In this document: positions 1 through 64,000 of the stretch, piece after piece | Numbering within the stretch: the first letter of the stretch is position 1 | Layout: each line of letters starts with the position of its first letter | NCBI GenBank assembly: GCA_964408705.1 | Contig: CAYPAI010000001.1 | Location: 63,750 to 127,749, forward strand | Direction of reading: 5' to 3' | Length of the DNA: 64,000 nt | From: Candidatus Woesearchaeota archaeon | GTDB lineage: Archaea > Nanobdellota > Nanobdellia > SCGC-AAA011-G17 > PNOQ01 | Notes under the pieces: model-generated | The model's input: the letters and a program-made list of their open reading frames with translations, nothing else | Databases searched by the model: none | Told to the model about the DNA's origin: nothing | Made by a program: the position numbers and the translations under genes

Positions 1-49
1 ACAAAAAAATAAAAAAAATAATCAAGAATCATGTTAAATTGGAGTTAAA

Positions 50-382
50 ATGGACAAAGAAAAAGGAATAGGAGTAGAGTTGAATACTTCCAAGGAAAAA
101 TTACAAGAACTTAGCCAAGAGTTAGTAAAACATAGGATTAAGGTTAGAGGAAGAGTTGTAACTGGAAAAGTTGTTTCAAAAGATACTCATGGGACTGCAA
201 AAATAGAGTGGTCAAGAATCCACCCCATTCCTAAGTATGAAAGATTTGAGTATAGGAAGTCTGGAGTAAAGGCACATATGCCAAAATGTTTGAATGTTGA
301 AGTTGGAGATCTTGTTAAGGCAATAGAGTGTAGGCCTATCAGTAAAACTAAAAAATTTGTAATAGTGGATAAAATAAAATGA
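50..382 (+). CDS. rps17: 30S ribosomal protein S17 (uS17)
   Basis: 110 aa; OB-fold S17 pattern (HRIKVRGRVVTGKVVS...VEVGDLV); sits at the position S17 holds in the archaeal spc cluster. Confidence 0.8.
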   Translation: MDKEKGIGVELNTSKEKLQELSQELVKHRIKVRGRVVTGKVVSKDTHGTAKIEWSRIHPIPKYERFEYRKSGVKAHMPKCLNVEVGDLVKAIECRPISKTKKFVIVDKIK

Positions 383-780
383 AAGCAATAAATGCAAAGA
401 TACCAAAATGTATAGTAAGAGGGTCAAAAATGGAAGTTTGTGATAACTCTGGTGCAAAGATAGCATATTTAGTTTCCGTGAAGGGTTCAAAAACTGTAAA
501 AGGAAGATATCCTTCCGCAGGAGTAGGAGATTTAGTTAAAGTTTCAATAATTAAAGGATCTCAAGATATAAGAAAACAACTTGTAGATGCTATAGTAGTT
601 AGACAAACCAAAGAGTATAAAAGACCAGATGGTACAAGAATCAAGTTTAACGATAATGCTGTAGTGGTCTGTAAGGATGAAAAAGGGAATCCTAAAGGTA
701 CAGTTTTTAAAGGACCTATTGCAAAAGAAGCAACTGAGAGGTGGGCAGCAGTTAGTAAAGTTGCAAAAATAGTAGTATAA
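379..780 (+). CDS. rpl14: 50S ribosomal protein L14 (uL14)
   Basis: 133 aa; typical L14 motifs (VCDNSGAK, GDLVKVSI); follows S17. Confidence 0.9.
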   Translation: MKAINAKIPKCIVRGSKMEVCDNSGAKIAYLVSVKGSKTVKGRYPSAGVGDLVKVSIIKGSQDIRKQLVDAIVVRQTKEYKRPDGTRIKFNDNAVVVCKDEKGNPKGTVFKGPIAKEATERWAAVSKVAKIVV

Positions 781-781
781 A

Positions 782-1162
782 ATGAAATCGATATTTTCAA
801 CAAGCTGGAAATCTAGTAAACAACCTAGAAAGCAACATAAATATGTACATAATGCTCCAAACCACATCAGAAAAAAATTGGTTTCAACAAACCTTTCAAA
901 GGAATTAAGAGAAAAATATGGTAAAAGGAATATTCCAATCAGAAAAGGAGATAAGGTAAAAGTTATGAGAGGGAAATTCAAGGGAAAGCTTGGAGAAGTT
1001 ATAAAAGTGGATTTAAAAAATCTAAAAGTTAATGTTGAAAAACTTGAATTATTAAAAAAAGATGGAAATAAGGCACCATGCCCCATATCTCCTTCAAATT
1101 TAATGATTACGGAAATAAAATTAGACGATAAAAAAAGAAAAAAATTATTGGAAAGGAAATAA
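782..1162 (+). CDS. rpl24: 50S ribosomal protein L24 (uL24)
   Basis: 126 aa; KOW motif (IRKGDKVKVMRGKFKGKLGEV); follows L14. Confidence 0.8.
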   Translation: MKSIFSTSWKSSKQPRKQHKYVHNAPNHIRKKLVSTNLSKELREKYGKRNIPIRKGDKVKVMRGKFKGKLGEVIKVDLKNLKVNVEKLELLKKDGNKAPCPISPSNLMITEIKLDDKKRKKLLERK

Positions 1163-1163
1163 A

Positions 1164-1865
1164 ATGGGAAAAAGTCATATAAAAAGATTAGCAGCACCTA
1201 AAACTTGGCCTATAAGTAGGAAGTCTAGCATGTGGGTATCAAGACCTACTACTGGAACACATAAGCTAAACATGTGTGTAGCCCTAGATGTTTTAATTAA
1301 AGAAATCTTAAAGATTTGTAAAACAACTAAAGAATTAAAATATGCATTAGCTAAAGAGCAGATCAAAGTAGATGGTGTATTAAGGAAGGATAAGAATTTC
1401 CCCGTAGGGATTATGGATGTGGTTCAAGTAAAAGATAAGTTTTATAGGATACTTTTTAACACAAATGGAAAAATAATGGCCATACCTATTAAAAAAGAAG
1501 AATCAAAAATAAAACCAAAGAAAATTATCAATAAAACCTCTTTGAAAGGGAAAAAGTTGCAAATCAATCTGTATGATGGCTCAAACCTTAACGACTATAA
1601 AAATAAAGTAAACACATATGATACCTTACTGTTTGAAGAGAATAAGATAAACAAAAAGATATCCTTTGAAGAAGGTGCATTTGTTTACATCACGGGTGGA
1701 AGCCAGATTGGTAAGAGTGGTATCTTAAAAAAAATAGAAAAGTCTAAAGATTTTCAACCTAAAAAGATAATATTTAATGATGGAACAAATGATTTTGAGA
1801 CATTGAAAGATCATGCTTTTGTTATCGGAAAATCTAAACCATTAATCAGCTTGTCAGATGAATAA
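1164..1865 (+). CDS. rps4e: 30S ribosomal protein S4e (eS4)
   Basis: 233 aa; N-terminus MGKSHIKRLAAPKTWPISRK is typical of S4e; follows L24. Confidence 0.85.
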   Translation: MGKSHIKRLAAPKTWPISRKSSMWVSRPTTGTHKLNMCVALDVLIKEILKICKTTKELKYALAKEQIKVDGVLRKDKNFPVGIMDVVQVKDKFYRILFNTNGKIMAIPIKKEESKIKPKKIINKTSLKGKKLQINLYDGSNLNDYKNKVNTYDTLLFEENKINKKISFEEGAFVYITGGSQIGKSGILKKIEKSKDFQPKKIIFNDGTNDFETLKDHAFVIGKSKPLISLSDE

Positions 1866-2373
1866 AATGAAAGATATTAGGATAGAGAAGATTACCCTAA
1901 ATATGGGAATGGGTGAAGCAGGAGACAAATTAAAAAAAGCAACAAAGCTACTTAATAAAATTTCAAATAAAAAACCCGTTTTAACTAAATCTTACAAAAG
2001 AATTCCTACGTGGGGAGTAAGGCCTGGCTTAGAGATAGGGGCAAAAGTTTCGGTTAGAGGAAAAGAGGCTAAAGAATTGTTTGAAAGATTGGCAAGTGCT
2101 ATAGATAAAAAAGTAAAACCTACTTCATTTGATAATCAGGGTAATTTTTCATTTGGAATCAAAGAGTATATCGATATTCCTGAAGTTGAGTATGATCCAG
2201 ATTTAGGTATAATTGGATTGGAAGTTGCAGTAACTTTAGAAAGAGCAGGATATAGAGTAAAAAAAAGAAAATATAATCGGGCTAAGATTGGTAAGTCCCA
2301 TATCATCACAAAGGAAGACTCAATAGATTATGTTCAAAATAATTTTGGAATAAAAATAGGCGGAGATGAATAA
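1858..2373 (+). CDS. rpl5: 50S ribosomal protein L5 (uL5)
   Basis: 171 aa; [12 protein letters not shown] and [15 protein letters not shown] motifs; cluster position. Confidence 0.85.
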
Positions 2374-2605
2374 ATTGACAACAAGCGACCATAGAAAGGC
2401 ATTCAAACAACTTAAAGCAAAACCTGCAAAATTAACTAAATTTATCAAACATAATAAGCCGAAAAAAAGAACTTGTGGTATTGCATTAAGGAAATGTAGA
2501 GAATGTGGGAGAAATGGTGCCCATATTCAAAAATATGGTCTTAAATTATGCAGGCAATGCTTCAGAGAAGTAGCTAAAAGTTTGGGATTCAAAAAATATA
2601 GTTGA
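2366..2605 (+). CDS. rps14: 30S ribosomal protein S14, zinc-binding type (uS14)
   Basis: C-terminal CxxC...CxxC ([25 protein letters not shown]). The ORF is longer than typical S14, so the true start may lie further inside. Confidence 0.75.
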
Positions 2606-3006
2606 GGATAAAAATGGCATTAAATGATACACTAGCAAACGCAATGTCTCACATATTAAATTGTGAGAGAAAAAGTAAAACTTCATGTAATATAAAAAAC
2701 TCTTCAAGAGTTATTAAATCAGTTTTAACCATTCTTAAAAAAAATGGATATATTGAAGATTTTAAACCTGTTAAAACAGTAAGTGGAGAAGTTTTAGATG
2801 TAACTTTAAGTGGTTCAATCAATAACTGTGGAGTCATTAAACCTAGGTTCCCAGTTAAAAGAGGGGACTATGAAAAATTTGAAAAAAGATATCTTCCGGC
2901 GAGAGACTTTGGAATAATAATTGTTTCAACACCCAAGGGATTGATGATACATAATGAAGCAATAGATAATAAAACAGGGGGGAGATTAATCGCTTATTGC
3001 TACTAA
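2602..3006 (+). CDS. rps8: 30S ribosomal protein S8 (uS8)
   Basis: [21 protein letters not shown]-terminus and [10 protein letters not shown]-terminus are typical of S8. Confidence 0.85.
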
Positions 3007-3007
3007 A

Positions 3008-3553
3008 ATGTCAAAATTGAATATTAAAGATAGGATAACTATTCCTGATGGAATTGAAGTTGATATTGAAGAAACAACTATTTCAGTAAAAGGTCCTAAA
3101 GGAGAAATAACAAAAAGGTCGTTCTATCCAGGGTTAGAAATAAAAAAGGAAGATAAGGAAGTAGCTTTTGAAATAAGGAACGCATCTAAAAGAGAAAAAA
3201 TGATGATGAAAACTCTTGAAGCACACTTTAATAATATGTTAAAAGGTGTTATTGAAGGTTTTGAATATAAATTAAAAATTTGTTCAGGACATTTTCCAAT
3301 GACAGTAACTCTTCAATCAAATGAAATAGTAATAAAAAACTTCTTAGGCGAAAAAGTTATAAGAACTTCCAAAATCTTAGAGGGTGTTGATGTTAAAATA
3401 GAAAAAGATATAATAACGCTATCTGGAATAGACATAGAATCTGTTGGGCAAACTGCTGCAAACTTAGAAAGGTCTACTAAAATAAAAAATAGAGATAGAA
3501 GAAGATTCCAAGATGGGATATTTATTACTGAGAAATCTGGAGTAAAAATATGA
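3008..3553 (+). CDS. rpl6: 50S ribosomal protein L6 (uL6)
   Basis: 181 aa; two-repeat L6 pattern (ISVKGPKGEITKRSF); cluster position. Confidence 0.85.
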   Translation: MSKLNIKDRITIPDGIEVDIEETTISVKGPKGEITKRSFYPGLEIKKEDKEVAFEIRNASKREKMMMKTLEAHFNNMLKGVIEGFEYKLKICSGHFPMTVTLQSNEIVIKNFLGEKVIRTSKILEGVDVKIEKDIITLSGIDIESVGQTAANLERSTKIKNRDRRRFQDGIFITEKSGVKI

Positions 3554-4221
3554 AAGAATCCTTAAAAATAAGAAAGGAATTAAAATCAAGAAAACCTAAT
3601 TTTGTTAGAGGAGACTTTAATAAAGAAAAATCTAAAACAAGATCCAAATGGAAAAGACCAAGAGGCCTTCATAACAAAAGAAGATTAAAGAGAAAAGGAC
3701 ATCAAAAAAATCCGTCAGTAGGATTTAAATCGCCTAAAGAAGTTAGGAACTTAACAAAAAATGGATTAAAGCCTATCCATATCTATAATATTAATGATTT
3801 AAATAAAATAAAAGATAACACCTATCTTCCTATAATCTCTTCAAAAGTTGGCCTAAAAAATAAACTTGAAATTTTAGAAAAGTGTTTGTCTAATGGCATA
3901 GCTGTTTCAGCCATAAAGGATATTAAAAAGTTTATAGAAGAATCTAAAAACAAACTTAAGGATAAAAAAGAAGTTTCTAGGACGAGAATAGAAAAGAAGA
4001 AAAAAGAAGCTGAAGACTTAGCAAAGAAGAAAAAAGAAGCTGAAGACTTAGCAAAGAAGAAAAAAGATTCTTCAAAAGATAAACAAAAAAAAGTTGAAAA
4101 AGAAGTCCTGGGATCTAAACAAAAAAAAGAAAAGGCATTAGAAAAAAATTTAATTAAAAAAGACACAACTCAATCCAAAGGGGGCCATCAGGCAAGTAAT
4201 GTTCCTGGGACTAAACAATGA
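3550..4221 (+). CDS. rpl32e: 50S ribosomal protein L32e (eL32) with a long K/E-rich C-terminal extension
   Basis: The N-terminal ~130 aa match the L32e pattern (KFVRGDFNKEKSKTRSKWKRPRGLHNKRRLKRKG). The C-terminal ~90 aa are low-complexity K/E/A repeats (KKKKEAEDLA x2). Confidence 0.75.
   Translation: MKESLKIRKELKSRKPNFVRGDFNKEKSKTRSKWKRPRGLHNKRRLKRKGHQKNPSVGFKSPKEVRNLTKNGLKPIHIYNINDLNKIKDNTYLPIISSKVGLKNKLEILEKCLSNGIAVSAIKDIKKFIEESKNKLKDKKEVSRTRIEKKKKEAEDLAKKKKEAEDLAKKKKDSSKDKQKKVEKEVLGSKQKKEKALEKNLIKKDTTQSKGGHQASNVPGTKQ
3995..4068 (+). repeat. 30-bp tandem repeat (~2.5 copies) inside the rpl32e 3' extension
   Basis: aagaagaaaaaagaagctgaagacttagca occurs twice in tandem, followed by a partial third copy; it encodes KKKKEAEDLA repeats. 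Confidence 0.7.
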
Positions 4222-4676
4222 AACTAAACAAGCAAAAAAAACTTGCATCAAAAGTTTTCAAAAGAGGTATGAAGAGGATTAAATTTAACTCAGAAAAACT
4301 TGGAGATATAAAGGAAGCAATAACTAGATCAGATATTAGGGCACTAAGAATAACAAAAGCAATAATACCTACTCAAAAAAAATCTGTATCTAGATCAAAC
4401 GCAAGAAAGACCTTGAAACAGAAAAGAAAAGGTAGAAAAGTTGGAACTGGATCTAGGGAAGGTAAAAGCACTGCAAGATTATCTAAAAAAAGAAAATGGA
4501 TAAATAGAGTAAGGATCCAAAGGGAGTTTGTTAAAGAATTGAGAAACAAAAAGAAAGTTTCTTTACCTACTTACAGATCAATATATTCAAAAATTAAAGG
4601 AGGGTTTTTCAGAAGTAAAAACCACATAAAAACCTACTTAACTGAAAATAAATTATTTGAAAATGTCAAGCAATAA
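4218..4676 (+). CDS. rpl19e: 50S ribosomal protein L19e (eL19)
   Basis: 152 aa; basic, L19e-like N-terminus (KLNKQKKLASKVFKRGMKRIKF); cluster position. Confidence 0.8.
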   Translation: MKLNKQKKLASKVFKRGMKRIKFNSEKLGDIKEAITRSDIRALRITKAIIPTQKKSVSRSNARKTLKQKRKGRKVGTGSREGKSTARLSKKRKWINRVRIQREFVKELRNKKKVSLPTYRSIYSKIKGGFFRSKNHIKTYLTENKLFENVKQ

Positions 4677-5244
4677 AACCTATACTGTAAAAGTTAGAAG
4701 GAAAAGGGAAAGAAAGACTAACTATAGAAAGAGAGTTAAATATATCTCTTCAGGAAAAACCAGGATTGTTTTAAGAGTATCTAACAAAAATTTAAAAATA
4801 CAAGCAATAAACTTTGGCGAAAAAGGTGATATTTGTATTGGTGGAGTAAACTCTTTAGATCTTAAATCATTAGGTTGGAATGCCCCTACTGGAAATTTAT
4901 ATTCCTCATACCTTACAGGTTTACTTTTTGGATCTAAATTAAAATCAAAAATTAAAGAAGGGATAATTGATACTGGACTTAGGACAGTAAGAAAAAATAC
5001 AAGACTTTCTGCAGCAATAAAAGGCATAAGTGATTCTGGAATAGACATTCCTTTTTCAGAAGAAATATCCCCTTCTGAAAATAAACTCAATGGAGAGTTA
5101 ACTGCACAATATTCAAAAAAATTGAAATTAGAAAATGAAAATAAATTTAAATCACAATTTTCAAAATATTTAAAAGATGGAGTCAATCCTGAAGAAATAC
5201 CTAATTTATTTGAAAAAACTAGAAAAAAATTAATTGGAGCATAA
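4657..5244 (+). CDS. rpl18: 50S ribosomal protein L18 (uL18)
   Basis: 195 aa; RKRERKTNYRKR N-terminus and L18 fold pattern; precedes S5. Confidence 0.8.
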   Translation: MKMSSNKTYTVKVRRKRERKTNYRKRVKYISSGKTRIVLRVSNKNLKIQAINFGEKGDICIGGVNSLDLKSLGWNAPTGNLYSSYLTGLLFGSKLKSKIKEGIIDTGLRTVRKNTRLSAAIKGISDSGIDIPFSEEISPSENKLNGELTAQYSKKLKLENENKFKSQFSKYLKDGVNPEEIPNLFEKTRKKLIGA

Positions 5245-6006
5245 ATGGAACGAAGAAGAAAACCTAAATTTCAACATAAAAAACTTAGTGAAAAAGAAAG
5301 GCAAGCGGCAATTAGAGAAAGAGTTATCTCTGAGTGGGTTCCAAAAACAGAGTTAGGTAAAAAGGTAAAGTCAGGAGAAATAACAGAGATAGATAATGTA
5401 CTAGATAGTGGTATGAAAATTCTTGAACCACAAATAGTTGATGTATTATTACCCGATTTGGAATATGATTTGATTACAGTAGGGCAATCTAAAGGTAAGT
5501 TTGGGGGAGGCAAGAGGAGTATATGGAAGCAAACCCAGAAAAAAACTAGTGAAGGGAATAAACCTAAATTTTCAACTATTGCAATAGTTGGAAATAGAAA
5601 TGGTTATGTTGGCCTAGGAAGAGGTAAGGCTAAAGAGACTGTTCCTGCTAGGGAAAAAGCAATACGTAATGCTAAACTTAGTTTGATGAAATTAAGAAGA
5701 GGATGTGGTTCTTGGGAAGGTGTTCCTGGTACAAACTCAATTCCTTTTGAAACTCAGGGGAGATGTGGTTCCGTCAGGTTGAGATTGATTCCTGCACCTT
5801 CAGGAACAGGATTAGTTGCACATAAAGAAATACAAAAAATATTAAAATTTGCAGGAATCAAAGATGTGTATTCAAAAACAAAAGGTCAAACTAAGACTCA
5901 AATAAACTTAGTAAAGGCATGTATCCAAGCCTTCAAAAATCTAAATTCAATGAAAGTAAAAAAAGAAATGATAAGTGTTGTGGGATTGAAGGAAGGTAAA
6001 ATATGA
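5245..6006 (+). CDS. rps5: 30S ribosomal protein S5 (uS5)
   Basis: 253 aa; S5 dsRBD and C-terminal motifs (VGNRNGYVGLGRGKAKE, GSVRLRLIPAPSGTGLVA). Confidence 0.85.
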   Translation: MERRRKPKFQHKKLSEKERQAAIRERVISEWVPKTELGKKVKSGEITEIDNVLDSGMKILEPQIVDVLLPDLEYDLITVGQSKGKFGGGKRSIWKQTQKKTSEGNKPKFSTIAIVGNRNGYVGLGRGKAKETVPAREKAIRNAKLSLMKLRRGCGSWEGVPGTNSIPFETQGRCGSVRLRLIPAPSGTGLVAHKEIQKILKFAGIKDVYSKTKGQTKTQINLVKACIQAFKNLNSMKVKKEMISVVGLKEGKI

Positions 6007-6461
6007 CTAAGATTGCAATTATTAGGATAGCTGGAGAACAAGGGTTGAATAAGAAAGTTAAAAATACTTTTAAACTCTTAAACTTGCATAAAAAAAATTC
6101 TTGTATAATTATAACTTCTTCAGATTCTGTACAAGGGATGATTAATGTCATAAAAGATCATGCAACATGGGGAGAAGTTAATGATGCTACTATCAAGGAT
6201 CTTTTAGAAAAAAGGGGAAGACTTCCTGGTAAACAGAGATTAAGTGAAAAGTATGATAAAAAAGCTATTGAAGAGATGGCAAATAACCTAGAGGGAAGTA
6301 AAATAACAATAAAAGAAATTCCAGGATTAAAACCATTTTTTAGATTAAACCCACCAAGAAAGGGGTATGGTGCTAAAGGAACTAAAAAGCCTTTTTCATT
6401 AGGTGGTGCATTAGGATATAGAAAGGATAAAATAAATAATTTAATAAAAAATATGTTATAA
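6003..6461 (+). CDS. rpl30: 50S ribosomal protein L30 (uL30)
   Basis: 152 aa; L30-like N-terminus (IAIIRIAGEQGLNKKVKNTFKLLNL); follows S5. Confidence 0.8.
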   Translation: MTKIAIIRIAGEQGLNKKVKNTFKLLNLHKKNSCIIITSSDSVQGMINVIKDHATWGEVNDATIKDLLEKRGRLPGKQRLSEKYDKKAIEEMANNLEGSKITIKEIPGLKPFFRLNPPRKGYGAKGTKKPFSLGGALGYRKDKINNLIKNML

Positions 6462-6462
6462 A

Positions 6463-6882
6463 ATGTCAGTTAATAAAAGAAAAAAAAATACCAGAATGCG
6501 GGCAAAAACTACCCATGGATATGGTTCTATGAAAAAAAATCGTGGAGCAGGTAATCGAGGAGGAAGGGGTCTTGCTGGAACTGGTAAAAGGGCAGATCAG
6601 AAAAAACCAACTATTTTGAAAAATTATGGTTTAGCTTATTTTGGTAAAAAAGGTTTTAAAAATCAGAGGAGAGTAGGCATAAAAAGAAAGATATTAAACC
6701 TTGATCAATTAGACTTAACTAAAAAAGAAGGAGAGTTTTATGTTTTTGATGCATCTACTTATGATAAAATATTGGGAAAGGGCACCTTAAAAAATAAAAT
6801 AAAAATTAAATGTAAATCATTTTCAAAACTAGCAATTGATAAAATAGAAAAAGCTGGCGGAGAAGCTATAATATGTTCTTAA
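6463..6882 (+). CDS. rpl15: 50S ribosomal protein L15 (uL15)
   Basis: 139 aa; Gly/Arg-rich N-terminus (GAGNRGGRGLAGTGKR) typical of L15; precedes secY. Confidence 0.8.
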   Translation: MSVNKRKKNTRMRAKTTHGYGSMKKNRGAGNRGGRGLAGTGKRADQKKPTILKNYGLAYFGKKGFKNQRRVGIKRKILNLDQLDLTKKEGEFYVFDASTYDKILGKGTLKNKIKIKCKSFSKLAIDKIEKAGGEAIICS

Positions 6883-8315
6883 AAAATTTGATGGGGTACT
6901 TACCTGAAGTAATAGGGCCTAGTCATAAACCTTCATTTAATGAAAAATTAAAATGGTCAGGGATAATGTTATTTGCTTTTTTTGCATTATCAATGATCCC
7001 TCTTTTTGCATTAGGGGAGAACTCTCTTCAACAATTTGAACAATTATCTATAATTCTTGGTGCAAGTTTTGGTTCAATAATCTCTTTAGGTATTGGACCT
7101 ATTGTAACTGCATCTATCGTCCTTCAACTTTTAACAGGTTCCGGAATTTTAAATATTGATGTTTCATCTCCAGAAGGAAAAAAATATTTTCAAGGACTTC
7201 AAAAACTATTGGCAATATTCTTTATATTCTTAGAAGGGGCTATCTATGTCCTAATGGGAGGTTTAACTCCTGCAGTCACCTTATCTCCTTCATTGTTTAA
7301 GATGGCACAACTTGTACTTATATTCCAGTTATGTTTAGGAGGATTACTTGTACTTTTCATGGATGAAGTAATATCTAAATGGGGATTTGGGTCTGGAGTC
7401 AGTTTGTTTATTGCAGCAGGAGTGTCTCAGCAAATTTTTGTAAGGGCATTTTCTCCATTAACTCAGTTAGGTACAATGGCATTTGGTTCTGGAGAATCTC
7501 CAATCGGAAGTGTATGGGTTTTACTAAGTGCCATAATGAATGCCGATTTGTTAGGTGCAGCAATGCCTTTTTTCGCAATTCTCTTTACATTAATTGTGTT
7601 TGCATTAGCAGTTTACGCACAAGCAATGAAAGTAGAGATACCTTTATCTTTCGGTAGAGTTAGGGGCCATGGTATAAGATGGCCTTTAAGATTTATATAT
7701 ACTTCAAATATTCCAGTTATTTTGGTTGCTGCATTTATGGCAAATATTCAACTTTGGGCAAGATTGATGCAAAACAAGTCTGAGGGTAGTGCAGGAGTTA
7801 TGGCATGGCTATCTGAACATTTTTTTGGACACTTTGCAGGAAGTGTACCTATTTCAGGATTAGTTTATTGGACTTATCCTCCAAACTTGGTAGAATATTT
7901 CTTAAATAGTTCCATGTCAGGATCGTGGAGCTTAGAACCTTTAACTCAAGCTTTAGTATATACTTTATTTATGGTTTCTGGTGCAGTAGTATTCTCTATC
8001 TTTTGGGTACAAACTGCAGGAATGGATGCTAAATCTCAAGCTAAAAAGATTATGTCTTCAGGATTACAAATGCCAGGATTTAGAAGAGATCCAAGAGTAT
8101 TAGAAACTGTGCTAAACAGGTACATTGGCCCTTTGACTATAATGGGGGCAATTGCTGTAGGGGCGTTAGCTGCAATTGCGGACCTAAGCGGGTCTTTAGC
8201 TAGAGGAACAGGAATTCTTTTAGCAGTAATGATAATTTATAGACTATATGAAGAAGTTGCACAACAACATATGATGGATATGAATCCAGGATTAAGAAAA
8301 ATGATGGGAGGGTAA
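6873..8315 (+). CDS. secY: Preprotein translocase subunit SecY
   Basis: 480 aa; 10-TM protein with conserved SecY segments; holds the canonical position after L15. Confidence 0.9.
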   Translation: MFLKNLMGYLPEVIGPSHKPSFNEKLKWSGIMLFAFFALSMIPLFALGENSLQQFEQLSIILGASFGSIISLGIGPIVTASIVLQLLTGSGILNIDVSSPEGKKYFQGLQKLLAIFFIFLEGAIYVLMGGLTPAVTLSPSLFKMAQLVLIFQLCLGGLLVLFMDEVISKWGFGSGVSLFIAAGVSQQIFVRAFSPLTQLGTMAFGSGESPIGSVWVLLSAIMNADLLGAAMPFFAILFTLIVFALAVYAQAMKVEIPLSFGRVRGHGIRWPLRFIYTSNIPVILVAAFMANIQLWARLMQNKSEGSAGVMAWLSEHFFGHFAGSVPISGLVYWTYPPNLVEYFLNSSMSGSWSLEPLTQALVYTLFMVSGAVVFSIFWVQTAGMDAKSQAKKIMSSGLQMPGFRRDPRVLETVLNRYIGPLTIMGAIAVGALAAIADLSGSLARGTGILLAVMIIYRLYEEVAQQHMMDMNPGLRKMMGG

Positions 8316-8349
8316 CTCTTAAAAAGAAACAAACTTCCAAAAATTAACA

Positions 8350-8790
8350 ATGGTATTAGAAAATTTTTTTCAAAACACACTAGGATGGGCAATAGAATGG
8401 TCTCCATTAGGAGGATTATTCATAGTTAGTTTCATATTAACTCTCTTAGTAACACTAGTCTATAAGTATATGACAGATCAAGAGTTACTAAAATCGATAA
8501 AACAAGAAATGAAAGAAATTAGGAAAGAAATGAAACTATTTAAGGAAGACCCGACTAAGATGATGGAGTTACAAAAAATATCCATGGAAAAGTCAATGGT
8601 CCAAATGAAAAACACTTTTAAACCAATGCTCATTACATTTATTCCACTTATACTTGTGTTTGGCTGGCTTAGAGAAGTATATGCTACACTAGAAATAAGT
8701 TTTTTAGGGATGTCCAGTTGGTTACTGATATATATTATCTTTTCAGTAATCTTCAGCGCGACTTTAAGAAAAATTTTAAAGGTACACTAA
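8350..8790 (+). CDS. DUF106/EMC3/TMCO1-like (Oxa1 superfamily) membrane protein
   Basis: 146 aa; three TM helices with an amphipathic K/E-rich coiled loop. It occupies the slot held by the DUF106 gene in archaeal spc operons, but directly after secY with no adk and with no cmk before L34e. Confidence 0.45.
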   Translation: MVLENFFQNTLGWAIEWSPLGGLFIVSFILTLLVTLVYKYMTDQELLKSIKQEMKEIRKEMKLFKEDPTKMMELQKISMEKSMVQMKNTFKPMLITFIPLILVFGWLREVYATLEISFLGMSSWLLIYIIFSVIFSATLRKILKVH

Positions 8791-8791
8791 A

Positions 8792-9055
8792 ATGCCATCA
8801 GGAAAACATAAATCAAGAACATTAAGGAGAATTTTTGTAAGAACTATTAGTGGTAATGTCACTAAACACTTCAGAAAAAGAAAATTAAAAAGAAGCTCTT
8901 GCGGAACTTGTGGTACTGCCCTAAAAGGTGTACCTAATAAAATACAATCTAAGCTTAAAAATTTATCAAAAACTAAAAAAAGACCAGAACGTCCTTTTGG
9001 GGGCGTACTTTGTTCATCATGTATGAGGAAAAAAATAATTAAGCAGGTAGAATAA
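8792..9055 (+). CDS. rpl34e: 50S ribosomal protein L34e (eL34)
   Basis: 87 aa; N-terminus SGKHKSRTLRRIFVRT and a CxxC...CxxC zinc ribbon. Confidence 0.75.
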   Translation: MPSGKHKSRTLRRIFVRTISGNVTKHFRKRKLKRSSCGTCGTALKGVPNKIQSKLKNLSKTKKRPERPFGGVLCSSCMRKKIIKQVE

Positions 9056-9056
9056 A

Positions 9057-9332
9057 ATGTTTGAAGTAGGGAGAGTTTGTGTTAAAATTGCAGGACGTGA
9101 TGCAGGTAAAACTGCAGTAGTAGTAGATAATCTGTCAGAAGAAAATATCCTTATTGATGGTAATGTTAGGAGAAGGAAATGTAATGCTAAGCATTTAGAA
9201 CCTTTAAAAGATGTGCTTAAAATTAAAAAGGGTGCTTCAACAAGTGAAGTGCACAAGGCTATGCATGCCGCAAAAATTAAGGTTGAAACAAAAACTAAAA
9301 CTAGAAAAAATAAAGGTAAAACTAAAAAATGA
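9057..9332 (+). CDS. rpl14e: 50S ribosomal protein L14e (eL14), KOW domain
   Basis: 91 aa; EVGRVCVKIAGRDAGKTAVVVD KOW pattern; basic tail. Confidence 0.7.
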   Translation: MFEVGRVCVKIAGRDAGKTAVVVDNLSEENILIDGNVRRRKCNAKHLEPLKDVLKIKKGASTSEVHKAMHAAKIKVETKTKTRKNKGKTKK

Positions 9333-9700
9333 ACGAAAAAGAAAGATTTGCAGCATTAGAACAACAAATAATTCAACAAAATTTTATGAATTTAAAAAAC
9401 CAGCTTGCTACACTTAACATGCAAACTGAAGAATTGATGAAGATAAAGGAAGATTTAATCAGTATCAAAGATATTGAAAATAGGGAAACTTTTGTGCCAA
9501 TGGGTGCAGGGATATTTTTAGAATCTGAATTGAAAAAACCAAAAGAAGTAATATTAAACGTTGGTGCAAACGTTCTAGTAAAAAAAGACTTTGATTCTGC
9601 TAAAGATATACTAACTAAACAAATCGATGAATTAAGGAATATTAAATCTCAATTAGAAAATGAATTATCTAAGATGGAGATGGGTATTCTTTCATCATAA
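9329..9700 (+). CDS. pfdA: Prefoldin alpha subunit
   Basis: 123 aa; coiled coil flanking two beta-hairpin motifs (FVPMGAGIFLES and VILNVGANVLVKKD), which distinguishes the alpha from the beta subunit. Confidence 0.55.
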   Translation: MNEKERFAALEQQIIQQNFMNLKNQLATLNMQTEELMKIKEDLISIKDIENRETFVPMGAGIFLESELKKPKEVILNVGANVLVKKDFDSAKDILTKQIDELRNIKSQLENELSKMEMGILSS

Positions 9701-9737
9701 CACATAGCTTATTAAACAATATACTACTTCCTTTCTT

Positions 9738-11048
9738 ATGACAAGTGATTTTCTTGAATACTATTCTAAAAGAGAAGTACAAAACAATATAGCCTTAAAC
9801 TGTGAAGACAGAGAACTGGCTGCTAAACTAGGTGATAAGGGTTTTTCTAAAAGACCAAATGTCCTTCAATATGGTGGAGAGGTTTTGGACTTTGTAAAGA
9901 GAGGGGCAACTTCCTTCCATATCTCCGAAGAGCATTGGAAAGATCCTTTAATGTTAGTCCCTGGCATGAACAAAAAAAATTTAGATCAATTAAGAAAAGG
10001 GTGGGATTTAATCTTAGATATAGATAGCCCTGATCTTAAAGACTCTAAGATTATAACTTACTACTTAATTGAAGCATTAAAGTTTAATGATGTTAAGAAT
10101 ATATTTGTAAAATATTCAGGAAATAAAGGATTTCATATCGCAATACCTTTTCAATCATTTCCTAGTGAAGTTAATGGAGTTCCAACTAAAGATCTTTTTC
10201 CAGAAGGACCCAGGATTGTAACTGCTTATCTCTTAAATATGATCAAACCTCATATGGAAAAAGAATTCGGAAATAAGGTTTCAGATATTTTCAAGGTAGA
10301 CACTGGTTTAATCTCCAATAGACACATGTATAGGGCGCCATACTCGCTACATGAAAAGAGTGGATTAGTTAGTGTCCCTATAGATAAGGAAGAAGTTTTA
10401 AGTTTTGATAAGGCTAAAGCATTACCAGATAGAGTAGATTCTTCTGATAAGTTTTTAGGAGACAAAATACTTGTAAAGGGTGACGCCAAAAATTTGATTC
10501 TCCAAGCATTTGACTGGAATTCTAGAAATTTAAGAAGTGAGATTAAGGAAATACCAAAAAAAGAATATAAGGATTTGGAAGAAGAAATCTTACCTTCTGC
10601 ATTTCCCCCATGCATAACAAAAGGATTAGAGCAAATGGAAGATGGTAAAAAAAGATTTTTATTTATACTTATCAATTTTCTTAAAAATACTGGATATAGT
10701 TTTGAAAAGTTGGAAGAAGTAGTAAGGACATGGAACCAAAAAAATGAAGAACCTCTTAGGGAAGGATACATCATATCTCAGTTGAATTGGCATAAGAGAC
10801 AGTCAGAAAAAGTCCTACCACCTAACTGTCCACATTCTTCTCAAAATTCTGAGATGAATTATTATAAAGACTTAGGGCTTTGTAATCCTGACCACTTGTG
10901 TTTAAAGGGTAAAAACCCTACAAATTATGCGATTAGGAAATCAATTATCTTAAAAAATAGTAATAAAAGTAAGCTTTATAAATCAGATATGAAAACTAGG
11001 TCTAATGGGAAGAATAAAGACAACAATGATAAAGAGTATAACTCTTAA
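9738..11048 (+). CDS. priS: DNA primase, PriS catalytic core fused to a C-terminal Cys-containing helical (PriL-CTD-like) domain
   Basis: 436 aa. Archaeo-eukaryotic primase motifs are present: LILDIDSPD (DxD), YSGNKGFHIAIPF (SGxRGxH) and RHMYRAPYSLHEKSG. The C-terminal ~170 aa are helical and carry four Cys (PPCITKG, NCPHS, GLCNPDHLC). Confidence 0.75.
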   Translation: MTSDFLEYYSKREVQNNIALNCEDRELAAKLGDKGFSKRPNVLQYGGEVLDFVKRGATSFHISEEHWKDPLMLVPGMNKKNLDQLRKGWDLILDIDSPDLKDSKIITYYLIEALKFNDVKNIFVKYSGNKGFHIAIPFQSFPSEVNGVPTKDLFPEGPRIVTAYLLNMIKPHMEKEFGNKVSDIFKVDTGLISNRHMYRAPYSLHEKSGLVSVPIDKEEVLSFDKAKALPDRVDSSDKFLGDKILVKGDAKNLILQAFDWNSRNLRSEIKEIPKKEYKDLEEEILPSAFPPCITKGLEQMEDGKKRFLFILINFLKNTGYSFEKLEEVVRTWNQKNEEPLREGYIISQLNWHKRQSEKVLPPNCPHSSQNSEMNYYKDLGLCNPDHLCLKGKNPTNYAIRKSIILKNSNKSKLYKSDMKTRSNGKNKDNNDKEYNS

Positions 11049-11190
11049 ACTTTTTAAGGAAAATCCTGATAAATTTAAAAAAGAATTTTCAGAAAATAAA
11101 AAAATTGTTAAAGACTTGGTTAGTGCTAAATCTAAAAAATTAGAGAATATTATAGCAGGATACATGACCAGGTTAGCCAAACAAAATTAA
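11005..11190 (+). CDS. rps17e: 30S ribosomal protein S17e (eS17)
   Basis: 61 aa; MGRIKTTMIKS...KKLENIIAGYMTRL matches the S17e N-terminus (MGRVRTKTVK...AGYVTHL). It overlaps the primase 3' end in another frame. Confidence 0.75.
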   Translation: MGRIKTTMIKSITLKLFKENPDKFKKEFSENKKIVKDLVSAKSKKLENIIAGYMTRLAKQN

Positions 11191-11218
11191 ATTTTAGATA
11201 TTCCTTAACATATTCAAG

Positions 11219-11572
11219 ATGACTGAAAAAGACTTAAAACCCGAAGATAATTCTAAGGACAACTTAGATAGTATAACTAATGTTGAAAAAGATAATAATA
11301 TTGTTTTTATAGGTGGGAAGCCCTTTATGAATTATGTAACTGGAGTAGTCATGCAATTTACAACTCAAAATGCAAGCGAGATTATAATCAAGGCTAGAGG
11401 AAAATTTATATCTAGGGCAGTTGATGTTGCAGAAGTTGCAAGTAGAAGATTTTTAGAAAATACTTGTAAAATAAAAGATATTATGATAGATAGTGAAGAA
11501 TTCCAAAATAAAGAAGGAAAAAGAGTTAGAGTTTCTACTATTGAAATAATATTATCTAAAAAACTAGGTTAA
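11219..11572 (+). CDS. albA: DNA/RNA-binding protein Alba
   Basis: 117 aa; Alba core (NIVFIGGKPFMNYVTGVVMQF...ASEIIIKARGKFISRAVDVAEV...STIEIIL). Confidence 0.8.
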   Translation: MTEKDLKPEDNSKDNLDSITNVEKDNNIVFIGGKPFMNYVTGVVMQFTTQNASEIIIKARGKFISRAVDVAEVASRRFLENTCKIKDIMIDSEEFQNKEGKRVRVSTIEIILSKKLG

Positions 11573-11623
11573 TAATTCTAGAAAGTTTTAAATATTGAAT
11601 AATTAATTTTTAGCCGAGGTGAA

Positions 11624-13342
11624 ATGGACTTTTTAACAATTTTAAGTTCCTTGGAACAAGGATTATTGACAGACATAGGTTTCTTAATAATCATAGCAAC
11701 ATTACTCGCATTTTTAGCTAAACTCCTAAAACAACCACTTATACCTGCATATATCTTAGCTGGAGTAATTCTTGGACCTTTAGTATTTGGAGTTATAAGA
11801 GATGAAGTTTTGATTAGGCACATTGCAGAATTAGGTATTGCATTTCTATTGTTTGTAGTAGGGCTTGAAATTAATCTTAAAAAACTAAAATATGTGGGAA
11901 ATGTGGCTACAATTGGGGGTTTAATCCAAGTTACACTAGTTTACGTAATTGGGTATCTTGCAGCATTAAGGCTAGGTTTTGGTCAATTTGAAGCTGTAAT
12001 TTTAGGACTAGTTGTTACATTTAGTAGCACTATGATCGTAATTAAACTTTTATCAGACAAGGGAGAAATAGATACTCTTCATGGAAAAATTGTACTTGGA
12101 ATACTAATCATTCAAGATATTATTGTGATCTTGGCATTAGCATTAATCTCGACATTTGGTAATTTTGATCCAATGCTTATATTTTATGCATTAATGAAAG
12201 GACTTAGTTTGTTTGTTTTAGCCTTTGCGTGTGGTAAATTTATTTTCCCAAGAATATTTAGATTTGCAGCAAAATCTAACGAGCTTTTATTCCTCTCTTC
12301 ATTAACAGTTATGTTTATATTTTCAATAATTGCATATATGTTAGACTTTTCAATAGCAATAGGTGCTTTTTTAGGAGGATTAACTCTTGCGCACCTACCT
12401 TATCATCTTGATATAATCGGAAAAGTAAATCCTATAAAAAGTTTCTTTGCAACAATTTTCTTTGTAGCGATAGGTATGGAACTTGCACCTTTTTCGATTA
12501 CCCAAATGCTTTTGCCATTGTTAGTATTATTTTTTATAATAATGTTAATTAAACCAACTATATTATTTTTAATCACTATGTTCTTTGGTTATGAAAAAAG
12601 AACCTCTTTTTTAACAGGACTGAGCTTAGCGCAAAATAGTGAGTTTTCAATAATATTAATATCATTGCCTTTTGTGTTAAATCTTATTTCAAAAGAATTA
12701 TTTTCTTCAGTTATTTTTTTAACAGTTTTGACAATGATTTTAACATCATATCTATTAGAATTTAAGAGTTCTATCTATAACGTATTTAGTCCTTTTTTAA
12801 CTTTATTTGAAAAACTACCCATTCCAGGTAAGAAAAAATTAGAATATTTGAAGAGGTCTAAACATAAGGAAGTTTTACTTATAGGCAGACATAGGATGGG
12901 TGGAATTTTCTATGATACTCTTACTAGACTGAGAAAAAGTATAATAGTTATAGATAACAATCCAGATATCATAAGAAAAATGGTGAATAGGGAAGAATCA
13001 TGTATTTATGGTGATTTGACTAGTCCTGAAGTTTTACAAAAAGCAAACTTAGAAAAAATAAAGATCATAATCTCTACAGTACCTAATGAAGAGGATAGCA
13101 TATTCTTACTAAATCATGTAAAAAAACTTAATCCAAAGATTAAGTTGTTAGTTACTGCAAGCCACGCTTATGAAGCAAATAAATTATACAAGTTAGGTGC
13201 AGACTACGTTATTTTGCCTAATATTTTAAGTGGGGAAAAAGTTTCACTAATGTTAAAAAACTCATTAAAAGATAAATCTTATTTAAGAAAGATGAAGAAT
13301 AAACATACTAAATTTTTGAACAAGTTAAATCGTTCTGACTAA
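11624..13342 (+). CDS. CPA2-family K+(Na+)/H+ antiporter with C-terminal RCK/TrkA-N domain
   Basis: 572 aa; ~12 TM helices followed by a Rossmann-like RCK segment (LLIGRHRMGGIFYDTLTRLRKSIIVIDNNPD); Kef-type architecture. Confidence 0.7.
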   Translation: MDFLTILSSLEQGLLTDIGFLIIIATLLAFLAKLLKQPLIPAYILAGVILGPLVFGVIRDEVLIRHIAELGIAFLLFVVGLEINLKKLKYVGNVATIGGLIQVTLVYVIGYLAALRLGFGQFEAVILGLVVTFSSTMIVIKLLSDKGEIDTLHGKIVLGILIIQDIIVILALALISTFGNFDPMLIFYALMKGLSLFVLAFACGKFIFPRIFRFAAKSNELLFLSSLTVMFIFSIIAYMLDFSIAIGAFLGGLTLAHLPYHLDIIGKVNPIKSFFATIFFVAIGMELAPFSITQMLLPLLVLFFIIMLIKPTILFLITMFFGYEKRTSFLTGLSLAQNSEFSIILISLPFVLNLISKELFSSVIFLTVLTMILTSYLLEFKSSIYNVFSPFLTLFEKLPIPGKKKLEYLKRSKHKEVLLIGRHRMGGIFYDTLTRLRKSIIVIDNNPDIIRKMVNREESCIYGDLTSPEVLQKANLEKIKIIISTVPNEEDSIFLLNHVKKLNPKIKLLVTASHAYEANKLYKLGADYVILPNILSGEKVSLMLKNSLKDKSYLRKMKNKHTKFLNKLNRSD

Positions 13343-13356
13343 TTAACAAACATATA

Positions 13357-13429
13357 TGGCGCCACCCGGAATCGAACCGGGGACCTCCTGCGCATGAGAC
13401 AGGCGTTCTAACCGCTGAACTATGGCACC
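13357..13429 (-). tRNA. tRNA-Met (anticodon CAT; elongator Met or Ile2-type)
   Basis: Hand-folded cloverleaf. Acceptor GGUGCCA/UGGCGCC (G3:U... U3:G70 wobble), D-stem GTTC/GAAC with GG in the loop, anticodon loop CTCATGC, T-arm CCCGG-TTCGATT-CCGGG, discriminator A. No CCA encoded and no intron. Confidence 0.7.
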
Positions 13430-13468
13430 GCCTTAAATTTAGAAAAAAACTTATTTTAAAAATCTTTC

Positions 13469-13690
13469 TTATTTGTCTTTAAATAATACATCATCGATTC
13501 TTCTATAATTATCCTTATTTTGACCATAAGAGTGATGATACTTACTAGTTAACTCATCATTTTCAATTAAGTAATTTTGTCTTTCTTTAAGATTATTAAA
13601 ATATTTAACTTCGAAATCTCCATTACTCAACTTTCTAACATACCATGAGTCTATCTTCATCAATATATTGGAGTTAGGTTTGTTGGACAT
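13469..13690 (-). CDS. Hypothetical small protein
   Basis: 73-aa ORF between the tRNA-Met and HIT genes; no recognisable motif. Confidence 0.3.
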   Translation of the reverse strand: MSNKPNSNILMKIDSWYVRKLSNGDFEVKYFNNLKERQNYLIENDELTSKYHHSYGQNKDNYRRIDDVLFKDK

Positions 13691-13717
13691 CTTATTAGTA
13701 AATATCTAACTATATAA

Positions 13718-14122
13718 TTATAAAAGTTTTTGTATTTTTTCCCTTATCTTTTTAAATTCTTCTGCACTAGGAATTGTATTCTCACAACTAAACTTAATTT
13801 TGTCTCCCTTATTTCTTGGGATTATATGGTAATGTACATGTGGCACTATCTGTCCTGCTGCACGTTTATTATTTTGATTTACATTATATCCTTGATTTAG
13901 TTTTAGGATTGCTTTTGCTATCTTTTGTGTTGTTTTCATAACTGCACTCGCAGTTTCTTTATCCATTTCATCCATAGTTTCATAATGTTTCTTAGGGATT
14001 ACTAAACTATGGCCTTCTGAAGCAGGACTAGCATCTAGGAAAGCATAAGTTTTACTATCTTCGTAAAGTTTTGTTGAAACAGCTTCACCTTTTAAAATTT
14101 TACAAAAAATACATTTTTCCAT
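13718..14122 (-). CDS. HIT-family (histidine triad) nucleotide hydrolase
   Basis: 134 aa; CIFCKI N-terminus and HVHYHIIPR histidine-triad motif. Confidence 0.8.
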   Translation of the reverse strand: MEKCIFCKILKGEAVSTKLYEDSKTYAFLDASPASEGHSLVIPKKHYETMDEMDKETASAVMKTTQKIAKAILKLNQGYNVNQNNKRAAGQIVPHVHYHIIPRNKGDKIKFSCENTIPSAEEFKKIREKIQKLL

Positions 14123-14169
14123 TTTTAGTCTTAGTAAATAAATAAATAAATACTATAAAAAATTAACTA

Positions 14170-14240
14170 TGGACCTACCGGGAATCGAACCCGGATCTCA
14201 AGACTGCCAGCCTTGTGTGATACCACTACACTATGGGCCC
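14170..14240 (-). tRNA. tRNA-Ala (anticodon GGC)
   Basis: Hand-folded. Acceptor GGGCCCA/UAGGUCC with the G3:U70 Ala identity pair; the C6:A67 and U13:U22 pairs are mismatched. Anticodon stem CAAGG/TCTTG with loop CTGGCAG; T-arm CCGGG-TTCGATT-CCCGG; 71 nt. Confidence 0.6.
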
Positions 14241-14245
14241 ATTAA

Positions 14246-15700
14246 CTATCCCTTTAACACACCCATAGGTCTCAGCCTGACAACTAAATTACCTATTCCT
14301 GCATCATGGCTTGCTTGAACTACTTCATCTACATCTTTGTAGGCACCTGGTGCTTCTTCTGTAATCCCTTTCCAGCTCCTACTCTTAATATAAATCTTTC
14401 TTCCTTCTAATTCTTTCTTAACTACATCGGCAGAGTATACTTTATTAGCTTGGTGTCTTGACATCGTCCTGCCTGCACCATGGGCAGTACTACCAAATGT
14501 TTCTTTCATGGAGTTTTTACTTCCAACTAACACATAAGATGCTGTACCCATGCTGCCCGGTAGGATAATTGGTTGTCCAACTCTTTTATAGGTTTGAGGA
14601 ATGTCTCCTGCATCTGGGCCAAATGCCCTAGTTGCACCCTTTCTGTGCACATAAACTTTAACTTCTTTCCCTCCAAACTCATGTCTTTCTAATTTAGCCA
14701 TATTATGAGCAACATCATAGACAGTATTAATTTTGACTTTACTTCCAAATATTTTATTAAATGATTCCCTAACTTGATGTGCAATCATATGTCTATTGCA
14801 CCAGGCAAAATTAGCTGCAGCACTCATTGCCTTAAAATAATCTTTAGCAATCTTACTGTTTGCAGGAGCATATGCAAGCTCTTTGTCTGGAATAGTTTTC
14901 ATGATCTCAGGTAAAGTATCTTCCATTTTTCTTAAATAATCTGAACAAACTTGGTGACCAAGTCCACGACTACCACAGTGAATCATAATTGCAACATCAT
15001 CTTTTTCTAGCCCAAATGTTTTTGCAGCATTTTTATCTAGAATTTTATCTATATATTGAATCTCTAAAAAATGGTTTCCTGCACCTAATGTCCCTAACTG
15101 ATTTTTTCCTCTTGATTTAGAATGTATACTAATCTTAGAAGGATCTGCACTTTTCATTTTCCCGTTTTCTTCACAGAACTCTAAGTCTTCCTTAATACCA
15201 TATCCATTTTTAACAGCCCAAAATGCACCATTTTTCAAAACATTATCTAATTCTTTTTCATTTAACCTTAGGCTAGATTTAATTCCAACTCCGCAAGGAA
15301 CTTTGGTGAACAAGAGATCTAACAATTCATTTATTTTGCCTTCAACATCTTTTCTTTTGAGATTAGTTCTCAACAACCTAACTCCGCAATTAATATCATA
15401 TCCAATCCCACCAGGAGATATAATCCCGTGTTTAGAATCAAAAGCAGCAACGCCCCCTACTGGAAAGCCATACCCCATATGTACATCTGGCATTACCATA
15501 GCTTTTCCAACAATACCTGGTAAACTAGCTACATTCTTTATTTGGATAATGCTTTTTTCATCGAGTGTGTCGATTAAATCTTCAGAAATATAAATCTCAA
15601 CTGGGACATTCATATCTCCTTCCTTATCTAACACATACTTAAATGAGTTTACCTTTCTTAATTTATCCTTCAATCTTTCCATTTTAAATATCCAATACAA
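14246..15700 (-). CDS. rtcB: tRNA-splicing ligase RtcB
   Basis: 484 aa; conserved RtcB segments (PDVHMGYGFPVGGVAAF, metal-binding His and Cys). Confidence 0.9.
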   Translation of the reverse strand: MYWIFKMERLKDKLRKVNSFKYVLDKEGDMNVPVEIYISEDLIDTLDEKSIIQIKNVASLPGIVGKAMVMPDVHMGYGFPVGGVAAFDSKHGIISPGGIGYDINCGVRLLRTNLKRKDVEGKINELLDLLFTKVPCGVGIKSSLRLNEKELDNVLKNGAFWAVKNGYGIKEDLEFCEENGKMKSADPSKISIHSKSRGKNQLGTLGAGNHFLEIQYIDKILDKNAAKTFGLEKDDVAIMIHCGSRGLGHQVCSDYLRKMEDTLPEIMKTIPDKELAYAPANSKIAKDYFKAMSAAANFAWCNRHMIAHQVRESFNKIFGSKVKINTVYDVAHNMAKLERHEFGGKEVKVYVHRKGATRAFGPDAGDIPQTYKRVGQPIILPGSMGTASYVLVGSKNSMKETFGSTAHGAGRTMSRHQANKVYSADVVKKELEGRKIYIKSRSWKGITEEAPGAYKDVDEVVQASHDAGIGNLVVRLRPMGVLKG

Positions 15701-16100
15701 CTAATGCGTAACAATTTCCTTTTTTTTCAATAATTTCCATGTCTGAATATGTTACTGCCTTAATATCTCCATGGGTTTCATATTTTGAAATATCATCTCC
15801 ACTAAGCTCTGCAATGAGTGTGTACTTTTTACCTTTATGTATTCTTAATACCTCTACTCTACCCCCAATAAAGTCTTCAGAATCTATCAGTATTATCAAT
15901 CTTTCCAAAAAATCGTATAGCAAAGACTCTTTACCTTTGCTCTTTATTTTAAATTTCTTTTTTTTATTTAATTTTATTTTTGTTACATCTGTTAATATAT
16001 TATATGTTGCTAAAGCTGCATTAGAAAAAACTTCTTCTAAATCCTTTCCTTTTGCTTTAAATTTTATATCCGCAGTATGTGGGAGATATTCAAAAACCAT
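15684..16100 (-). CDS. Archease (RtcB activator)
   Basis: 138 aa; MVFEYLPHTADIKFKA N-terminus typical of archease; overlaps rtcB by 17 nt on the same strand. Confidence 0.75.
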   Translation of the reverse strand: MVFEYLPHTADIKFKAKGKDLEEVFSNAALATYNILTDVTKIKLNKKKKFKIKSKGKESLLYDFLERLIILIDSEDFIGGRVEVLRIHKGKKYTLIAELSGDDISKYETHGDIKAVTYSDMEIIEKKGNCYALVVLDI

Positions 16101-16265
16101 AGTCTATCCACATTCACTTTCGTTTAAAAAAACTTTCTTTTATTTCTGAACTACAAAAAAGGTTAAAAATAACTAAAGTGGAGAAAAATCTTTAATTATA
16201 TCTCATTCTTAAAATTGTGTTTTAACTTAATCTAATTTTTTTATTTTTCAAAACTTATTTATACT

Positions 16266-17438
16266 ATGCTTTTAAAATACTTTAAAATGAAAGAACTATC
16301 CGAAAGAGAAGTTGAATTGCCTGACGCAATGATTGGGAGATTACAAAAAATAGCTTCGGAATCTAAGGACATAATCTCGCTAGGCCCTGGTGAACCTGAC
16401 TTTCCAACTCCTAAACCAATTCTTGATTTTGCCAAAAAATCTATAAAAAATTCTACTCACTACACTGCTGCAGAGGGTATGACTGAGTTAAGAGAAGCTA
16501 TATCAAAAAAATTAAGGAAGGATAACAAAATAAAACTAGCAAAAGAAAATGTCTTAGTGTCATCAGGAAGTCAAGCTGCAATATTTTCTGCATTGTTATC
16601 AACATTGGATCCAGGAGACCAAGTAGTTTTGCCAAACCCTTCTTATTTAGGATATACTCCTGCAATAGACTTAGTTAGTGCTTCTCCCTCATATGTTAAG
16701 CTTGAAGAAGAAAATAAATTTGAGATAAACCCGGATGAAGTAAGAAATGCAATAAACAAAAAGAAAACTAAAGTTTTGATATTAAATTCCCCTTCAAACC
16801 CTACAGGTAATATAATCAGAAAAAAGATTTTAGAAGAATTAGCAGATATTGCAGTAGATAATGACCTTTACATCTTTTCGGATGAAGCTTATGAAAAAAT
16901 AGTTTATAATAAAAAACTTTATTCAATAGGTTCACTAAATGGTATGAAAAAACATGTTATAACCTTCCAAACATTTTCAAAGAGTTATGCCATGGCAGGA
17001 TTTAGATTAGGATATGCAGCAGGACCAAAGGAAGTAATTGATGCTATGGCAAAGACCTCACATTATATAACGGTTTGTCCACCTCATATTGCCCAATTGG
17101 CAGGACTAAATGCATTATCTGTAAACCCAAAATATATAGACCGTATGGTTAATGAATATAAACGGAGAAGAGATTTTATTGTAAGGAGACTTAATGACCT
17201 TGGCCTACCTACTCTAAACCCAGATGGAACTTTTTACGCCTTTTCAAATATTCAAGATTATTCTAATAACAGTGTAAAATTTGCTAAAAATTTGATTAAG
17301 GATATTAAGGTTGCAACTGTTCCAGGTTCCGAGTTTGGTAAGTTTGGAGAGGGATATTTAAGATTTAGTTATGCAACAGATTATAAACTAATACATAAGG
17401 CAATGGCGAGATTAGAAGATTATTTGAAAACTAAATAA
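16266..17438 (+). CDS. Class I/II PLP-dependent aminotransferase (aspartate/aromatic type)
   Basis: 390 aa; SLGPGEPDFPTP, NSPSNPTG and SKSYAMAGFRLGY (PLP lysine region). Confidence 0.8.
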   Translation: MLLKYFKMKELSEREVELPDAMIGRLQKIASESKDIISLGPGEPDFPTPKPILDFAKKSIKNSTHYTAAEGMTELREAISKKLRKDNKIKLAKENVLVSSGSQAAIFSALLSTLDPGDQVVLPNPSYLGYTPAIDLVSASPSYVKLEEENKFEINPDEVRNAINKKKTKVLILNSPSNPTGNIIRKKILEELADIAVDNDLYIFSDEAYEKIVYNKKLYSIGSLNGMKKHVITFQTFSKSYAMAGFRLGYAAGPKEVIDAMAKTSHYITVCPPHIAQLAGLNALSVNPKYIDRMVNEYKRRRDFIVRRLNDLGLPTLNPDGTFYAFSNIQDYSNNSVKFAKNLIKDIKVATVPGSEFGKFGEGYLRFSYATDYKLIHKAMARLEDYLKTK

Positions 17439-17580
17439 TTATTTTTTTTCTATTTTTCCAGCTCTCCTCTTTCCACCTTTTTTATACTTAGTGTATCTAG
17501 ATTTGGCCTTTTTATCTCTTTTAGATTTTCTCTTTCCATAATGTGGATCATCAGACATATTATTACCTAAGTTTATCTAT

Positions 17581-18273
17581 TTAAATTTCTTTTCCATATT
17601 TCTCTGTTTTGATATTTTCTTTATTAATCCCTATCTCTTTTAATTTTTCAATAATAAAATTAACAAAACCTAGAGGACCACAAATATAAAATAAAGAATT
17701 TTTATCTTCAATATTATCATTTATTTCTTGAGTAGTTAATCTTCTTTTGGGGTTTTCATGAGATTTATCTTCATTTGTAAGAATTATTAGTGGGTCAAAA
17801 TTATCATATTTTTCTTTTAATTCCTCTATCTCTTGTCTGTATATCACTTCTTCTGTTGTTTTTGCACTGTATAGTAGTTTAACCTTGTTCCTATAGTTAT
17901 TATCTAATATAAACCTCATAATACTATGCAATGTACTTATTCCTGACCCTCCTGCAATAAGAACTATATTTTTATCAGTATCCCCATTGAAGGTGAAACT
18001 ACCAAAAGGGCCTTCGACAATGACAGCATCATTAACTTTTAGCCTATCTATCTCTTTTGTAAACTTTCCATCATCATACACTTTAATTGTTAAAGTAATC
18101 TCATCAGTTTCTCCGCCTGCTGAAGAAATAGAATAAACTCTAGAAAATTCAACCCCAGGTATACTTAGTTTAATACACTGGCCTGATATAAATCTAAGTT
18201 TAGTATCTAGCTTAAGAGTGAATATCTTAGTGTCTTTTGTATTTTGTTCAATCTTTTTTATCACTGCATCCAT
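17581..18273 (-). CDS. FAD/NAD(P)-binding oxidoreductase, ferredoxin-NADP reductase-like (PyrK-like fold, no Fe-S cysteines)
   Basis: 230 aa; RVYSISS (RxYS FAD-binding) and IAGGSGIS (NAD-binding GGxGxxP-like) patterns; lies downstream of the GDH-family gene. Confidence 0.55.
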   Translation of the reverse strand: MDAVIKKIEQNTKDTKIFTLKLDTKLRFISGQCIKLSIPGVEFSRVYSISSAGGETDEITLTIKVYDDGKFTKEIDRLKVNDAVIVEGPFGSFTFNGDTDKNIVLIAGGSGISTLHSIMRFILDNNYRNKVKLLYSAKTTEEVIYRQEIEELKEKYDNFDPLIILTNEDKSHENPKRRLTTQEINDNIEDKNSLFYICGPLGFVNFIIEKLKEIGINKENIKTEKYGKEI

Positions 18274-18295
18274 GTTAAAATAAAGAAAGAGAAGA

Positions 18296-19402
18296 TTATT
18301 TATGCTTTTTGATTCGTGTAATAGCTATCTTTGTAGCTGCCTCTCGCGTAGATACATTATTTTTTTCTGCAGCATCTAAAATTAACTTTGTATTTTTTAT
18401 TATTTTTTTTTCTACTAATTTAAACATGGTAGAGAGTTTATATCCTTTGTATTCTGCATAAGAACTAATAACTCCTCCAGCATTTGCAATTATATCTGGA
18501 ATAATTAGTATTTTTCTTTTATTTAATTTATATTCGATATTTGGTGATATAGGTATATTTGCAGCTTCAACAATTAATTTTGATTTTATGAATTTGTAAT
18601 TTTTAGCATTTATGACATTAGGTAATGCTCCAGGAATAATAACATCAACTTTTAAACTAAATAATTTTCCAATTGGTAATACCTTTCCTGGCCTGTACTT
18701 AGTTACACTTCCTTTTTCTTTTTTGGTTTTTAATAACTTTCTATAACCTAGTCCATCTTTATTATAAATTGTCCCTTTAGAATCTGAAACAGCAATTATT
18801 CTAACTCCTGCTTCTTCTAAATGTTTCATAGTAAATGTACCTACATTACCAAATCCTTCTATAGCTGCAGTAGGATTTTTTATTTTTAGATAATCTATTG
18901 CAACTAATGCTGCCTTTGCAACCCCATAACCTGTACTACCAGATTCATGAGGTAACCCACACTTTTTTCCAGGACTTATACAAAAAGTGGAAGGTTTTCC
19001 TGTACAGGAGTTCATACTCCCATTTGCTTTAGCATAGGTTGCCATTTCATTTTCCCCAATATTCATATCGGGAGCAGCAATATATTCCTTAGGAGAGATA
19101 TTCTTCAAAGATTTTGCAAATGATTTAATTAATATGTTTTTTTTATTAGGAGAAATCTTTCTATCATCTGCAACAATTCCTGCCTTAGCCCCTCCAAAGG
19201 GAAGGTTTGATAATGCACATTTTAGAGTCATTGCTCTAGCGAGCTTTGAAACCTCCTCAATAGTAACAGAAGGGGTCATTCTTATTCCGCCTTTTCCTGG
19301 CCCCATCTTAGTATTATCGATTACAAGGAAACCATTCAACCCTATCTTAGAATCATGAATCTCAATTATTTTTTCAGGACCTAATTCATCACGAGTTATC
19401 AT
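18296..19402 (-). CDS. Glu/Leu/Phe/Val-family amino acid dehydrogenase (glutamate dehydrogenase-like)
   Basis: 368 aa; catalytic-lysine region LPFGGAKAGI and NAD-binding GFGNVG. Confidence 0.75.
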   Translation of the reverse strand: MITRDELGPEKIIEIHDSKIGLNGFLVIDNTKMGPGKGGIRMTPSVTIEEVSKLARAMTLKCALSNLPFGGAKAGIVADDRKISPNKKNILIKSFAKSLKNISPKEYIAAPDMNIGENEMATYAKANGSMNSCTGKPSTFCISPGKKCGLPHESGSTGYGVAKAALVAIDYLKIKNPTAAIEGFGNVGTFTMKHLEEAGVRIIAVSDSKGTIYNKDGLGYRKLLKTKKEKGSVTKYRPGKVLPIGKLFSLKVDVIIPGALPNVINAKNYKFIKSKLIVEAANIPISPNIEYKLNKRKILIIPDIIANAGGVISSYAEYKGYKLSTMFKLVEKKIIKNTKLILDAAEKNNVSTREAATKIAITRIKKHK

Positions 19403-19437
19403 TCTTTAATAAACTAAATAAAGAATTTAAATAACTT

Positions 19438-19932
19438 TTGTTAACCTTAATCAAAAAAGATATAAACATTAAAAATGAAATTAAAATTATGTTTGTAGAA
19501 TCATATTTCATATTAATTGTATTAATAAGCTTAGGGATAATTATCTCACTATACTTAATCCTAACCAGACGTAGTTCTAAGTCATTAGTATGTCCAACAG
19601 GATACCGGTGCAATGATGTTGTAAACACAAAATGGTCAAAACTTTTTGGAAAAATACATAATGATACATTGGGTATAATTTTCTATATTATTTTATCCAT
19701 TTTGATGATATATTTGTCAGTTGGTTCATTAATCATAGATCTGGCTAACATAGGGTACTTACTTTTTTCTAGTTCTATTTTTATTTCTTTTTTAGCTGCA
19801 ACATATTCTTTATTTTTACTCGGAATACAATTTTTTGTTATTAAAAAGAGATGCCTCTATTGTATTATTATGGCAATAATTAATTTAACTATTTTATTTT
19901 TATTATATAATCTTTATTTTATGTTTTATTAA
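19438..19932 (+). CDS. Vitamin K epoxide reductase (VKOR) family disulfide oxidoreductase
   Basis: 164 aa; 4-5 TM helices. Loop cysteine pair plus VKOR signature (CPTGYRCNDVVNTKWSKLFGKIHNDTLG) and a CxxC redox centre in the last TM (CLYC). Confidence 0.6.
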   Translation: MLTLIKKDINIKNEIKIMFVESYFILIVLISLGIIISLYLILTRRSSKSLVCPTGYRCNDVVNTKWSKLFGKIHNDTLGIIFYIILSILMIYLSVGSLIIDLANIGYLLFSSSIFISFLAATYSLFLLGIQFFVIKKRCLYCIIMAIINLTILFLLYNLYFMFY

Positions 19933-20927
19933 TTTACCCAATTAGATAATCCCTTTTCTTTTGAGTCTAATTTTTCTATTAATCTATTAATATTATTTTC
20001 TGAAAAATCGTGTGAAGACAAAATGTCTACTATCTTAGATATATTGGGTTCACTCCACTTAAGATTGTATTTCTTAAGTACTGGCATATTCTTAAATGTC
20101 GAAGATATACTTTTCCAATCAAAAGGAGGATTAATTTCTGAAAATATTTTATTAGGTGTTCTGTGTTCTTTAACTAACTTTAATGCTTTTTTTGGACCTA
20201 TCCCCTTAACTCCTTTTGGATTATAATCTGTACCTACCAGTATAGAGATTGCTAGCAATTGTTCTCTATTTATCTTCAGATTATCAAGAACAGTTTTTAA
20301 TTCAATTAATTCAGGGTGGTTTGTGGTATATATTCCCTTAACTTTTCTCCGGGGAGATATTGTAAGGTTTCTGATTAAGCGAGGAGCAGAATAAATTAAA
20401 GAATCTGTGTCTTGAGAAACCACTCCATAAACATCCCTTTGTTTTGCCATAAATGAAGCTTGAGCCTCTGCTTCAGAGGGGGCTTGGATTACAGGTAACC
20501 CTAATGCTTCGATAAATTTTTTTGATTCCTCAGTTATACTTTTATTTAGCCTAGTAAACTGTTTACTATATTTAAGCATACTATCTACATCTCGTTTGGA
20601 CATTGCTTTTTTAAACCTAGACTCCGCAATAACCTTTCTTTCCTCTCTAATCTGGCTCTCTTTGAATTTTAATGCAGGTGGCTTCCCATCAAAAATAAAA
20701 CATAATTTAATCCCTTCACTCATAAGTTTTGGTATTCTTGTAGACAACCCCATTAAGTGAGATGTTACTCTTTGTTTACTATCCATCAAAGGAGTACCAT
20801 CCGATTGTCTTATTGAACTCAAAAATTGATATAACACATTACTAGAGTCTACTGCTAAACTTTTTCCACAAAGGTCTGTAAGAGAAATTTCCTTTTTTGG
20901 AATTAAAGAGGATATTGCAATGCCCAT
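19929..20927 (-). CDS. fen: Flap endonuclease 1
   Basis: 332 aa; XPG-N and XPG-I motifs (LAVDSSNVLYQFL, FIFDGKPP, VVSQDTDSL) and a C-terminal PIP-like tail. Confidence 0.85.
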   Translation of the reverse strand: MGIAISSLIPKKEISLTDLCGKSLAVDSSNVLYQFLSSIRQSDGTPLMDSKQRVTSHLMGLSTRIPKLMSEGIKLCFIFDGKPPALKFKESQIREERKVIAESRFKKAMSKRDVDSMLKYSKQFTRLNKSITEESKKFIEALGLPVIQAPSEAEAQASFMAKQRDVYGVVSQDTDSLIYSAPRLIRNLTISPRRKVKGIYTTNHPELIELKTVLDNLKINREQLLAISILVGTDYNPKGVKGIGPKKALKLVKEHRTPNKIFSEINPPFDWKSISSTFKNMPVLKKYNLKWSEPNISKIVDILSSHDFSENNINRLIEKLDSKEKGLSNWVN

Positions 20928-21535
20928 TATACTTTTTCAACTACCTCTCGATTATAAGAAGAATATTTTATTAGGTGGGTGTTATCATCAATAGTATATC
21001 CTTCAACTTCAAGTTTGTCATTAAATTGTATTGTACTTAGTGATGCTTCATGTAAACTAAAAAAATCCATTTCCTTCATCCCTAATTTTAGTGCCCTTAA
21101 AATTAAAAACCTTAGGAAACGTCCATGTGAAACTAACAGAATATCCTCTTTTGAGTGATTTGTTTTTAGATGTTCTAAAAAATTTTGTGCCCTTTTTTCT
21201 AGGTCATAAAAATTTTCCCCATTAGAAGGAGTGTATTCATGTTCAAGTAAACCCGTCTTAACTAACTCTTTTTCTAGTTCCTTTCGTGTAAGCAGGTCTC
21301 CGTGATCATGTTCCCTTATCTCATCAGTATAACTTACTTCTGTTTTTTTTAAGTATGGTTTTAGAATTTCGAAAGTTTGTTTTGCTCTAAGCCAAGTACT
21401 ACAGTATATTTTATCAATTTTTTTATTTTTTAAAGAAACTCCTAACCTTTTTACTTGCTCTACTCCTAACTTTGCTAGAGGAGAATCCCTTGTCCATCCT
21501 TCTTTTTCACCGTGTCTTACTAAATAAATTTTCAT
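20927..21535 (-). CDS. Histidine phosphatase (phosphoglycerate mutase-like) family protein
   Basis: 202 aa; LVRHGE catalytic motif and a C-terminal SHG motif. Confidence 0.7.
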   Translation of the reverse strand: MKIYLVRHGEKEGWTRDSPLAKLGVEQVKRLGVSLKNKKIDKIYCSTWLRAKQTFEILKPYLKKTEVSYTDEIREHDHGDLLTRKELEKELVKTGLLEHEYTPSNGENFYDLEKRAQNFLEHLKTNHSKEDILLVSHGRFLRFLILRALKLGMKEMDFFSLHEASLSTIQFNDKLEVEGYTIDDNTHLIKYSSYNREVVEKV

Positions 21536-21536
21536 C

Positions 21537-23834
21537 TTAAAAGTCGAATAAACTCTTTTGTTTCTTTCCCTCCATTACTTCCTTGAAACTTATACCATAA
21601 AACTCTAAAACTGCATTAGCTATTGGTTTTATCTGCTTATCTACATAATGCTTGTAATCTAGTCTATGGTTTAACATCTCCTTTGGCTCTGGCCCATCTA
21701 TTGTAATAAAATATTCTATTTTTGAGCTTTTAATCTTCTTCAATTTTCTTGCTGCCTTTACATGAGGGGGAGTGATCTTTGTATAATCTTCAGGATTTTT
21801 TCTTAATGATTTGATATATACTAATTTTTTATCTAGTTTACCATCTTGAAGTTCCTTAACATATTTATTAATAAACTTTGTCGGATCCTTTTTGTGGAAA
21901 ATTTTATCAAATAATTTTTCCTGAAATTCCTTTGCAGCTTCTGTCCAGTCAGATCTTTTCACTTCTAACCCAACAAATTGAATCTCTTCCTTTTTTTTAT
22001 TTTTTATTAAACCTGCATATCTCTTTTTTGCACCAGCACTACCTGACCTTAGTTTTGGCATTAAAAATCTGAGATAACACTTTTCAAATTCCATCTCTAA
22101 AAAACTTTTCAAACCATACTTTTTCATTACAAGATTGTCAAAATCTAAATTAATTTTTCTTTCCAAATCATCCCCAAGCTTAATTGCCAATTCATAATCT
22201 TCAATTTTTGAATTAATAAAATTTGAATCTGTATCTTGATATATAACTTCATATCCTTCTTCTTCTAACAATAACTTTGTCCTCTTCAAAATATCTTGCC
22301 CAAATAGAGTTATCGAATTAGCTATTTTAGGATTAAAAAATCTACAGTTAGGATTTGCTAATACTCCAAAAAATGAGTTCATAAGAATTTTAATTGCCCA
22401 TCTTGCTAACTCGTTTTTGTTTTTTCTTGCAGATTCACGGTGTTCCCACAAATCTTGGATGATTTTAGGGAGAATTCCTTCCTCTTTGTTGAAATAAACA
22501 TTTGCAGGAGTCTTTATTGCGTTTATTTTTTTCTTTTCAGAGTAGGAGGCAGGGTCAATATTGAATGTCCGAATTATTGAAGGATAAAGTGATTTGAAAT
22601 CCAATACTACTATATTATCATATATTCCTGGTTTGGAACTCATTACATAGCCTCCGGCTATAGGTTTTTCTTTAACTTTAAATATTGAAGTTGGACAAAC
22701 TATCCCTTTTTTTCTTGCTTCAGGTAAATATAAAAAATCTAATGAAGCTATAGATGCACTTACCCTATCTAAAGGCATACCCGTTATTAAACTCCTTTGA
22801 ACTGTTAAATCTAATAAAGTGCCTTTGTAAAGAATATCGTAAACCAGAATACAATCCATGAGATTATAGTCTACTAATTTATTTAAATCATTTTTGTATA
22901 ATGTATCAATTTTATTATATTTTTCTGCCCCAGTAGTTTCTATTAACTTAGATTTTCCTAAAACTTTATGTGCAGCAGTGTTTAGTTTATAGTCTTCTAC
23001 CTTGATAAAAGAAGTCTTGAGAAGTTCCATCCCATCTAACACTACTCTCCCTTCAAAATCTGCCTTGCTTGATCTAAAAAAATCTTTTTCGATTCTTAAT
23101 TTAGAAACAGAATTATCCCTATTCAAATTAAAAGGTATGTTGTACTTTTTGAACTTGTCTTTTAGATACTTTAAATCAAAATCTATAAGGTTCCATCCGG
23201 TTATTATATCTGGGTCAAAGACTAGTATTTCTTCCCTAAATGCATCTAAAAGATCTTCTTCTCTGTTAAAAGATATTGCTCCATTGATCTTCTTTTTAGA
23301 TTTTAAAAAAACTTTTTTATAGTCTTTTGAAAATAATCCTATACAATATAACTCTTTTCCATCAGAACTAGTCTCTATATCAATAGATAATACCTTAAGA
23401 TTATTGGGTATATATTTGCAAGGTTTTAGTTCTGGATCAAAATATACTCTATCTATGTTATCATGAGAAACTTCATAATCTCCATCTATATCTATTGACA
23501 TTTTTATATTATTATCCATAAGAAATCTATAGGGATATTTTACATCTGCCTCATATGTGTGTATATCTTCAGCTATTGAAGTTTTATATTCTTTCAATTC
23601 GTAAATATTTGGAAATTTTATTTTTGAAACCTTATTTCCTTCAAAATTTTTTAATTTTGTTTTTTCAAATTCTCCTTCCTTTAGGTGTTTAATATCTTTC
23701 TCTTTAACAAAAAAATAAGGAGAATACTTTTTTATTGCAACAAATGATTCTCCATTTTCTAATCTACCATAAAGTAAAACATGGGACTTTCCTTGGATAT
23801 TCTTGTGAGACGAGTATATTATGAATCCTTTCAT
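21537..23834 (-). CDS. polB: DNA polymerase B (family B)
   Basis: 765 aa; exonuclease motif I (LSIDIETSS), KILMNSFFGVL (KxxxNSxYG) and YQDTDSNFI (YxDTDS). No intein is apparent. Confidence 0.9.
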   Translation of the reverse strand: MKGFIIYSSHKNIQGKSHVLLYGRLENGESFVAIKKYSPYFFVKEKDIKHLKEGEFEKTKLKNFEGNKVSKIKFPNIYELKEYKTSIAEDIHTYEADVKYPYRFLMDNNIKMSIDIDGDYEVSHDNIDRVYFDPELKPCKYIPNNLKVLSIDIETSSDGKELYCIGLFSKDYKKVFLKSKKKINGAISFNREEDLLDAFREEILVFDPDIITGWNLIDFDLKYLKDKFKKYNIPFNLNRDNSVSKLRIEKDFFRSSKADFEGRVVLDGMELLKTSFIKVEDYKLNTAAHKVLGKSKLIETTGAEKYNKIDTLYKNDLNKLVDYNLMDCILVYDILYKGTLLDLTVQRSLITGMPLDRVSASIASLDFLYLPEARKKGIVCPTSIFKVKEKPIAGGYVMSSKPGIYDNIVVLDFKSLYPSIIRTFNIDPASYSEKKKINAIKTPANVYFNKEEGILPKIIQDLWEHRESARKNKNELARWAIKILMNSFFGVLANPNCRFFNPKIANSITLFGQDILKRTKLLLEEEGYEVIYQDTDSNFINSKIEDYELAIKLGDDLERKINLDFDNLVMKKYGLKSFLEMEFEKCYLRFLMPKLRSGSAGAKKRYAGLIKNKKKEEIQFVGLEVKRSDWTEAAKEFQEKLFDKIFHKKDPTKFINKYVKELQDGKLDKKLVYIKSLRKNPEDYTKITPPHVKAARKLKKIKSSKIEYFITIDGPEPKEMLNHRLDYKHYVDKQIKPIANAVLEFYGISFKEVMEGKKQKSLFDF

Positions 23835-23880
23835 TATAAATTAGATAGTAAGTAGATTTTTAAAGTTTTATTTTTTAAAT

Positions 23881-24756
23881 ATGTGTATGGAAAATTGGAT
23901 CAAGGCTGGAGAAATTGCTTCAAAAGTTAGAAGATATGGTAAGAATTTGATAAAACCTGGTGTATCTTTTTTAGATGTAGCGAATAAAGTTGAATTAAAA
24001 ATTTCAGAATTAGGTGGCAAACCTGCATTCCCTGCACAGTTTTCAATAAATAATATTGCTGCCCATTACACACCTATTGTTGGAGACTTAAGTAAATTTG
24101 AAAAAGGTGATTTGGTTAAGTTTGATCATGGAGTTCAAATAGATGGTGCAATTGCAGATACTGCCATTAGTGTTGATCTTGGTAATCACTCTAAATTAAT
24201 CAAAGCCTCTGAAACTGCACTTAAGGTTGCAATTGATAATGTGAAACCAGGAATTACTAATGGAGAGATTGGTGCACTAATAGAAGAAACAATTGTAAGC
24301 AAAGGATTTAAACCAATTAAAAATTTGTCAGGACATGGTTTAAGCGAGTATACTGTCCACACTCCACCTAGTATGGTTAATTATGACAGTGGCGAAAGGG
24401 TTAAACTAAAAAAAGGACAAATTATCGCAATAGAACCCTTTGCTAGCACCGGGACAGGGTTAGTCACTGAAGGAAAAGGATCCGAGATATATTCATTGAT
24501 CAGTCAAAATCCTGTAAGAAATACTCAAGCAAGAAATATTTTAAAATTTATAAAATCAGAGTATAAGATGCTTCCTTTTGCTAAAAGAAATTTATTAAAT
24601 GATTTCAGTAAATTTGAGATTGCAATTGGAATTTCTAATTTGATAAAAAGGGGTATATTGATGGAATATGGTGTCCTTCCCGAACAAGATCCTTCTTCAT
24701 TAGTTGCTCAAACCGAACATACCATCATAGTTGGAGAGACAATTACTACAAAATAA
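23881..24756 (+). CDS. map: Methionine aminopeptidase type 2 (archaeal)
   Basis: 291 aa; pita-bread-fold metal-ligand pattern (AAHYTP, DGAIADTA, HGLSEYTVH, EPF). Confidence 0.85.
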   Translation: MCMENWIKAGEIASKVRRYGKNLIKPGVSFLDVANKVELKISELGGKPAFPAQFSINNIAAHYTPIVGDLSKFEKGDLVKFDHGVQIDGAIADTAISVDLGNHSKLIKASETALKVAIDNVKPGITNGEIGALIEETIVSKGFKPIKNLSGHGLSEYTVHTPPSMVNYDSGERVKLKKGQIIAIEPFASTGTGLVTEGKGSEIYSLISQNPVRNTQARNILKFIKSEYKMLPFAKRNLLNDFSKFEIAIGISNLIKRGILMEYGVLPEQDPSSLVAQTEHTIIVGETITTK

Positions 24757-24795
24757 CTTTTTTAATAAAAAAAATAAGTTATCAAACAAAGTTTC

Positions 24796-27087
24796 TTAGC
24801 CCATATAGTTTTGAGATTCTCTTATTGCAGCCCCTCTTGCAACTCTTAAATATTTTTCTTCTATTTCTTTGTATTTTTTGATATCTGTTTCAGTTATTGA
24901 TGGCTTTATCTTTTCAAATGCTTTTTTAAAATCACCCATAGTTATCTCACTGGCTTTGATATCTTTCCTTAATGCAATCATTCCAGCTTCCCTACACACT
25001 GCTTCTAAATCTGCTCCAGAATAATTTTCAGTAGCTTCCGCCATACGTTTTAAATTAATATCTTTAGCAAGTTTCATTTTGTGTGTATGTACTTTGAATA
25101 TTTCTTCCCTACCTTTTTTGTCCGGGACAGGTACATGTAGTATCCTATCAAATCTACCTGGTCTTAATAATGCAGGATCCACTTTATCAGGACGGTTTGT
25201 TGTACCAATAACTACTACTTCATTCAAATCTTCAAGACCATCCATTTCTGATAAAAATTGACTAACTACTCTTGAAATAGACTCATTATTTTCTGACCCA
25301 GTAGAAGTAATAGAATCTATCTCGTCAAATAAGATTATTGTAGGAGAAGTCTCTCTTGCCTTAGAAAAAATCTTTCTTAAACCTTTTTCTGATTCTCCTA
25401 CCCACTTGGACATAAGCTCCGGACCTTTCACTAAAATAAAATTGGATTCTGATTCTCCCGCAACTGCTTTGGCTAATAATGTTTTACCTGTCCCCGGAGG
25501 ACCATAAAGTAAAATACCTTTGGGAGGACTAATCCCTATTCTCTTAAACGATTCTGGATGTTCTATTGGCCACTCTACTGCTTCTTTTAGTTGGGTTTTA
25601 GTTTCCTCCAATCCCCCTACATCTTCCCACTCTGTGTTTGGTTTTTCCACTAAAACTTCTCTCATTGCAGAAGGCCTTACTAATTTTAGTGCTTCCCTAA
25701 AATCTTCATTTGTAATTCTGATCTTGTTTAGGTTTTCTTCTGAGATTTTTCCTTTATCTTTCATATTTAATTCAGGAAGAATTCTCCTTAATGAATGCAT
25801 TGCTGCTTCCTTTGCTAATGCTTCTAAATCTGCGCCAGCAAATCCATGAGTTAATCTTGAAATTTCCTTAAGATTTATTGATTTGTTAAGTGGCATATTT
25901 CTAGTATGTATCTTTAAAATGACTAGCCTTCCTTTTTGATTTGGAACTCCAAAGGATATTTCTCTATCAAATCTTCCAGGCCTTCTTAATGCAGGATCTA
26001 ATGAGTTTGGACGATTTGTTGCCCCCATAACCACTACATTACCACGGTTATTTAAACCATCCATTAATGTAAGTAGCTGTGCAACTACTCTTCTTTCAAC
26101 CTCTCCATGAGTCTCTTCACGTTTAGGAGCTATTGCATCTAATTCATCTATAAAAATAATTGATGGTGCTTTTTCAGAAGCTTCTTCAAATATTTTCCTT
26201 ATCTTTTTTTCAGATTCACCATAAAACTTATTCATAATTTCTGGACCATTAATTAATATAAAATTGGAATCTGATTCATTTGCAACTGCTTTAGCTAATA
26301 ATGTTTTACCTGTCCCAGGGGACCCATATAATAAAATACCTTTAGGAGGCTCTATACCTAGCTTTTGGAATAATTCTGGATGTTTCATTGGCCATTCTAC
26401 CATCTCTCTTACTTTTTTTATTTCTTCATCCAATCCTCCAATGTCTTCATAAGTTACATCAGGTACTGCAGCATCTTCTCTTACTTCTAATGCTTTTGAA
26501 CTAAGAACTATCTCTGTGTTCTCAGTAATGATTACTGGAGACTTTGAAGGGTTTATATCTGCAACAACAAATTTTAGGCTTCCAATTGAACCCATAAACC
26601 CTGAATTAAACACATCTTGAAAAATATCCCCAAAAACTTCCTCAAATGGGCTTCCAGATAAAGTGGATCTCCTCCTATTTGATCCACCAAGGGAAATAAT
26701 ATCTCCTTTAACTACAACTCTGCCTAATAGGCTTTTAGTAAGCATTCCTGAATCTGCCCTGATCATAATTCCTTTTTGAGAAGGAGCAATTGTAACTTTT
26801 TTAGCTTCCTTAACTTCAATTTTCCTAATATTAACATAATCTCCTATCCCTGTCTTTGCATTTCTTCTTAAAATTCCATCCATCCTTATAACAGACTCCC
26901 CTATATCTGTCGGATATGCTCTATCTACAATCCCTACTGTTTTTCTTTCCCCTTCTATCTCTACTATGTCTCCTGGCCTAACTTTAATATCTCTCATATC
27001 TTGGGAGTCGATCCTTACTATTCCTTTATACGCTTCCTCTTGCATAGCTTCCATTACTCTCAACTTTACTTCTTCTTTCTTTGTCAT
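24796..27087 (-). CDS. cdc48: Cdc48/VCP-like AAA+ ATPase (double AAA domain)
   Basis: 763 aa; N-domain plus two Walker A boxes ([15 protein letters not shown] and [15 protein letters not shown]) and SRH regions. Confidence 0.9.
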
Positions 27088-27088
27088 A

Positions 27089-27478
27089 TTATTCTTCCAT
27101 CTCCTCTGAGAAACTTAAACTTAATCTTCCAGGCCTATCTAAACATAATTTCATAATCTTATCCATTTCTTTCTCCATTCTATTAAACTGTTCTTCAAAC
27201 TCAATAATTTCTTTTGGTATTGTGACTGAAAAACTGTTACCAACCATTCTTAGCTTAACGTGAAACTCTCTATCTTTTAATTTCTTAAACTCTTCATAAT
27301 CTTTTATATCTGAAGGATGGTACCACTTTTCTTTACACCTAGGGCATTCAGAATATCTAACATTGAATCCTTCTTTGACTATTAAATCCTTGTTTGTTTT
27401 TACAACACACTGGTTGCACATTATTTCTGCATCAAATAAATCATTCATTTTAAGTATATACGGGTGGTATATACTCAA
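27089..27478 (-). CDS. Zinc-ribbon plus SpoVT/AbrB-like (swapped-hairpin) domain protein
   Basis: 129 aa; CNQC...CPRC zinc ribbon, then VKLRMVGNSFSVTIPKEI (the AbrB/MazE K-x-GNS-x-VTIPKE signature). It ends 2 bp before the cdc48 start, co-directional. Confidence 0.5.
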   Translation of the reverse strand: MSIYHPYILKMNDLFDAEIMCNQCVVKTNKDLIVKEGFNVRYSECPRCKEKWYHPSDIKDYEEFKKLKDREFHVKLRMVGNSFSVTIPKEIIEFEEQFNRMEKEMDKIMKLCLDRPGRLSLSFSEEMEE

Positions 27479-27532
27479 TATATAAACTTTTCTATAAGTA
27501 AATTTAATAAATAATAAAGTTAAGATTAACCT

Positions 27533-28480
27533 ATGATTGAATACTTACTTTTGTTAGTTGGATTTGTAATCTTAATTAAAGGTGCCCATTATTTTATAGA
27601 GGGTTCTTCATATCTAGCAAAAAGAATAGGCGTTTCCCCTTTAATCATAGGTCTTACTGTAGTTGCGTTTGGTACTTCCTTGCCGGAGTTTATCATCAAT
27701 ATATTTTCCGCAATAAATGGGTCGAATGATCTTGCATTAGGAAACATTATTGGGAGCAATATTTCAAATACTTTATTGATCTTAGGAATTTCTTCATTAT
27801 ATTATCCTTTGCTCATAAAAAAATCTATAGTTTGGAGAGAAATACCTTGGGCATTATTTGCAAGTTTATTGTTACTTTTTTTAGTAAATGACTCTTTATT
27901 TGGATATACTTCCCAAATTAGTTCAATTGATGGATTAATTCTTTTAGGAGTATTTTGTTATTTTTTATATTCTATGTATAATTCTTCTAAAAAAGATAAA
28001 AAACTAAACTTAGAGATAAGAAAACACAACGATTTTGTTATTTCATTGATGATTTTGGGAGGATTGGTAGGATTGTTTTTTGGTGGCAACCTTATTGTTA
28101 AAACTGCCCTGGAAATAGCTAAAACTTTTGGAATAAGTGAGTTTTTGATTTCCTCAACAGTTATTGCCTTAGGGAGTTCTCTTCCTGAGCTTGTGGTGTC
28201 TTTGACTGCAATATTCAAAAAAAATATAGACCTTGCAGTAGGAAATATAATAGGGTCCAATATATTTAATATTCTTTATGTCTTAGGCGCAACTTCCTTA
28301 GTAAAGCCGATTATATTTTCAAGTTTCATTAATTTTGATATCATATTCCTAATCTTAATTACTTGTTTACTTTTTATTTCAATGTTTAACTCAGAAAAAC
28401 ATATCCTTGAAAGAAAAGAAGGTTTACTCTTTTTAGTCTTATATGTAATTTACTTGTTTATTATACTCCTCAGAGGCTAG
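27533..28480 (+). CDS. Ca2+/cation antiporter (CaCA family, YrbG/NCX-like)
   Basis: 315 aa; two alpha-repeats (GTSLPEF and GSSLPEL) and 10 TM helices. Confidence 0.8.
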   Translation: MIEYLLLLVGFVILIKGAHYFIEGSSYLAKRIGVSPLIIGLTVVAFGTSLPEFIINIFSAINGSNDLALGNIIGSNISNTLLILGISSLYYPLLIKKSIVWREIPWALFASLLLLFLVNDSLFGYTSQISSIDGLILLGVFCYFLYSMYNSSKKDKKLNLEIRKHNDFVISLMILGGLVGLFFGGNLIVKTALEIAKTFGISEFLISSTVIALGSSLPELVVSLTAIFKKNIDLAVGNIIGSNIFNILYVLGATSLVKPIIFSSFINFDIIFLILITCLLFISMFNSEKHILERKEGLLFLVLYVIYLFIILLRG

Positions 28481-28514
28481 TAATCTTTTAATATTACTAA
28501 ACTAACTCACTACC

Positions 28515-29114
28515 ATGGATTTTTTAGATGAATTAAAAAGTGGTATAGTCCTTATTTATGGTCCTGCTGCTAGCGGTAAAACTACTTTAGCATTACAAAG
28601 AACCTTAGAACTTTCAAAAAAGGGGAAGGTTTTATTTTTAGATACTGAAAATACTTTTTCATTAGAAAGAATTGAACAAATGGATGAAAAGTATAGAAGA
28701 TATATGGGTAATATTTTAATTGTGAAACCAAAAAGTTTTGAAGAACTTAATAAAAAAATAGAAATTTTTGAAAAAATATCAAATAAATTTAATATGATCA
28801 TACTAGATAGTTTTGGAATATTTTATAGATTGCATCTCCAGGAACGAGGACATTCTGAAGCAAATGAAATTGCAATAAAAATTCTTAGAAAATTGAAACA
28901 CATATCTGGAAAGATTCCAGTTATAATGACAAACCAAGTTTATGAAAACTCTGAAGGACGTCATGTTTTAGGTGGAAAAATGATTAGAAACTTTTCAGAT
29001 TTTATTTTAGAATTAAACTTGAAACCGCGAGTTATCCATATTAAAAAACCCAATACTGAAAGATTTAATTTGAAAATTGAAAATAAAGGACTTATTTTTT
29101 CTTCCCAGGATTAA
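28515..29114 (+). CDS. radB: RadB-like RecA-superfamily ATPase
   Basis: 199 aa; Walker A (GPAASGKTT), Walker B region (MIILDSF) and the short RadB-like length. A KaiC/RadA paralog is an alternative. Confidence 0.6.
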   Translation: MDFLDELKSGIVLIYGPAASGKTTLALQRTLELSKKGKVLFLDTENTFSLERIEQMDEKYRRYMGNILIVKPKSFEELNKKIEIFEKISNKFNMIILDSFGIFYRLHLQERGHSEANEIAIKILRKLKHISGKIPVIMTNQVYENSEGRHVLGGKMIRNFSDFILELNLKPRVIHIKKPNTERFNLKIENKGLIFSSQD

Positions 29115-31251
29115 ATATATATCTACATTTGGGAAATCTATCACAAGCATAAAATGAACCATACACACTCTTCCTAATAATCAATTTACCTTCTTCACAT
29201 TTTTGGCACTTTTTTGATTTTGGTTTTTGTTTTGGTTTTTTTGTTGAACAGTCTTTATTTAAACATAACTTCTGAGGTTGCCTTGCTTTTCTAATTATTA
29301 AACCAAGTGGAAACTTACATTTTTCACAAATCTCCTTTGCAGGTTTTAAGAATACACCTTTGGGAAGCCCGATTGTAGTTTTACAACCTTTTTCATATTG
29401 ATCACATGCAATAAATGGGCCAAACTTACCCCTCCTTAAACCTAAACTTCCTTTCTTACAGTTTGGACAAGTTCCAAAAATATCTTCACCTTCAGTTGCT
29501 TTTAATAATTTTTTTCCTATTTTTGATTCATTTTCTTTAAATTTTTTTAGAATAGTTATTAAAACTTTTTTAGCAGCTGTAATTACTGTTTTTTGTTTTT
29601 TCTTGCCTTCCCTTATTTTATCCATATCTTCTTCAAAACTTTTTGTTAATTTTTCATCAATTATTTCAGGAGAGTATTTATCAAGAGTTTGGATAAGTTT
29701 CATACCTAGTGCCGTTGCTTCTAATCTCACACCATCTATGTATTTTCTTTGATATAGTGCATCTAAGATTAAAGCCCTTGTTGCCTTTGTCCCCAAGTTT
29801 AGATCTTCCATCTCTTTTATTATTGACGCTTGATTATATCTTGCAGGTGGTTGTGTTTCTTTTTCGTCTGAATTTATTTTTAAATTTTTGACTTCATCTC
29901 CTTTTTCCAACATGGGTAAGAATATTTCCTTAGTTAAGGCATATTTATAATATTCATACCATCCTTTCTTTAAAATTCTAGATCCTGAAAATGAAAATTT
30001 CTCATTATTTACGTCTAGTGTTACTACAGTGCTTTCTTTTTCTGCAACATCTCCAAAAACTGCTAAAAATCTCCTTACTATTAAAGAGTATAATTTTAAA
30101 TTTCTTCCAGATAACTTAGAAAATTCTCCTGTAGGATATATTGCTGGATGTGCAGGATCGCTCTTTTTTCCTTCTTTTGGTTTGGCATTCTTTTGAGCTA
30201 ATATTTTATCGCAAATCGGAGATATATTCTTTTGTTTTGATAATTTTTTTAATATCTTTTTATACCCTATTGACTTGGGTAATTTTTGTGAACTTGTCCT
30301 TGGGTAGGATATCATTCCACTAGTATACAATTTTTGTGCAATTTGTGAAGTTTCTTTTGGACTTATCTTAAACACTTTGTAGGATTCTGTTTGTAAGGTT
30401 GTTAAATCGAATGGAATAGGTGGTTGAACCTTTGTTTTTCTTTTTTTTAAATCAATTATCTTTGCAGGTTTTTTAATAGTATTTTTTAATACTTTATTGA
30501 CTATATCTTTTTTTAGAATCTTTCCTTTTTTATATTTTGCAAATATTTTTGTTTTTCTTACTGTACCGCTTAAATTAATTTCCCAATATTTAGTTGGTTT
30601 AAACTTTTTTATTGCCTCTTCCTTCTTTACAATTAATTTTAAAGTTGGCCCTTGGACCCTTCCAGTAGACATTATTCTAAAGCGGTTTGTTGCATGTTTT
30701 ATCGCGTTCATTAATGCATTGCTTATATTTATACCATAATACCAATCTAAGTAATGTCTAGTCTCTCCAGCATGTATTTGGGAAAACTCAAGGTGTTTGT
30801 TTGCACCTTCATATGCTTCTATCAACTCATCTTTTGTGAGGGTTGAAAATTTCATACGCCTTGCATCTTTTTTCCCACACACAAACCTTACTATATTATA
30901 TCCTATTACTGAACCTTCTCTATCATAATCAGTAGCTACTGTAAATTTATCTGCCTTCTTTGCTAAATCTTTTAATACATCTAAATATTTTTTAGTAAAC
31001 TCAGAATTTTTATCTATTTCATGTTTGGGCATCCATTCAACTTCAAAAGTGGGATATCCTTTCGCTAATTTTGTTTTTTTTAACCCATATAAATGACCAA
31101 CTGCACACCCTACAATTATCTTTTTACCTTTATATTTTAACTCATAATAATTCACAGAATTAGTCTTTTTTCTTTTAGGTTTACCATTTGCTAAAGCTAG
31201 GGCTATTTTTTCAGCCTGTGCAGGTTTTTCAGTTATAATTAACTCGACCAT
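29092..31251 (-). CDS. topA: DNA topoisomerase, type IA (TopA/Topo III) with C-terminal zinc ribbons
   Basis: 719 aa; Toprim N-terminus (MVELIITEKPAQAEKIA), an active-site Tyr region, and three to four C-terminal CxxC...CxxC ribbons. Confidence 0.85.
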   Translation of the reverse strand: MVELIITEKPAQAEKIALALANGKPKRKKTNSVNYYELKYKGKKIIVGCAVGHLYGLKKTKLAKGYPTFEVEWMPKHEIDKNSEFTKKYLDVLKDLAKKADKFTVATDYDREGSVIGYNIVRFVCGKKDARRMKFSTLTKDELIEAYEGANKHLEFSQIHAGETRHYLDWYYGINISNALMNAIKHATNRFRIMSTGRVQGPTLKLIVKKEEAIKKFKPTKYWEINLSGTVRKTKIFAKYKKGKILKKDIVNKVLKNTIKKPAKIIDLKKRKTKVQPPIPFDLTTLQTESYKVFKISPKETSQIAQKLYTSGMISYPRTSSQKLPKSIGYKKILKKLSKQKNISPICDKILAQKNAKPKEGKKSDPAHPAIYPTGEFSKLSGRNLKLYSLIVRRFLAVFGDVAEKESTVVTLDVNNEKFSFSGSRILKKGWYEYYKYALTKEIFLPMLEKGDEVKNLKINSDEKETQPPARYNQASIIKEMEDLNLGTKATRALILDALYQRKYIDGVRLEATALGMKLIQTLDKYSPEIIDEKLTKSFEEDMDKIREGKKKQKTVITAAKKVLITILKKFKENESKIGKKLLKATEGEDIFGTCPNCKKGSLGLRRGKFGPFIACDQYEKGCKTTIGLPKGVFLKPAKEICEKCKFPLGLIIRKARQPQKLCLNKDCSTKKPKQKPKSKKCQKCEEGKLIIRKSVYGSFYACDRFPKCRYIFNPGKKK

Positions 31252-31304
31252 TGAGAAGGTAGTTTAAATATTACTTTAATAAATGTTTTGGAAAAATAAA
31301 AAAA

Positions 31305-31556
31305 TTAAATGTGCTCCTTTTTTAACTCAAAGTTAGTTGCACATTCTTCCGAACAAAATCTGTAAACTTTATCCCTTATCTCTTCCTCTACAAAGTCTGT
31401 ACCTTGGATTACCTTTTTACACTCAACACAGGAAGATTCATCTATATTTTCTTCATACCCTTTCATAAATCCTTCTTCTACTTCATCTATTTCGTCAGCT
31501 TCTTCAAGCTCATTAGCCTTATCATATACATCAAAATCTTCATTGTCTCTTGTCAT
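31305..31556 (-). CDS. Acidic small protein with TRASH/YHS-like zinc-binding motif
   Basis: 83 aa; Glu/Asp-rich N-terminus, then CVECKK...19 aa...CSEEC. Confidence 0.35.
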   Translation of the reverse strand: MTRDNEDFDVYDKANELEEADEIDEVEEGFMKGYEENIDESSCVECKKVIQGTDFVEEEIRDKVYRFCSEECATNFELKKEHI

Positions 31557-32838
31557 TTTTTAGATATCCTCCAATTTTTCTTTTATAACGCATGTACTTT
31601 CTTAATGGGCGTGGGATAAAAATTGTCCCTTCCTTTTTTTGAAAATTTTCTATAATCCCTACCATTGTCCTAGAAGTTGCAACCATTGTATTATTTAGCA
31701 TGTGTACAAACTTTTTATCTTCACCATCATTATACCTTATATTTAATGGTATTGACTGATAATCTGTAGTATTGCTTGCTGATGTTATTTCTTTATATGA
31801 TTCTTGCCTGGGAAACCATGCCTCTATATCATATTGTTTTGATTGTTTATGCCCAAGTTCTCCTGAACATATTTCTATCACTCTGTAAGGTATTTTTAAT
31901 TTTTTATAAAACTCTTCGCTTATCTTTTGCATTTCTTCGAGATGATTATAGGAATCTTCTTCTGTTGAAATGACTACTTGCTCAACTTTGTAAAATTGAT
32001 GCATTCTAAATAGGCCCTTTGTGTCTACACCATGGGATCCTATCTCCTTTCTAAAACAAGGAGTAATTGTACATAACTTCAAAGGCAATTCATTTTTTTC
32101 AAATATTTTATCTTTGTATAATGATACTAAAGGGTGTTCTCCTGTTCCGATTAAGTAAAGGTCTTCTTTTTCTAAACCATAAATCACTTCTTCAAATTCC
32201 CCAAGATTAACAACTCCATTCAGGGTTTTTTTATTTAACATCAAAGGACATACCACTGGTTTAAAACCTTTTTTCACTAAAAAATCCATACCATACCTTT
32301 GTAAACTTAAATCTAATGATGCGAGATCCCCCATTATATAATTAAAACCTTGTCCGACATTAGATCTTCCTTTTTTAAAATCTACAAGATTTATTTCCTC
32401 TAGGAAATCGCCGTGAGACCTTAACTCAAAGTTATAACTTGGTTTTTTTCCATAAAACTTGAATGGTACATTGTCCGATTCTTTTTCTCCCTTTGGTACT
32501 GAACTATGAATAATATTTGGAATTTGAGATAAGTTTAAATCCATCTCTTCATTTAGCCCTTTCATCTCTTTTTCTATAATCTCTAATTTTCTAGGAATTT
32601 CTTTTGCTTGTCTTATTATCAAATCTACCTTTTTCCCTTCTCTTTTGAACACCCTAATCTGCTCAGTTAAAATATTCCTTTTACTTCTTAGTTTATCTGA
32701 TCTTTGCTTTAAATTTCTCCAACGTACGTCTAAATCTATTAGATTATCGACGATATCTTTTTTTTCAGAAAGACCCCGTTTATCTAAAGATTTTTTAATA
32801 ATAGAAGTTTTTTCCCTTATCACCTTAATGTTTAACAT
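31540..32838 (-). CDS. serS: Seryl-tRNA synthetase
   Basis: 432 aa; N-terminal coiled-coil arm and class II motifs (motif 2 region FRKEIGSHGVDTKGLFRMHQFYKVEQ; motif 3 GLGHKQ...). Confidence 0.85.
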   Translation of the reverse strand: MLNIKVIREKTSIIKKSLDKRGLSEKKDIVDNLIDLDVRWRNLKQRSDKLRSKRNILTEQIRVFKREGKKVDLIIRQAKEIPRKLEIIEKEMKGLNEEMDLNLSQIPNIIHSSVPKGEKESDNVPFKFYGKKPSYNFELRSHGDFLEEINLVDFKKGRSNVGQGFNYIMGDLASLDLSLQRYGMDFLVKKGFKPVVCPLMLNKKTLNGVVNLGEFEEVIYGLEKEDLYLIGTGEHPLVSLYKDKIFEKNELPLKLCTITPCFRKEIGSHGVDTKGLFRMHQFYKVEQVVISTEEDSYNHLEEMQKISEEFYKKLKIPYRVIEICSGELGHKQSKQYDIEAWFPRQESYKEITSASNTTDYQSIPLNIRYNDGEDKKFVHMLNNTMVATSRTMVGIIENFQKKEGTIFIPRPLRKYMRYKRKIGGYLKNDKRQ

Positions 32839-32966
32839 AGCAAATCCCTAAAAGAATTAGTTATATAAAGTTTTTGTTATCTAATAATTCAGCTAAAACA
32901 AACATTGTTCCAGAATCGCTGGTTTGCAAAATATAAACCTTTAAATAGAGATGGGAGTTATCATGT

Positions 32967-33260
32967 ATGAGACATATGGGTACAGAAGTTAAAAAACAAA
33001 CTGATATTTTCGAGGTATTTTTTAGACGAAAACCGGCCATGATTTTAGTGGCTTTAAGGAATAATCCTAAAGCTAGGTATGGTTCTGTTCTTGCTAAAGA
33101 AGTTGATTGTACTTATTCTCATGCTGTAAAAATTCTACAAGAGATGGAAAAAAACAAGCTAGTTACTTTTGAAAAGAAAGGTAGGATTAAAACAATAGAG
33201 CTGACTTCACCTGGTGAAACAGTTGCAGACCATATTGAAAGAATTAGAGAAATATTATAA
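32967..33260 (+). CDS. Winged-helix transcriptional regulator (ArsR/PadR-like)
   Basis: 97 aa; HTH segment (YGSVLAKEVDCTYSHAVKILQEMEKNKLV) followed by a wing. Confidence 0.5.
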   Translation: MRHMGTEVKKQTDIFEVFFRRKPAMILVALRNNPKARYGSVLAKEVDCTYSHAVKILQEMEKNKLVTFEKKGRIKTIELTSPGETVADHIERIREIL

Positions 33261-33262
33261 TT

Positions 33263-33565
33263 ATGTCTTTTAGCAAAAGTTTTCCGAGAACTAACTCCAA
33301 AAGTTCATATCCAGTTTGGGAAGAAATTTTTTTGAATTCTGAAGAAGAATCTTTAGTTGAAGAGGAAGCATACTCAGAGAATATAAAGATTATGAAGAAA
33401 TGTTTGGATGATGCTAAATTAATTATTTCTAATCAAGGACTAAAACCTTATCAAACCGATATTGTAAATCTTGCAATATCTTTATTTGAAAAGAATTCTT
33501 CCCATTTAGTATACTGGAAAGAATCTAAATGCAAGGAAAAATTTGATAAAAAGTATAAACTTTAA
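33263..33565 (+). CDS. Hypothetical protein
   Basis: 100-aa ORF with an acidic N-terminus; 2 bp after the wHTH gene. Confidence 0.3.
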   Translation: MSFSKSFPRTNSKSSYPVWEEIFLNSEEESLVEEEAYSENIKIMKKCLDDAKLIISNQGLKPYQTDIVNLAISLFEKNSSHLVYWKESKCKEKFDKKYKL

Positions 33566-33566
33566 T

Positions 33567-35888
33567 CTAACCACAACAACATCTTATTCCACAATCAAAA
33601 GGTCCATAACAATAATCATCCCCCCAATCATCAAAATCTGTATTACACCCCAGAGGATATTGTACTTCAAATTGGCAAAGATCATAATAATTAGTTGCCT
33701 CATACCAATATGACATATCATGATTACAACTATCTGGCGAGTTTCCTCCGTAATACTTCCATCCTCCGCCTGATTGATCTACGTCTCCCATCATATACCA
33801 CCAGTTTATATAATTACCCCATTGACAGTTGTCTTGGCAATTAAGTCCTTTACTTTGGCAGAACTCCTCACAATTTCCTTCATTTAATTCGTCCTGGTTA
33901 CAATCATGCTCAAAAGTGAACGGAGTTTGTTCCCCATGATGATCATACAATTGTCCTCCTGGATAAGGTGCAGAGCCATCTGGACAATGAGGATAACCGT
34001 CTTCTTGATCACCATTCCAATCACAATCATAAACTTCTGAGTCTTGTGTTCCTTCTGGATAAGTAGAATAACTTACTGGCCATCCTTGATGCTCATGACA
34101 ATTGTTTGGCCAGTTTCCCCAAGTTGAACTCCATCCGCACTCGCTATGGCATACTTCATACCAATTATTCCCAGATAATTCACAACCAGGCCCTCCCCAT
34201 TCGGCATCTCCATTACAAACTCCTGCGCAGTCAAATTCTCCAAACCCTCCACACTCTCCCGTGCAATCTGATTGGGAGTTTCCACCACAAGTCCCTGTAC
34301 AGTCTATTTCTAATCCTCCTCCGCACTGTCCTGAACAGTCTGCCCAAACATCTCCTTCTACTTCACAAACACAACTACCATGCTGGTTAGTATTTACTCC
34401 ATCTCCATTACATACTCCACAATCATCCCTTTCTGAAGATCCTCCACAAACTCCAAAACAATCTTGTTCTGCATTGCCCCCACACTGTCCTGAACAGTCT
34501 GCCCAAACATCTCCTTCTACTTCACAAACACAACTACCATGCTGGTTAGTATTTACTCCATCTCCATTACATACTCCACAATCATCTATTTCGGCTGAAC
34601 CTGCACAAATACCAAAACAATCTTGTTCTGAATTACCCCCACATTGTCCTGCACAATCTACTTCTGTGTCTCCGTCACACACGCCTGCACAATCTTCACA
34701 GCTAGAGTGGCAACTATCAAGATAATATCCACAAAAGCCACATTCATCTAGCACTTTAGTTCCCCCACAAACTCCTGCACAATCTACTTCCTGTGTACAT
34801 TCTCCATCGCAATCATACTGATTGTCTGGATAGTTCTCAGGGTATATGCAACTTGTTGATGTTGTTGCAGTATTTTGATAATTACACCCATCTTCATCAG
34901 TGCATCCTGAATAAGTTGTATGGAAGCAATTACCCCATTCCGTAGGAATTTGTGACCCAGTAGTATCTGAAATAATTCTGGCATTGTTATTGTCAAAACA
35001 AACCTCAGAACCTATCGAACTATACTCAATTTCTAAAATTAATTGTGTTTCTTTATTTATTGTTAGTTCAGACGATCCACACTCTATACAATCGGCAGGT
35101 ATAACTTGACCACTTATTGAAAATGCGAGAACCATAGGATTTCCTGCTTTAGAAGATATTATAAAATCATTCTCCTCAACACTCCCTCCTGACACATCTT
35201 CTAATTCAAGTCCTTCAACATTAAATTGTATTCCTGCGACATTCGTATTGCTAGTCATATAAACCTTTATTTTTTTGTTGATTGTATCTACTTCTAGTAT
35301 TTCAACTTTCGCAGCAGGTTCAGTCCTTAGTGGGTCTTCTTCTGGAAAGTTTGCATCCACATTCGTGCCAGTGTAAAGAACAGGATCTAAAACATCATAC
35401 ACAGACAATGCCTCTGCATCTGCATAGTGGTCACAAATCCAAGTTTCGCCCTGGTGATGACCATACCTTATACAATTTGCCATTTTAATGTACCAAGGGG
35501 TACCTCCTCCTCCACTTTCTTCACAATCACAAGTCTCGCAATTCATACACTCATCTTGGCCATTTACGTTGCAAGAATTACAACAAACACAATTACTTCC
35601 CAGATTTGCACCCACTATCCCTTTAGGTTTTTCAACAAAACAATCTTCACCTTTAAATTCGTGTGGTCCAAATCTTTCCCAACCTTTGCACGAAATTCCT
35701 TTCTTTATTAATTCAAATGAAGAAGGCGCATTACCTTGGATCCTATCTATCTCTAAACTTATACGTTCAACAATTCTTTGGACAGCATTATCTCTGGGGT
35801 CTTGAGATTGCCTAGAAAACTCGGTACATCCTGAAATAAATAAAATACTGATTAATAATAAACTTAAAACTAAATTACCTCTTTTCAT
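33567..35888 (-). CDS. Large secreted/surface Cys-rich repeat protein with cohesin-like domain (putative lipoprotein)
   Basis: 773 aa; signal peptide with lipobox-like ISGC. Dozens of CxGxCGG...DxCGVCNGDG Asp-rich, Ca-binding-like repeats. The central segment resembles a cohesin/Ig-like beta-sandwich (VEILEVDTINKKIKVYMTSNTNVAGIQFNVEGLELEDV). More than 100 Cys in total. Confidence 0.6.
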   Translation of the reverse strand: MKRGNLVLSLLLISILFISGCTEFSRQSQDPRDNAVQRIVERISLEIDRIQGNAPSSFELIKKGISCKGWERFGPHEFKGEDCFVEKPKGIVGANLGSNCVCCNSCNVNGQDECMNCETCDCEESGGGGTPWYIKMANCIRYGHHQGETWICDHYADAEALSVYDVLDPVLYTGTNVDANFPEEDPLRTEPAAKVEILEVDTINKKIKVYMTSNTNVAGIQFNVEGLELEDVSGGSVEENDFIISSKAGNPMVLAFSISGQVIPADCIECGSSELTINKETQLILEIEYSSIGSEVCFDNNNARIISDTTGSQIPTEWGNCFHTTYSGCTDEDGCNYQNTATTSTSCIYPENYPDNQYDCDGECTQEVDCAGVCGGTKVLDECGFCGYYLDSCHSSCEDCAGVCDGDTEVDCAGQCGGNSEQDCFGICAGSAEIDDCGVCNGDGVNTNQHGSCVCEVEGDVWADCSGQCGGNAEQDCFGVCGGSSERDDCGVCNGDGVNTNQHGSCVCEVEGDVWADCSGQCGGGLEIDCTGTCGGNSQSDCTGECGGFGEFDCAGVCNGDAEWGGPGCELSGNNWYEVCHSECGWSSTWGNWPNNCHEHQGWPVSYSTYPEGTQDSEVYDCDWNGDQEDGYPHCPDGSAPYPGGQLYDHHGEQTPFTFEHDCNQDELNEGNCEEFCQSKGLNCQDNCQWGNYINWWYMMGDVDQSGGGWKYYGGNSPDSCNHDMSYWYEATNYYDLCQFEVQYPLGCNTDFDDWGDDYCYGPFDCGIRCCCG
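34300..34700. repeat. Near-identical tandem direct repeat (~157-bp unit, ~2.5 copies) inside the Cys-rich protein gene
   Basis: Two ~110-bp blocks (about 34326-34437 and 34483-34590) are almost identical (ctgtcctgaacagtctgcccaaacatctccttctacttcacaaacacaactaccatgctggttagtatttactccatctccattacatactccacaatcatc). A partial third copy follows. Confidence 0.7.
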
Positions 35889-35921
35889 ACTTTTTTAAAT
35901 ATATTTCCATATATAAAATTA

Positions 35922-35996
35922 TGGGCCCGATGGGATTTGAACCCACGACCCCTTGGTTAAGAGCCAAGTGCTCTAACCAAACTGAGCTACGGACCC
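35922..35996 (-). tRNA. tRNA-Lys (anticodon CTT)
   Basis: Hand-folded 75-nt cloverleaf. Acceptor GGGUCCG/CGGGCCC, D-arm GCTC-AGTTTGGTTA-GAGC, anticodon stem CTTGG/CCAAG with loop CTCTTAA, T-arm GTGGG-TTCAAAT-CCCAT, discriminator A. Confidence 0.8.
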
Positions 35997-36090
35997 ATAA
36001 AAAAAGTTAAATTATTTCATTTAAAAAAGTACCTACTTTTTAGTTTGAAATTACAAAAAATATAAAAACCACATATATTCTTCTAATTAT

Positions 36091-36462
36091 ATGATAAACA
36101 CTCTGAATTTAATGAGGATCTTAAGAAGGCCCAAAAACTATTTTTTAGGATACACTAGAAAAACTAATGGAAAAACAGATAAAACATTATCTGAAATTAT
36201 TCAAAAATTAAAAGATATTAAACCCCAGGGTTATTTTTTTGGAGAAAAAAATGATGGACTTGTGTCTTATCTTGGAACTTCTGAAAATCCCGAAGAATTT
36301 TCTAAGATTAGGGAAGGTTATTTTCGTAGAGGGCGTTTGAATTTCGAAGTATATAAGAATAGCCAAGGAAAAAGACTATATTATGTAGATGGCAGTTATT
36401 CTAAAGGGAAAGATACTTTAGATATAAAAATAAAAGTTTTTAATAAAAATATAATCTTTTGA
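36091..36462 (+). CDS. Hypothetical protein
   Basis: 123-aa ORF, basic; no recognisable motif. Confidence 0.3.
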   Translation: MINTLNLMRILRRPKNYFLGYTRKTNGKTDKTLSEIIQKLKDIKPQGYFFGEKNDGLVSYLGTSENPEEFSKIREGYFRRGRLNFEVYKNSQGKRLYYVDGSYSKGKDTLDIKIKVFNKNIIF

Positions 36463-36468
36463 TATGTA

Positions 36469-37221
36469 CTAATTTATTTGAAAAATTATCCATTTATAGA
36501 AAATAGATACTAAGATTAAAAAATAAACTAGATTATAACCCCAAAGCAGGTTATGTTTGAATGGTAAAAAGGCATATGCAAATACCATAATCAATGCCAT
36601 ACCTAAACTTAATAAAAAATATACCAAGTAATTTCCATAAACATAATCTAAGGCGTGTTCTTTCATATCTATGCAGTTTTCTGTCAAACATACTTTAGTT
36701 TGTTCTTGTCCTTCCAGGTCAGTTATAGTGTATGTACTCATGCCTTGAACATAAACCCCTACTAGAAACGTTCCAAATAGGATAAATGCCCCTATAAAAA
36801 AGAAAGATGTGTGTTTGATCACTGAACTTATATCCATCTTTTGGATTAGTTTTTCTTGTGGATTTTCTTCTTTGCCTTGGTTTATAACTGGAAATTTTGC
36901 TTTTTTAAATACACTATCTACTTTTTCTTTCTTCCATCCCTTAACTGACAATGCAAGCCTTATCTGGCTTTCACTTATTCCTTTTTTAAGAGAACTGTTT
37001 ACAAAATTTAGTAATGGTTCTTTTTCTTCTATTATCTTCTTATTTTTAGGGTTTAGCCTAAATTTATTTTTCTCTAAGAATCTATATGCAGAATTTACGT
37101 CTTCTCTTGACCAGCCATTTTCTAGTAAAATCTTTATTAATTCTTCTTTTTTATATCCTCTTTTTTGATTTTCCTTAATATAACTGACTAGTTGAAGATT
37201 AACCATTAATTTATTTTTCAA
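36469..37221 (-). CDS. Membrane protein with two N-terminal ~35-aa repeats
   Basis: 250 aa; repeats GYKKEELIKILLENGWSREDVNSAY and GISESQIRLALSVKGWKKEKVDSVF, then 3-4 TM helices. Confidence 0.4.
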   Translation of the reverse strand: MKNKLMVNLQLVSYIKENQKRGYKKEELIKILLENGWSREDVNSAYRFLEKNKFRLNPKNKKIIEEKEPLLNFVNSSLKKGISESQIRLALSVKGWKKEKVDSVFKKAKFPVINQGKEENPQEKLIQKMDISSVIKHTSFFFIGAFILFGTFLVGVYVQGMSTYTITDLEGQEQTKVCLTENCIDMKEHALDYVYGNYLVYFLLSLGMALIMVFAYAFLPFKHNLLWGYNLVYFLILVSIFYKWIIFQIN

Positions 37222-37283
37222 TTCTAAATTTAAATAGTTTACTGAATCGAAATTTATTTAAATAAAAAAAAGAAATCTAACCT

Positions 37284-37997
37284 ATGAAGATAGAACTTAC
37301 AAAAAAACCACAAGGAGTTACAATTGTAGAAGGGTTCCCCGGATTTGGACTGGTTGGAACAATCTCTACTGAATTTTTATTAGATCATCTTGATGCAGAA
37401 AAGATAGGATATATTTGGTTTAGTGAAATAAATCCAATGGTTGCAGTACATGATAAAAAGATAATTGATCCCCTTGGGATTTTTTATAATCGGAAAAATA
37501 ATATTGTAATCCTGCATGCATTAACTAATGTTAATGGTCTTGAGTGGAAACTTGCAGATGCAATCACTTTGCTAGCCAAAAAACTTAAGGCAAAAGAAGT
37601 AATAAGTTTGGAAGGAGTAGGTGCAATAGGTAATGTTGAAAAAAAGGGGAGTCCCGGGGCCTACTATTATTCTTCGAAAAATAATAAAAAATGGGGTGCA
37701 GTTGGTATTACCTCACTAGATGAAGGGATTGTAATAGGTGTTACTGCAAGTCTTCTCTTGAAAATGAAATCTACTCCATTATCTTGCATATTTGTTGAAA
37801 CTAATTCAAAACTACCTGACAGTAGGGCTGCAGCAAAGATTATAGAGACATTAGATAAATATCTTAGATTGGGTGTTGATGCTAGTCCTCTATTAAAAAA
37901 GGCACAATTATTTGAAGGAAAAATAAAAAATATTATGCAAAGTTCTCATAATTTTAAAAAAACAAAAGAAAAAAAACAACTTAGTTATATGGGTTAA
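37284..37997 (+). CDS. PAC2-family proteasome assembly chaperone (PbaA/PbaB-like)
   Basis: 237 aa; N-terminal VEGFPGFGLVGTISTEFL matches the PAC2 G-x-PG-x-G-x-VG signature. Confidence 0.55.
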   Translation: MKIELTKKPQGVTIVEGFPGFGLVGTISTEFLLDHLDAEKIGYIWFSEINPMVAVHDKKIIDPLGIFYNRKNNIVILHALTNVNGLEWKLADAITLLAKKLKAKEVISLEGVGAIGNVEKKGSPGAYYYSSKNNKKWGAVGITSLDEGIVIGVTASLLLKMKSTPLSCIFVETNSKLPDSRAAAKIIETLDKYLRLGVDASPLLKKAQLFEGKIKNIMQSSHNFKKTKEKKQLSYMG

Positions 37998-38141
37998 TTG
38001 CATATAAATATTTAAACAATTATTTGAATTGGGCCTATTAAAGGTGATATCATTTCTAAGGAAAAACACTATGGCATCGGGATAGATGAATCTAATCATG
38101 GCAGAACGCCCGAAATATATGTTTCTGCACTATCTAAAAAT

Positions 38142-38645
38142 TTGAATGATATTGTACGTAGATCCAATATCTTAACTAAGAAAAGAAGAAGAAAGATAAA
38201 TCTGGATAACTTGATATCAGATATAGATAATATCAGATTTGTTGTACTTTATCAAAAACACATAAACACCTTCGGTATAAACAGTGTTAAAGTTCCAGTA
38301 GTTACCAAATTAATAAACTCTTACAACAATAAGATAGACATAGAAAAAACAAAAATTATAGTTGATGGGTCTCCCCCTCCTTCAGTAAATGAAGATATTC
38401 ATTTTGTCTTATCTAAAACATATGGAAAAAACCTTTCGAGGTCACAAATACAGTTTATAGATGAAGCAGACAAATACTATAACATTGTAAATGTTGCAGA
38501 TAGTATCGCTTATCAGTTAAATAAAGCATATTCTGATGTAATTGAAGGCAAAGGGGGTCCTTTTGAAGAAAAGAGAGTAAACTTTGATCTGGTTTGTGAT
38601 TCCAAGCCCAGTAGAAAACAAAAATATCTTAGAAAAATATTATAA
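38142..38645 (+). CDS. Candidate divergent RNase HII; the ORF probably extends upstream to about 38028 with a non-ATG start
   Basis: The ORF as given starts at TTG. The in-frame upstream sequence encodes HYGIGIDESNHGRTPEIYVSAL, resembling the RNase HII N-terminal catalytic motif (GIDEAGRGPVIGPLV). Further similarity: TKKRRRKI (cf. DSKKLSPKRRE) and DEADKYYNIVNVADSIAYQLNKA (cf. ADAKYPVVSAASIIAK). The extended length of ~206 aa fits RNase HII. Confidence 0.4.
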   Translation: MNDIVRRSNILTKKRRRKINLDNLISDIDNIRFVVLYQKHINTFGINSVKVPVVTKLINSYNNKIDIEKTKIIVDGSPPPSVNEDIHFVLSKTYGKNLSRSQIQFIDEADKYYNIVNVADSIAYQLNKAYSDVIEGKGGPFEEKRVNFDLVCDSKPSRKQKYLRKIL

Positions 38646-38837
38646 AACCTTTAATCAATAATTAAAGATTATAAGTCTTGAATATTTTAGGTTTTGATTA
38701 AAAGTTATATCATTAATATAACTTAAAAGTTTTAAGCAATAATTAAATCTAAGTGACTTTACTGTTTTATCGTCGGAAAATTAAAAAAGTTTATATATGG
38801 GTTAGACTATTTTTATGTCATTATAGACATCAAGGAG

Positions 38838-39104
38838 GTGAATAGTTTGGGAAAGATTGTTGCTAAAAAAGTTGTAGAAAGGAAATCTGGTTACTTATAC
38901 TATGTAGATGGTAATGGTAATGTTTGTGAAGCTAAAATGGCTAGAGGTGGTAAAAAGAAGAAAGCCGTAGCTAAGAAAAAAGCTGTTAAGAAAAAAGCTG
39001 TAGCTAAGAAAAAAGTAGTTAAGAAGAAAGCAGTTAAGAAGAAAGCAGTTAAGAAGAAAGCAGTTAAGAAGAAAGCAGTTAAGAAGAAGAAGAAGAAGAA
39101 GTAA
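38838..39104 (+). CDS. Small nucleic-acid-binding-like protein with histone-H1-like K/A repeat tail
   Basis: 88 aa; GTG start with a strong GGAGGTG Shine-Dalgarno sequence. The ~35-aa N-domain (KIVAKKVVERKSGYLYYVDGNGNVCEAKMARGG) is followed by (KKKAV)n repeats and a poly-K end. Confidence 0.5.
   Translation: MNSLGKIVAKKVVERKSGYLYYVDGNGNVCEAKMARGGKKKKAVAKKKAVKKKAVAKKKVVKKKAVKKKAVKKKAVKKKAVKKKKKKK
39021..39101 (+). repeat. 15-bp tandem repeat x4 plus (aag)7 inside the K/A-tail gene
   Basis: aagaagaaagcagtt occurs four times in tandem, then aagaagaagaagaagaagaag. Confidence 0.7.
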
Positions 39105-39142
39105 TTTCTTCTTTTTAAAATTATAAAGGGGGTTTAACTTTA

Positions 39143-39382
39143 ATGAGTTTTAGTTTGATTTTAGGATTTTTAGGACTATTTATTATCTTTATTGCATATG
39201 TACTGAACAATTGGAATAAATTTAAAAAAAACAAGAGATATTTCTATTTACTCAATATTCTTGGTTCTTGTTTTTTAGCATATTACTCTTTCGAAATATC
39301 TAGTATACCTTTTTTAATTTTACAAGTGTTTTGGATTTTAGCTTCATTATACTCTTTATTTTTTGATTCTAGCAAGGTATAA
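39143..39382 (+). CDS. Small two-TM membrane protein
   Basis: 79 aa; two hydrophobic helices; SD-like AAGGGGG upstream. Confidence 0.35.
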   Translation: MSFSLILGFLGLFIIFIAYVLNNWNKFKKNKRYFYLLNILGSCFLAYYSFEISSIPFLILQVFWILASLYSLFFDSSKV

Positions 39383-39411
39383 TATGTAATAATATTATAT
39401 ATTTACCCTAG

Positions 39412-39439
39412 GGTTCGCATAACATATATTATGCGAACT
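39412..39439. other. dif/att-like recombination site candidate (11-6-11 imperfect palindrome)
   Basis: GGTTCGCATAA-CATATA-TTATGCGAACT. The arms are reverse complements (10/11) and resemble the bacterial dif XerC arm (GCGCATAA-TGTATA-TTATG...). It lies 37 bp upstream of the Xer-type recombinase gene and is followed by a T-run. Confidence 0.4.
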
Positions 39440-39476
39440 TTTATATAGTATTTTTATCAAAAATTAACTAAAAGAG

Positions 39477-40316
39477 GTGTATTTGGTGAAAAAATACTTA
39501 GATAAACTTGAAATTGAATTAAAATTGAGGGGTTTTTCAAAAAGAACCCTCAATACATATTTTACCAATGTTAGATTATTTCTTAACCAATTAACTAAAA
39601 ATCCTGAAGAAACCACTGAAGATGATATAAAATTATATTTTGCAAACCTTATTGCCAATAACCTGTTAAGTCCTAGGTCCATTGCAGTAAAGAAAGCATC
39701 CTTAAAATTTTTTTATGAAGAAGTTTTAGGTAAAAAGATAATTAATCTGAAAACACCCAAAATACCTAAATCTATCCCTGTGTTTTTAACAAAGGATGAA
39801 ATTAAGAAATTGTTTATTGCTTCTTCTTCTAAAAAATCTCTTTTGATCATGAAATTACTTTATTCTACAGGGTTACGTGTAAGCGAATGTGTAAATCTAA
39901 AAACATCTGATTTAGAAATTGAAGAAGGAGTGGGGTGGGTTAGAAGAGGTAAGGGTGATAAAGATAGGGCCATATTCTTTCCAAAATCACTAGGCCGTGA
40001 CTTAAATAAGTATATCCAAACTTTATCTGAAACTGAGCAATATTTGTTTCCTGGAGGGGATAAGGGACACTTATCTACTAGAAACATACAAAAAATAATA
40101 AATTTGGCTGCAAAAAAGGCAAAAATCCCTAAAAGAGTGACTGCACATAAACTAAGACATAGTTTTGCTACCCATAATTTAGATAAGGGGGTAGACATAA
40201 GGATTATCCAAGAGTTATTAGGACATTCAGATCTATCTACGACTCAGATATATACTCATGTTTCCAAGGAACAGTTAAAAAAAGTAAAAAATGTACTTGA
40301 TGAGTTAGAATATTAG
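39477..40316 (+). CDS. xerA: Tyrosine recombinase, XerC/XerD/XerA-like (site-specific integrase)
   Basis: 279 aa; GTG start. N-terminal SAM-like core-binding domain; C-terminal catalytic R...HxLRH...Y region (HKLRHSFATHNLDKGVDIRIIQELLGHSDLSTTQIYTHV). Confidence 0.8.
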   Translation: MYLVKKYLDKLEIELKLRGFSKRTLNTYFTNVRLFLNQLTKNPEETTEDDIKLYFANLIANNLLSPRSIAVKKASLKFFYEEVLGKKIINLKTPKIPKSIPVFLTKDEIKKLFIASSSKKSLLIMKLLYSTGLRVSECVNLKTSDLEIEEGVGWVRRGKGDKDRAIFFPKSLGRDLNKYIQTLSETEQYLFPGGDKGHLSTRNIQKIINLAAKKAKIPKRVTAHKLRHSFATHNLDKGVDIRIIQELLGHSDLSTTQIYTHVSKEQLKKVKNVLDELEY

Positions 40317-40457
40317 TTTTAATCAATACTTAAATGTTTTTGGCAGTTTTTCCCCTACCAAATATAACTTCTACAAATAAACCAACTCCTTACACATACT
40401 AATCCAAATTTAATTCCATTTAGGATAGATAGATTATATCTCTTCGTCCCCTTATTT

Positions 40458-40610
40458 GATTTATGCTACAGGCATTTCTAATCCAAATATTGCAACAATT
40501 ATGGATAAAATAACATATACTATTAGTTGCCAAATAATTGTTATAGCGACTACATTCCAGAAGTTATTCTTTATCCACTTCCAATCAAAATTTGTTAATT
40601 TCTTTTTCAT
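40458..40610 (-). CDS. Small membrane peptide (below the ORF-track size cutoff)
   Basis: ~50 aa (MKKKLTNFDWKWIKNNFWNVVAITIIWQLIVYVILSIIVAIFGLEMPVA), read by eye; overlaps the next small membrane ORF by 4 nt. Confidence 0.25.
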
Positions 40611-40813
40611 TTTTTATTAATATATTCCCACCAATATCCCACTAGTATTGGTACAAATCCTAAGTAGATCCATGATATTTCCTTAAACCATGCTCCATAT
40701 ATTATCACAATTAGTGCAATAATATTAAGTACATATTGCATTGGGTCATGCCTTTTAAAAAACCAACTAAAAAAGCCTTGTTTTGTGTTTTTTCTTTTTA
40801 CTATCTCTAACAC
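40607..40813 (-). CDS. Small two-TM membrane protein
   Basis: 68 aa; two hydrophobic helices and a W-rich C-terminus. Confidence 0.35.
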   Translation of the reverse strand: MLEIVKRKNTKQGFFSWFFKRHDPMQYVLNIIALIVIIYGAWFKEISWIYLGFVPILVGYWWEYINKK

Positions 40814-40924
40814 CTCTCCTCTTTTCCTATTTGTATAATATTTAAAGTTTTTGATTAACTTTTTAGTGTATATTTTAGGTTATAGTATCAAAAGATTTAA
40901 TAAGGAGTTAACTTAAATATTAAC

Positions 40925-41512
40925 ATGGTTTTTAAATTTTTTAAAACAAAAAGTTCAAAATTAGATAAAAAATTTAAAGAAATTAATAATAGTTTAACCA
41001 GTTCTTTTTTAAAAATAAAGGAAGATATTTTATCAATAAGTACCCATTTAGGAGATCTCCATACTCACAAAGAAAATCATAGTGAGTTAATCAAGGAATT
41101 AGATTCTCGAATTAAAACATTAGAAAATTTTATTGAAGATATACTTTCTAACCAGCCACGTGTCCAAACAACCCACGTGTCCAAACAAACACAAACAAAT
41201 GTCCGTCCAAAACGGATGTCCGTTCCTGTCCAAACAGAAGTTTTAGAAAGTTTAAAAAGACTAACACCCATGGAAAGGTCATTAGTATGGGCACTTTTAA
41301 ACACAGATATAAGGCTTAGTTATAGTGACCTCTCAAGGATACTTGGCAAAGACGAGTCTACAGTGAGAGGACAAGTTAGCAACATAAAAAGGAAAACGGA
41401 TGACCTTGTGTTAGAACAAAGTGAGAACAGCGGACAAAAAAGATTTTATGTTGAAGAAAGAGTAAAAAACAAAATAATGAGAAAATATAAGGTTAAAGGC
41501 AGGAAAAAATAG
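40925..41512 (+). CDS. Coiled-coil plus C-terminal HTH protein (paralog A)
   Basis: 195 aa; N-terminal heptad-like coiled coil, a low-complexity Q/T/P linker, and a C-terminal HTH (LTPMERSLVWALLNTDIRLSYSDLSRILGKDESTVRGQVSNIKRK). Confidence 0.45.
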   Translation: MVFKFFKTKSSKLDKKFKEINNSLTSSFLKIKEDILSISTHLGDLHTHKENHSELIKELDSRIKTLENFIEDILSNQPRVQTTHVSKQTQTNVRPKRMSVPVQTEVLESLKRLTPMERSLVWALLNTDIRLSYSDLSRILGKDESTVRGQVSNIKRKTDDLVLEQSENSGQKRFYVEERVKNKIMRKYKVKGRKK

Positions 41513-41602
41513 AATAGTGAGAGTAAATTATAACGCTTAACTGTAAAAATACCCATATTTTAAGATAATGCCTCAAAAAAAGATAAAAAGTGAGAGTAAA
41601 TT

Positions 41603-42190
41603 TTAAGAAAACCTTGTTTGATTGGGATCTTTGTGATAGTAAAGGTTAGTTAATTTTTCTTTAAGATTTAATTCCTTAAAATCTTGGTGAATAGTGAGAG
41701 TTATTGTACGATTATTGAGTTTTTTCTTTAAAAGAGGTAACCCTTTCCTTATTATAGAGCTAATATAACTCCTAATGCACCCCATAGAAAGGTTTAATTT
41801 TGAAGATAAATCATTGTAATTAACATTTCTGCCTAAATCCTCCTCTAATTGATATATTGTCAAAAACACTAAGAACTCTTGATTAGTGAGATTATCTATT
41901 CTTTTTTCTAAAGTTTTCTTTAATGATTGAATGTTTAATGAATGATTATTTGTTGAATGATTATTTGTTGAATGATTGAGTGAATAGACCCCTTCATTTC
42001 CAGTGGAACTTTTACTCTGATCGAGAGGTATTTGAAGAGTAGGAGCCTCGTTCCCACCATATTTACCACTTTGGCTAATTTTCTCTAATATTTTATCCAA
42101 TTTAGCTTCAATACCTTCTACCCTCTCGCTTAATGAAGAAATATCTTCTTTTACCTTTGTGAAAGATTGTCTTACCTTATCTTGAAACAT
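41603..42190 (-). CDS. Coiled-coil plus C-terminal HTH protein (paralog B)
   Basis: 195 aa; same architecture and length as paralog A (VKEDISSLSE vs IKEDILSIST; HTH LTNQEFLVFLTIYQLEEDLGRNVNYNDLSSKLNLSMGCIRSYISSIIRK). Contains HSTNN tandem repeats. Confidence 0.45.
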   Translation of the reverse strand: MFQDKVRQSFTKVKEDISSLSERVEGIEAKLDKILEKISQSGKYGGNEAPTLQIPLDQSKSSTGNEGVYSLNHSTNNHSTNNHSLNIQSLKKTLEKRIDNLTNQEFLVFLTIYQLEEDLGRNVNYNDLSSKLNLSMGCIRSYISSIIRKGLPLLKKKLNNRTITLTIHQDFKELNLKEKLTNLYYHKDPNQTRFS

Positions 42191-42283
42191 TTACAAGTGA
42201 GTGAACTAAAATAAGTATAAATAGATTATTGTGAATAACTAGGTGTTTAGTTGTTGTTTAATGAATGAATAACGAGTGCATAA

Positions 42284-42556
42284 CTAAATGGATAAAGTTT
42301 TATATTGATCATATATTTTTGATTTTAAGATCCATTTTTTTCGAGAAAGATACTGTTTACCGTCGGTGTTTTTATTTATTTCTTTAATAAATCCTTCATT
42401 TTTTAATTCTTTTAATAGCCTTAATATAAACTCTTCATCCCTTATCATTTCTTCAGCGATATTTGATGTATATAGAGGTTGGAAGTGATTATCATAGATT
42501 ACTGAGAGTATGTGTTCTTTTATTTTTTTTATTTTATCTTTGCTTAATCTAGACAT
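42284..42556 (-). CDS. Small winged-helix DNA-binding protein
   Basis: 90 aa; HTH-wing pattern (YTSNIAEEMIRDEEFILRLLKELKNEGFIKE...GKQYL), like small wHTH regulators of archaeal plasmids and viruses. Confidence 0.45.
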   Translation of the reverse strand: MSRLSKDKIKKIKEHILSVIYDNHFQPLYTSNIAEEMIRDEEFILRLLKELKNEGFIKEINKNTDGKQYLSRKKWILKSKIYDQYKTLSI

Positions 42557-42613
42557 AATTATACCTATCTCGAGAAGTATTTAAGTTATTCGTTTAAAGG
42601 GAAAAGTTGTTGA

Positions 42614-42805
42614 TTAACAACAACTGTGGTATAATTTTTTTAAACCCATCAAAACAAAACTTATTGCAACAACTTCTTCTAGTACAAGAATTGCTTGCCA
42701 CAAAGATATACCTAATCCTAGTAAGATAATTCCTTTTGCAACCAACATACTCTTACTACAACAGCTGTGACACATTTTCTGATCTTTGCTCTTTTTTTTA
42801 ACCAT
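42614..42805 (-). CDS. Small membrane peptide with terminal Cys motifs
   Basis: 63 aa; MCHSCCSKS at the N-terminus and HSCC at the C-terminus flank one or two TM helices. Confidence 0.35.
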   Translation of the reverse strand: MVKKKSKDQKMCHSCCSKSMLVAKGIILLGLGISLWQAILVLEEVVAISFVLMGLKKLYHSCC

Positions 42806-42848
42806 CTTATCACCTCTAATTTAATCTTAGAGTTATACTTTATATATT

Positions 42849-43403
42849 TTACTCATATATATTAAACTCGTCTTTGGAACACATTATCGCCATAAATAAT
42901 CCTGCTCCCTTACTTTTAGAATCTTTTATTTTTTTAAACTCTTCAAGATCTTTTGATGAGGCTATACATCTCTTATGAGGGTGCGAATGTAACCATCCTA
43001 TGGTTCCTTCAGGACAAGAAAGATATGTTACGCTGTTAAAACTTTGATGGATTATTTTAGGAATGAAGATATCCTCTATATAATATTCCCTGTTATAATT
43101 ACCAATTAGGCATGCAACAATTTCAACATCTTGGTTCGACAAATACTCTTCCTTTAGTTTATTATAACTTTCTCCAAGGAAAACTATTAAAAATCCTTCA
43201 CCAACTATGGAGTTATTAACTATTTGTTTGGATTCTATACTACTCCCTATAACCTCCCCCAGAGGGTATCCTATGATGAGGTATGCTGTTGTCATTATTA
43301 TTAAAAAAAATGCAATAGTCTTTGTGAATCTGTGCTTATTCTCTTCTTCTTCAGTTAAGACTTCTTCAGTTAAGATTTCATCTAATTCTTTTTTTGAAAA
43401 CAT
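42849..43403 (-). CDS. Membrane-anchored JAMM/MPN+ (JAB) metalloprotease-like protein
   Basis: 184 aa; acidic N-terminus, one TM helix, then a JAB core with E...HSHPHKRCIASSKD (the HxHx7Sx2D zinc-ligand motif) preceded by conserved Glu (EIVACLIG...YYIED). Confidence 0.55.
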   Translation of the reverse strand: MFSKKELDEILTEEVLTEEEENKHRFTKTIAFFLIIMTTAYLIIGYPLGEVIGSSIESKQIVNNSIVGEGFLIVFLGESYNKLKEEYLSNQDVEIVACLIGNYNREYYIEDIFIPKIIHQSFNSVTYLSCPEGTIGWLHSHPHKRCIASSKDLEEFKKIKDSKSKGAGLFMAIMCSKDEFNIYE

Positions 43404-43507
43404 TCTTTACATATCTTTCTTTCTTGGTCATAACACCTTTTGCATGCCTGGCCTCCACAAAGAGTGCAAGTACCCTCTGACAAGTTCACCATACACCTAT
43501 TACACAT
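43382..43507 (-). CDS. Small zinc-ribbon peptide overlapping the JAMM gene start (not in the ORF track)
   Basis: ~41 aa read by eye (MCNRCMVNLSEGTCTLCGGQACKRCYDQERKICKECFQKKN). It has four to five CxxC pairs. Its 3' end overlaps the JAMM ORF start in another frame. Confidence 0.3.
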   Translation of the reverse strand: MCNRCMVNLSEGTCTLCGGQACKRCYDQERKICKECFQKKN

Positions 43508-43765
43508 AATCAACCTTTTCATAATTAGTATAGTTAGTTTTTCGTTTATATTCTTTTATGTTTAAGTGGAGCCTTAATTAATTACAGAGTGGTATCGGGT
43601 TCTAAAATATAGGTGGTAAAAATTGTAACTAACTTGACAAATATATATAAATGGATAAAAAAAATTAAATAAATATGTTAAAAGAACTTCATATCTTAAA
43701 AATTATGAAAGATGAGAACTGTAGCTGGGAAGAGGCTACTGAAAAGAAAAAAGAAATTATAGACC

Positions 43766-44191
43766 TTAATGAGTTTCTTGTTTAGTTTTATCTGCCTTAA
43801 AATGTGGTAACCTTATATGAGGGGGAAGATTCAATTCTTGAGAAAGATTTAGTGCCTTGATATTACACTTTGCAAGAATAGTGTTAAGGATAGATGTTGT
43901 TAAACTTTGTGATAGTTTTTTATCCTTTTTCCAATCTGCTAAGATTTCTTTTACTTTTTCTGGTTCTTCCATATACAATACTGAACCATCTAAGCCTATC
44001 TGTCCAACCTCTGGCTCATACTTTATACCATAACTAAAACTAAATTTTAATACTTCTTCAGATTTACTAAGAGTTAGGCTTTCTTGTTCTACATTGGTAA
44101 TTGCTAAACTATTCTTGATTTCAACTTTTCCTGAAAGTTTAGTAATTTTTTGTGCATCTATTTTATCTATATTTAATCCTATAACTGGCAT
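43766..44191 (-). CDS. Hypothetical conserved-looking protein
   Basis: 141-aa ORF downstream of argS on the same strand; no motif recognised. Confidence 0.35.
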   Translation of the reverse strand: MPVIGLNIDKIDAQKITKLSGKVEIKNSLAITNVEQESLTLSKSEEVLKFSFSYGIKYEPEVGQIGLDGSVLYMEEPEKVKEILADWKKDKKLSQSLTTSILNTILAKCNIKALNLSQELNLPPHIRLPHFKADKTKQETH

Positions 44192-44235
44192 AATTTCACC
44201 TTGTCTTTGTCTTCTAGAGATATTTATAAAAGTTT

Positions 44236-45909
44236 CTACATTCTTGCCGGGATATCTATTCCTAATATCTTAAGCCCATTCCCTAAGGTAATCTTTGTAC
44301 ACTTCACTAAACTTAATCTTGCATTGGTTAGTGTTGATTCTTCATTTTCTAAAATTTTACAAGACTGGTAATATGTATTGAATTTTTTACAAAGTTCAAC
44401 AAGATAATTACAAAGTAAAGAGGGTTTGTGTTCTCTTGCACTTTTTTCTATTATTTTAGGATATTTGTTTATTTGTTTGATTAGGCTTAACTCCACGGGG
44501 GCGTTCAATGTCGAGAACTTTATTTTTTTGTGGATTTTGCCTTTTTTCAATATTGAGTTTATCCTTGCACCAGTATACTGCAAATATGGCCCAGTCTCAC
44601 CTTCAAATTTAATAGATTCTTTAGGATCGTATGTGAAATTTTTTAAAGGGTCATATTTCAACATAAAAAACTTTATTGCACCCATTCCAATTATTTCTGA
44701 AGTCTGCCTTAAAATTTGACTAGGTAAATTTTTATTTCTCTTTTTTATTTCTTTTTCTGCCATATCTTTCATTTTATCTGCAAGAGTGTCTGCATCTACA
44801 ATATTTCCTTCTCTTGACTTCATTTTTCCATGGGGTAAACTAATATACCCATAAGACAGGTGGAAAAGTTTTTTAGTAAAATTGTAATTTAATCTCTTTA
44901 AAATTTCGAATAGAGTTTTGAAATGATATTCTTGTTCATTAGCTACTACATATATCATTTCATCCATGGAATAATCTTTATTTCTTAAATCTGCAAGAAT
45001 TATATCTTGAGTGATATATATTGATGTACCATCTGCCCTCATTACTACTTTTTCACCGAGGTTTTCCTTTTTTAAATCTACAATTATATTTCCTTTTTCG
45101 TCTTTTTGAAATAATCCTTTAGTTAATCCTTCATCTATTATTTTTTTCCCAAGGCCGTAATGATTACTTTCAAAATAGGTTTTGTCTATTTTTGTTCCAA
45201 ATCTTTTGTAAGTTTTATTGATCCCTTCTACCCCCCATCTGTTTAATTTTTTCCATAAGTCGGTCACTTTTTTGTCTTTTTGTTCCCATTTGACTAATAA
45301 CTTGCTCAACTCTTCATTTAATTTTTTATTTAATTTTGCCTTTTTTTCATAAAGAACATAATAATCTCCTACAAAATGGTCCGATTTCTTATCTGGGGCC
45401 TTGTTTTTACCATAATTAAGATATGCAAACATAGACTTACAAATATGAATACCTCTATCATTAATTATATCTACTCTTATTGCATTATTTCCGACGGCCT
45501 TGTTTAATTCAATTAGGGAATTACCTAAAAGCATATTCCTAACATGACCTAGGTGGAGAGGTTTGTTAGTATTTGGACCAGGTGATTCAATAACTACTAC
45601 TTTTTTGGTTTGTTTTTTGTGGCCATAATTTTTGTTTTTAGTTATCACTTGAGAAATTGTTTTTTTAAGGAGGGTGGATTCTTTTATAAAAAAATTTAAA
45701 TATGGCCCTACTGCTTCGATCTTAGAAATATAATTTGGTTTTTTTAGTTTTGATTTTAATGTTTTAGCCTCTTTGACAGGGTTGCTTCCTATTTTAAAAC
45801 AAGGTAAGGAGTAGTCTCCCATCTTTTCAGAAGAAGGTCTTTCTAGATTTATTTGTTTTAATCCTAACTGTTTTTTTAAGAAGTTTGCAATATTTTTTTC
45901 AAAGTCCAT
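44236..45909 (-). CDS. argS: Arginyl-tRNA synthetase
   Basis: 557 aa; class I HIGH region (PNTNKPLHLGHVRN) and a C-terminal DALR anticodon-binding domain. Confidence 0.9.
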   Translation of the reverse strand: MDFEKNIANFLKKQLGLKQINLERPSSEKMGDYSLPCFKIGSNPVKEAKTLKSKLKKPNYISKIEAVGPYLNFFIKESTLLKKTISQVITKNKNYGHKKQTKKVVVIESPGPNTNKPLHLGHVRNMLLGNSLIELNKAVGNNAIRVDIINDRGIHICKSMFAYLNYGKNKAPDKKSDHFVGDYYVLYEKKAKLNKKLNEELSKLLVKWEQKDKKVTDLWKKLNRWGVEGINKTYKRFGTKIDKTYFESNHYGLGKKIIDEGLTKGLFQKDEKGNIIVDLKKENLGEKVVMRADGTSIYITQDIILADLRNKDYSMDEMIYVVANEQEYHFKTLFEILKRLNYNFTKKLFHLSYGYISLPHGKMKSREGNIVDADTLADKMKDMAEKEIKKRNKNLPSQILRQTSEIIGMGAIKFFMLKYDPLKNFTYDPKESIKFEGETGPYLQYTGARINSILKKGKIHKKIKFSTLNAPVELSLIKQINKYPKIIEKSAREHKPSLLCNYLVELCKKFNTYYQSCKILENEESTLTNARLSLVKCTKITLGNGLKILGIDIPARM

Positions 45910-45952
45910 ATTTAAAATGGGAGATGTGTTTTTTTAAATCTTGCTGAAGATA

Positions 45953-46216
45953 TTAAATAATATCTTCTTCAGAAACAACAACAAAATCGCCTACAGCAAT
46001 AACTGAACTATGTGGGACTAATAAATTTCCATGATCGTCCCTTTCTAAATCTAAGTTATCTGCCAAGTGTGTTGGGTTCCTTAATTCAAGATTTAAAATC
46101 TCACCTGTTCGGGATTCGAAAACAATATTTCCGACTTCTCCAAACTTTTTGCCAGTTTTACTGACAACTGTTTTCCCTAAGATTTGTTTTGAATATTTTC
46201 TTTCTTCGCTTGCCAT
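45953..46216 (-). CDS. PRC-barrel domain protein
   Basis: 87 aa; ILGKTVVSKTGKKFGEVGNIVFESRTGEILNLEL pattern. Confidence 0.55.
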   Translation of the reverse strand: MASEERKYSKQILGKTVVSKTGKKFGEVGNIVFESRTGEILNLELRNPTHLADNLDLERDDHGNLLVPHSSVIAVGDFVVVSEEDII

Positions 46217-46267
46217 GATATAAAGGGTAAGTATTAATTGTTTATAAAATTTTTCTTAAAATAGAAG

Positions 46268-46558
46268 TTATTTTACAGTATCTTCTATATACTCTTTACT
46301 ACTTTCTAAAACGTTTTCTATGATCTCTACATCTTTTATTTCTTCTACTATTGCTGCACCAGTCTGTATAATTTCATTATCAGTGCTTATTTTACTTTCA
46401 GAATTTATTGCACCAATTACAAATAGAAATGCAACAGATATTATTAATATTACTAGTACTGATTTTGCAAAAGTTTTTACGAAAATATGTTTAGACATCT
46501 CTAAGACTAGTAATGAAATAATTAAAACAACTATTATAGTTAATACTTCCATAATCAA
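46268..46558 (-). CDS. Small membrane protein
   Basis: 96 aa; two TM helices plus an acidic tail. Confidence 0.35.
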   Translation of the reverse strand: MIMEVLTIIVVLIISLLVLEMSKHIFVKTFAKSVLVILIISVAFLFVIGAINSESKISTDNEIIQTGAAIVEEIKDVEIIENVLESSKEYIEDTVK

Positions 46559-46559
46559 G

Positions 46560-47022
46560 ATTTAATTTATCTAGTATTTAAATATATTGTTAAGGTACTA
46601 CCCCCTCACCTACTTTTCAAATGGAAATCCTATATTTTTTAGATTTTGATTTTTTTCCCTTGGAAAATGTCTAATCTTTTCTTGATTTTATGTATTTTTT
46701 TAAGGATATATCGTCTATAAAACTTGAATATTTTTTTTATTTATTTTTTTAAAGTATTTCTTAACTAGAAGCCGTAATATACCATTATTTTTAAGAATTG
46801 ATATTTTTGTTTTTAAATTTTAATTTATATGTTTTATTATTATATTATATTTATATTGTAATTTATATTTTTTATACTGTTACTACTTTTTAGTTTCCAA
46901 AAGAAAAGTAGGTGTTTAGTTTGAGGATGTTGTTATTTTTTGTTTCCACAGGAAATATAGGCCTCAGGGTATATTTCATAATATGAAAATTCTTAAATAA
47001 TAATTTTGAGTAAACTTTCAGA
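46560..47022. other. Predicted chromosomal replication origin (oriC) with ORB-like dyads and AT-rich DUE
   Basis: A 460-bp noncoding region directly upstream of orc1/cdc6. Perfect dyads TTTTCC-CTT-GGAAAA (46653-46667) and TTTCC-ACA-GGAAA (46943-46955), matching the archaeal mini-ORB core (TTCCAnnGGAAA). Half-site GTTTCCAAAAGAAAAG at 46893-46908. A ~150-bp stretch of more than 90% A+T lies between them (46735-46890). Confidence 0.5.
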
Positions 47023-48231
47023 ATGGTAAAGGAAGACATAAGTGGTTTTTTTGAAGAATATCTTTCTAAAGAATCTATTTTTAAAAATAAAAAAGTTTTA
47101 CAATTTAGCCATACCCCTGACAACATCCCCCACAGAGAAGAGCAAATAAAAGAGATTGCATCAATTCTTGCACCTTCATTAAGAGGTGAAAAACCTTCCA
47201 ACCTTTTCTTATATGGTAAAACTGGTACAGGTAAGACACTTTCAATGTTTCATGTTATCAAGAATTTGGAAAAAATTGCAAAAACCAAAAAAATAGGTTT
47301 AAAAGTTTTTTATCTGAACTGTAAACTAAAACGAGTTGCAGATACAGAATATAGATTAATTGCTGCACTTGCGAGAGATTTTGGTGAAGATGTTCCAATT
47401 ACAGGATTACCCACTGATGAGATATACAGGATATTTATGGAAAGGATAGATAGAAAAGAGATGAATTTAATTTTAGTTTTGGATGAGATTGATCAACTAG
47501 TCAAAAAAGCAGGAGATGAAATATTATATAACCTTACTAGGATAAACTCCGAATTAAAAAAAACACAAATAACTGTAGTTGGAATATCTAACGATCTGCA
47601 ATTTGCTAATTATTTGGACCCAAGGGTTAAATCTTCCTTAACTGAAGAAGATATCAACTTCCCATCATATAATGCATTACAATTGCAAGACATCCTATCA
47701 GAAAGGGCCAAGTCTGCCTTCAAAAGTAAAGTAGTTGAAGAAGGAGTTATAAGTAAATGTGCAGCTTATGCTGCGAGGGAACATGGGGATGCAAGAAGGG
47801 CATTAGATTTACTAAGAGTTGCAGGAGAGTTGGCTGAAAGAAATAATGAAAGCAAGCTTAAGATAGATTTTATTGATAATGCTGAAGAAAAAATAGAGAG
47901 AGATTTAATATATGATGTCATAAAAACATTACCAAAACAGTCTCAAGCAACACTTCTTGCAATTTTTAAGTTGAACCGAGACTCACAAGATAAGATTTTA
48001 ACAGGAGATGTTTATGAAACTTACAAGTCTTATTGTATTGCTTCAGGTCTAAAAACACTAACTCAAAGAAGGCTATCTGATCTTATTGCAGAGTTAGATT
48101 TATTGGGAATAATTAATGCGAGAGTTGTTAGCAAAGGAAGATATGGAAGGACAAGGGAAATAAAGTTGGCAGTGCCACAAACTAATTTACCTTCATTAAA
48201 TAAGGAGTTAAAAGGATGGTTGGGACTGTAA
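47023..48231 (+). CDS. cdc6: Orc1/Cdc6 replication initiator
   Basis: 402 aa; AAA+ Walker A (LFLYGKTGTGKT), Walker B (LVLDEID) and a C-terminal winged helix. Confidence 0.9.
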   Translation: MVKEDISGFFEEYLSKESIFKNKKVLQFSHTPDNIPHREEQIKEIASILAPSLRGEKPSNLFLYGKTGTGKTLSMFHVIKNLEKIAKTKKIGLKVFYLNCKLKRVADTEYRLIAALARDFGEDVPITGLPTDEIYRIFMERIDRKEMNLILVLDEIDQLVKKAGDEILYNLTRINSELKKTQITVVGISNDLQFANYLDPRVKSSLTEEDINFPSYNALQLQDILSERAKSAFKSKVVEEGVISKCAAYAAREHGDARRALDLLRVAGELAERNNESKLKIDFIDNAEEKIERDLIYDVIKTLPKQSQATLLAIFKLNRDSQDKILTGDVYETYKSYCIASGLKTLTQRRLSDLIAELDLLGIINARVVSKGRYGRTREIKLAVPQTNLPSLNKELKGWLGL

Positions 48232-49853
48232 ATGAAAAAATAACTAACCTCCTGAAGAAAGGATTTTTAGTTGGTCCAGATTTAATTAAGGAGTTAGAGG
48301 ATCCAAACTTAGATACATTAAGTGACATACCTTATGAAGATCGGCCTTCAGTAATAACAAAAGACATCCATGATTATTTTTTAAAAAAACCAAATAAAAT
48401 AAATATCTCTTGGAAGGATTTTGAAAAAGCAAGAGTTAATTTTGAAAAAGGCAAAGATAAGAAAACCTATCCTTCCTTGCTAAAGTTAACAAATTATAAA
48501 GATAATAAGGAAAAGTTAGACAAGCTCTTGAGTGAAGTTAAAAAACCAGTTAAGCCCATTATATCTCTTGAGAAAAATCCTTCTACTGTTCCAATTGTTT
48601 TGAGGAATTATACAGATAAAAAAACAAAGATTAATGTTAATACTTTTGTTGAACATTATAAACTAAGATATAACTTCTTGAGGAAACTGTTACAGGCCAG
48701 GCAAGACCTGAGTGGTGCAGTGTCTATAGATAGATTGAACCATCGGCGTAAAGGAGATAAAGTTTCTACAATTGGGATGGTCTATTCTAAAGAATATACA
48801 AAAAATAAGCACCTCCTCCTTGAAATAGAAGATATTACTGGTAGGGTAAAATGTTTAGTTATGAATTCTAAAAAAGATCTTTTTGAACTTTCTAAAGATA
48901 TTGTGTGTGATGAAGTGATAGGGTTGAAAGGGACAGCAGGAGATGGCCTAATATTTATTGAAAATGTTTATTTTCCAGATGTTCCTGCCGGAGAAATTAT
49001 TAAAAAAGGGCAGAAGGAAGAATATATAGCATTTATTTCAGATATCCAAATAGGTTCCAAAAAATTTCTTAAGAAGAGTTTTATGAGATTTATAGACTGG
49101 ATAAATGGAGAATATGGTTCAAAGGAACAAAAAGAAGAAGCATTAAAAATAAAATACTTGTGTGTAGTTGGAGATGTTGTAGATGGAGTAGGAATATATC
49201 CAGGACAAGAATCAGATTTAGAGATAAAAGATATTTATGATCAATATAAGGAGTGTGCAAATGTTTTTTCAAAGATAAGGAAAGACATACACATAATTAT
49301 ATCTCCAGGGAACCATGATGCCGTCAGATTGGCAGAACCTCAACCTGTTTTTGAAAGAAGCATGTCGGAGGATTTGTGGGAAATGGAAAATGTAACTCTT
49401 GTTACTAATCCGGCAACAGTTAATGTGGGGGCGACGGAAACATTTGAAGGACTTGATGTATTGATGTACCACGGATTTAGTTTTGATTTTTATGTAGATT
49501 ATTTAGATAATATACGGAACAAGGGGGGTTATGACAGCATTTGTGTTTTAATGAAGATGTTGCTACAAAAGAGACACCTAGCACCAACTCACACATCAAA
49601 TCTTTCAGTGATAGATCCTGAAGAAGATTATATGGTAATAGAAGATATACCCGATATTTTTGTTACAGGTCATGTGCACAAGGCAAAAATAGACCAATAT
49701 GGTAAGACTACACTAATTAATAGCAGCTGTTGGCAAGCTAAGACAGACTACGAGGAGAAGTTAGGACATACTCCTGAGCCAGCAAGAGTTGCAATAATTA
49801 ATATGAAAACAAGGGAGACAAAATTTATGAAATTTTTAGTAGAAGATGAATGA
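48216..49853 (+). CDS. dp1: DNA polymerase D small subunit (DP1, 3'-5' exonuclease)
   Basis: 545 aa; OB fold plus calcineurin-like phosphoesterase motifs (GDVVDGVG, GNHDA, GHVH). Confidence 0.85.
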   Translation: MVGTVNEKITNLLKKGFLVGPDLIKELEDPNLDTLSDIPYEDRPSVITKDIHDYFLKKPNKINISWKDFEKARVNFEKGKDKKTYPSLLKLTNYKDNKEKLDKLLSEVKKPVKPIISLEKNPSTVPIVLRNYTDKKTKINVNTFVEHYKLRYNFLRKLLQARQDLSGAVSIDRLNHRRKGDKVSTIGMVYSKEYTKNKHLLLEIEDITGRVKCLVMNSKKDLFELSKDIVCDEVIGLKGTAGDGLIFIENVYFPDVPAGEIIKKGQKEEYIAFISDIQIGSKKFLKKSFMRFIDWINGEYGSKEQKEEALKIKYLCVVGDVVDGVGIYPGQESDLEIKDIYDQYKECANVFSKIRKDIHIIISPGNHDAVRLAEPQPVFERSMSEDLWEMENVTLVTNPATVNVGATETFEGLDVLMYHGFSFDFYVDYLDNIRNKGGYDSICVLMKMLLQKRHLAPTHTSNLSVIDPEEDYMVIEDIPDIFVTGHVHKAKIDQYGKTTLINSSCWQAKTDYEEKLGHTPEPARVAIINMKTRETKFMKFLVEDE

Positions 49854-52800
49854 TTTAAATAAATATGATGAAGGCATAGATAAAAAAGTTAAAAAAGCAT
49901 ATGATCTTGCTAAATCTGCAAAGTTAAAAAGAATAGATCCTTCGGAGCGGATCGAAATACCTTTAGCTAAAAACATGGCAGAGAGGGTTGAAGGTTTGAT
50001 AGGTGTTGCTGCACCTCAAATAGTTGGGAAAGGCCTACCCCAAAGAATAGAACAATTAGAAAAAGAAAATGGGAAGTTGGATTGGAGAGTCGGATTAAAA
50101 ATAGCATACGAAGTTGCTAGTGAAAAATTTTGTAAATTTGAAGATAAAAAAGAAGCAATAGAGGTTGGTATAAGAGTGGGGTTTGCTTATGTTACTGTAG
50201 GAGTTGTAGCAAGCCCTTTAGAAGGTTTTACTGGGATAAAGATTAGAAAGAGAAAGGATGGAAAGGAATATCTTGCATTGTGCTACGCAGGGCCGGTAAG
50301 GAGTGCAGGAGGTACTGCTGCCTCTGTTTCGGTATTAATAGCAGATTATTTAAGAAAAAAAATGGACTATTCTAAGTATGATCCAACTCCTGAAGAGGTG
50401 AAGAGGGCAGTAATAGAGTTAACAGATTATCATGAGAGGATAACAAATTTACAATATTTTCCTAGTCCTGAAGAAATTGAGAACATGGTTTCAAATTTAC
50501 CTGTTCAAATAGATGGGGATCCGACCGAAAAGTTGGAAGTTTCAAACCACAAAGATTTGGATAGGATTGAAACCAATAGGATAAGAGGTGGTTTTTGTTT
50601 AGTGTTGGGGGAGTGCCTTTGCCAAAAGGCAAAGAAAGTAAATAAACAACTAGAAGATTGGGGAGACGAGTTAGGAATGGGAGATTGGGATTTTATGCAT
50701 TCTTTTTGTAAAATTCAAACAAAATTAAAAGCAAAAGAAAAAGGTATACAAGATTCAACTGAAAAAATTTCACCAGACTTTACTTTCATAAAAGATATTG
50801 TTGCAGGAAGGCCCGTTTTAACATACCCTTTGAGAGAAGGTGGATTTAGATTAAGATATGGGCGTTCGAGAACTACTGGGCTTAGCTCAGTGGCTATACA
50901 CCCTTTAACTATGAAGATCCTTAATAATTACATTGCAATAGGTACTCAACTCAAAATGGAGAGGCCAGGAAAAGGAACTGCCTTAAGTTCTTGTGATTCA
51001 ATAGAAGGCCCAATTGTAAGATTAGACAACGGGGAAGTTATTTTTTTAAAAGAAGAAGACTATGATAAATTTAAAAATAACATAGATAAGATCTTGTTTT
51101 TAGGAGACATATTAATTCCCTATGGAGATTTTTTGAATAGAGCACATGTGTTAGTCCCTCCAGGGTATTGTGAAGAATGGTGGATAAAAGAAATAAAAAA
51201 TAAAAAAAGATCCCCTCAAGAGTTAGAAGTTGAAACAAAGATTAACCTTTCATTGTTGAAACAACTATACAATGACCCTATAAAAACAAATATTTCTGTA
51301 AAAGATTCTTTTACTATTTCTGAAAAGTTGGGAGTCCCGTTTCACCCAAAATATACATTCCATTGGAAAGATATCTCTGTAAAAGAATTATTAATCCTTT
51401 TGAGCAAAGTTATAAAATCTACTATAAAACGAGGAGAGGAGTTTAAATTAATTTTTCCACTACATGAAGAAGAATTAGAAAAACATATTTCTCTTAAAAA
51501 GATTCTTGAAAAAGTAGGCGTTCCTCATAAATTAGTTTCTAATGAATATTTAATAATTGAAAAAGAATGGGCAGAGTCTTTTTTGGTAAATCTTGGATTG
51601 TACAAAGAGGGGGCTGATTTAAAAAAAACCATAGAAGAAATAGATACTTCTAATGAAGTTTTACAAATAATAAATAATCTTTCTGAAATAAAAATAAGGG
51701 ATAAATCTGGAGTTTTCGTTGGTGCAAGAATGGGTAGGCCTGAAAAGGCAAAAATACGTAAATTAAAAGGTAGCCCCCACGTATTGTTTCCAGTAGGTAA
51801 TGAAGGGGGTAGATTAAGATGTTTCCAATCTGCATTGGAGAAAGGAAAAATTAATGCAGAGTTTCCCCTCAAACATTGTGAAAAGTGCGATATAGAGACA
51901 GTATATCCTTCTTGTCAAACTTGTAAAAATAAAACTACTCCAAGATATTATTGTAGACTTTGTAAAAAGGTTTTAAGCGAAGAGGTTTGTCCAAACCATG
52001 GAAAAGGGACAAACTATAATTTTAGGAGTATAAATATTTCTGAGTATTATTCTAGTTCTTTAAAAAAGCTAGGAATAAACAATTCTCCCGATTTAGTAAA
52101 GGGTGTGAGGGGAATGTCTAGTGATAGCAAAGATGTTGAAAATTTGTCTAAAGGATTACTTAGGGCAATACACAATATTCATGTAAACAAAGATGGTACA
52201 GTTAGGTATGATATGACGGAATTAGCATTAACACACTTTAAACCTAAGGAAGTTGGAACTAGTGTAGAAAAATTAATTAAACTGGGATATACTAAAGATG
52301 TTTTAGGAAAAGAATTAACCGACGAAGACCAAATTTTACAAATTTATCCTCAAGATGTTATTTTGCCTTCATGCGAAGAATCAAATGAAGAAGGTTGCGA
52401 TTCAATAATGTATAGAGTTTCTAAGTTTGTAGATGATTTATTGAAACATGTTTATGGGTCAAGTCCATTCTATGAGTTAAAATCTAAATCAGATCTAGTT
52501 GGTCACCTTGTTATAAGTCTTGCACCTCACACTTCTGCAGGAGTGGTAGGAAGGATAATAGGTTTTTCAAAAACCCAAGGAGGTTATGCTAGTCCGATTT
52601 GGCATTGTGCTCAAAGAAGAGATTGCGATGGAGATGAGTGCGGGATCATGTTGTTAATGGATGGTTTATTAAATTTTTCAAGGAAGTATTTACCAGGTCA
52701 CAGGGGTGCAACTCAAGATGCCCCGCTTGTGCTAACTTCAAAAGTTATCTTAACTGAAGTTGATGATATGGTTTTTGATATGGATACTGAATGGGAGTAT

Positions 52801-53370
52801 CCTCTCGAATTTTATGAAGCATGTGAAGAGTATAAGATGCCATGGGACATTAAAATAAAAAAAATAGGTGACAATCTTGAAAATTTTGGAGAATTTATAA
52901 TTGGATATACTCACGAAACAGATAACTTAAACGATGGAGTAAGATATAGTGCCTATAAGCAAATTCCAACGATGCAAGAGAAAGTTCTTGGCCAGATGGA
53001 TCTTGCCGAAAAAATAAGGGCAGTTGATGAAGATGATGTTGCAAGACTAGTAATAGACCGGCATTTCATCAGAGACATAAAAGGTAATCTTAGGAAGTTT
53101 AGTATGCAGGAGTTTAGATGTGTGGCTTGTAATACAAAATATAGGAGGACACCTCTTAATGGAAAGTGCACTAATTGCAAGGGCAAACTTATTTTTACTA
53201 TTTCAGAAGGTAGTGTTACAAAATATTTGATGCCTTCATTACAACTTGCAGAAAAATATAATCTTCCAGAATATACTTCCCAAACTTTAGACTTACTTAA
53301 AAGAAGAATAGAGAGTTTTTTTGGAAAAGAAGAAGACAGGCAAGAAGGGTTAAGTAGGTGGGTTCTTTGA
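49846..53370 (+). CDS. dp2: DNA polymerase D large subunit (DP2)
   Basis: 1174 aa; conserved DP2 segments and Cys clusters (CEKCDIETVYPSCQTC, CRLCKK...CPNHG, CVACNTK...CTNCKG). No intein. Confidence 0.85.
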   Translation: MNDLNKYDEGIDKKVKKAYDLAKSAKLKRIDPSERIEIPLAKNMAERVEGLIGVAAPQIVGKGLPQRIEQLEKENGKLDWRVGLKIAYEVASEKFCKFEDKKEAIEVGIRVGFAYVTVGVVASPLEGFTGIKIRKRKDGKEYLALCYAGPVRSAGGTAASVSVLIADYLRKKMDYSKYDPTPEEVKRAVIELTDYHERITNLQYFPSPEEIENMVSNLPVQIDGDPTEKLEVSNHKDLDRIETNRIRGGFCLVLGECLCQKAKKVNKQLEDWGDELGMGDWDFMHSFCKIQTKLKAKEKGIQDSTEKISPDFTFIKDIVAGRPVLTYPLREGGFRLRYGRSRTTGLSSVAIHPLTMKILNNYIAIGTQLKMERPGKGTALSSCDSIEGPIVRLDNGEVIFLKEEDYDKFKNNIDKILFLGDILIPYGDFLNRAHVLVPPGYCEEWWIKEIKNKKRSPQELEVETKINLSLLKQLYNDPIKTNISVKDSFTISEKLGVPFHPKYTFHWKDISVKELLILLSKVIKSTIKRGEEFKLIFPLHEEELEKHISLKKILEKVGVPHKLVSNEYLIIEKEWAESFLVNLGLYKEGADLKKTIEEIDTSNEVLQIINNLSEIKIRDKSGVFVGARMGRPEKAKIRKLKGSPHVLFPVGNEGGRLRCFQSALEKGKINAEFPLKHCEKCDIETVYPSCQTCKNKTTPRYYCRLCKKVLSEEVCPNHGKGTNYNFRSINISEYYSSSLKKLGINNSPDLVKGVRGMSSDSKDVENLSKGLLRAIHNIHVNKDGTVRYDMTELALTHFKPKEVGTSVEKLIKLGYTKDVLGKELTDEDQILQIYPQDVILPSCEESNEEGCDSIMYRVSKFVDDLLKHVYGSSPFYELKSKSDLVGHLVISLAPHTSAGVVGRIIGFSKTQGGYASPIWHCAQRRDCDGDECGIMLLMDGLLNFSRKYLPGHRGATQDAPLVLTSKVILTEVDDMVFDMDTEWEYPLEFYEACEEYKMPWDIKIKKIGDNLENFGEFIIGYTHETDNLNDGVRYSAYKQIPTMQEKVLGQMDLAEKIRAVDEDDVARLVIDRHFIRDIKGNLRKFSMQEFRCVACNTKYRRTPLNGKCTNCKGKLIFTISEGSVTKYLMPSLQLAEKYNLPEYTSQTLDLLKRRIESFFGKEEDRQEGLSRWVL

Positions 53371-53430
53371 AATAAAGAATATATGCAAATAAGATAAAAT
53401 TTATAAAAGAGTATAGATTAATATTTTATT

Positions 53431-54549
53431 ATGGGTATTCTATCTAAGAAAAATAATCAAGATTCTTTTTTTGTTTTAGATGAGGAAAATAAAAAATTAA
53501 GAGAGACAGTGTCTAGTCTCCGAAAGGAACTTGATGTCTATAAAACTCCACCTCTGATTGTGTGTGATGTAGTCAAAGTAATGGATAGTAAAATAATAAT
53601 CAGGTTACAAAACGGAAACAAATTTTTAGTTAACCTTAGTCCTTCATTAATACAAAGGATAAAACCTGGTCAGAGAGTTTTAGCAGAGCAGAAATCCTTA
53701 ACTGTGGTAGAAATTCTTGAAAATATCAAAAATTTTGATGTTGAAAATTTTGTGATTATGGAAAAACCAAAGATTTCTTGGGAAGATATAGGTGGATTGG
53801 ATGATCAAATTCAAGAGATACATGAAGTGGTAGAATTGCCACTGAAGAATCCCAACTTATTTAAGAAAGTAGGAATCCACCCCCCAAAAGGAGTTTTATT
53901 GTACGGCCCTTCCGGCACAGGTAAAACTATTTTGGCTAAGGCAGTTGCAAAAAGTACAAATTCAACATTTATAGAAATAGTAGGTAGTGAATTAGTTCAA
54001 AAGTTCATAGGAGAGGGTGCAAAATTAGTTAAAGATATTTTTGATTTGGCTAGAGAGAGGGCCCCTTCAGTCATATTTATAGATGAGTTAGATTCAATTG
54101 CTGCAGAAAGGGTTGAGATGGGTACTAGTGGGGAGAGAGAAGTCCAAAGGACTTTTATGCAACTTCTAAGCGAGATAGATGGTTTTGATTCATTAGATAA
54201 TGTTAAGATAATTGGTGCTACTAATCGGATTGATGTATTAGACAGTGCGATAATTCGTCCAGGAAGATTAGATAGGTTAATACACATGCCTCTCCCAGAG
54301 GAAAAAGCAAGGGAAGAGATATTTAAGATACATTCAAGAGATATGAGGTTTTCAAAAATAGATGTTCCTAAACTAAGTGTGTTGACCGAAGGTTTTTCAG
54401 GGGCAGAGATAAAATCTATGTGCACAGAGGCAGGTTATTTTGCAATAAGGAATAAGAGAACTATTGCAACTATGGGAGATTTTTTATTGGCAATAGAAAA
54501 GATAAGACAGGAAGAAATAGATATAGAGCCAATTAAAATGTTTGGTTAA
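53431..54549 (+). CDS. pan: Proteasome-activating nucleotidase (PAN)-like AAA ATPase
   Basis: 372 aa; N-terminal coiled coil plus OB fold, then a single AAA domain (GVLLYGPSGTGKT, IDELDS, SRH). Confidence 0.75.
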   Translation: MGILSKKNNQDSFFVLDEENKKLRETVSSLRKELDVYKTPPLIVCDVVKVMDSKIIIRLQNGNKFLVNLSPSLIQRIKPGQRVLAEQKSLTVVEILENIKNFDVENFVIMEKPKISWEDIGGLDDQIQEIHEVVELPLKNPNLFKKVGIHPPKGVLLYGPSGTGKTILAKAVAKSTNSTFIEIVGSELVQKFIGEGAKLVKDIFDLARERAPSVIFIDELDSIAAERVEMGTSGEREVQRTFMQLLSEIDGFDSLDNVKIIGATNRIDVLDSAIIRPGRLDRLIHMPLPEEKAREEIFKIHSRDMRFSKIDVPKLSVLTEGFSGAEIKSMCTEAGYFAIRNKRTIATMGDFLLAIEKIRQEEIDIEPIKMFG

Positions 54550-54650
54550 ACCATGGAAGATTTTTTGATTTTCTTTTTGTCCATTACGAGTATTTTAGTG
54601 ATATATTGGGTTCTTTTTGGGGAAAGAGCATTTAAAGATAAATTTAAAAA

Positions 54651-55187
54651 ATGAGATTGTTTATAGGATTAATCTTGCCAAAAGAAGTAAGAGATTTTCT
54701 TTTTAATGTTCAAAAGATTAATCATTCAAATTTGGCTAAAATTAAATGGGTCCCCAAAAAAAATCTACATCTCACATTAAAATTTCTAGGTGAAGTTGAC
54801 CCTAGTAAATTAGATTTAATTATTTCGAAACTAAATAAAATAAATTTTGAGCCATTTTATGCAAGGGTCAAAAATATGGGTTTTTTTGGAAAAGGGGAAG
54901 ATGTAAAGGTAATTTGGAGCGGAATTACGCCTCTGAAGAAAATAATAAGTTTACAACATAAGGTAGATCAAGAACTATTGAGTGTTTTTAAATTTGACCA
55001 GAGTTTTGTACCTCATATCACCCTAGGGAGAGTTAAAAAAATAAAAAGTGATAAATTTATTTCTACATTTAGTAAATCTAAGAGGGTAGAAAGCAAGGAT
55101 TTCTTAGTAGAAGGGTTTTGTTTAATTCAAAGTAAAGTAACTAAAGATGGATCAAATTATTTTATTTTGGAACAATTTAATAAATAA
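54651..55187 (+). CDS. thpR: RNA 2',3'-cyclic phosphodiesterase (ThpR/LigT, 2H family)
   Basis: 178 aa; two H-x-T-x motifs (HLTLKFLG and HITLGRV). Confidence 0.7.
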   Translation: MRLFIGLILPKEVRDFLFNVQKINHSNLAKIKWVPKKNLHLTLKFLGEVDPSKLDLIISKLNKINFEPFYARVKNMGFFGKGEDVKVIWSGITPLKKIISLQHKVDQELLSVFKFDQSFVPHITLGRVKKIKSDKFISTFSKSKRVESKDFLVEGFCLIQSKVTKDGSNYFILEQFNK

Positions 55188-55216
55188 TTTTATAAATATC
55201 TAGGTTGTAGTTTAAG

Positions 55217-56476
55217 GTGATGGATAAAGGACTTAAAAAAAGTTGGTTGCCTTTAGCAATATTATTAGGAATAGTTTTATCTATGATCTTAGGTACAATT
55301 TATGGCATAGATATATTTCCTAAACGGAACCCCACTATGCCTGAAGAAGGTTGTATTTCTATTTTAGACCGGGGAAATTATCAAGATACGATAGACATTG
55401 TTTTTTTATCAACAAATTATGAAGATGTACCTACATATGCAGAGGATACTCTTGTTTTTTTTGAATCATTTTTAGAAGTTGAACCTTACAAAAGGAATAA
55501 AGATAGGTTTAATTTTTTTAGAATAGAAGAGCCAGGTTTAGATCTTGGGTGCAACTACGAACATGATGCTGTTGTATGTGATCCTTCTAAAGTTAAAAAA
55601 GCTGCAAGCATTTGTCCTTATGATTATCCTGTAGTATTAGTAGATCCAAGGGGTGTTAAGAAATTTAAATCCCATTTAAGGTCTAGTTCGTGGAGAGGAG
55701 TGGTTTCGGTTAATGCTAATGATGATCCTCTTGTGTTTGCCCATGAAGCAGGACACCAAATGTCTGCATTGTTGGATGAGTACACTTGGCAAGGGGGGAC
55801 AATATTTATAGAAGGTCCTAATTGTGATTCAGATAAGCAAAAGTGTTCTAAGTTTGAAGATGTGGATGGTTCCGAGTGTCATATAGGGTGTGTAAATAAC
55901 GAACACGCTAGGCCAGTAGAAGTAGGTATAATGAGAGACTATTGGCAATCTAATAGTTTTGGAGAATATGATGAATATATTATTCATCAGTCTATCCTTG
56001 AGCAGACTGAATTTTCCGAGTATGTACTTCCTAATGAAAATTTAGAGTTATCTCCTATTGAATCATCTCAGGAAGTAGATATTGTCACATTTTCTTGTGG
56101 CCTCAAATTTGGAGAAGTTCAAGAGTCTTGTGAGATTTTGGAGATTTTACCTGGAAGAGGTTATGTTAGTGATATGTTGGGAGATGATTTAACAATTTCA
56201 AATGGAGATTATAGTGTAGGAGTTAGTTATGGGGATATTCGGGATGTATTAATAGTAGAAGGATATAATCCTGAAAAAGGAGAGTTTAGTTTTGAGTATA
56301 AATTTATTGATTTTGAAGATGTTGTGATTTTGCCTAGAGAGAAAGAAGGGGGAATTATAAGTATAATTGGAGAAGGTGGGGTAGTCCTTGATTCAACAGA
56401 GTATGGCTTAGACCAAGATGGAGCAAATTATATAATTAGCGAGCCAGTTTCATTAAATATACCTGAAGTAGTTTAG
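55217..56476 (+). CDS. Membrane-anchored HExxH zinc metallopeptidase, M64-like
   Basis: 419 aa; N-terminal TM anchor; HEAGHQMSALLDEY resembles the M64 HExxH...GL(A)DEY signature; Cys-rich, acidic C-terminal region. Confidence 0.5.
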   Translation: MMDKGLKKSWLPLAILLGIVLSMILGTIYGIDIFPKRNPTMPEEGCISILDRGNYQDTIDIVFLSTNYEDVPTYAEDTLVFFESFLEVEPYKRNKDRFNFFRIEEPGLDLGCNYEHDAVVCDPSKVKKAASICPYDYPVVLVDPRGVKKFKSHLRSSSWRGVVSVNANDDPLVFAHEAGHQMSALLDEYTWQGGTIFIEGPNCDSDKQKCSKFEDVDGSECHIGCVNNEHARPVEVGIMRDYWQSNSFGEYDEYIIHQSILEQTEFSEYVLPNENLELSPIESSQEVDIVTFSCGLKFGEVQESCEILEILPGRGYVSDMLGDDLTISNGDYSVGVSYGDIRDVLIVEGYNPEKGEFSFEYKFIDFEDVVILPREKEGGIISIIGEGGVVLDSTEYGLDQDGANYIISEPVSLNIPEVV

Positions 56477-58713
56477 TCTTCATAGGATTCTTCAATAATT
56501 CTTTTAATTTCTTTTGCACGTTTTACGCCAACTCCTTCAATTTTTTCTAATTTTTTACTATCACACTTAACTATATTTTTTATACTCTTCAAATCTTTTA
56601 GTATGTTTTTTGAAGTAGTAGGGCCAATGCTAGGAAAAGACTCTACAATAAACTCTTGTTGTTCTTTAGTAGTTAGAGGCTTCCGATCTAATCTGACTCC
56701 AAAGTCTTTTGAGTTTGGTTTTTGTTCTCTTAATGAAATTATTCTGAGTAGTTCTGCAGTTTCTTGAGTAGTTTTAGTGTATAGTATAGGTATGCCATAA
56801 GATAGTGCTATAGTAGATAACATTCCCTTTATTGCATTAGGATGTATGTTCCTTACGGAGTATATATCTTCAGTTCCTTCAATGATAATTAATGGTTTTT
56901 CAAAATTTTCCCTTAGGCCCCTTAGCTGGGTAAACAATCTTTTGTCAATTATTGAATTTACAAAGTCTTTGGGTGTTTTTCTTTCTATTCCAATCTTTTC
57001 AGATATAATAAAATCTGCATATACTAGTGGTTTTATTTTTAGATTAATCCCTTGATCATGGATTAGTTTAGTTATTCCAGAGTTTGCTTCTCTAGAATCT
57101 GCATAAATTGTTGTGTTTGTTTTTTCAATAAATTTTTTGAGAGTAGGTTGTTTTTGTTTTGTTAATTCTTTTTTAACTTGATCTAGTACTGAATACATCC
57201 TTTTTTCCTTGTGATGTGCAGACCAAAAATTAGATTCATCTCTTGTATTTTTTGTAACTAATATAATGATTTTACCTTTATCGTGTCTTGCAGTTCTACC
57301 TCTTCTTTGTATTGCCCTTATTGCAGAGGGCACCGGTTCATAAAATATTACTAAATCTACTTTAGGTAAGTCTAATCCTTCTTCGCCAATCGAAGTAGAG
57401 ACTAAACAATTATAAATACTATTTTTAAAATCTTCAAGAATTGATATTTGTTCTTTCTGGTTCAGATTAATACCTTCTTTTTTAGATTGACCTACAAAAA
57501 GTTTTGCATTGAGGCCATTTAACTTATTTAGTTCGCTTTCTAATTCTCTTACAGAATTTCTATAATTATTGAATACTATTATTTTTATATTTGGGTTTTT
57601 TTTAATATGTTTTTTAATTATGTTTTTTAATGTTTCTTGTTTTGGGTGTTTTGATTTATTCTTTTTCAATTTTTCAACTAAGATAAATGCTGATTTGAAG
57701 TTTATGTCTGCAGTTAGGTTTTTTATGGCCTTAGTTTTTTTATTGCAGTCTACGAAAATGGAGTTAAGGTAATTATGTGTAGACTTAACTCCTTGTGTTT
57801 CTAATAAGTCTATAGTGTGCCCTATTTTTAGTATTTCTGCCAAGAGAGATATGGACCTAAATAGGTTATAGTCTTTTATTCCTCTTGCAATTTCTCCTTG
57901 GATTTGTGATTGAGATCTCAAGATTTCTGTTTTAGAAGGTTTTGAAGATAAATTAGCCACTCCTTGCAATTTTAATTTATCTAATTTTGAATGTAACGAA
58001 TCTTCTAGATATTTTTTAATTTTTTTAAACTCTTCAGGCAGTTCTACCATCTCTTTTTCAATTTTAACTTCTTGAACGTAAGGCTTTACATCTGGGTCAG
58101 ACTCTATTCTTATCTCTATTTCCTTAGAATATAAATTTTTACAAACTTCTAATATTTTTTTTAAATCTGAACCAGGTGATGCAGTAAGGCCAATAACTCT
58201 TTCAAAGTTAGAAGTCTTATGGTACTCTTTAGTTATCCAAGTGTAGGAGTAGTCTCGGACTGCCCTATGCGCTTCGTCTAAGATAAGGGTAGAAACTTCT
58301 TTTAGTGAAATATTTTTATTTATTAAGTCATTTTCTATGCATTGAGGTGTGCTTATTATTATTCTTGATTTTTCCCATAGTTCTTTCCGTTTAGAAGGTG
58401 GGACGAGCCCAGTAAACAAAGAAATATCTGATTCATTAGTGCTATCTTTTATTTCATTTAATATTTGATTTGCTAAAGGTTTAGTTGGCGTTAAGAAGAG
58501 AGATTTGCTTAATGGAAAATTTTTTAAGCGACTAATTAAGGCCATAATTGCAACCTTTGTTTTTCCTAGTCCAGTAGGGAGTACAACCAAGGTGTTGTTT
58601 TTTAAACAAGAGTTTAATATTGTTTCTTGATAGAGCCGTGGGTCAAAGGTTATATTTGTCATAATTTTAATTAATCGAATCTGTTTTATAAATCGTTTTG
58701 TTGTGCTTGTCAA
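56473..58713 (-). CDS. hef: Hef helicase-nuclease (SF2 helicase fused to ERCC4/XPF nuclease and HhH2)
   Basis: 746 aa; helicase motifs (PTGLGKT, DEAH in ILDEAHRAV), the ERKxxxD nuclease motif (GIERKTPKD) and a C-terminal HhH pair. Confidence 0.8.
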   Translation of the reverse strand: MTSTTKRFIKQIRLIKIMTNITFDPRLYQETILNSCLKNNTLVVLPTGLGKTKVAIMALISRLKNFPLSKSLFLTPTKPLANQILNEIKDSTNESDISLFTGLVPPSKRKELWEKSRIIISTPQCIENDLINKNISLKEVSTLILDEAHRAVRDYSYTWITKEYHKTSNFERVIGLTASPGSDLKKILEVCKNLYSKEIEIRIESDPDVKPYVQEVKIEKEMVELPEEFKKIKKYLEDSLHSKLDKLKLQGVANLSSKPSKTEILRSQSQIQGEIARGIKDYNLFRSISLLAEILKIGHTIDLLETQGVKSTHNYLNSIFVDCNKKTKAIKNLTADINFKSAFILVEKLKKNKSKHPKQETLKNIIKKHIKKNPNIKIIVFNNYRNSVRELESELNKLNGLNAKLFVGQSKKEGINLNQKEQISILEDFKNSIYNCLVSTSIGEEGLDLPKVDLVIFYEPVPSAIRAIQRRGRTARHDKGKIIILVTKNTRDESNFWSAHHKEKRMYSVLDQVKKELTKQKQPTLKKFIEKTNTTIYADSREANSGITKLIHDQGINLKIKPLVYADFIISEKIGIERKTPKDFVNSIIDKRLFTQLRGLRENFEKPLIIIEGTEDIYSVRNIHPNAIKGMLSTIALSYGIPILYTKTTQETAELLRIISLREQKPNSKDFGVRLDRKPLTTKEQQEFIVESFPSIGPTTSKNILKDLKSIKNIVKCDSKKLEKIEGVGVKRAKEIKRIIEESYED

Positions 58714-59483
58714 GAAAGATAAGAAGATTTTAAGATAAATAATATGAGTATGATTAGTGCAGTGATTCCTGCAAAGACCAAAGTTGTTAAAATGCTAGTT
58801 AGAGTTATTGCAGCTATTGAAAGAATCATAAATGCAAGGCTGAATATATACAAGAAAGGTGATCCAAAAAATATTTTAGAACCATCTAATCCTGAAAAAG
58901 GAACCATTGAAAAGATAGCAACAAAATAAGCAATTTTAGATATTATTTCAAATTGTCCAAGGTTGTGCAGTATTAGCCCAACAAATAGTAATGAAAGTGG
59001 GCCAACTAGATGCATAACTGCATTATCAAAATCAGAAATGTGTTCATATTTTTTATTGGTTCTTTGTATTCTTATTTCAGATATTTCTGAACTACCTACT
59101 GCTGAAAATTTAATTAAGCCATTAGATATGAATGAAAAGATTAATGGAAGAATAACCCCCACATTTATTTTTTTAAATTTTTTCCCAAATATCTTTAAAT
59201 TTGATATTTTTGATCTTTTATTAAACCAGAACCGAGTAATACTCCATAACCTAAATGTCGATTTACAACCATATTGTTTTGCAATAATTTTATGCGAAGA
59301 TTGATAGATTAATAAAACAATTGCTGAAGAAATGACTGAAAGTACCAAATTATTTAGTCCTACTGAAAAGATGAATGTTTCACCATACCCCCATTGCCTA
59401 AATGAAAAAATAAATCCTAAGACAAGTGAAGCTATTGCAATGTTCTTTATCTCAGTTTTATCAATAATTTCAGTTATTTTCAT
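58710..59483 (-). CDS. Multi-TM membrane protein, possibly a degenerate site-2-protease (M50)-like protein
   Basis: 257 aa; 6 TM helices. An LDG motif in a late TM (PFSGLDGSKIF) resembles the M50 motif, but no intact HExxH is present (SHKIIAKQYG instead). Confidence 0.35.
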   Translation of the reverse strand: MKITEIIDKTEIKNIAIASLVLGFIFSFRQWGYGETFIFSVGLNNLVLSVISSAIVLLIYQSSHKIIAKQYGCKSTFRLWSITRFWFNKRSKISNLKIFGKKFKKINVGVILPLIFSFISNGLIKFSAVGSSEISEIRIQRTNKKYEHISDFDNAVMHLVGPLSLLFVGLILHNLGQFEIISKIAYFVAIFSMVPFSGLDGSKIFFGSPFLYIFSLAFMILSIAAITLTSILTTLVFAGITALIILILFILKSSYLS

Positions 59484-60144
59484 TTTTTATTATCTTCATC
59501 ATTTCTTCTTCATGGCCTGCACCAATTATAGCTAGTATTTTCTTATTAGTGTGTGTCATTAATTTATTTAAGTTTTTTGCCATAAATAAATTCCTTTCAG
59601 TTACTAATACTAAATATACTGAGGGGTATTTTTTTTTAAATTCTGATGTTAATTTTTTTATTGTTTTTTTATCTGGTACTTCGTTCAAGTTTATGTTTTT
59701 TATTATTTTTTTATGTTGGCTAAAACTAAATATCTCCTTAACAAATCTCAATTTTTCTATTAGTGTTATTTTCTGAGAAAGTCTCCGTAATGTAAGTCTA
59801 ATGTCTCTATCTATCAACACCATGGGGATCTTTCTTTTTTTTGCAATTTTTATTGCAGAAGTCATATCTGAACCTGGAGAAACTTTTGTAATTTTTCCTA
59901 ACTTTTTACTGGACCAGGCACCAATTATATTAAACAAGAAACCAGTGATTCCAATTTTAGAAATGTCTTTCAATTTCAATTTTCTCTTTTTTTTGGTAAC
60001 TAGTGCTTCAAACCTTAGTGGGTCCAGTTCTAATGCAATTATTTCAGGTTCTTCTTTATCTATAGTTTTCTCTATTTCAAGTACACTTTCCTTAGAGATA
60101 TGGGAGGTCCCCACAAGAACTAGGTTTTTATATATTGGGGGCAT
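59470..60144 (-). CDS. TraB/PrgY/GumN-family protein
   Basis: 224 aa; GTSHIS N-terminal motif and GAGH C-terminal motif typical of the TraB family. It overlaps the downstream membrane-protein gene by 14 nt. Confidence 0.65.
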   Translation of the reverse strand: MPPIYKNLVLVGTSHISKESVLEIEKTIDKEEPEIIALELDPLRFEALVTKKKRKLKLKDISKIGITGFLFNIIGAWSSKKLGKITKVSPGSDMTSAIKIAKKRKIPMVLIDRDIRLTLRRLSQKITLIEKLRFVKEIFSFSQHKKIIKNINLNEVPDKKTIKKLTSEFKKKYPSVYLVLVTERNLFMAKNLNKLMTHTNKKILAIIGAGHEEEMMKIIKNENN

Positions 60145-60205
60145 AGTGTAGAAATATATATAAAGTTTAAAAGACTTCTGGATGATAGTTTAAGGAGGCG
60201 CTATA

Positions 60206-60484
60206 ATGTTAAGAACAAAGAGAGTATCTGATGTAATGAATATGTCTGTTTATACCGATTCTGGAGAGTATTTCGGAGAAATTGAGGAATCGCTTATAAC
60301 TTCAAACAAGATTTTCGGATGGAAAGTAAGATCAACCAAAAGGTCCTATTTGAATAGGGTTTTAGGTGGTGCTAAAGGAGTGATAGTTCCTCACCAGTTA
60401 GTTAAATCTATTGGGGATATAATGATAGTTACTAAGGCAGAAATTCCATCTTATGAGGAAAAAACACCAGAGATTATGAATTAA
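60206..60484 (+). CDS. PRC-barrel domain protein
   Basis: 92 aa; VYTDSGEYFGEIEESLITSNKIFGW pattern. Confidence 0.5.
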   Translation: MLRTKRVSDVMNMSVYTDSGEYFGEIEESLITSNKIFGWKVRSTKRSYLNRVLGGAKGVIVPHQLVKSIGDIMIVTKAEIPSYEEKTPEIMN

Positions 60485-60526
60485 AAACATAAGATTTAAA
60501 TATCTCTATCTTAATTTGATTTTAAA

Positions 60527-61051
60527 ATGGCATCTACATTACAAGGGACAATAGAATTTTTGAAAGAGTTCGGATTGTTTGATGTGATTCTACCATTTCT
60601 GTTAATATTTGCAATAACTTATGCAATTCTTAGTAAATCTGGAATTTTGGGGGAGAATAAAGATAATTTAAATTCAATAGTTTCTCTAGTCTTTGCCTTG
60701 TTAGTAGTATCTGCCAATAAAATCGTAGCAACAATAACTACTGCAATTCCAAATGTGTTGTTACTTGTAATTATAGCTTTTTCTTTCTTATTGTTAGTAG
60801 GAATATTTTATGGAGAAGGAAAGTTTCCAGATCTTGCAGGTTGGAAAAATTGGTTTATTTCTTTAATGTTTATAGGTGTTGTATCAATATTTCTTGGAGC
60901 GTGGACATTAGACTCTGGAGAAAGTTTATTGTCATATCTTTTTGGAAGATTGTATGAAAATGTTGGAAGTGATTTTGCTGGAGGGATAATTCTTCTAATT
61001 GTTGTGGTCTTAGTTATTAAGTACATTACTCAACAACCAAAGAAACCTTAA
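60527..61051 (+). CDS. Membrane protein, tandem paralog 1 of 3
   Basis: 174 aa; 4 TM helices; N-terminus FGLFDVILPFLLIFAITYAILSKSGILG is shared with the next two genes. Confidence 0.4.
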   Translation: MASTLQGTIEFLKEFGLFDVILPFLLIFAITYAILSKSGILGENKDNLNSIVSLVFALLVVSANKIVATITTAIPNVLLLVIIAFSFLLLVGIFYGEGKFPDLAGWKNWFISLMFIGVVSIFLGAWTLDSGESLLSYLFGRLYENVGSDFAGGIILLIVVVLVIKYITQQPKKP

Positions 61052-61055
61052 AAGA

Positions 61056-61607
61056 ATGGTTGATTTTTATTCCCTATTTTATGAGCTTGAAGCTAGTGGG
61101 TTTTATGAATATGTTCTTCCGTTTTTTTTGATTTTTGTAGTAGTTTTCGCAATATTGGAAAAAACAAGAATTTTAGGAATGGATGTTTCATCTAAAAAAC
61201 CAAAAACAAATCTTAATATAGTTCTTTCGATGATTCTTTCGATGATAGTATTATTTAATACAGATTTAATTTATCTTATGAATCAGACATTGTCTAATGT
61301 ATCTTTTTTTATAATTATTTCGGTGTTAGTTATGTTGCTTATTGCGTTATTTCATAATCCTAAGGACGGAAAACCTATGGGATTATCCATGGGGGCAGCA
61401 ACCATACTTGCCTTTACAGGAGTTTTATGGTCTTTAAATACGTCTTATTATGGTTTTGATATGTTGCCGTATTGGTTTTATTTAGATGATTCTATCCTTA
61501 GTTTAATTTTCTTTTTAGCATTATTCGGAATTATAATTTATTTTGTTACAGGGCCTCATGGGTCTTCTCCTAACGAGAAGGTTAAGGTGCTGGAAGTGAG
61601 GGATTAA
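61056..61607 (+). CDS. Membrane protein, tandem paralog 2 of 3
   Basis: 183 aa; N-terminus FYEYVLPFFLIFVVVFAILEKTRILG. Confidence 0.4.
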   Translation: MVDFYSLFYELEASGFYEYVLPFFLIFVVVFAILEKTRILGMDVSSKKPKTNLNIVLSMILSMIVLFNTDLIYLMNQTLSNVSFFIIISVLVMLLIALFHNPKDGKPMGLSMGAATILAFTGVLWSLNTSYYGFDMLPYWFYLDDSILSLIFFLALFGIIIYFVTGPHGSSPNEKVKVLEVRD

Positions 61608-61609
61608 AA

Positions 61610-62110
61610 TTGGCAACGTTCCTAGATATGGGATTATTAGAGTATTTTCTTCCACTATTTAGTTTTATTTTGATTTGGATAGTGCTATATGCGATTCTTC
61701 AAAAGTCTAAACTTCTTGGAGGAAAACCCATATTAGATGGTATAATTGGAATTGTAATTTCTTTAGTAGCTCTTCTTTCAGGAAGTACTTTTGAATTTGT
61801 TAATGCAATTATTCCCGGTTTTGTTATGTTGGGAATTGCCGCAGTAATGGTTTTATTCGCATCTTCAAGTATTTTGAAGGAAGGGATAGCGGACATACCA
61901 CCTCTTCAAGGAATAGTTCTTACCTTGGCCCTTATCATTATTATTTGGTCAATAACCGCAATTTTTGGTCCAGTATTTAATCCTTATTCTGCAGGTGCAG
62001 ACCCTAGTTGGGAAACCTTAAGGACTCTTTTTCACCCAAGAGTTTTGGGTGCAATTTTTATTTTGATAGTTGTGGCTAATACAATTAAGTTGATTGTAGA
62101 AACTAAGTGA
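61610..62110 (+). CDS. Membrane protein, tandem paralog 3 of 3
   Basis: 166 aa; N-terminus LLEYFLPLFSFILIWIVLYAILQKSKLLG. Confidence 0.4.
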   Translation: MATFLDMGLLEYFLPLFSFILIWIVLYAILQKSKLLGGKPILDGIIGIVISLVALLSGSTFEFVNAIIPGFVMLGIAAVMVLFASSSILKEGIADIPPLQGIVLTLALIIIIWSITAIFGPVFNPYSAGADPSWETLRTLFHPRVLGAIFILIVVANTIKLIVETK

Positions 62111-62743
62111 TTATTTGTTTAATTTGGTCGTTATCCTTTCTAAATCTTTAACACTCTTAGTTAAAGGATTTATTATTTTCTCCATAACCTTTTCTAAGGC
62201 CCTTAGTTCAGAACTTACATCGTTAATTCCTTCACCATACTCTGAAACCTTGCCCATTACAGCATTTTGCAAATTTTCTATCCTTGTTTGAGTTCTAATT
62301 ATTTCTTGTTTAATTCCAGAAACATCTGTGTCGATTCTTTCTTTCCATAATTTTAAGTCTCCTACATTTTTTACAAGGTCTTCCCATTTTTCACTGATTA
62401 TAGATTCTGCAATTTCTTCTATTACATCAAAACTTGCCCTTTCAGGAGATGGTTCGGAGATTTGAGGTGTTCCTTCTGCAGGAATTGTGGAAGTTGTCTG
62501 AGTGGGTTGAATAGGGCGTTGTATCATTTGAGGCGCAGGCTGAGGATGAGTCATTGGTTTCAAAGGTATACTTTCTCTTTCCTTGGCTGGATTTTTTTGC
62601 ATACTTGGAGATGGGGCATCTTCTAATCCTGCAGGAATTCCTTCAGGTGTGTTTCCAAATGAGGGTGCATTTATTGCACTCTTAATAGTAGAAATATCTT
62701 CTTTTTCCATCGTCTCTCTTTTTCTATTTGGTAGTTCTGGCAT
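62111..62743 (-). CDS. Pro/Gln/Thr-rich protein with C-terminal coiled coil
   Basis: 210 aa; low-complexity P-rich N-terminal half; a coiled-coil C-terminal half reminiscent of archaellum/pilus accessory (FlaC/D/E-like) proteins, which is a weak call. Confidence 0.3.
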   Translation of the reverse strand: MPELPNRKRETMEKEDISTIKSAINAPSFGNTPEGIPAGLEDAPSPSMQKNPAKERESIPLKPMTHPQPAPQMIQRPIQPTQTTSTIPAEGTPQISEPSPERASFDVIEEIAESIISEKWEDLVKNVGDLKLWKERIDTDVSGIKQEIIRTQTRIENLQNAVMGKVSEYGEGINDVSSELRALEKVMEKIINPLTKSVKDLERITTKLNK

Positions 62744-63110
62744 TTTTTAATTTATTTTTTTCTATAAGTTCTAAAACCTCTTCTTCAGTTATAAAGTTTA
62801 ATGGGTTCCACAGGTTAATATATTTTTCTAAAACTTTTACTTGGTCTTTTCTTGCAAAAAGATTTAATTCCTTTACAACAATTTTAATTGTTTTTTTTAT
62901 GTCAGATATATTTTCCTTTAGCTCTTTTATATCTTCATTGATCAATGAGATATCAGAATTTATTTTTTTATAGTGGTCGATCGTTGTCTGATTTATGGCT
63001 AATAGCCTTTCCCTAGTTAGATTATATTTTCCTTCTATGATCCTTAGCCTTGCATCAACATCTCCTGTTGCAAAGTGGTTGTTTGTTTGATTTTGTTCCA
63101 TTTTTATCAA
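62724..63110 (-). CDS. Coiled-coil protein
   Basis: 128 aa; heptad-rich; overlaps the previous gene by 20 nt. Confidence 0.3.
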   Translation of the reverse strand: MIKMEQNQTNNHFATGDVDARLRIIEGKYNLTRERLLAINQTTIDHYKKINSDISLINEDIKELKENISDIKKTIKIVVKELNLFARKDQVKVLEKYINLWNPLNFITEEEVLELIEKNKLKNARTTK

Positions 63111-63253
63111 TCGAAAATTATTTTAACGTAAATAATATATATTCATATAAATAATAAGCTTTATGTTATTTTTTATAAGTGGTGATTAAATTAGCAAAGG
63201 AAAAATTAAAGGCAGGGGAATACGAACTTCTTAATGAAGGAAAGGAAGAAGTA

Positions 63254-64000
63254 ATGAAAATAAATTTTCTTGGTTTATCTTTTTCACCTTCTTTAGAGAA
63301 TGATTCTTTTACGATGTCTGCGATAATAGATCGAATTATAGAGGTACCAAGTGTTAGTAGGATAATCCTTTCAGGAGATAAAAATTATCAGTATGGGTCT
63401 GATCAAATCCAGATGTTAAGAGAAATAGCAAATATCTATATTTTTTTAACTAGGCAGAAAAAGATTTTGAGTTCTTTTGAAGTAAATCCAGAATATTTTC
63501 AAAAAAGTCCATCCAGGTTTTCGGACTTGGAGTACTTAATTAATAATTTATTAAGGAGTGACCCTCTTGGTTCATATGTAGAAGTAAAAAGACTTATTCG
63601 TGAACAAAAAATAAGAATCAAACATATTAATAATATAAATGATATAAAAGATGAAGAAGCATATCTTTCATTATTAGAATCGGTTTATGGATTGTTAGAT
63701 AAATCTAAACTTGTAGAGTTTGTAAAAGAAGATCTTGATGGTTATTCTTTGGGGGATAGGTCTCTTTATGCAAGGGTGTTTAGGCCAATTATTTCTCCAA
63801 ATTTTATGTTGACTAGGTTGATGTCAAGAATTCCATTGGACGCACAAGAAATAGATGGTTACCCTGTTGATGATGTGACCCATGTTTTAATATTAAAAAC
63901 TAAGGATAATGTGAAGACTACTTACCATCTGATGCCTCCTGAATTCAATTTATCTGAAGACCATACTGAATTGTTAGATCTTGCGAAGACAATATTGTCA
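63254..64000 (+). CDS. Type II/IV secretion-system ATPase (FlaI/PilB/GspE-like), N-terminal part; truncated by the window end
   Basis: The ORF runs to the window edge. An ...YHLMPPEFNLSEDHTELLDLAKTIL segment resembles the conserved YxVxEPxLsxeE...L N-domain signature of archaeal FlaI/TadA-type ATPases. The ATPase core would lie beyond the window. Confidence 0.4.
   Translation, partial: MKINFLGLSFSPSLENDSFTMSAIIDRIIEVPSVSRIILSGDKNYQYGSDQIQMLREIANIYIFLTRQKKILSSFEVNPEYFQKSPSRFSDLEYLINNLLRSDPLGSYVEVKRLIREQKIRIKHINNINDIKDEEAYLSLLESVYGLLDKSKLVEFVKEDLDGYSLGDRSLYARVFRPIISPNFMLTRLMSRIPLDAQEIDGYPVDDVTHVLILKTKDNVKTTYHLMPPEFNLSEDHTELLDLAKTILS

Follow-up and report, generated by a model that had tools for sequence, protein, structure and literature searches.

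A single-chain PriS-PriL-type DNA primase encoded in a Woesearchaeota-type archaeal genome

The product of the gene described here is very probably the monomeric primase responsible for replicative priming in an archaeon of Woesearchaeota type (DPANN cluster 2), and it is an orthologue of NEQ395 of Nanoarchaeum equitans. The gene lies in a 64-kb stretch of DNA, referred to here as the window, and its features are listed in Table 1. The initial annotation of this stretch had proposed a PriS catalytic core fused to a PriL-type domain, and the Pfam profiles of both subunits were indeed found above their gathering thresholds on the one chain. PF01896 (PriS) matched residues 94-216 with a score of 27.9 (threshold 26.8) and PF04104 (PriL) matched residues 267-399 with a score of 26.0 (threshold 22.4), the latter match being limited to profile positions 87-227.

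Published work already covers the PriS-PriL fusion, the Fe-S site it carries and what it means phylogenetically, and the arrangement is ordinary for the lineage. As the initial annotation had stated, fused primases are known from Nanoarchaeum and other DPANN archaea (Raymann 2014, PMC3914693; Dombrowski 2020, PMC7414124; Schneider, Bergsch & Lipps 2023, PMC10250227), and Raymann 2014 (PMC3914693) cites Iyer 2005 for an earlier description of the fused primase. The fusion is regarded as a synapomorphy uniting Undinarchaeota with DPANN cluster 2, the fused gene occurring in all cluster 2 DPANN (PMC7414124). NEQ395 itself is a monomeric, Fe-S-containing, active primase that primes de novo (PMC10250227).

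Table 1. Features of the primase gene and its upstream region (positions in the window)
Feature	Position	Strand	Basis or remark
TTATTAAA, TATA-box-like	9709..9716	+	29 nt 5' of primase ATG; sequence reading
Fused PriS-PriL(CTD) primase gene, complete	9738..11048	+	ORF list; ATG to TAA, 436 aa plus stop
AEP/PriS-type catalytic domain, aa 1-245	9738..10472	+	PF01896, AF2, Foldseek
AEP motif I, DIDSPD, residues 94-99	10017..10034	+	D94/D96 = predicted metal ligands
AEP motif II, SGNKGFH, residues 127-133 (S127, K130, H133)	10116..10136	+	conservation, NEQ395 spacing
AEP motif III V187-D188 (FKVD) and nucleotide-binding segment RHMYRAPYSLHEKSG (H196, R199)	10296..10364	+	conservation, alignment
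Inter-domain linker, aa 246-290	10473..10607	+	AF2: helix 251-270, then flexible low-confidence stretch
PriL C-terminal (Fe-S) domain homologue, aa 291-420, all-helical	10608..10997	+	
C292 (FPPC), predicted first [4Fe-4S] ligand	10611..10613	+	aligns with FPPC Cys of P. abyssi PriL
K304-K305-R306-F307-L308-F309, predicted initiating-nucleotide / primer 5'-end site	10647..10664	+	conservation, NEQ395 offsets
N363-C388 segment: C364 (NCPHS), C382, C388 (GLCNPDHLC), predicted [4Fe-4S] ligands 2-4	10824..10901	+	
Lys/Asn-rich tail, disordered, aa 421-436 plus stop	10998..11048	+	AF2 pLDDT <50

In the AF2 model of the full-length protein (pLDDT 87.5) an AEP fold is joined by a linker helix to a C-terminal domain made of helices. 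The pLDDT is mostly above 90 across residues 1-245, and Foldseek matched this N-terminal domain to the PriS subunits of human, yeast, P. furiosus, P. abyssi and S. solfataricus as well as to LigD and Prim-PolC, with E values of 1e-8 to 1e-5. AEP motifs I (DxD), II (sxH) and III (hD) are all intact, the residues concerned being D94, D96, H133 and D188. In an alignment of 120 homologues and in the 80 listed species genomes D94, D96, S127, H133, D188, H196 and R199 do not vary, whereas K130 does. The three PriS motifs that had been listed beforehand, DIDSPD, SGNKGFH and RAPYSLHEKSG, are present, but the list had left off the third catalytic acid, D188 of FKVD, and RAPYSLHEKSG (residues 199-209) is the nucleotide-binding segment. 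It pairs with KSPFSVHPKTG of human PriS, and the motif III segment aligns with NHLLKSPFSVHPKTG of the same human protein. The PriS zinc-binding motif was not found in residues 1-291, where the sole cysteine, C22, is not conserved.

The catalytic residues can be matched to those of NEQ395, the equivalences being assigned by spacing and family conservation rather than by direct alignment. On this basis D87/D89, S119/K122/H125 and D194/H202/R205 of NEQ395 correspond to D94/D96, S127/K130/H133 and D188/H196/R199. The spacing D-8-H-3-R is identical in the two proteins, whereas motifs II and III are separated by 55 residues in the window primase and by 69 in NEQ395. The D87/D89 double mutant of NEQ395 is inactive, H58, S119, H125, D194, H202 and R205 are essential, and K122 was described as "less conserved" (PMC10250227). 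By spacing, the counterparts of the NEQ395-essential residues are H61, S127, H133, D188, H196, R199, K304/R306 and F309, all conserved across the family.

Residues 251-270 form a helix, followed by a stretch of low pLDDT (residues 271-290, with a dip to about 55 at 271-280). The arrangement resembles that of NEQ395, in which the linker helix spans residues 251-280 and a protease-sensitive hinge residues 281-288. Beyond the linker, AF2 placed helices at 291-298, 304-316, 322-335, 342-354, 375-378, 386-390, 394-407 and 413-419. The C-terminal approximately 170 residues had been described as helical with four cysteines, which proved correct, but the PriL-like domain proper is smaller, about 130 residues (291-420), with the linker of about 45 residues before it and a disordered tail after it. 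Because the Foldseek matches of the full-length model were confined to the N-terminal domain, the C-terminal domain was also modelled apart from the full chain; a Foldseek search with this domain alone returned nothing significant (best E 0.3). The initial annotation had named an unrelated C-terminal fold, together with a separate priL gene, as the finding that would speak against a fused primase. An unrelated fold is excluded, and a six-frame HMM search detected no second PriS- or PriL-like sequence within the 64-kb window (next best E 0.22 and 0.64). Similarly, Pfam scans showed no separate priS or priL among the 49 other ORFs of the window.

The C-terminal part contains exactly four cysteines, C292, C364, C382 and C388, which had been suggested as a possible PriL-CTD Fe-S site. 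The suggestion is borne out at the level of prediction by a one-to-one alignment with the cluster ligands of P. abyssi PriL, in which PPNC...LC.PD..C pairs with the three C-terminal cysteines. The corresponding cysteines of NEQ395 are residues 289, 364, 376 and 384, the spacing of the last three being 18/6 in the window primase vs. 12/8 in NEQ395. The possibility was considered that the four cysteines instead bind zinc, are paired in disulfides or play no part in metal binding, the C-terminal domain then being a cluster-free helper resembling PriX. This appears quite improbable, given the pairing with the P. abyssi ligands and the invariance of all four residues within the subfamily that retains them. 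Furthermore, homologues lose the cysteines together rather than singly, as would be expected if all four served one cofactor. NEQ395, which has the same four-cysteine pattern, is brown and absorbs at 410 nm, and the absorbance is gone in single cysteine mutants (PMC10250227). PriX of Sulfolobus solfataricus (4WYH, 5OF3 chain C) is a separate subunit devoid of Fe-S ligands, unlike the window primase, which keeps four; it is the cysteine-free homologues in sister clades that resemble PriX in the absence of ligands.

The fused primase thus shares with canonical PriS-PriL (P. abyssi 9F26/9F28, human 4RR2) the DxD, sxH and hD elements of the AEP core and, with PriL, a helical C-terminal domain carrying four cysteines in the pattern FPPC ... 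PPNC ... C ... C. It differs in being encoded by one gene rather than two. The PriL N-terminal domain is absent, as are both the zinc motif and the C-terminal domain of PriS, and the primase is minimal in this respect, as the initial annotation had implied. The covalent linker between the AEP and Fe-S domains stands in for the canonical interface between PriS and the PriL N-terminal domain. The closest likeness is to NEQ395, a single chain of about 400 residues with an AEP/PriS domain, a long linker helix and hinge, and a PriL Fe-S domain. The window primase is 43 residues longer, partly by virtue of its disordered Lys/Asn-rich tail, which is missing in most homologues, these spanning about 91% of the query. 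NEQ395 comes from a hyperthermophile, whereas the window primase comes from an AT-rich genome (about 31% GC) of Woesearchaeota type, seen in environmental metagenomes.

By analogy with the NEQ395 mutants, the N-terminal AEP domain would be the RNA-polymerising unit, in which D94, D96 and D188 would hold the catalytic divalent metals and H133, S127, H196, R199 and H61 would position the elongating NTP. The C-terminal helical domain would provide the initiation site, K304/K305/R306 and F309 binding the initiating NTP or the primer 5'-triphosphate end and the template junction. The residues of this patch, K or R at 304, K305, R306 and F309, were observed in all 80 listed species genomes. The role proposed for them is modelled on R301/R303/F306 of NEQ395, which lie at the same offsets from the first cysteine (+12, +14 and +17) and whose mutants lose priming and retain elongation (PMC10250227). 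The two domains probably act in cis through the helical linker and the flexible hinge. In NEQ395 the linker fixes how long the primer becomes, about 9-10 nt, and there is no in trans complementation between the domains (PMC10250227). C292, C364, C382 and C388, whose homology to known ligands is observed, are predicted to ligate a [4Fe-4S] cluster that may stabilise or regulate the C-terminal domain.

A repair-type AEP, resembling the LigD polymerase domain or Prim-PolC and acting in gap filling or end joining, could in principle account for the catalytic domain; priming would then fall to a canonical PriS/PriL or an archaeal DnaG encoded elsewhere, the search for other primase genes having covered the 64-kb window. 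Searched with the full model, Foldseek ranked Prim-PolC and LigD polymerase domains above PriS (E 3e-8, TM about 0.6 on target), and these proteins (5OP0, 6SA0, 2IRU) gave the best overall superpositions on the compact AEP core. Moreover, many homologues carry a precomputed LigD_Prim-Pol label. However, the Pfam match to LigD_Prim-Pol (PF21686) is under its threshold, 23.0 vs. 27.4, while PF01896 is over its own, and TIGR02778 scored only 20 against a cut-off of 214.7. Prim-PolC and LigD are bacterial repair enzymes without a PriL domain, and the fused PriL Fe-S domain of the window primase is specific to priming enzymes. No Ku or ligase was found in the Pfam scans of window ORFs. Additionally, published surveys place the fused gene throughout cluster 2 DPANN (PMC7414124), and in N. 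equitans, whose genome has no other detected AEP domain, NEQ395 carries out de novo priming. A repair enzyme is therefore very unlikely, slightly more so than a cluster-free C-terminal domain.

The surroundings of the gene are those of a chromosomal housekeeping locus. Pfam scans gave the gene order SecY, EMC3-like protein, L34e, L14e, prefoldin, primase, S17e and Alba, and this order from SecY to Alba is kept in closer relatives. The primase tail overlaps the 5' start of rps17e (11005-11190, S17e Pfam match) by 44 nt, 11005-11048. The window also encodes archaeal PolD DP1/DP2, Orc1/Cdc6, L34e and S17e. The upstream TTATTAAA is possibly an archaeal promoter, judged from its letters and position, in which case the leader would be short or absent.

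Primase-polymerases of mobile elements, namely pRN1 ORF904, RSF1010 RepB' and pTN2 PolpTN2, likewise have an AEP domain and a helical domain for initiation tethered within a single polypeptide, and RepB' shares the long connecting helix; they are plasmid-borne, with PriCT or other helix-bundle domains, unlike the chromosomal and syntenic window gene. PolpTN2 has a PriL-like domain, yet its sequence is not similar to those of the DPANN fusions (PMC3914693). That the gene serves to replicate a plasmid or virus is the least probable reading of all, since it sits inside a ribosomal-protein/SecY cluster of conserved order with no helicase, integrase or capsid gene adjoining it, retains all four PriL cysteines and occurs in at least 593 species genomes. 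The mobile-element and NHEJ-polymerase readings were both rejected, the criteria being the genomic setting and the domain thresholds.

More than 3,299 homologues of the window protein were found; the figure of at least 593 species comes from an alignment-based search of a species-genome collection, in which the best relative is only 57% identical. Gene calls on 16 public metagenome contigs yield an identical 436-residue primase. Together with the homologues and the two Pfam matches above threshold, this shows that the ORF did not arise by chance. Among the 80 relatives listed, the label is mostly Woesearchaeota, Nanoarchaeota or Nanoarchaeia, and about 20 have other MAG labels, in agreement with the lineage assignment that the fusion had been said to support. 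These labels, together with the archaeal genes in the window, place the host in Undinarchaeota or DPANN cluster 2.

Similarity to canonical PriS and PriL is marginal, with phmmer and profile E values against PDB sequences of 1e-2 to 3e-4. With the whole protein as query, phmmer returned just a 31-residue PriS match (E about 0.03); a search with the family profile was slightly better, retrieving nothing but PriS and PriL below E 0.01. The NCBIfam PriS and PriL models are the top matches but weak ones, the PriS equivalogs scoring 17-28 bits against cut-offs of 143-577, so that current annotation pipelines would not name the protein. Public records mostly give "hypothetical protein" or no name, and the analysis thus supplies a functional name for the gene. 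Its practical value is otherwise modest: it confirms a Woesearchaeota-type archaeon of DPANN cluster 2 as the source of the window.

About 38% of the closest homologues are without the Fe-S cysteines, and in a rough tree they fall in three clades. Among them are the relatives nearest at species level, whose gene order is that of the window. The catalytic residues are unchanged in these clades, as is the patch for the initiating nucleotide, and the chromosomal position is also kept.

No reports of Fe-S-free DPANN primases were found in the literature searched. The cluster of NEQ395 is dispensable for catalysis in vitro (PMC10250227). It may be that three separate clades of the Woesearchaeota radiation to which the window primase belongs each lost all four [4Fe-4S] cysteines as a set and that, if the cysteine-free proteins are the sole replicative primases of their hosts, a cellular primase can do without the PriL cluster in vivo; the arguments for and against this proposal appear to us evenly balanced. 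Repeated loss of the ligands bears on the long-running debate over the role of the primase [4Fe-4S] cluster, although it concerns the relatives and not the window gene. If the proposal is true, the window primase and its cysteine-free orthologues form a ready-made comparison pair. The gene itself adds an orthologue of the minimal NEQ395-type primase from an AT-rich genome of non-thermophile type.

The primase is encoded by a single reading frame, in which the three motif strings and the four C-terminal cysteines quoted in the initial annotation were all found. The accompanying list of PriS catalytic motifs needs one addition, as it left out the third catalytic acid of the AEP fold, D188 (FKVD). 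A fifth cysteine, C22, lies near the N-terminus and is not conserved in the homologue alignment. At the other end, the Lys/Asn-rich disordered tail shares 44 nt (11005-11048) with the start of rps17e. Independent gene finders recovered the identical protein from 16 public metagenome contigs, the largest of them in the 0.2-1 Mb class, and the gene neighbourhood was unchanged on all of them. The cluster representative P0001, given as 100% identical, departs from the window protein at I160N and M173K in the printed alignment.

Positions of the primase gene, its motifs and the gene cluster around it
Feature	Position	Strand	Basis
Primase ORF, uninterrupted, 436 aa	9738-11048	+	ORF list
DIDSPD (motif I)	residues 94-99	+	reading of window protein
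SGNKGFH (motif II)	residues 127-133	+	reading of window protein
RAPYSLHEKSG, nucleotide-binding segment	residues 199-209	+	aligned with human PriS KSPFSVHPKTG
C292 (FPPC), C364 (NCPHS), C382 and C388 (GLCNPDHLC), four C-terminal cysteines	nt 10611-10901	+	
SecY, EMC3/YidC-like insertase, L34e, L14e, prefoldin alpha, primase, S17e, Alba (in this order)	6873-11572		Pfam

Pfam placed both primase families on the same chain: DNA_primase_S (PF01896) on residues 94-216 with 27.9 bits (gathering score 26.8), and DNA_primase_lrg (PF04104) on residues 267-399 with 26.0 bits (gathering score 22.4), covering profile positions 87-227 of 266. The NCBIfam matches were to PriS, PriL and LigD models alone. 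All scored far under the cut-offs, which is why public copies are labelled 'hypothetical protein' or are unnamed. When the family profile was searched against all PDB sequences, PriS and PriL chains alone reached E < 0.01. With phmmer, LPSAFPPCITKGL of the window protein aligned to LRPDLFPPCVKNAL of P. abyssi PriL (9F26_B), and LPPNC...GLCNPDHLCLKGKNPTNYAIRK aligned to FPPNC...; each of the four cysteines therefore falls on a PriL cysteine. This alignment is the most specific evidence on the four residues and favours their earlier designation as a candidate Fe-S site of the PriL-CTD type.

The full-chain AlphaFold2 model, built with 87 homologues as input, had a mean pLDDT of 87.5 and consisted of an N-terminal domain of mixed alpha/beta type, a helix (251-270), a low-confidence hinge (271-290) and an all-helical CTD. 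Structure prediction bore out a PriS-like core joined to a helical domain. The C-terminal ~170 residues had been described as helical; the CTD is indeed all-helical, but the PriL-like part proper spans ~130 residues (291-420), with a linker before it and the disordered tail after it. Foldseek against the PDB matched the N-terminal domain to AEP structures. The top matches were to the compact polymerase domains of bacterial Prim-PolC and LigD (E 3e-8 to 1e-6), and PriS from Xenopus, human, yeast, Pyrococcus and Sulfolobus came close behind (E 5e-7 to 6e-5). The core of this domain (9738-10472) superposed better on Prim-PolC/LigD (E 3e-8, target TM ~0.6) than it did on canonical PriS (target TM 0.35-0.47), likely because it has neither the zinc nor the helical insertions found in PriS. 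The CTD modelled alone (pLDDT 88.0) gave no significant fold match in Foldseek, the top hits being to Sulfolobus PriX (E 0.3-0.6), followed by the yeast PriL Fe-S domain.

The possibility was considered that the protein is a repair polymerase of the LigD/Prim-PolC type, with which it has the compact AEP core in common. However, LigD_Prim-Pol was a third, sub-threshold Pfam match, and neither Ku nor a ligase was present among the window ORFs scanned. A canonical heterodimeric primase was also rejected, since the PriL N-terminal domain and the PriS zinc motif are absent and there is only one gene. N- and C-half family HMMs run on all six-frame ORFs detected no second PriS- or PriL-like ORF in the 64-kb window (next best E 0.22 and 0.64). 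A mobile-element PrimPol is disfavoured by the chromosomal housekeeping context of the gene, and no mobile-element signs were seen near it.

The window, at ~31% GC, is an unremarkable piece of archaeal chromosome. Pfam scans identified FEN1, PolB, Cdc48, topoisomerase IA, SerRS, XerA, ArgRS, Orc1/Cdc6, PolD DP1 and DP2, PAN, Hef and a RadB-like protein among its other genes. The primase stands at the end of a ribosomal-protein/SecY cluster, which adds to the archaeal cases of replication genes lying among genes for translation; a Kef-type exchanger comes after Alba. The order from SecY through prefoldin, primase and S17e to Alba was kept in most relatives above ~48% identity, as well as on the contigs that encode the identical protein.

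The gene is a regular member of the fused-primase family already described. Iyer et al. 2005 were the first to note the N. equitans fusion, according to Raymann et al. 2014, who extended it to Nanohaloarchaea and Parvarchaeota (PMC3914693). Dombrowski et al. treated it as a synapomorphy of Undinarchaeota plus DPANN cluster 2 (PMC7414124), and it occurs in numerous other DPANN (PMC10250227). These papers agree with the initial annotation, which had cited Nanoarchaeum and other DPANN lineages; its observation of a fused primase is confirmed and its interpretation supported. The homologue search yielded more than 3,299 proteins, of which the best 120, full-length and mostly ~390-450 aa, were analyzed; their source names were Woesearchaeota, Nanoarchaeota or 'archaeon'. 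In a one-genome-per-species collection, at least 593 genomes encode a relative (best match 57% identical). Most of the 80 species genomes listed were labelled Woesearchaeota, Nanoarchaeota or Nanoarchaeia, consistent with the assignment to a DPANN-type archaeon, and ~20 carried other MAG labels. Among these 80, D94, D96, S127, H133, D188, H196, R199, [K/R]304, K305, R306 and F309 were invariant, as was H61 with two exceptions, while K130 varied.

The closest characterised enzyme is NEQ395, the monomeric primase of N. equitans, in whose genome no further AEP domain was detected (PMC10250227). It makes primers of ~9 nt, prefers triplets with a central T and ligates its [4Fe-4S] cluster through C289, C364, C376 and C384; its PriL domain is required in cis for initiation and is dispensable for elongation. 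All activity was abolished by D87A+D89A, H125A, D194A, H202A and R205A, whereas R301A, R303A and F306A eliminated priming and left elongation intact. Shortening the linker altered primer length, and single-Cys mutants lost the cluster and retained activity (PMC10250227). Matched by relative spacing rather than direct alignment, D94/D96 of the window protein correspond to D87/D89 of NEQ395 in motif I, S127-K130-H133 to S119-K122-H125 in motif II, and D188-H196-R199 to D194-H202-R205 in motif III and the NTP site. The cysteines pair as 292/364/382/388 with 289/364/376/384, and K304, R306 and F309 follow C292 at +12, +14 and +17, as R301, R303 and F306 follow C289. K122, the sole residue that the NEQ395 authors call 'less conserved', is the counterpart of K130, the sole variable position among those matched here.

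The presence and conservation of these residues and the fold were established here for the window protein; given the NEQ395-like spacing, the NEQ395 mechanism is proposed for it. By analogy, the AEP domain would carry out metal-dependent catalysis, while a basic/aromatic patch of the Fe-S domain would hold the initiating nucleotide and the primer 5' end. The helical linker may act as a tether that caps primer length, and the predicted cluster may have a structural or regulatory role.

All four Fe-S cysteines were kept in 69 of the 120 closest homologues, and the third alone was missing in 5, possibly through loop misalignment. The remaining 46 had jointly lost three or four, leaving recurrent patterns such as CYLV, DYLT, EYNQ and SFKM; their whole chains contained 0-4 cysteines in all but one case, and none in two. 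A quick neighbour-joining tree resolved the Cys-free homologues into three separate clades (Fitch count 3), and the window protein itself fell within a Cys-retaining clade. The Cys-free set includes the nearest species-level relatives (loci L001-L004, L006, L007, L010 and L011), which retain every catalytic and initiation residue. Apart from L003, whose contig has little sequence upstream, these hold the same position between SecY ... prefoldin and S17e. In the papers searched, no DPANN primase was described as naturally Fe-S-free, and this repeated ligand loss is the only lead worth following.

Elsewhere in the window, at 46607-46914, the two arms of a 21-nt inverted repeat, CACCTACTTTTCAAATGGAAA / TTTCCAAAAGAAAAGTAGGTG (86% complementary), enclose 266 nt of very AT-rich sequence directly upstream of orc1/cdc6 (47023-48231); PolD DP1/DP2 (48216-53370) follows. 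The layout resembles ORB elements around an unwinding region, and the site is therefore a probable replication origin. A 773-aa ORF (33567-35888, - strand) adjoining tRNA-Lys sits where the GC content of the window is highest (0.40) and has no Pfam match. Its product has 73 cysteines (9%), a signal/lipobox-like N-terminus (LFISGC) and repeated DCxGxCGG / DDCGVCNGDG modules, and is probably secreted or located at the cell surface. Three further ORFs of 167-257 aa, 36469-37221 (-), 38142-38645 (+) and 58710-59483 (-), had no Pfam match at E <= 0.01. The XerA-type tyrosine recombinase (39477-40316) lies amid several short unannotated ORFs (38.1-43.4 kb).

Follow-up and report, generated by a model that had tools for sequence, protein, structure and literature searches.

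The window (the whole 64,000-nucleotide stretch of DNA that was analysed) carries on its minus strand a gene for an unusually Cys-rich predicted surface protein, the open reading frame of which was already recognized in an earlier note on this DNA. The features of the locus, in the direction of transcription, are:

35921..35997, minus strand: tRNA-Lys(CTT), directly upstream, a neighbour and not part of the protein (Rfam, 72 bits; ARAGORN).
35909..35918, minus strand: TATA-box-like TTTTATATAT, 21–30 nt upstream of the ATG (read from the sequence).
33567..35888, minus strand: complete gene, stop codon included, for a 773-aa Cys/Gly/Asp-rich predicted lipoprotein (list of open reading frames).
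35826..35888, minus strand: signal peptide with lipobox, aa 1–21, MKRGNLVLSLLLISILFISG-C (read from the sequence).
35337..35825, minus strand: N-terminal domain, aa 22–184, with 12 Cys (alignment with relatives).
34899..35336, minus strand: cohesin-fold beta-sandwich domain, aa 185–330.
34815..34898, minus strand: short Cys/Tyr-containing linker, aa 331–358 (domain alignments).
34197..34814, minus strand: Cys-rich repeat region, aa 359–564 (unit and regional alignments).
34485..34643 and 34326..34484, minus strand: two tandem 159-bp units, phase arbitrary (TRF, unit alignment).
34483..34586 (copy 1) and 34324..34427 (copy 2), minus strand: identical 104-bp block (offset-159 identity string).
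33570..34196, minus strand: C-terminal domain, aa 565–773 (209 aa), with 19 Cys, 12 Trp and 18 Tyr.

The protein is, as previously remarked, an extreme compositional outlier among the open reading frames of the window in Cys, Gly, Trp, Lys + Arg and isoelectric point. Cys accounts for 9.4% of its residues (0.8 ± 0.9% in the 47 other frames), Gly for 12.9% and Trp for 2.5%, Lys and Arg together reach 3.8% (29/773) versus 15.4% in the other frames, and the computed isoelectric point is very acidic (~4.05). The number of Cys had been put at >100 but is 73, the residue numbering 100 being Gly. Once the lipobox Cys is set aside, the list of Cys positions holds 72, an even number and therefore compatible with full disulfide pairing. 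With matches at E ≤ 1e-3 to 168 database proteins (lowest value 1e-104 outside the protein's own cluster), the feature lies far beyond chance. The full-length protein had no match in Pfam, even at E ≤ 1, and Pfam and NCBIfam together offered no family beyond a sub-threshold signal-peptide match. The repeat motif strings and sample accessions appeared in no paper that we found, and literature searches on DPANN archaea with cohesin or cysteine-rich proteins returned nothing relevant. An identical 773-aa protein is recorded on two contigs (one from ENA and one from NCBI), and outside the repeat the gene is 100% identical, with an intact reading frame, on at least nine contigs.

The host is a DPANN archaeon, as had been supposed: the gene lies among archaeal genes for replication and the proteasome, and the sequences nearest to the PolD DP2 of the window come from Ca. 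Woesearchaeota/Nanoarchaeota MAGs. The gene is indeed less AT-rich than its surroundings, with a GC content of 0.397 (peak 0.45) versus 0.31 for the window, and 34–36 kb is the most GC-rich bin of the whole stretch. In the earlier note this contrast was a possible sign of horizontal acquisition, to be checked by GC and codon usage and to be given up if composition accounted for it in full, and it does. From the protein's own amino acids and the codon usage of the window, a GC of 0.398 is expected, which equals the observed value, so that the peak is no evidence of transfer; GC3 is likewise native (0.231 observed, 0.233 expected, 0.223 ± 0.033 in the neighbours), and codon choice follows that of the window almost exactly for Cys, Asp and Asn and closely for the other amino acids examined. 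The locus thus offers a worked example of a local GC peak that is purely an effect of amino-acid composition. That the gene is foreign and arrived recently would explain the contrast but is highly improbable in our view: the GC maximum, the adjoining tRNA gene, the mainly bacterial occurrence of the repeat and cohesin-like modules elsewhere and a search of GTDB representative genomes with 8-mer peptide patterns, which found no relative, would speak for it, but recent transfer is already contradicted by the expected GC, the native codon choices and the housekeeping flanks, which are syntenic on all contigs. It is plausible that the modules were taken over from bacteria at an earlier time and have since ameliorated, which is distinct from what the GC signal shows.

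A tyrosine recombinase is encoded ~3.6 kb away from the gene, and it has the same length and the same flanking gene order on the four further contigs that reach it. An integrated element (tRNA gene and recombinase nearby) was considered and rejected, as the compositional signal is absent and the recombinase is kept amid housekeeping genes.

The N-terminus of the protein, MKRGNLVLSLLLISILFISGC, combines K/R with a run of hydrophobic residues and the lipobox I-S-G-C (aa 18–21; LFISGC), and it is the only reading frame in the window with a lipobox pattern, which bears out the lipobox-type signal noted before. Archaeal lipobox lipoprotein signals are defined by a charged n-region, a hydrophobic h-region and the motif [LVI][ASTVI][GAS]C, all of which are present (motif definition from PMC12462473). 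Predictions point to a high prevalence of lipobox proteins in DPANN, and lipoproteins together with the lipidation enzyme AliA have been reported in this group generally (PMC12462473). The protein would be secreted and anchored on the outside of the membrane, most likely by lipidation of Cys21. Beyond the signal peptide, the N-terminal domain carries a Cys cluster (C-x-CC-x2-C-x7-C-x2-C-x2-C-x-C) and is common only to P0001, P0002 (~45% identity) and, weakly, P0047. It had no Pfam match, no significant PDB match (best, a kringle-like stretch of 22 residues at E = 0.35) and no detectable relatives with known function; a word-index search with the domain came back empty although P0001 and P0002 contain it, which reflects a limitation of the tool and not an absence.

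The middle domain had been called cohesin-like, and its fold agrees: it is a nine-stranded beta-sandwich (jelly-roll) superposable on solved cohesins. Neither the window protein nor any of 26 aligned copies of the domain matched the Pfam Cohesin family (PF00963), and the only meaningful PDB match of the alignment profile was the R. flavefaciens ScaB cohesin (5n5p_A), at a borderline E-value of 9.8e-4 (21.9 bits). The alignment shows the conserved motif (V/I)AGFQF...GG...GF..S...V.GFS..G..IP and two nearly invariant Cys. Known cohesin modules, both cellulosomal (types I–III) and non-cellulosomal (Archaeoglobus fulgidus 2xdh; Clostridium perfringens 2vo8 and 2w1n), share the fold, but the present family differs from them in its Cys pair and its lack of a PF00963 match, and the window domain also in its position amid Cys-rich repeats and in an extra C-x2-C-containing insertion. 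The module is confidently modelled, and the domain family to which it belongs, marine and widespread, escapes the Pfam Cohesin model. While the cohesin fold serves protein–protein docking, dockerin binding cannot be assumed here, because there is no Pfam Cohesin match and the domain is only 10–23% identical in sequence to cohesins of solved structure.

The repeat region (206 residues) contains 34 Cys, 42 Gly and 42 Asp + Glu, the Cys forming 12 C-x3-C, 4 C-x2-C and 2 C-x-C motifs. It is built from ~14 units of the form D-C-x-G-x-C-G-G-x4, with D-D-C-G-V-C-N-G-D-G...C-V-C units between them; the consensus unit, D-C-x-G-x-C-G-G-x-x-E-x, has 12 residues and one conserved Asp. Within the protein, C-x-G-x-C-x-G occurs ten times and CGVCNGDG twice (aa 437 and 490), and among the matches listed, all 120 of 120 cover this region. 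The AF2 model, predicted for the repeat region alone, lacks helices and has beta-bridges every six residues; since its confidence is low (pLDDT 65, pTM 0.27), we infer both a rod shape and disulfide bracing rather than read them from the model. Foldseek found no significant fold match for it (best E-value 3), and the repeat profile had no match among PDB sequences at E ≤ 10.

A likeness of these repeats to calcium-binding thrombospondin type-3 or dockerin repeats, proposed in the earlier note, did not hold. Thrombospondin type-3 repeats are Asp-rich calcium binders (D-x-D-x-D-G-x-x-D-x-x-D) with interleaved disulfides, and type I dockerins are duplicated EF-hand segments, each D-x-N-x-D-G-x-I-x-x-x-D followed by a helix. 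The window repeats share with both their Asp/Gly richness, acidity, shortness and extracellular setting. However, where the known repeats have a D-x-D-x-D-G-x-x-D loop, each window unit has a single conserved Asp and no D-x-D-x-D-G loop. Dockerin type I (PF00404) was rejected for want of a Pfam match or an EF-hand loop (by regular expression) and for the helix-free, low-confidence model, dockerins being helical; thrombospondin type-3 (PF02412) was rejected on the same Pfam result and on the PDB and Foldseek searches above. Disulfide-braced repeats of short period are also known from the 12-residue beta-helix of the Tenebrio antifreeze protein and from the CXXC-rich variant surface proteins of Giardia. 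These resemble the window repeats, by analogy only, in having two Cys per ~12-residue unit and in forming a Cys-rich extracellular coat or rod, but their Cys spacing differs from the C-x3-C of the window units, and no match emerged at the level of sequence or fold.

A different use of the Cys motifs would be extracellular thiol or metal chemistry, in which C-x3-C and C-x2-C bind Zn, Cu, Fe or Cd or act in redox reactions, metallothionein-like and without disulfides. The Cys density and motif spectrum of the region and the strong acidity of the protein could be read in this way, but no metal-binding family matched, the even number of Cys suits disulfides, and the repeats connect one domain to the next in secreted glycoside hydrolases and in cargo of the T9SS, a use that points to a structural role; we judge such chemistry decidedly improbable. 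The 12-residue Cys/Gly repeat is a very abundant and undescribed element that joins domains in secreted marine bacterial proteins, those of Marinimicrobia included.

At the DNA level, repetition is limited to a central pair of 159-bp units, the other 12-residue modules having diverged. A tandem repeat had been noted before with a period of ~157 bp; the repeat is there, and its period is 159 bp (53 aa; TRF, 34324..34659, 2.1 copies, 92%). Also noted were near-identical blocks; a pair of 104-bp blocks is in fact identical throughout. The two units agree at 148 of 159 positions, and recent duplication, as previously proposed, is too simple an account because all 11 mismatches lie within the first 55 bp. 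A 720-aa form with exactly one 53-aa unit fewer is present on seven further contigs, and contigs that are otherwise identical differ by one versus two units, which may reflect either polymorphism or assembly collapse, so that the length variation is perhaps an assembly artefact. JGI metagenome_contigs contained no match even to an exact 50-mer of the gene, the carrier samples being apparently absent from that collection.

The C-terminal domain, hereafter the head, is aromatic, Cys-rich and acidic and ends in ...GIRCCCG. Its only relative is P0143 (82% identity), both in a word-index search and in a full HMMER search of 1.84 billion representatives; it had no PDB match and no detectable relatives with known function. 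MAFFT had aligned its ...GIRCCCG with ...SVRCIKD, which prompted the idea of a degenerate Fib_succ_major domain (PF09603), and this was rejected in the absence of a Pfam match and with an hhalign probability of 0.14% (E = 0.42).

More than 100 secreted marine proteins contain the cohesin-like and Cys-repeat modules; those with a named source are from Marinimicrobia or FCB-group bacteria, and many have a T9SS sorting domain (PF18962) and many come from TARA Oceans. These are uncharacterized multidomain proteins that have in common with the window protein the cohesin-like domain (as many as six copies in one protein) and repeats of the form D-C-x-G-x-C-G-G-x4, at 30–48% identity and E-values down to 1e-59. 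Alongside the modules, the T9SS-sorted proteins contain GH16, GH5, CBM96, pectate lyase, LRR, LTD, Fib_succ_major or plastocyanin-like domains, often catalytic or carbohydrate-binding ones. The window protein, in contrast, comes from an archaeon, carries a lipobox for anchoring and has one cohesin-like copy and N- and C-terminal domains of its own. The nearest family members, P0002 and P0047, come from low-GC metagenomic contigs and lack annotation; they share a near-identical signal peptide and lipobox, the cohesin-like domain, the Cys repeats and the TATA-like spacing, and P0002 additionally has the N-terminal domain. Their heads, however, are Fib_succ_major domains (PF09603), unrelated to that of the window protein.

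On balance, we favour a lipid-anchored, modular surface protein of a marine Woesearchaeota-type (DPANN) archaeon that binds at a distance from the cell. From the anchor outward, the order would be the Cys-clustered N-terminal domain, the cohesin-fold beta-sandwich, a repeat rod and the head. The rod of ~200 residues would be an extended, non-helical spacer of 12-residue units, probably braced by disulfides, the length of which could change by whole 53-residue units. The head could attach the cell to the surface of a partner cell or to a particle, and the cohesin-like module could recruit a partner protein, alone or alongside head-mediated attachment. The role of a host-attachment adhesin, raised in the earlier note, would be compatible with this architecture.

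Instead of binding a host cell, the protein might be a cohesin–dockerin scaffold, a surface anchor capturing dockerin-bearing secreted proteins (for example, of the P0047 type) in a cellulosome-like complex that captures or degrades polysaccharide or particles. The cohesin fold of aa 185–330 fits such a scaffold, as do P0047, which combines the family modules with a Pfam type-I dockerin in one chain, and several bacterial homologues that join the modules to dockerin, GH16, GH5, PL1, CBM6 or CBM96 domains. We nevertheless hold it unlikely, though worth keeping in mind: a regular-expression search found no dockerin motif in the 64-kb window, the Pfam Cohesin family does not match, and the distal head is left unexplained. 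A structural envelope or S-layer-associated coat, abundant, protease-resistant, disulfide-rich and without a specific ligand, by analogy with the Cys-rich coat of Giardia, seems improbable. Extreme Cys content, acidity, surface targeting and the repeat-rich, elongated shape in the prediction would suit a coat. On the other hand, Pfam and NCBIfam yielded no match to an S-layer, surface-array or known envelope domain (given the diversity of S-layer proteins in archaea, the test is a weak one), this is the sole gene of its kind in the window, and a modular design with heads swapped among relatives is more readily expected of binding proteins than of proteins that form lattices.

DPANN archaea are believed to need physical contact with other cells, and to our knowledge a structure has been assigned to very few of the proteins on their surface. 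As a binding protein at the cell surface, the reading we favour, this gene product is a concrete, compact candidate that brings together a cohesin-fold module, an undescribed repeat and a head with essentially no relatives; it overturns no current ideas, and its value is that of a lead for structural and binding experiments. More speculatively, and with a rather low probability, the window protein, P0002, P0047 and P0143 might form a family of lipoproteins, specific to DPANN, that recognize a host or partner and unite a conserved signal peptide and lipobox, a cohesin-like module for docking, swapped heads and a variable rod. The rod, braced by disulfides, would then be a structural class not yet described that came originally from marine bacteria. 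Specificity would be altered by swapping the head (either a new fold with hardly any relatives or a lectin-like Fib_succ_major domain, a dockerin being present or absent), and reach by gain or loss of 53-residue units through recombination between the identical 104-bp blocks.

Upstream of the gene, the TATA-box-like TTTTATATAT would, from its sequence and position, act as an archaeal promoter of a transcript with a short leader or none. The family members on L007 and L059 are preceded by a similar T-rich, TATA-like element.

The Cys-rich gene is real and unusual, and the ORF listing shows it as a single long ORF whose product starts with MKRGNLVLSLLLISILFISGC.

33567..35888, minus strand: Cys-rich lipoprotein gene, 773 aa
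35921..35997, minus strand, as the Cys-rich gene: tRNA-Lys(CTT), ending 33 nt before the ATG of that gene

Residue counts in the 773-aa window protein, with values for the 47 other long ORFs of the window
Cys: 73 (9.4%); other ORFs, 0.8% ± 0.9%
Gly: 100 (12.9%); other ORFs, mean 6.3%
Trp: 19 (2.5%); other ORFs, mean 0.7%
Asp+Glu: 132 (direct count)
Lys+Arg: 29 (3.8%); other ORFs, mean 15.4%
pI of the mature protein: about 4.05

These counts agree with the earlier note in making the protein an extreme outlier in composition, but the >100 Cys reported there are 73, and the residue that reaches 100 is Gly. There are two occurrences of CGVCNGDG and ten of C-x-G-x-C-x-G. The lipobox-type signal described before is present, and within the 64-kb window this is the sole ORF with either such a signal or the Cys motif. 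Lipobox proteins and AliA have been reported in DPANN (PMC12462473), and the observations together make the window protein an exported, modular surface protein, probably with a lipid anchor.

Within the 64-kb window, GC content is highest in this gene (0.397, rising locally to 0.45, versus 0.31 overall), a contrast in which the earlier note saw possible horizontal acquisition, naming a fully compositional explanation as its refutation. To obtain an expected GC, the amino-acid sequence of each gene was combined with the synonymous codon usage of the 47 remaining ORFs. The Cys-rich gene had expected and observed values of 0.398 and 0.397 for GC and 0.233 and 0.231 for GC3 (neighbours, 0.223 ± 0.033), and its codon choice follows that of the window almost exactly for Cys, Asp and Asn and closely for Gly, Glu, Ser, Val and Thr. 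The GC peak is entirely an effect of amino-acid composition, arising at codon positions 1 and 2 of Gly, Cys, Asp and Glu, and gives no indication of recent transfer. This contradicts a recent horizontal acquisition, which we regard as extremely improbable.

Archaeal genes neighbour the locus, in the window as well as on contigs syntenic with it (Orc1/Cdc6, PolD small and large subunits, PAN, Hef, CDC48, family-B polymerase, PAC2 chaperone, SerRS and ArgRS), and the nearest PolD DP2 sequences among GTDB species representatives come from Candidatus Woesearchaeota, Nanoarchaeia and Nanoarchaeota MAGs (top identity 74%), which supports the DPANN assignment of the earlier note. The spacer between tRNA-Lys(CTT) and the ATG contains TTTTATATAT, 21–30 nt upstream of the ATG, which may be an archaeal TATA box serving an mRNA with a short leader or none; element and tRNA together span 35909..35997. 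Family members on two other contigs (L007 and L059) have a similar element about as far upstream. Elsewhere in the window, a 1.1-kb AT-rich intergenic region (45910..47022), directly upstream of orc1/cdc6 and then PolD DP1 and DP2 (47023..53370), contains a 21-nt inverted repeat (46607-46627 and 46894-46914, 86% complementary) and is a candidate origin of replication, with ORB-like elements. A 419-aa ORF at 55217..56476 partly matches Peptidase_M64 (IgA peptidase M64; E=8.6e-9, 35.4 bits where the cutoff is 26) over about 70 of 302 profile positions, and may encode another secreted protein of this archaeon.

At least 97 copies of the cohesin-like middle domain (aa 185-330) were found with phmmer in 37 of 120 listed relatives, with up to six per protein. 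At E≤1, Pfam gave no match to these copies save four unrelated families, in one sequence each (E = 0.03-0.17). A profile of 26 copies had one meaningful match among PDB sequences, the Ruminococcus flavefaciens ScaB cohesin 5n5p (E=9.8e-4), and membership in the Cohesin family is borderline by sequence. The AlphaFold2 model of the same alignment reached pLDDT 93 and pTM 0.86, and its best 18 Foldseek matches in the PDB were all cohesins (E 3e-5 to 1.4e-3); the 'cohesin-like' label is therefore upheld at fold level, and the domain is predicted to adopt a cohesin fold.

The Cys repeats (aa 359-564) are built on a 12-residue unit, D-C-x-G-x-C-G-G-x-x-E-x, in which D1, G4 and C6 are invariant and G8 nearly so; some bacterial homologues carry almost pure DCAGVCxGxAxx arrays. 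The repeats matched nothing in Pfam or NCBIfam, and a profile of 20 sequences matched no PDB sequence at E≤10. AlphaFold2 gave an elongated, low-confidence model (pLDDT 65, pTM 0.27) with no helices and, at that low confidence, isolated beta-bridges every six residues; its top Foldseek match had only E=3. Dockerins are paired helical EF-hands and type-3 thrombospondin repeats have D-x-D-x-D-G loops, whereas the repeats of the window protein have neither, and the proposed analogy to these calcium-binding repeats does not hold. Calcium binding is without support because both the helices and the loops are absent, although it is not strictly excluded. Beyond the lipobox Cys, 72 Cys are present in the mature protein, an even number, and secreted enzymes use the same repeats as inter-domain linkers; both fit a disulfide-braced spacer, as which we interpret the region. 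That these Cys serve metal or thiol chemistry instead is highly improbable.

A full-length search with the window protein returned 168 proteins at E≤1e-3.

Regional sharing among the 120 listed of the 168 matches, BLASTed back to the window protein
N-terminal aa 1-80: 3 of 120 (P0001, the 720-aa form of the window protein, and relatives P0002 and P0047)
aa 200-320: about 40-85 of 120
aa 359-560: 120 of 120
Last ~35 residues (aa ~740-773): 2-3 of 120

Relatives with a named source belong to Marinimicrobia, FCB-group or unclassified bacteria. Many of the matches, named or not, carry the T9SS sorting domain PF18962, partnered with LTD, plastocyanin-like, GH16, GH5, pectate lyase, CBM6, CBM96, LRR, dockerin or Fib_succ_major domains. 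One relative (P0006) lies on a 1.8-Mb contig adjoining obg, other housekeeping genes read as bacterial, and a Por_Secre_tail protein. Since the distribution of the cohesin-like and repeat modules is overwhelmingly bacterial, it is plausible that they were acquired from marine bacteria at an earlier time. Cohesin-like and repeat sequences also occur on two further contigs. L060 (IMGVR_UViG_2802429398_000006, 112 kb, classed viral) encodes at 265..4053 a 1262-aa protein with one cohesin-like copy (EIAGFQFEVAGAEVV...GFTLS...VIAFNMGGGSIPAG; 35% identity over 78 residues to the window domain). L061 (ENA ERZ25039540 contig_16299, 435 kb), which may be a giant-virus-like genome, encodes at 6001..7644 the 547-aa P0034 with Cys repeats (up to 44% identity), and nearly all neighbours of this gene are without a Pfam match, the exceptions being DUF723/DUF4379 and a 2OG-Fe(II) oxygenase.

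P0002 is 46% identical to the window protein over aa 1-515, and the signal peptide MKRGNLxLSL..LFISGC recurs near letter-for-letter in P0002 and P0047, whose contigs are low-GC (flanks 24-26% GC) and whose C-terminal ends carry a Fib_succ_major domain. The shared signal peptide and differing ends therefore define a small family with a conserved export/anchor signal, cohesin-like domain, Cys rod and interchangeable heads. In P0047 (L059 803..3151), a Pfam type-I dockerin (aa 405-449) lies in the same chain as the cohesin-like domain, and self- or family-internal docking is a possibility. The main rival for function, a cellulosome-like scaffold in which the cohesin-like domain would take part, seems to us fairly unlikely, and the window protein is classified as a modular archaeal surface protein with a non-cellulosomal cohesin.

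The spacer may vary in length. Tandem Repeats Finder detected one array at 34324..34659 (2.1 copies, 92% matches), which confirms the tandem DNA repeat of the earlier note and corrects its period from ~157 to 159 bp. The two units agree at 148 of 159 positions and share a perfectly identical 104-bp block (34483..34586 and 34324..34427), with all 11 differences confined to the first 55 bp. Such clustering has P ~8e-6 if mutation is uniform, so the 'recent duplication' read from the near-identical blocks oversimplifies, and the pattern is better accounted for by partial gene conversion or by recombination with a divergent allele. The 720-aa P0001, present on 7 contigs (5 examined), differs from the window protein by the exact deletion of one 53-aa unit and is 100% identical elsewhere; apart from the unit difference, 22 kb of contig L001 match the window exactly. 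The 773-aa form occurs on two contigs, one of them from a sample whose accession number and assembly label make it a sister of two samples with the 720-aa form. The two-unit form is probably real because assembly collapse cannot create the unique bases of unit 2; the one-unit form may either exist as an allele or reflect such a collapse over the identical 104-bp block. Otherwise near-identical contigs also differ from the window by a 15-bp indel at 39017..39031 (L002) and a 3-bp indel at about 39080 (L004). GC skew at 38750..39250 is unusually high (+0.52).

Searches with the N-domain (aa 22-184) for homologues and against the PDB gave no informative match; aa 57-78 (35690..35760), KKGISCKGWERFGPHEF, resemble the kringle motif KSGIKCQPWSSMIPHEH of hepatocyte growth factor at a non-significant E=0.35. 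The C-terminal 209 residues, with 19 Cys, 12 Trp and 18 Tyr, form a head with a single relative, P0143, found at 82% identity by word-index search of 5.8 billion clusters and again alone by exhaustive HMMER against 1.84 billion representatives. The head had no match in the PDB and is unrelated to the Fib_succ_major domain. The protein has a protein-docking fold, a spacer of variable length and, distally, a lineage-specific head. The most economical reading, which we consider modestly likely, is a binding function in which the head would attach, the cohesin-like domain would recruit, or both; an envelope or coat role for the same surface protein appears quite improbable. Two of its modules are undescribed, the 12-residue Cys repeat and the head with almost no relatives. 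The chain ends (33570..33590) in ...DCGIRCCCG, and the terminal Cys triplet is kept in P0143.

Follow-up and report, generated by a model that had tools for sequence, protein, structure and literature searches.

A 28-bp inverted repeat immediately upstream of an archaeal recombinase gene (positions 39412-39439 of the 64-kb stretch of DNA analysed here, hereafter the window) probably serves the Xer system of this archaeon as its dif site, forming a xerA/dif module with the adjacent gene. We put the probability of this reading at about 0.75. It was one of two offered in a preliminary description of the DNA, and it gained support from the assignment of the recombinase to the XerA orthologues, from the fixed position of the site in relatives and from its linkage to xerA across phyla. 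The features of the locus are listed in Table 1.

Table 1. Coordinates of the probable dif site, of xerA and its predicted expression signals, and of the predicted origin region in the window
Feature	Position	Strand	Remarks
Left arm of the probable dif, GGTTCGCATAA	39412-39422		Predicted XerA half-site, xerA-distal; 16.4 bits
Central spacer, CATATA	39423-39428	+	Strand cleavage and exchange predicted at its edges
Right arm of the probable dif, TTATGCGAACT	39429-39439		17.6 bits, the maximum possible; conserved in all relatives
Predicted xerA TATA box, TTTATATA	39440-39447	+	Abuts the right arm (end 39439)
Shine-Dalgarno-like GAGGTG	39474-39479	+	6 nt before the start codon; GAGG or GGGG in relatives
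xerA	39486-40316	+	276-aa tyrosine recombinase
Predicted oriC	46607-46955		Four inverted mini-ORBs (TTCCANNNGAAA) around an AT-rich unwinding stretch; directly upstream of cdc6
cdc6/orc1	47023-48231	+	Pfam Cdc6_C 5e-28, Cdc6_lid 1e-23
PolD DP1	48216-49853		DNA_pol_E_B; after cdc6
PolD DP2	49846-53370		Orthologues annotated PolC_DP2; after DP1

The site reads GGTTCGCATAA-CATATA-TTATGCGAACT, that is, two 11-bp arms on either side of a 6-bp, A/T-rich spacer. When reverse-complemented, the right arm reads AGTTCGCATAA, which gives pairing with the left arm at 10 of 11 positions, as the preliminary description had it. Palindromy itself was rejected as evidence for the 28-mer because its frequency in the window is at chance level: three 11-6-11 palindromes with at least 10/11 pairing were found against 2.3 expected in this DNA of 30% G+C, and one with at least four G/C per arm against 0.30 expected. 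The particular sequence of the arms is far rarer. With up to three mismatches allowed, TTCGCATAA-N6-TTATGCGAA matched the window at 39412-39439 only (0.03 matches expected), so that a search for further copies, which had been proposed earlier, came back empty for the 64 kb. When compared with the E. coli dif, in the sequence that we take as reference, 22 of the 28 positions were identical, the best match in the window and one that none of 100 simulated windows reached; the resemblance of the left arm to the E. coli XerC half, remarked on before, amounts to 10 of 11 positions. The 28-mer also has the format of archaeal dif sites, with two imperfect 11-bp inverted repeats, a 6-bp spacer and the motif TAA-N6-TTA; the 28-bp format is described in PMC8371274, and TAA-N6-TTA is the most conserved feature of archaeal dif sites (PMC11840125).

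An arm matrix was built from 20 related sites including the window's own. The 28-mer scored 34.0 bits with this matrix and the next best position in the window 5.7, the scores of the seeds being partly circular because these were picked by their likeness to the window's site; the restriction of distant sites to upstream positions and the comparison with control windows, both described below, are independent of this circularity. No second full or half copy was present on either side, over 39 kb leftwards and 25 kb rightwards of the site, and just as the window holds one copy, so does the 20-kb locus of each of six relatives. Among relatives the left arm is less conserved than the right, and the spacer of all promoter-adjacent sites follows the polar pattern NATAYA when read towards xerA. 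Cleavage at the spacer edges is predicted by extension from work on P. abyssi XerA, as reviewed in PMC8371274.

Judged by its sequence, the gene downstream of the 28-mer is a genuine archaeal xerA. Its product matched the Pfam families Phage_integrase (7e-43) and SAM_4, an N-terminal SAM-like domain, and passed the NCBIfam equivalog model for archaeal XerA (NF040815, recomb_XerA_Arch) with 260.7 bits against a cutoff of 220. It stayed below the cutoffs of the models for integron integrase (TIGR02249, 208/265), XerC (210/335), XerD (203/330) and XerS (97/267). The closest relatives in the PDB were the XerA proteins of P. abyssi (4a8e, 2e-48) and T. acidophilum (5hxy), and the catalytic columns R131, K156/K159, H221, R224, H247 and Y256 were invariant in an alignment of 23 homologues. 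No other tyrosine recombinase is encoded in the 64 kb. The window belongs to a DPANN archaeon of Woesearchaeota-like type. The nearest named relatives of the recombinase come from Woesearchaeota, Nanoarchaeota and Aenigmatarchaeota, and XerA is conserved at 55-60% across DPANN phyla, in the manner of a core gene. The site had been described as lying 37 bp upstream of the recombinase gene, which holds if translation is counted from the earliest GTG in frame (39477). The GTG at 39486, 46 bp past the end of the site, is the more likely start, because GAGGTG is well spaced before it and because the resulting length of 276 aa is that of all close database orthologues.

Pfam searches identified seryl-tRNA synthetase, a PAC2 proteasome-assembly protein, arginyl-tRNA synthetase, cdc6/orc1 and both PolD subunits as housekeeping neighbours, and an Rfam scan of the window returned three tRNAs only. 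Several further genes in the surroundings were noted. Two ORFs of about 195 aa each (40925-41512, plus strand, and 41603-42190, minus strand) had no significant Pfam family; by inspection, coiled-coil and winged-helix elements are apparent in them, and homologues of each were found by tblastn near xerA in many distant Woesearchaeota loci. A 167-aa ORF at 38025-38645 (plus strand), likewise without a Pfam family, has an in-frame upstream extension with a conserved GIGIDESNHG and no ATG, GTG or TTG in it; either a non-canonical start is used or the N-terminus has been lost. In one locus (L002) a homologue of this ORF sits between the dif-like site and xerA. Beside tRNA-Lys, the minus strand at 33567-35888 encodes a 773-aa Cys/Gly/Asp-rich protein with DCxGxCGG-type repeats, an apparent signal peptide (by inspection) and no Pfam match; this gene accounts for a local rise of G+C to 0.39, is absent from L136 and is differently split in L138.

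The site keeps its place relative to xerA in close relatives. Each of seven related loci (L136, L138, L140, L142, L143, L144 and L001; XerA 89-61% identical) has one site, which ends at -47 or -48 from the xerA start and is followed by an invariant TTTATATA, and the DNA 5' of the site is unalignable among them. The gene order SerRS, PAC2, xerA, ArgRS (cdc6-PolD) is kept in the related loci. Relative to the flanking PAC2 and ArgRS genes, the dif-xerA unit has one orientation in the window, L136 and L138 and the opposite one in the rest of the clade (L140-L144). The spacing is preserved despite this inversion, and the site and xerA therefore stay together as a unit through local rearrangement. 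Inversion of the module by XerA itself was considered and rejected, as no hybrid-site remnants were detected between the xerA stop codon and the next gene. The search gave only a weak, overlapping and outward-facing pair of half-sites at the 3' end of the PAC2 gene (37933-37951; TTATGCAAAGT and AGTTCTCATAA, 8.7 and 10.5 bits), which may be due to chance.

Linkage of the motif to xerA extends to distant genomes. Loci with XerA homologues (37-61% identical) from 80 species-level genomes were scanned for sites within 3 kb, and 32 of these loci had a site above the 99% level of a shuffled-locus null. All 32 sites lay upstream of xerA (p = 6e-11), 11 of them within 120 bp of the gene, and none was inside or downstream of it, though slightly more downstream sequence was available. 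The consensus arm was AGTTCGYATAA. Arms of the same site resembled each other more closely (8.47/11) than arms of different sites (7.83/11), a value reached in none of 5000 shuffles; such co-variation is expected when a single protein reads both arms.

Some of these distant loci had features of their own. In five loci from Methanoperedens or other Methanosarcinales, XerA was 49-52% identical, among the closest to DPANN XerA, and a site or half-site was followed by TTTATATA at about -58, which hints at transfer of the xerA/site module between DPANN and these lineages. DPANN-type xerA genes (39-49% identical) were also found on four contigs binned as Planctomycetia, Bdellovibrionales, Chitinivibrionales and Gammaproteobacteria. 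Some of the four have a dif-like site, and mis-binning of archaeal DNA is the probable explanation for all of them. Finally, a conserved protein that combines a double zinc ribbon with an HNH nuclease motif, about 155-172 aa long, is encoded in 13 of the 80 loci; its Pfam match to the RecA-dependent nuclease Ref is weak and sub-threshold. Its gene, absent from the window, starts 14-75 bp downstream of a dif-like site in eight of the 13, sometimes in the order dif-HNH-xerA. A selfish endonuclease gene may have inserted at dif in these loci, or the protein may work together with the Xer system.

A wider search recovered the core GTTCGYATAA-N6-TTATRCGAAC from more than 120 metagenome contigs (21-66% G+C, many from the human gut) and 55 viral contigs, most of them with no XerA gene nearby. 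The presence of this core on contigs of very different G+C indicates that it is generic to Xer/Cre-type recombinases and not diagnostic alone, and its use by itself as a marker of DPANN dif was dropped, since it is widespread in bacteria too. The 55 viral matches were of varied G+C and lox-like, with recombinases that were 25-38% identical or absent; no DPANN element using the 28-mer dif was evident among them. One site, AGTTCGTATAA-TTGTAG-TTATACGAACC, recurred on seven viral and two metagenome contigs, identical but for one spacer base in L104 (TCGTAG), and no recombinase was detected near it in that contig family. On L081 the site stands at the 5' end of the gene for a 223-aa phage recombinase. 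Many metagenome contigs stop a few to about 100 bases from such a palindrome, which suggests assembly-graph breaks arising from one-sided strain variation or from the palindrome itself.

The octamer adjoining the right arm is the predicted TATA box of xerA by its agreement with the consensus. It is invariant in eight of eight aligned relatives, the DNA on the other side of the site being unconserved, and TATA-like octamers precede other genes of the window at -27 to -46. The outer CGAAC of the right arm would then occupy the BRE position of the xerA promoter. With the arm abutting the TATA box in this way, XerA bound to dif should compete with TFB/TBP, and xerA would be repressed by its own product. 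We consider it possible, at somewhat below even odds, that dif doubles as the operator for such autorepression. Half-sites of at least 13 bits were present in 42% of 99 windows upstream of xerA and in 1.2% of 1760 control windows taken from these loci, an enrichment at xerA promoters that suggests autoregulation.

When 96 non-redundant loci with xerA homologues were classified, seven of them pre-selected for carrying the site, a full site lay within 140 bp of the xerA start in 20 and only farther away in 14. Another 19 had a lone half-site at the xerA promoter, accompanied in eight cases by an intact site at another place in the locus, and in 43 neither a site nor a half-site was detectable near xerA. 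In three Aenigmatarchaeota loci (L265, L266 and L006) the promoter copy is a decayed dif, its right arm (TTATACGAACT) perfect and its left arm degenerate; two of these loci (L265 and L266) have an intact site 3.5-6 kb downstream of xerA, and this suggests that dif was relocated in Aenigmatarchaeota while one arm was kept at the promoter. More tentatively still, an XerA-binding arm beside the xerA TATA box may serve as an autoregulatory operator among DPANN (and in Methanoperedens), which in the clade of the window would be the chromosomal dif itself. The promoter overlap, if functional, would make a recombination site the operator of its own recombinase, and one 28-bp element would then be both dimer-resolution site and switch of XerA dosage. 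In the searchable literature we found no description of Xer autoregulation, nor of lone half-sites at xerA promoters or of proximity to a single predicted oriC.

The region at 46559-47022, between a small membrane-protein gene and cdc6, has the make-up of a well-formed archaeal oriC, and origin activity is predicted from its sequence. Its mini-ORBs face inwards (46615-46626 and 46654-46665 on the minus strand, 46895-46906 and 46944-46955 on the plus strand); the pattern had eight matches in the window against 1.75 expected, four of them clustered here. The probable dif is about 7.2 kb from this predicted origin, at variance with the terminus placement of bacterial dif some 180 degrees from oriC. 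A cdc6 gene lies within 7-8.5 kb in L136, L138, L140 and L144 as well. The 3-kb flanks of the 80 distant loci, too short for this comparison, gave no cdc6 match. None was found within 10 kb of xerA in two Aenigmatarchaeota loci, whose xerA neighbourhood differs, and proximity to the origin thus appears specific to the clade of the window. The analysis of GC skew suggested in the preliminary description gave a minimum at 45-47 kb, which fits the origin; the skew follows gene strand, however, and 64 kb of it places no terminus.

Two other statements made earlier about this arrangement fared differently. Location of xerA by the origin had been called known in Thermococcales, but Cortez et al. (2010) reported that xerA varies greatly in position and that dif is not adjacent to it (PMC2958812). 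That a dif near oriC would be unusual is correct by the bacterial rule and carries less weight for archaea, given that in Sulfolobus dif is situated outside the zones where forks fuse and Xer is active without FtsK (PMC3020120). If confirmed in a closed genome, an origin-proximal dif would strengthen the view derived from Sulfolobus that archaeal dimer resolution needs neither a terminus location nor FtsK, and a self-regulating cassette about 7 kb from the origin would be an extreme uncoupling of dimer resolution from replication termination.

How the module would work can be sketched by analogy with characterised archaeal XerA. One XerA monomer would bind each 11-bp arm, the two dif copies on a chromosome dimer would synapse, the tyrosines would cut at the edges of the 6-bp spacer, and two sequential strand exchanges would convert the dimer to monomers without FtsK. 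The P. abyssi and S. solfataricus enzymes recombine dif in vitro in the absence of FtsK (PMC2958812, PMC3020120). In T. acidophilum the site dif1 binds XerA and does not recombine (PMC11840125), so the look of a binding site is no proof of recombination.

The most serious rival to the dif reading is that the 28-mer is an XerA-binding operator only, or a retired dif, with the recombining dif elsewhere in the genome. The T. acidophilum dif1, the 19 loci with lone promoter half-sites (eight with an intact dif elsewhere) and the atypical position near the origin all speak in its favour. We nevertheless regard it as unlikely: with 16.4 and 17.6 bits the two arms come close to or reach the maximum of 17.6, the whole clade keeps the polar spacer NATAYA, and no other candidate site is present in the 64 kb. 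The retention of a complete site here, where one arm was lost in genomes from which dif moved away, argues for use in recombination. The RNA hairpin that the repeat could form raises the question of whether the repeat does no more than terminate transcription of the 79-aa gene upstream, or bind a transcription factor unrelated to Xer. It lies 30 bp past the stop codon of ORF 39143-39382, and as RNA the region gives a 13-bp stem with UUUU after it (-22.4 kcal/mol, z = -4.9). Archaeal termination generally depends on oligo-T and not on hairpins. A terminator scan, moreover, found none, the arms match the Xer consensus, and what is conserved across phyla is the sequence and not just the pairing. 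Since that conservation follows xerA whatever gene lies 5', including upstream genes on the opposite strand in L140, the terminator-only role that had been named as grounds for giving up the dif reading is highly improbable.

The other reading offered in the preliminary description made the site an attP or attL core, and it fits the data poorly. On this account an integrated element would encode the recombinase and have the 28-mer as its att core (attL/attR or attP); alternatively, the core would belong to an IMEX-type element exploiting the XerA of its host. The genes next to the site on its upstream side do vary among relatives (a 79-aa membrane protein, a 68-aa ORF, a LiaF-TM protein, an acetyltransferase, an epimerase), many metagenome contigs end at such palindromes and similar cores occur on viral contigs. 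Yet the window contains no second full or half site, no mobile-element gene by Pfam and no tyrosine recombinase besides this one; the flanks are PAC2, SerRS, ArgRS, cdc6 and PolD in an order conserved in seven genomes; the recombinase is an XerA equivalog with core-gene-like conservation (55-60% across DPANN phyla); and the viral matches bear recombinases only 25-38% identical, or none. Taken together, we see little chance of an att core. The variable small upstream genes might also be read as cassettes, with the 28-mer as an integron-type attI served by an archaeal integron integrase. This idea draws on the NCBI family name 'site-specific tyrosine recombinase/integron integrase' and on the report of archaeal integrons in Nanoarchaeota and others (PMC9668308), besides the variable gene content next to the site. 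It is made very improbable by the score with TIGR02249 (208 against 265, in two broken stretches), by the length of 276 aa, which is consistent with no IntI-specific extra domain, and by the symmetric 11-6-11 dif type of the site; a palindrome-family search of 35.9-40.9 kb found no array of related attC-like palindromes, and the upstream genes point towards the recombinase gene, not away from it.

A chromosomal dif beside xerA would thus be the best account of the 28-mer. Experiments on Xer/dif have covered few archaea and no DPANN lineage, for which this locus offers a cheap test substrate consisting of a 28-mer and a 276-aa enzyme. The consensus AGTTCGYATAA-N6-TTATRCGAACT would in addition locate dif in many uncultured small-genome archaea.

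The window shares with the archaeal XerA/dif systems of P. abyssi, T. kodakarensis, T. acidophilum and S. solfataricus a single XerA-family recombinase, an intergenic 28-bp site of 11-6-11 format, the inner ATAA/TTAT and, as would be expected by analogy, independence of FtsK. The validated dif of P. abyssi is ATTGGATATAA-TCGGCC-TTATATCTAAA (PMC2958812). It is identical to the 28-mer at only 10-12 of 28 positions, the likeness being confined to the inner ATAA/TTAT. The dif sites of Thermococcales stand apart from xerA, 120-142 degrees away from oriC, whereas the site in the window abuts the xerA promoter about 7 kb from oriC; bacteria, Thermococcales and Methanosphaera all show the opposite of so short a distance between dif and oriC. 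Closer parallels exist elsewhere. In Sulfolobus dif is close to xerA, as in the window, and well away from the fork-fusion zones, and in Haloferax and Halobacterium a putative dif lies upstream of the xerA operon. As has been reviewed, some archaea harbour an individual xerA/dif module, and with dif by xerA already known in Sulfolobus and putatively in haloarchaea, the arrangement itself is not new. Several DPANN loci, in which dif is followed by one gene and then by xerA, resemble the Sulfolobus and haloarchaeal modules, which belong to non-DPANN lineages and differ from the window in its exact, conserved -47/-48 spacing by the TATA box.

Outside the archaea, the XerS/difSL system of streptococci and lactococci likewise combines a single recombinase gene with an immediately adjacent site in one module. 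However, difSL is 31 bp long with an 11-bp centre, where the spacer in the window is 6 bp, it is FtsK-dependent and located at the terminus, and XerS is a family distant from the window's XerA (97 bits against a cutoff of 267). Similarity to E. coli XerCD/dif is closer at the level of the site, which has the same 11-6-11 format in addition to the 22/28 identity and the XerC-like left arm. That system has two paralogous recombinases, asymmetric arms, activation by FtsK and a terminus location, in contrast to the single recombinase and the near-symmetric, co-varying arms found here. Plasmid and phage modules of the Cre/loxP type also place a recombinase gene beside its site, and the matches on viral contigs look to be of this class. 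The arm core TTCGTATA is presumably common to loxP and the 28-mer; loxP differs in its 13-bp arms, its 8-bp spacer and the different family of Cre, and the 28-mer stands in a context of chromosomal housekeeping genes.

Follow-up and report, generated by a model that had tools for sequence, protein, structure and literature searches.

The 184-aa product of a minus-strand gene (42849..43403) in the window, that is, the whole 64,000-nucleotide stretch of DNA analysed here, carries a genuine JAMM/MPN+ domain in which the catalytic motif is complete, and belongs to a family, so far unannotated, that occurs widely among sampled Woesearchaeota and Nanoarchaeia (DPANN archaea). Throughout this family a short charged N-terminal tail is followed by one signal-anchor transmembrane (TM) helix and then by a minimal AfJAMM-like catalytic domain. 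Taken as a whole, we consider it reasonably probable that the protein is a signal-anchored, outward-facing JAMM/MPN+ metallopeptidase, encoded by a stand-alone gene and acting on an envelope or secreted substrate. The N-terminal tail would then lie in the cytoplasm and the TM helix would anchor the protein, while the catalytic domain, on the outer face of the cytoplasmic membrane, would cleave an envelope or secreted substrate close to the membrane at a peptide or isopeptide bond; its role would not be to strip SAMP or ubiquitin-like tags off proteins in the cytoplasm.

The protein starts with an acidic tail (residues 1-28), continues with a strongly hydrophobic segment at about residues 29-49 (43257..43319, minus strand; Kyte-Doolittle mean >1.7 over 19 residues), which is the signal anchor, and ends with the minimal JAB domain (about residues 58-184). 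Both the full E...HxHx7Sx2D site and the N-terminal membrane tether attributed to it in the preliminary description were found. The site reads exactly as described, with the catalytic Glu E94 (43122-43124, minus strand) followed by H139-S-H141-x7-S149-x2-D152; its zinc-binding part, HSHPHKRCIASSKD (H139-D152; 42948..42989, minus strand), is assigned by motif conservation. In an alignment of 122 family members, with a mean column identity of 25%, E94, C98, H139, P142, C146, S149, D152 and C175 are invariant, H141 is kept in 119 members and C130 in 121. The TM segment is present in all 122, with a mean hydrophobicity of 2.66, and exactly four cysteines are found in 112 of them. Conservation of the catalytic residues throughout the family led us to reject the possibility of an inactive pseudo-enzyme.

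The AF2 model built with the 122-sequence alignment has a pLDDT of 92.3, a confidence that depends on the alignment, the single-sequence value being only 33. The best Foldseek matches of this model are all JAMM/MPN+ enzymes, with the C. subterraneum Rpn11 homologue in first place (3.6e-5) and Rpn11, CSN5, BRCC36, AMSH and AfJAMM among the further top matches, bearing out the MPN/JAB alpha-beta fold. The family profile matches Sst2/AMSH sequences at 2e-5, and hhalign places E94 on E22 of AfJAMM, H139/H141 on H67/H69, C146 on C74, S149 on S77 and D152 on D80; this alignment ends before C175, which would be the counterpart of AfJAMM C95. In AfJAMM, a C74-C95 disulfide steadies the zinc loop (PMC300881). 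The conserved cysteines of the family may likewise form disulfides, with C146, as the putative counterpart of C74, bracing the zinc loop. Against the curated Pfam gathering thresholds, the window protein scores 19.5 bits for JAB (PF01398, cut-off 22.5) and 17.1 bits for Prok-JAB (PF14464, cut-off 25), and Prok-JAB reaches E<=0.01 in only 58 of the 122 members (best E 9.4e-6). These sub-threshold scores mark a divergent subfamily and are outweighed by the evidence of fold and motif. From its sequence, the 184-aa protein is predicted to be a catalytically active-type zinc metallopeptidase.

An exhaustive HMMER search recovered 210 representatives of the family at E<=1e-3 and 148 at <=1e-10, nearly all of 170-200 aa and aligned across the TM plus JAB region; a word-index homologue search recovered only the JAB protein itself. 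The homologues are labelled hypothetical proteins at NCBI, and the MAGs that carry them are labelled Woesearchaeota or Nanoarchaeia. The exact window protein is found on 8 contigs, but the region is 99.9-100% identical among them, so that they provide no signal of selection. A literature search for membrane-anchored or extracellular JAB/JAMM proteins in DPANN or Woesearchaeota returned nothing relevant; no such architecture was found, in line with the initial remark that a membrane tether is unusual for archaeal JAMMs. This uncharacterised family is a new branch of the known JAMM enzyme superfamily.

The closest comparison is with AfJAMM (AF2198, PDB 1OI0/1R5X) and PfJAMM1 (5LD9), which are minimal archaeal JAMM/MPN+ domains like the catalytic core of the family. 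Both are soluble and cytoplasmic, whereas the family carries the charged N-terminal tail and the signal anchor, an extra short helix and beta-hairpin before the core, and three further conserved cysteines; identity to them is only about 20%, and most members fall under the Pfam cut-offs. PfJAMM1 and HvJAMM1 act on SAMPs. Deconjugases of this type are soluble and cytoplasmic, unlike the family, in which every aligned member has the TM helix and the domain is predicted to lie outside. A second group of relatives comprises the eukaryotic-type JAMM deubiquitinases (Rpn11, CSN5, BRCC36, AMSH/Sst2) together with the Caldiarchaeum subterraneum Rpn11 homologue (6FNN), enzymes of the cytoplasm or nucleus that function in large complexes or alongside MPN- partners and whose substrates are ubiquitin or Nedd8 isopeptides. 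The family differs from them in its membrane anchor, in its predicted outward orientation and in having no Ub-like, E1/E2 or MPN- partner nearby. Among JAB peptidases of bacterial defence systems, CBASS Cap3 and Bil BilC are soluble and are encoded beside CD-NTase/Cap2 or Ubl/E1/E2 genes, whereas none of 27 neighbourhoods of the family contains such partner genes and the family resides among housekeeping genes.

The catalytic domain is probably outside the cell, in an N-in/C-out topology, as judged from the positive-inside rule and one domain fusion. Across the 122 members, K+R amounts to 3.47 in the 15 residues before the TM helix versus 0.88 after it, with the excess on the N-terminal side in 116/122, and the net charge of the 8 flanking residues is +2.15 before the helix versus -0.54 after. 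In one member a folded GGACT domain of cytoplasmic type (Pfam 2.3e-18) precedes the TM helix, a GGACT-TM-JAB fusion present on 7 contigs, and in others the N-terminal tail is long and highly charged. Over its whole length the N-terminal tail is net acidic, which counts against N-in/C-out.

To our knowledge, all biochemically characterised JAMM enzymes work within cells (cytoplasm or nucleus) on conjugates of the Ub/Ubl type or related ones, and this sets a prior against an external role. It also counts for a rival explanation in which the protein is a membrane-tethered deconjugase facing the cytoplasm (N-out/C-in or otherwise cytoplasmic) that would strip SAMP or ubiquitin-like tags off membrane proteins, an arrangement that might be likened to AMSH at endosomal membranes. 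The nearest relatives of the family are indeed Ub/Ubl isopeptidases (AMSH/Sst2 at 2e-5; Rpn11, the C. subterraneum Rpn11 homologue and PfJAMM1), and AfJAMM has the equivalent cysteines and a disulfide although it is cytoplasmic, so the conserved cysteines are no proof of an extracytoplasmic location. Nevertheless, this explanation runs against the excess of K+R preceding the helix and the opposite charges of its flanks, and would require the GGACT domain and the long charged tails to be exported without a signal peptide. Further, the ThiS/MoaD-like, E1 or E2 partner that the preliminary description had already failed to see is not encoded nearby: a search for Ub-like/E1 genes in the 64-kb window gave no plausible small ORF ending in GG and no ThiF/ThiS match among the neighbours, and the 27 neighbourhoods contain no beta-grasp or diglycine protein and no E1. 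We therefore regard a cytoplasm-facing deconjugase as unlikely, and the predicted outward-facing topology weakens the classical SAMP/ubiquitin deconjugation reading.

The four ORFs that had been described as a compact module were all recovered on the minus strand where they had been placed: a putative zinc ribbon (43382..43522), the JAB protein, a 63-aa Cys-motif peptide that is a small membrane protein (42614..42805) and a 90-aa predicted winged-helix (wHTH) protein (42284..42556). A functional module of these four genes, for instance a regulated protease system at the membrane, or one serving defence or conjugation, would account for their common strand and tight packing, for the 22-nt overlap of the zinc ribbon with the JAB gene, and for the presence after the JAB gene of both the peptide and the wHTH in a close relative (locus L011) and of the wHTH in 5 loci. 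However, in a survey of 27 related loci, gathered with a 6-sequence family alignment, the zinc ribbon was found in none, the 63-aa peptide in one and the wHTH in five, all of one sub-lineage, so the module is absent elsewhere. The wHTH is kept downstream of the JAB gene only in that sub-lineage, in which the order of ArgRS, p141, p195a and p195b is also kept; since it is found only where housekeeping flanks are syntenic too, its presence reflects general synteny and no specific link to the JAB gene. About 30 nt upstream of the wHTH lies a TATA-like element of its own (read by eye), and the slot upstream of the JAB gene is occupied in relatives by an unrelated 231-aa membrane protein, by an EamA transporter or by nothing.

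The wider neighbourhoods also speak against a module. The 27 loci represent about a dozen different contexts, with neighbours that include a TyrRS/TrpRS-type synthetase, HisRS, pyruvate kinase, FtsZ, DnaG, primase, pyrF/HtpX, the EamA transporter, DUF11 surface proteins and a secreted transglutaminase-like protein, and no neighbour family is common to the loci outside the syntenic blocks. Membrane or secreted proteins are encoded by several same-strand neighbours that abut or overlap the JAB gene; of the close neighbours on its strand, about half are cytosolic housekeeping genes, which counts against an envelope role. The suggested link to defence or conjugation modules did not hold, as the neighbours are of housekeeping or envelope type and the PADLOC matches were confined to generic JAB and wHTH profiles, with nothing for CBASS/Bil partner genes. 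In the window, a GC and skew scan of the region showed no anomaly, and therefore nothing to suggest a mobile element; housekeeping genes flank the region, and XerA and small orphan genes lie inside a block that is syntenic across relatives. A scan with a sigma-70 promoter/terminator model, which is not applicable to archaea, remained at background level. We consider a four-gene functional module very unlikely, and the operon idea is largely unsupported: the JAB gene behaves as a stand-alone chromosomal core gene, and the three small genes as local additions or general synteny.

Homologues elsewhere were found for the JAB protein, the 63-aa peptide and the wHTH. The peptide, preceded by a GGTGA Shine-Dalgarno-like site, has a basic N-terminus, an MCHSCC motif (CHSCC cluster), a hydrophobic hairpin and a C-terminal HSCC; its one homologue, in L011 (66 aa, E 1e-18), occupies the same position, and the other 26 loci have none. 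Homologues of the wHTH were detected at E 1e-29 to 1e-33 in L009, L011, L014, L021 and L024. Profile matches of this 90-aa protein are weak and under the curated cut-offs (HTH_69 0.0028, Rrf2 0.021, Csa3 wHTH 4.9e-4, CasR 1.4e-4, and a PHROG helicase C-terminal match at 5e-6) and fall consistently on wHTH regions.

The zinc ribbon, in turn, is a lineage-specific orphan. A homologue search gave no candidate anywhere, tblastn for degenerate relics in relatives gave only noise, and the ORF has never been called as a gene on public contigs. It had been reported as a 41-aa ORF overlapping the start of the JAB gene; the ORF and the overlap stand, but its length is 46 aa from the first ATG, the 41-aa version starting at a second ATG at 43507. 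The protein is basic and has eight cysteines arranged as CxxC-x8-CxxC-x4-CxxC-x7-CxxC, four pairs that would fit two predicted zinc sites. It is the sole ORF with four CxxC pairs among the 281 ORFs of 30-80 aa in the window, where the six-frame Cys frequency is 1.9%, and chance is thereby excluded. Its Pfam matches are all far under the cut-offs and assign it to no family (zf-RING_5 E 0.062, Prok-RING_2 0.11, B-box 0.81, DZR 0.92). An AT-rich TATA-like element lies about 30 nt upstream (read by eye), and the stop codon is 22 nt inside the JAB ORF, whose frame is -1 with respect to that of the zinc ribbon; through this overlap the two genes are probably co-transcribed and translationally coupled.

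Within the overlap, an A_AAA_AAG heptamer (43388..43394, minus strand) in the zero frame of the zinc-ribbon ORF could direct a programmed -1 frameshift, exactly into the JAB frame, by which the zinc ribbon would become an optional cytoplasmic N-terminal domain in a product of about 224 aa (zinc ribbon, TM, JAB; junction peptide CFQKKELDEILTEE) made alongside the separate proteins. The GGACT-TM-JAB fusion shows that the family tolerates N-terminal domains of cytoplasmic type, and the A-run is identical on the 8 contigs, which come from several samples and assemblies, so it is no assembly error; but the in-frame heptamer is common in this AT-rich genome (30% GC; 23 copies in 52 kb of long ORFs) and is therefore only a lead, the zinc ribbon is absent from all relatives, and the N-terminus of the JAB protein matches the homologues' own starts, making a fusion unneeded, and we consider the frameshift highly improbable.

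Two weak and mutually independent hints concern cross-links. In one lineage the JAB protein is fused to the cytoplasmic GGACT domain; in another, the JAB gene is convergent with that of a secreted transglutaminase-like protein. GGACT stands for gamma-glutamylamine cyclotransferase, named for gamma-glutamyl-amine breakdown. A literature search on JAB together with GGCT and transglutaminase found nothing relevant. That the protein might be an extracytoplasmic JAMM isopeptidase which remodels or removes gamma-glutamyl-epsilon-lysine type cross-links in the envelope of the Woesearchaeote or its host is a speculation to which we give little credence.

The analysis removes a misleading operon hypothesis, and the zinc ribbon, the Cys-motif peptide and the wHTH are no guide to the substrate. 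The protein itself is small (about 180 aa), with a confident model and an unambiguous active site, and is therefore tractable for biochemistry. DPANN archaea are attached to other cells or depend on them for their living, and little is known of their surface biology. The known role of JAMM/MPN+ enzymes is that of isopeptidases in ubiquitin-like systems of the cytoplasm or nucleus; a signal-anchored, probably outward-facing family would carry JAMM chemistry to the cell envelope, and an extracytoplasmic isopeptidase, if true, would be the first of the JAMM superfamily to act outside the cell.

The minus strand of the window between 42284 and 43522 carries four closely packed ORFs. The first (43522..43382) encodes a basic, 46-aa putative zinc ribbon with eight cysteines in the pattern CxxC-x8-CxxC-x4-CxxC-x7-CxxC; it is 41 aa long from the second ATG (43507), the start chosen in the preliminary description. 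The second encodes the 184-aa JAB protein (43403..42849), which starts 22 nt within the zinc-ribbon ORF in the -1 frame, is strongly hydrophobic around residues 29-49 and carries the string HSHPHKRCIASSKD. A hydrophobic 63-aa peptide (42805..42614), starting ...MCHSCC and ending HSCC, and a 90-aa predicted winged-helix protein (wHTH, 42556..42284) complete the set. These ORFs and the motif had been described accurately, as the window sequence confirms. All three small ORFs are real genes. Conserved homologues exist for the wHTH and the 63-aa peptide; the zinc ribbon has an overwhelming cysteine pattern and, about 30 nt upstream, an AT-rich element resembling a TATA box on direct reading of the sequence. 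The zinc-ribbon ORF did not arise by chance: of 281 window ORFs of 30-80 aa, it alone contains four CxxC pairs, the background Cys frequency being 1.9%. In two short contigs of the same population (L006 and L007), the differences from the window are confined to the wHTH gene (at 42393, 42409 and 42465); these G>T or C>A changes give E50* and G55V, plus S31* in L006, and could reflect either sequencing damage or pseudogenisation within a sub-population.

By itself, the JAB protein is a marginal case. Pfam JAB (E 9e-4) and Prok-JAB (5e-3) both fall under their gathering scores, sequence matches in the PDB are at E 0.05 or worse, the PADLOC JAB match (1.5e-6) covers the motif region only, and a word-index search found no homologue besides the protein itself. 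In an exhaustive HMMER scan across 1.84 billion representatives, 210 proteins matched at E<=1e-3 and 148 at <=1e-10, nearly all of them 170-200 aa long and aligned through the hydrophobic helix as well as the domain C-terminal to it. In an alignment of 122 of these sequences (mean column identity 25%), no member deviates at E94, C98, H139, P142, C146, S149, D152 or C175, H141 is shared by 119, and C130, G101 and P115 by 121 each; the JAMM motif noticed in the window is thus kept across homologues. The profile of this alignment matched AMSH/Sst2 in the PDB at 2e-5, the remaining significant matches all being JAMM proteins. AlphaFold was unsuccessful with the single sequence and reached a pLDDT of 92.3 with the 122-sequence alignment, and the top Foldseek matches were solely JAMM/MPN+ proteins (a Caldiarchaeum Rpn11 homologue, Rpn11, CSN5, BRCC36, AMSH and AfJAMM). 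Finally, hhalign against AfJAMM (the AfJAMM sequence used is 100% identical to 1OI0) pairs E94 with E22, H139/H141 with H67/H69, C146 with C74, S149 with S77 and D152 with D80. The protein has a JAMM domain of the active type, as fold, motif and family show, and is predicted to be catalytically active.

Each of the 122 family members has one hydrophobic segment (mean Kyte-Doolittle 2.66 over 19 residues) with a charged tail, about 28 residues long, in front of it. The 15-residue stretch before the helix contains on average 3.47 Lys+Arg, vs 0.88 after it (before > after in 116/122), and the net charge over eight residues is +2.15 before and -0.54 after. By the positive-inside rule, this bias points to an N-in/C-out topology, that is, to a predicted signal anchor with the JAB domain at the membrane's outer face. 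Longer members are extended at the N-terminus only, by highly charged low-complexity tails or, in P0148 (L039/L040, 4001-4837), by a complete GGACT/AIG2-like domain (Pfam GGACT 2.3e-18) fused to the TM helix and JAB domain; the fusion is carried by seven contigs and has no signal peptide. These extensions fit the same topology, as do the four conserved cysteines: 112/122 members have exactly four, every one at a conserved position. In AfJAMM, the C74-C95 disulfide stabilises the zinc-binding loop (PMC300881). C175, which lies past the end of the hhalign alignment, closes the strand that follows helix alpha2, the position of C95 in AfJAMM, and is the putative equivalent of C95; disulfides are predicted for the family. 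The opposite orientation, that of a cytoplasm-facing, AMSH-like deconjugase, runs against this charge bias and is unlikely.

We surveyed 27 loci of family members, collected through exact-protein look-ups, GTDB genomes (labelled Candidatus Woesearchaeota or Nanoarchaeia) and JGI metagenomes, comparing all ORFs with the window genes. The preliminary description had proposed that the four genes form a module. The zinc ribbon was found in none of the 27 loci, nor was a homologue found in any search; the 63-aa peptide occurs in one (L011, closely related and sampled in the same campaign) and the wHTH in five (L009, L011, L014 and the near-identical pair L021/L024). These five belong to one sub-lineage that also keeps the order of ArgRS, p141, a 36-aa ORF, p195a, p195b and usually XerA, so the co-occurrence of JAB and wHTH is whole-region synteny, with no specific link between them. 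The slot directly upstream of JAB holds, in the same sub-lineage, an unrelated, conserved membrane protein of about 231 aa (L009 3313-4008, L014 4192-4884, L021 3378-4076), with two N-terminal TM helices and no Pfam match, whose ORF abuts or overlaps the JAB start; it holds an EamA transporter in L013 and L022, and is empty in L011. Outside this sub-lineage, the neighbours of JAB include a TyrRS/TrpRS-type synthetase, HisRS, pyruvate kinase, FtsZ, DnaG, primase, pyrF/HtpX, a lipoprotein-like gene, DUF11/DUF7619 surface proteins and a secreted transglutaminase-like protein. The neighbourhood is variable, and no family co-occurs with the JAB gene outside syntenic blocks in the 27 loci. The module is therefore not supported, and we consider it very improbable.

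In one sub-lineage, the gene of the transglutaminase-like protein (551 aa; Transglut_core 5.5e-26; L019 4754-6409 and L016 6456-8111, both minus strand, also L034 and L035) converges with JAB, and in L019 and L034 it shares 4 nt with the JAB 3' end. Together with the GGACT fusion this neighbour hints, weakly in both cases, at an extracellular isopeptidase for gamma-glutamyl-lysine cross-links, a reading we hold to be very doubtful. DnaG lies upstream in that sub-lineage, and a VKOR (disulfide-formation) gene about 3.3 kb downstream of the P0148 gene.

The zinc ribbon is a lineage-specific addition, probably co-transcribed with JAB and translationally coupled to it via the 22-nt overlap. Within this overlap, an A_AAA_AAG slippery heptamer (43388-43394, minus strand) lies in zero frame with the zinc-ribbon ORF, and a -1 shift there would fuse zinc ribbon, TM helix and JAB domain; however, this signal is weak, the heptamer being common here with 23 in-frame copies in 52 kb, and such a fusion is hardly credible. 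As speculation, any contact between the basic, cytoplasmic zinc ribbon and the JAB protein would be with the latter's acidic cytoplasmic tail.

The window has a GC content of about 30% with no local anomaly. Its genes include Cdc6/Orc1 and the PolD small subunit, both of archaeal replication, and XerA. The 36-aa ORF (MLKELHILKIMKDENCSWEEATEKKKEIIDLNEFLV; 43675-43785, plus strand), between p141 and the zinc ribbon and overlapping the p141 3' end convergently, is probably a real micro-protein, since it is kept in six syntenic loci (E 1e-9 to 1e-13). The p141 product (141 aa; 43766-44191, minus strand), whose gene directly follows ArgRS, shows strong conservation among relatives (E 1e-47 to 1e-51), and family profiles gave only a weak, sub-threshold match to RNase P component 1. 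Two convergent 195-aa proteins (41603-42190, minus strand; 40925-41512, plus strand), both conserved in the syntenic sub-lineage, have an N-terminal coiled coil and a C-terminal wHTH, the former with an NHSTNNHS low-complexity linker. A Cys-rich surface protein is probably encoded at 33567-35888 (minus strand): its 773 aa include nine CxxC motifs and, at the N-terminus, a signal or lipoprotein-like sequence (…ISILFISGC).

Most likely, the JAB protein is a zinc-dependent peptidase or isopeptidase that an N-terminal signal anchor would hold at the outer membrane surface, where its substrate may be a membrane-proximal envelope or secreted molecule, and its gene would be a stand-alone core gene of Woesearchaeota. 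Family homologues are annotated at NCBI as hypothetical proteins, and our literature searches found no JAMM described as membrane-anchored or extracellular in DPANN. The finding is real: this JAMM subfamily is new and unannotated, and its architecture is unusual; it is of moderate interest rather than a new kind of system.
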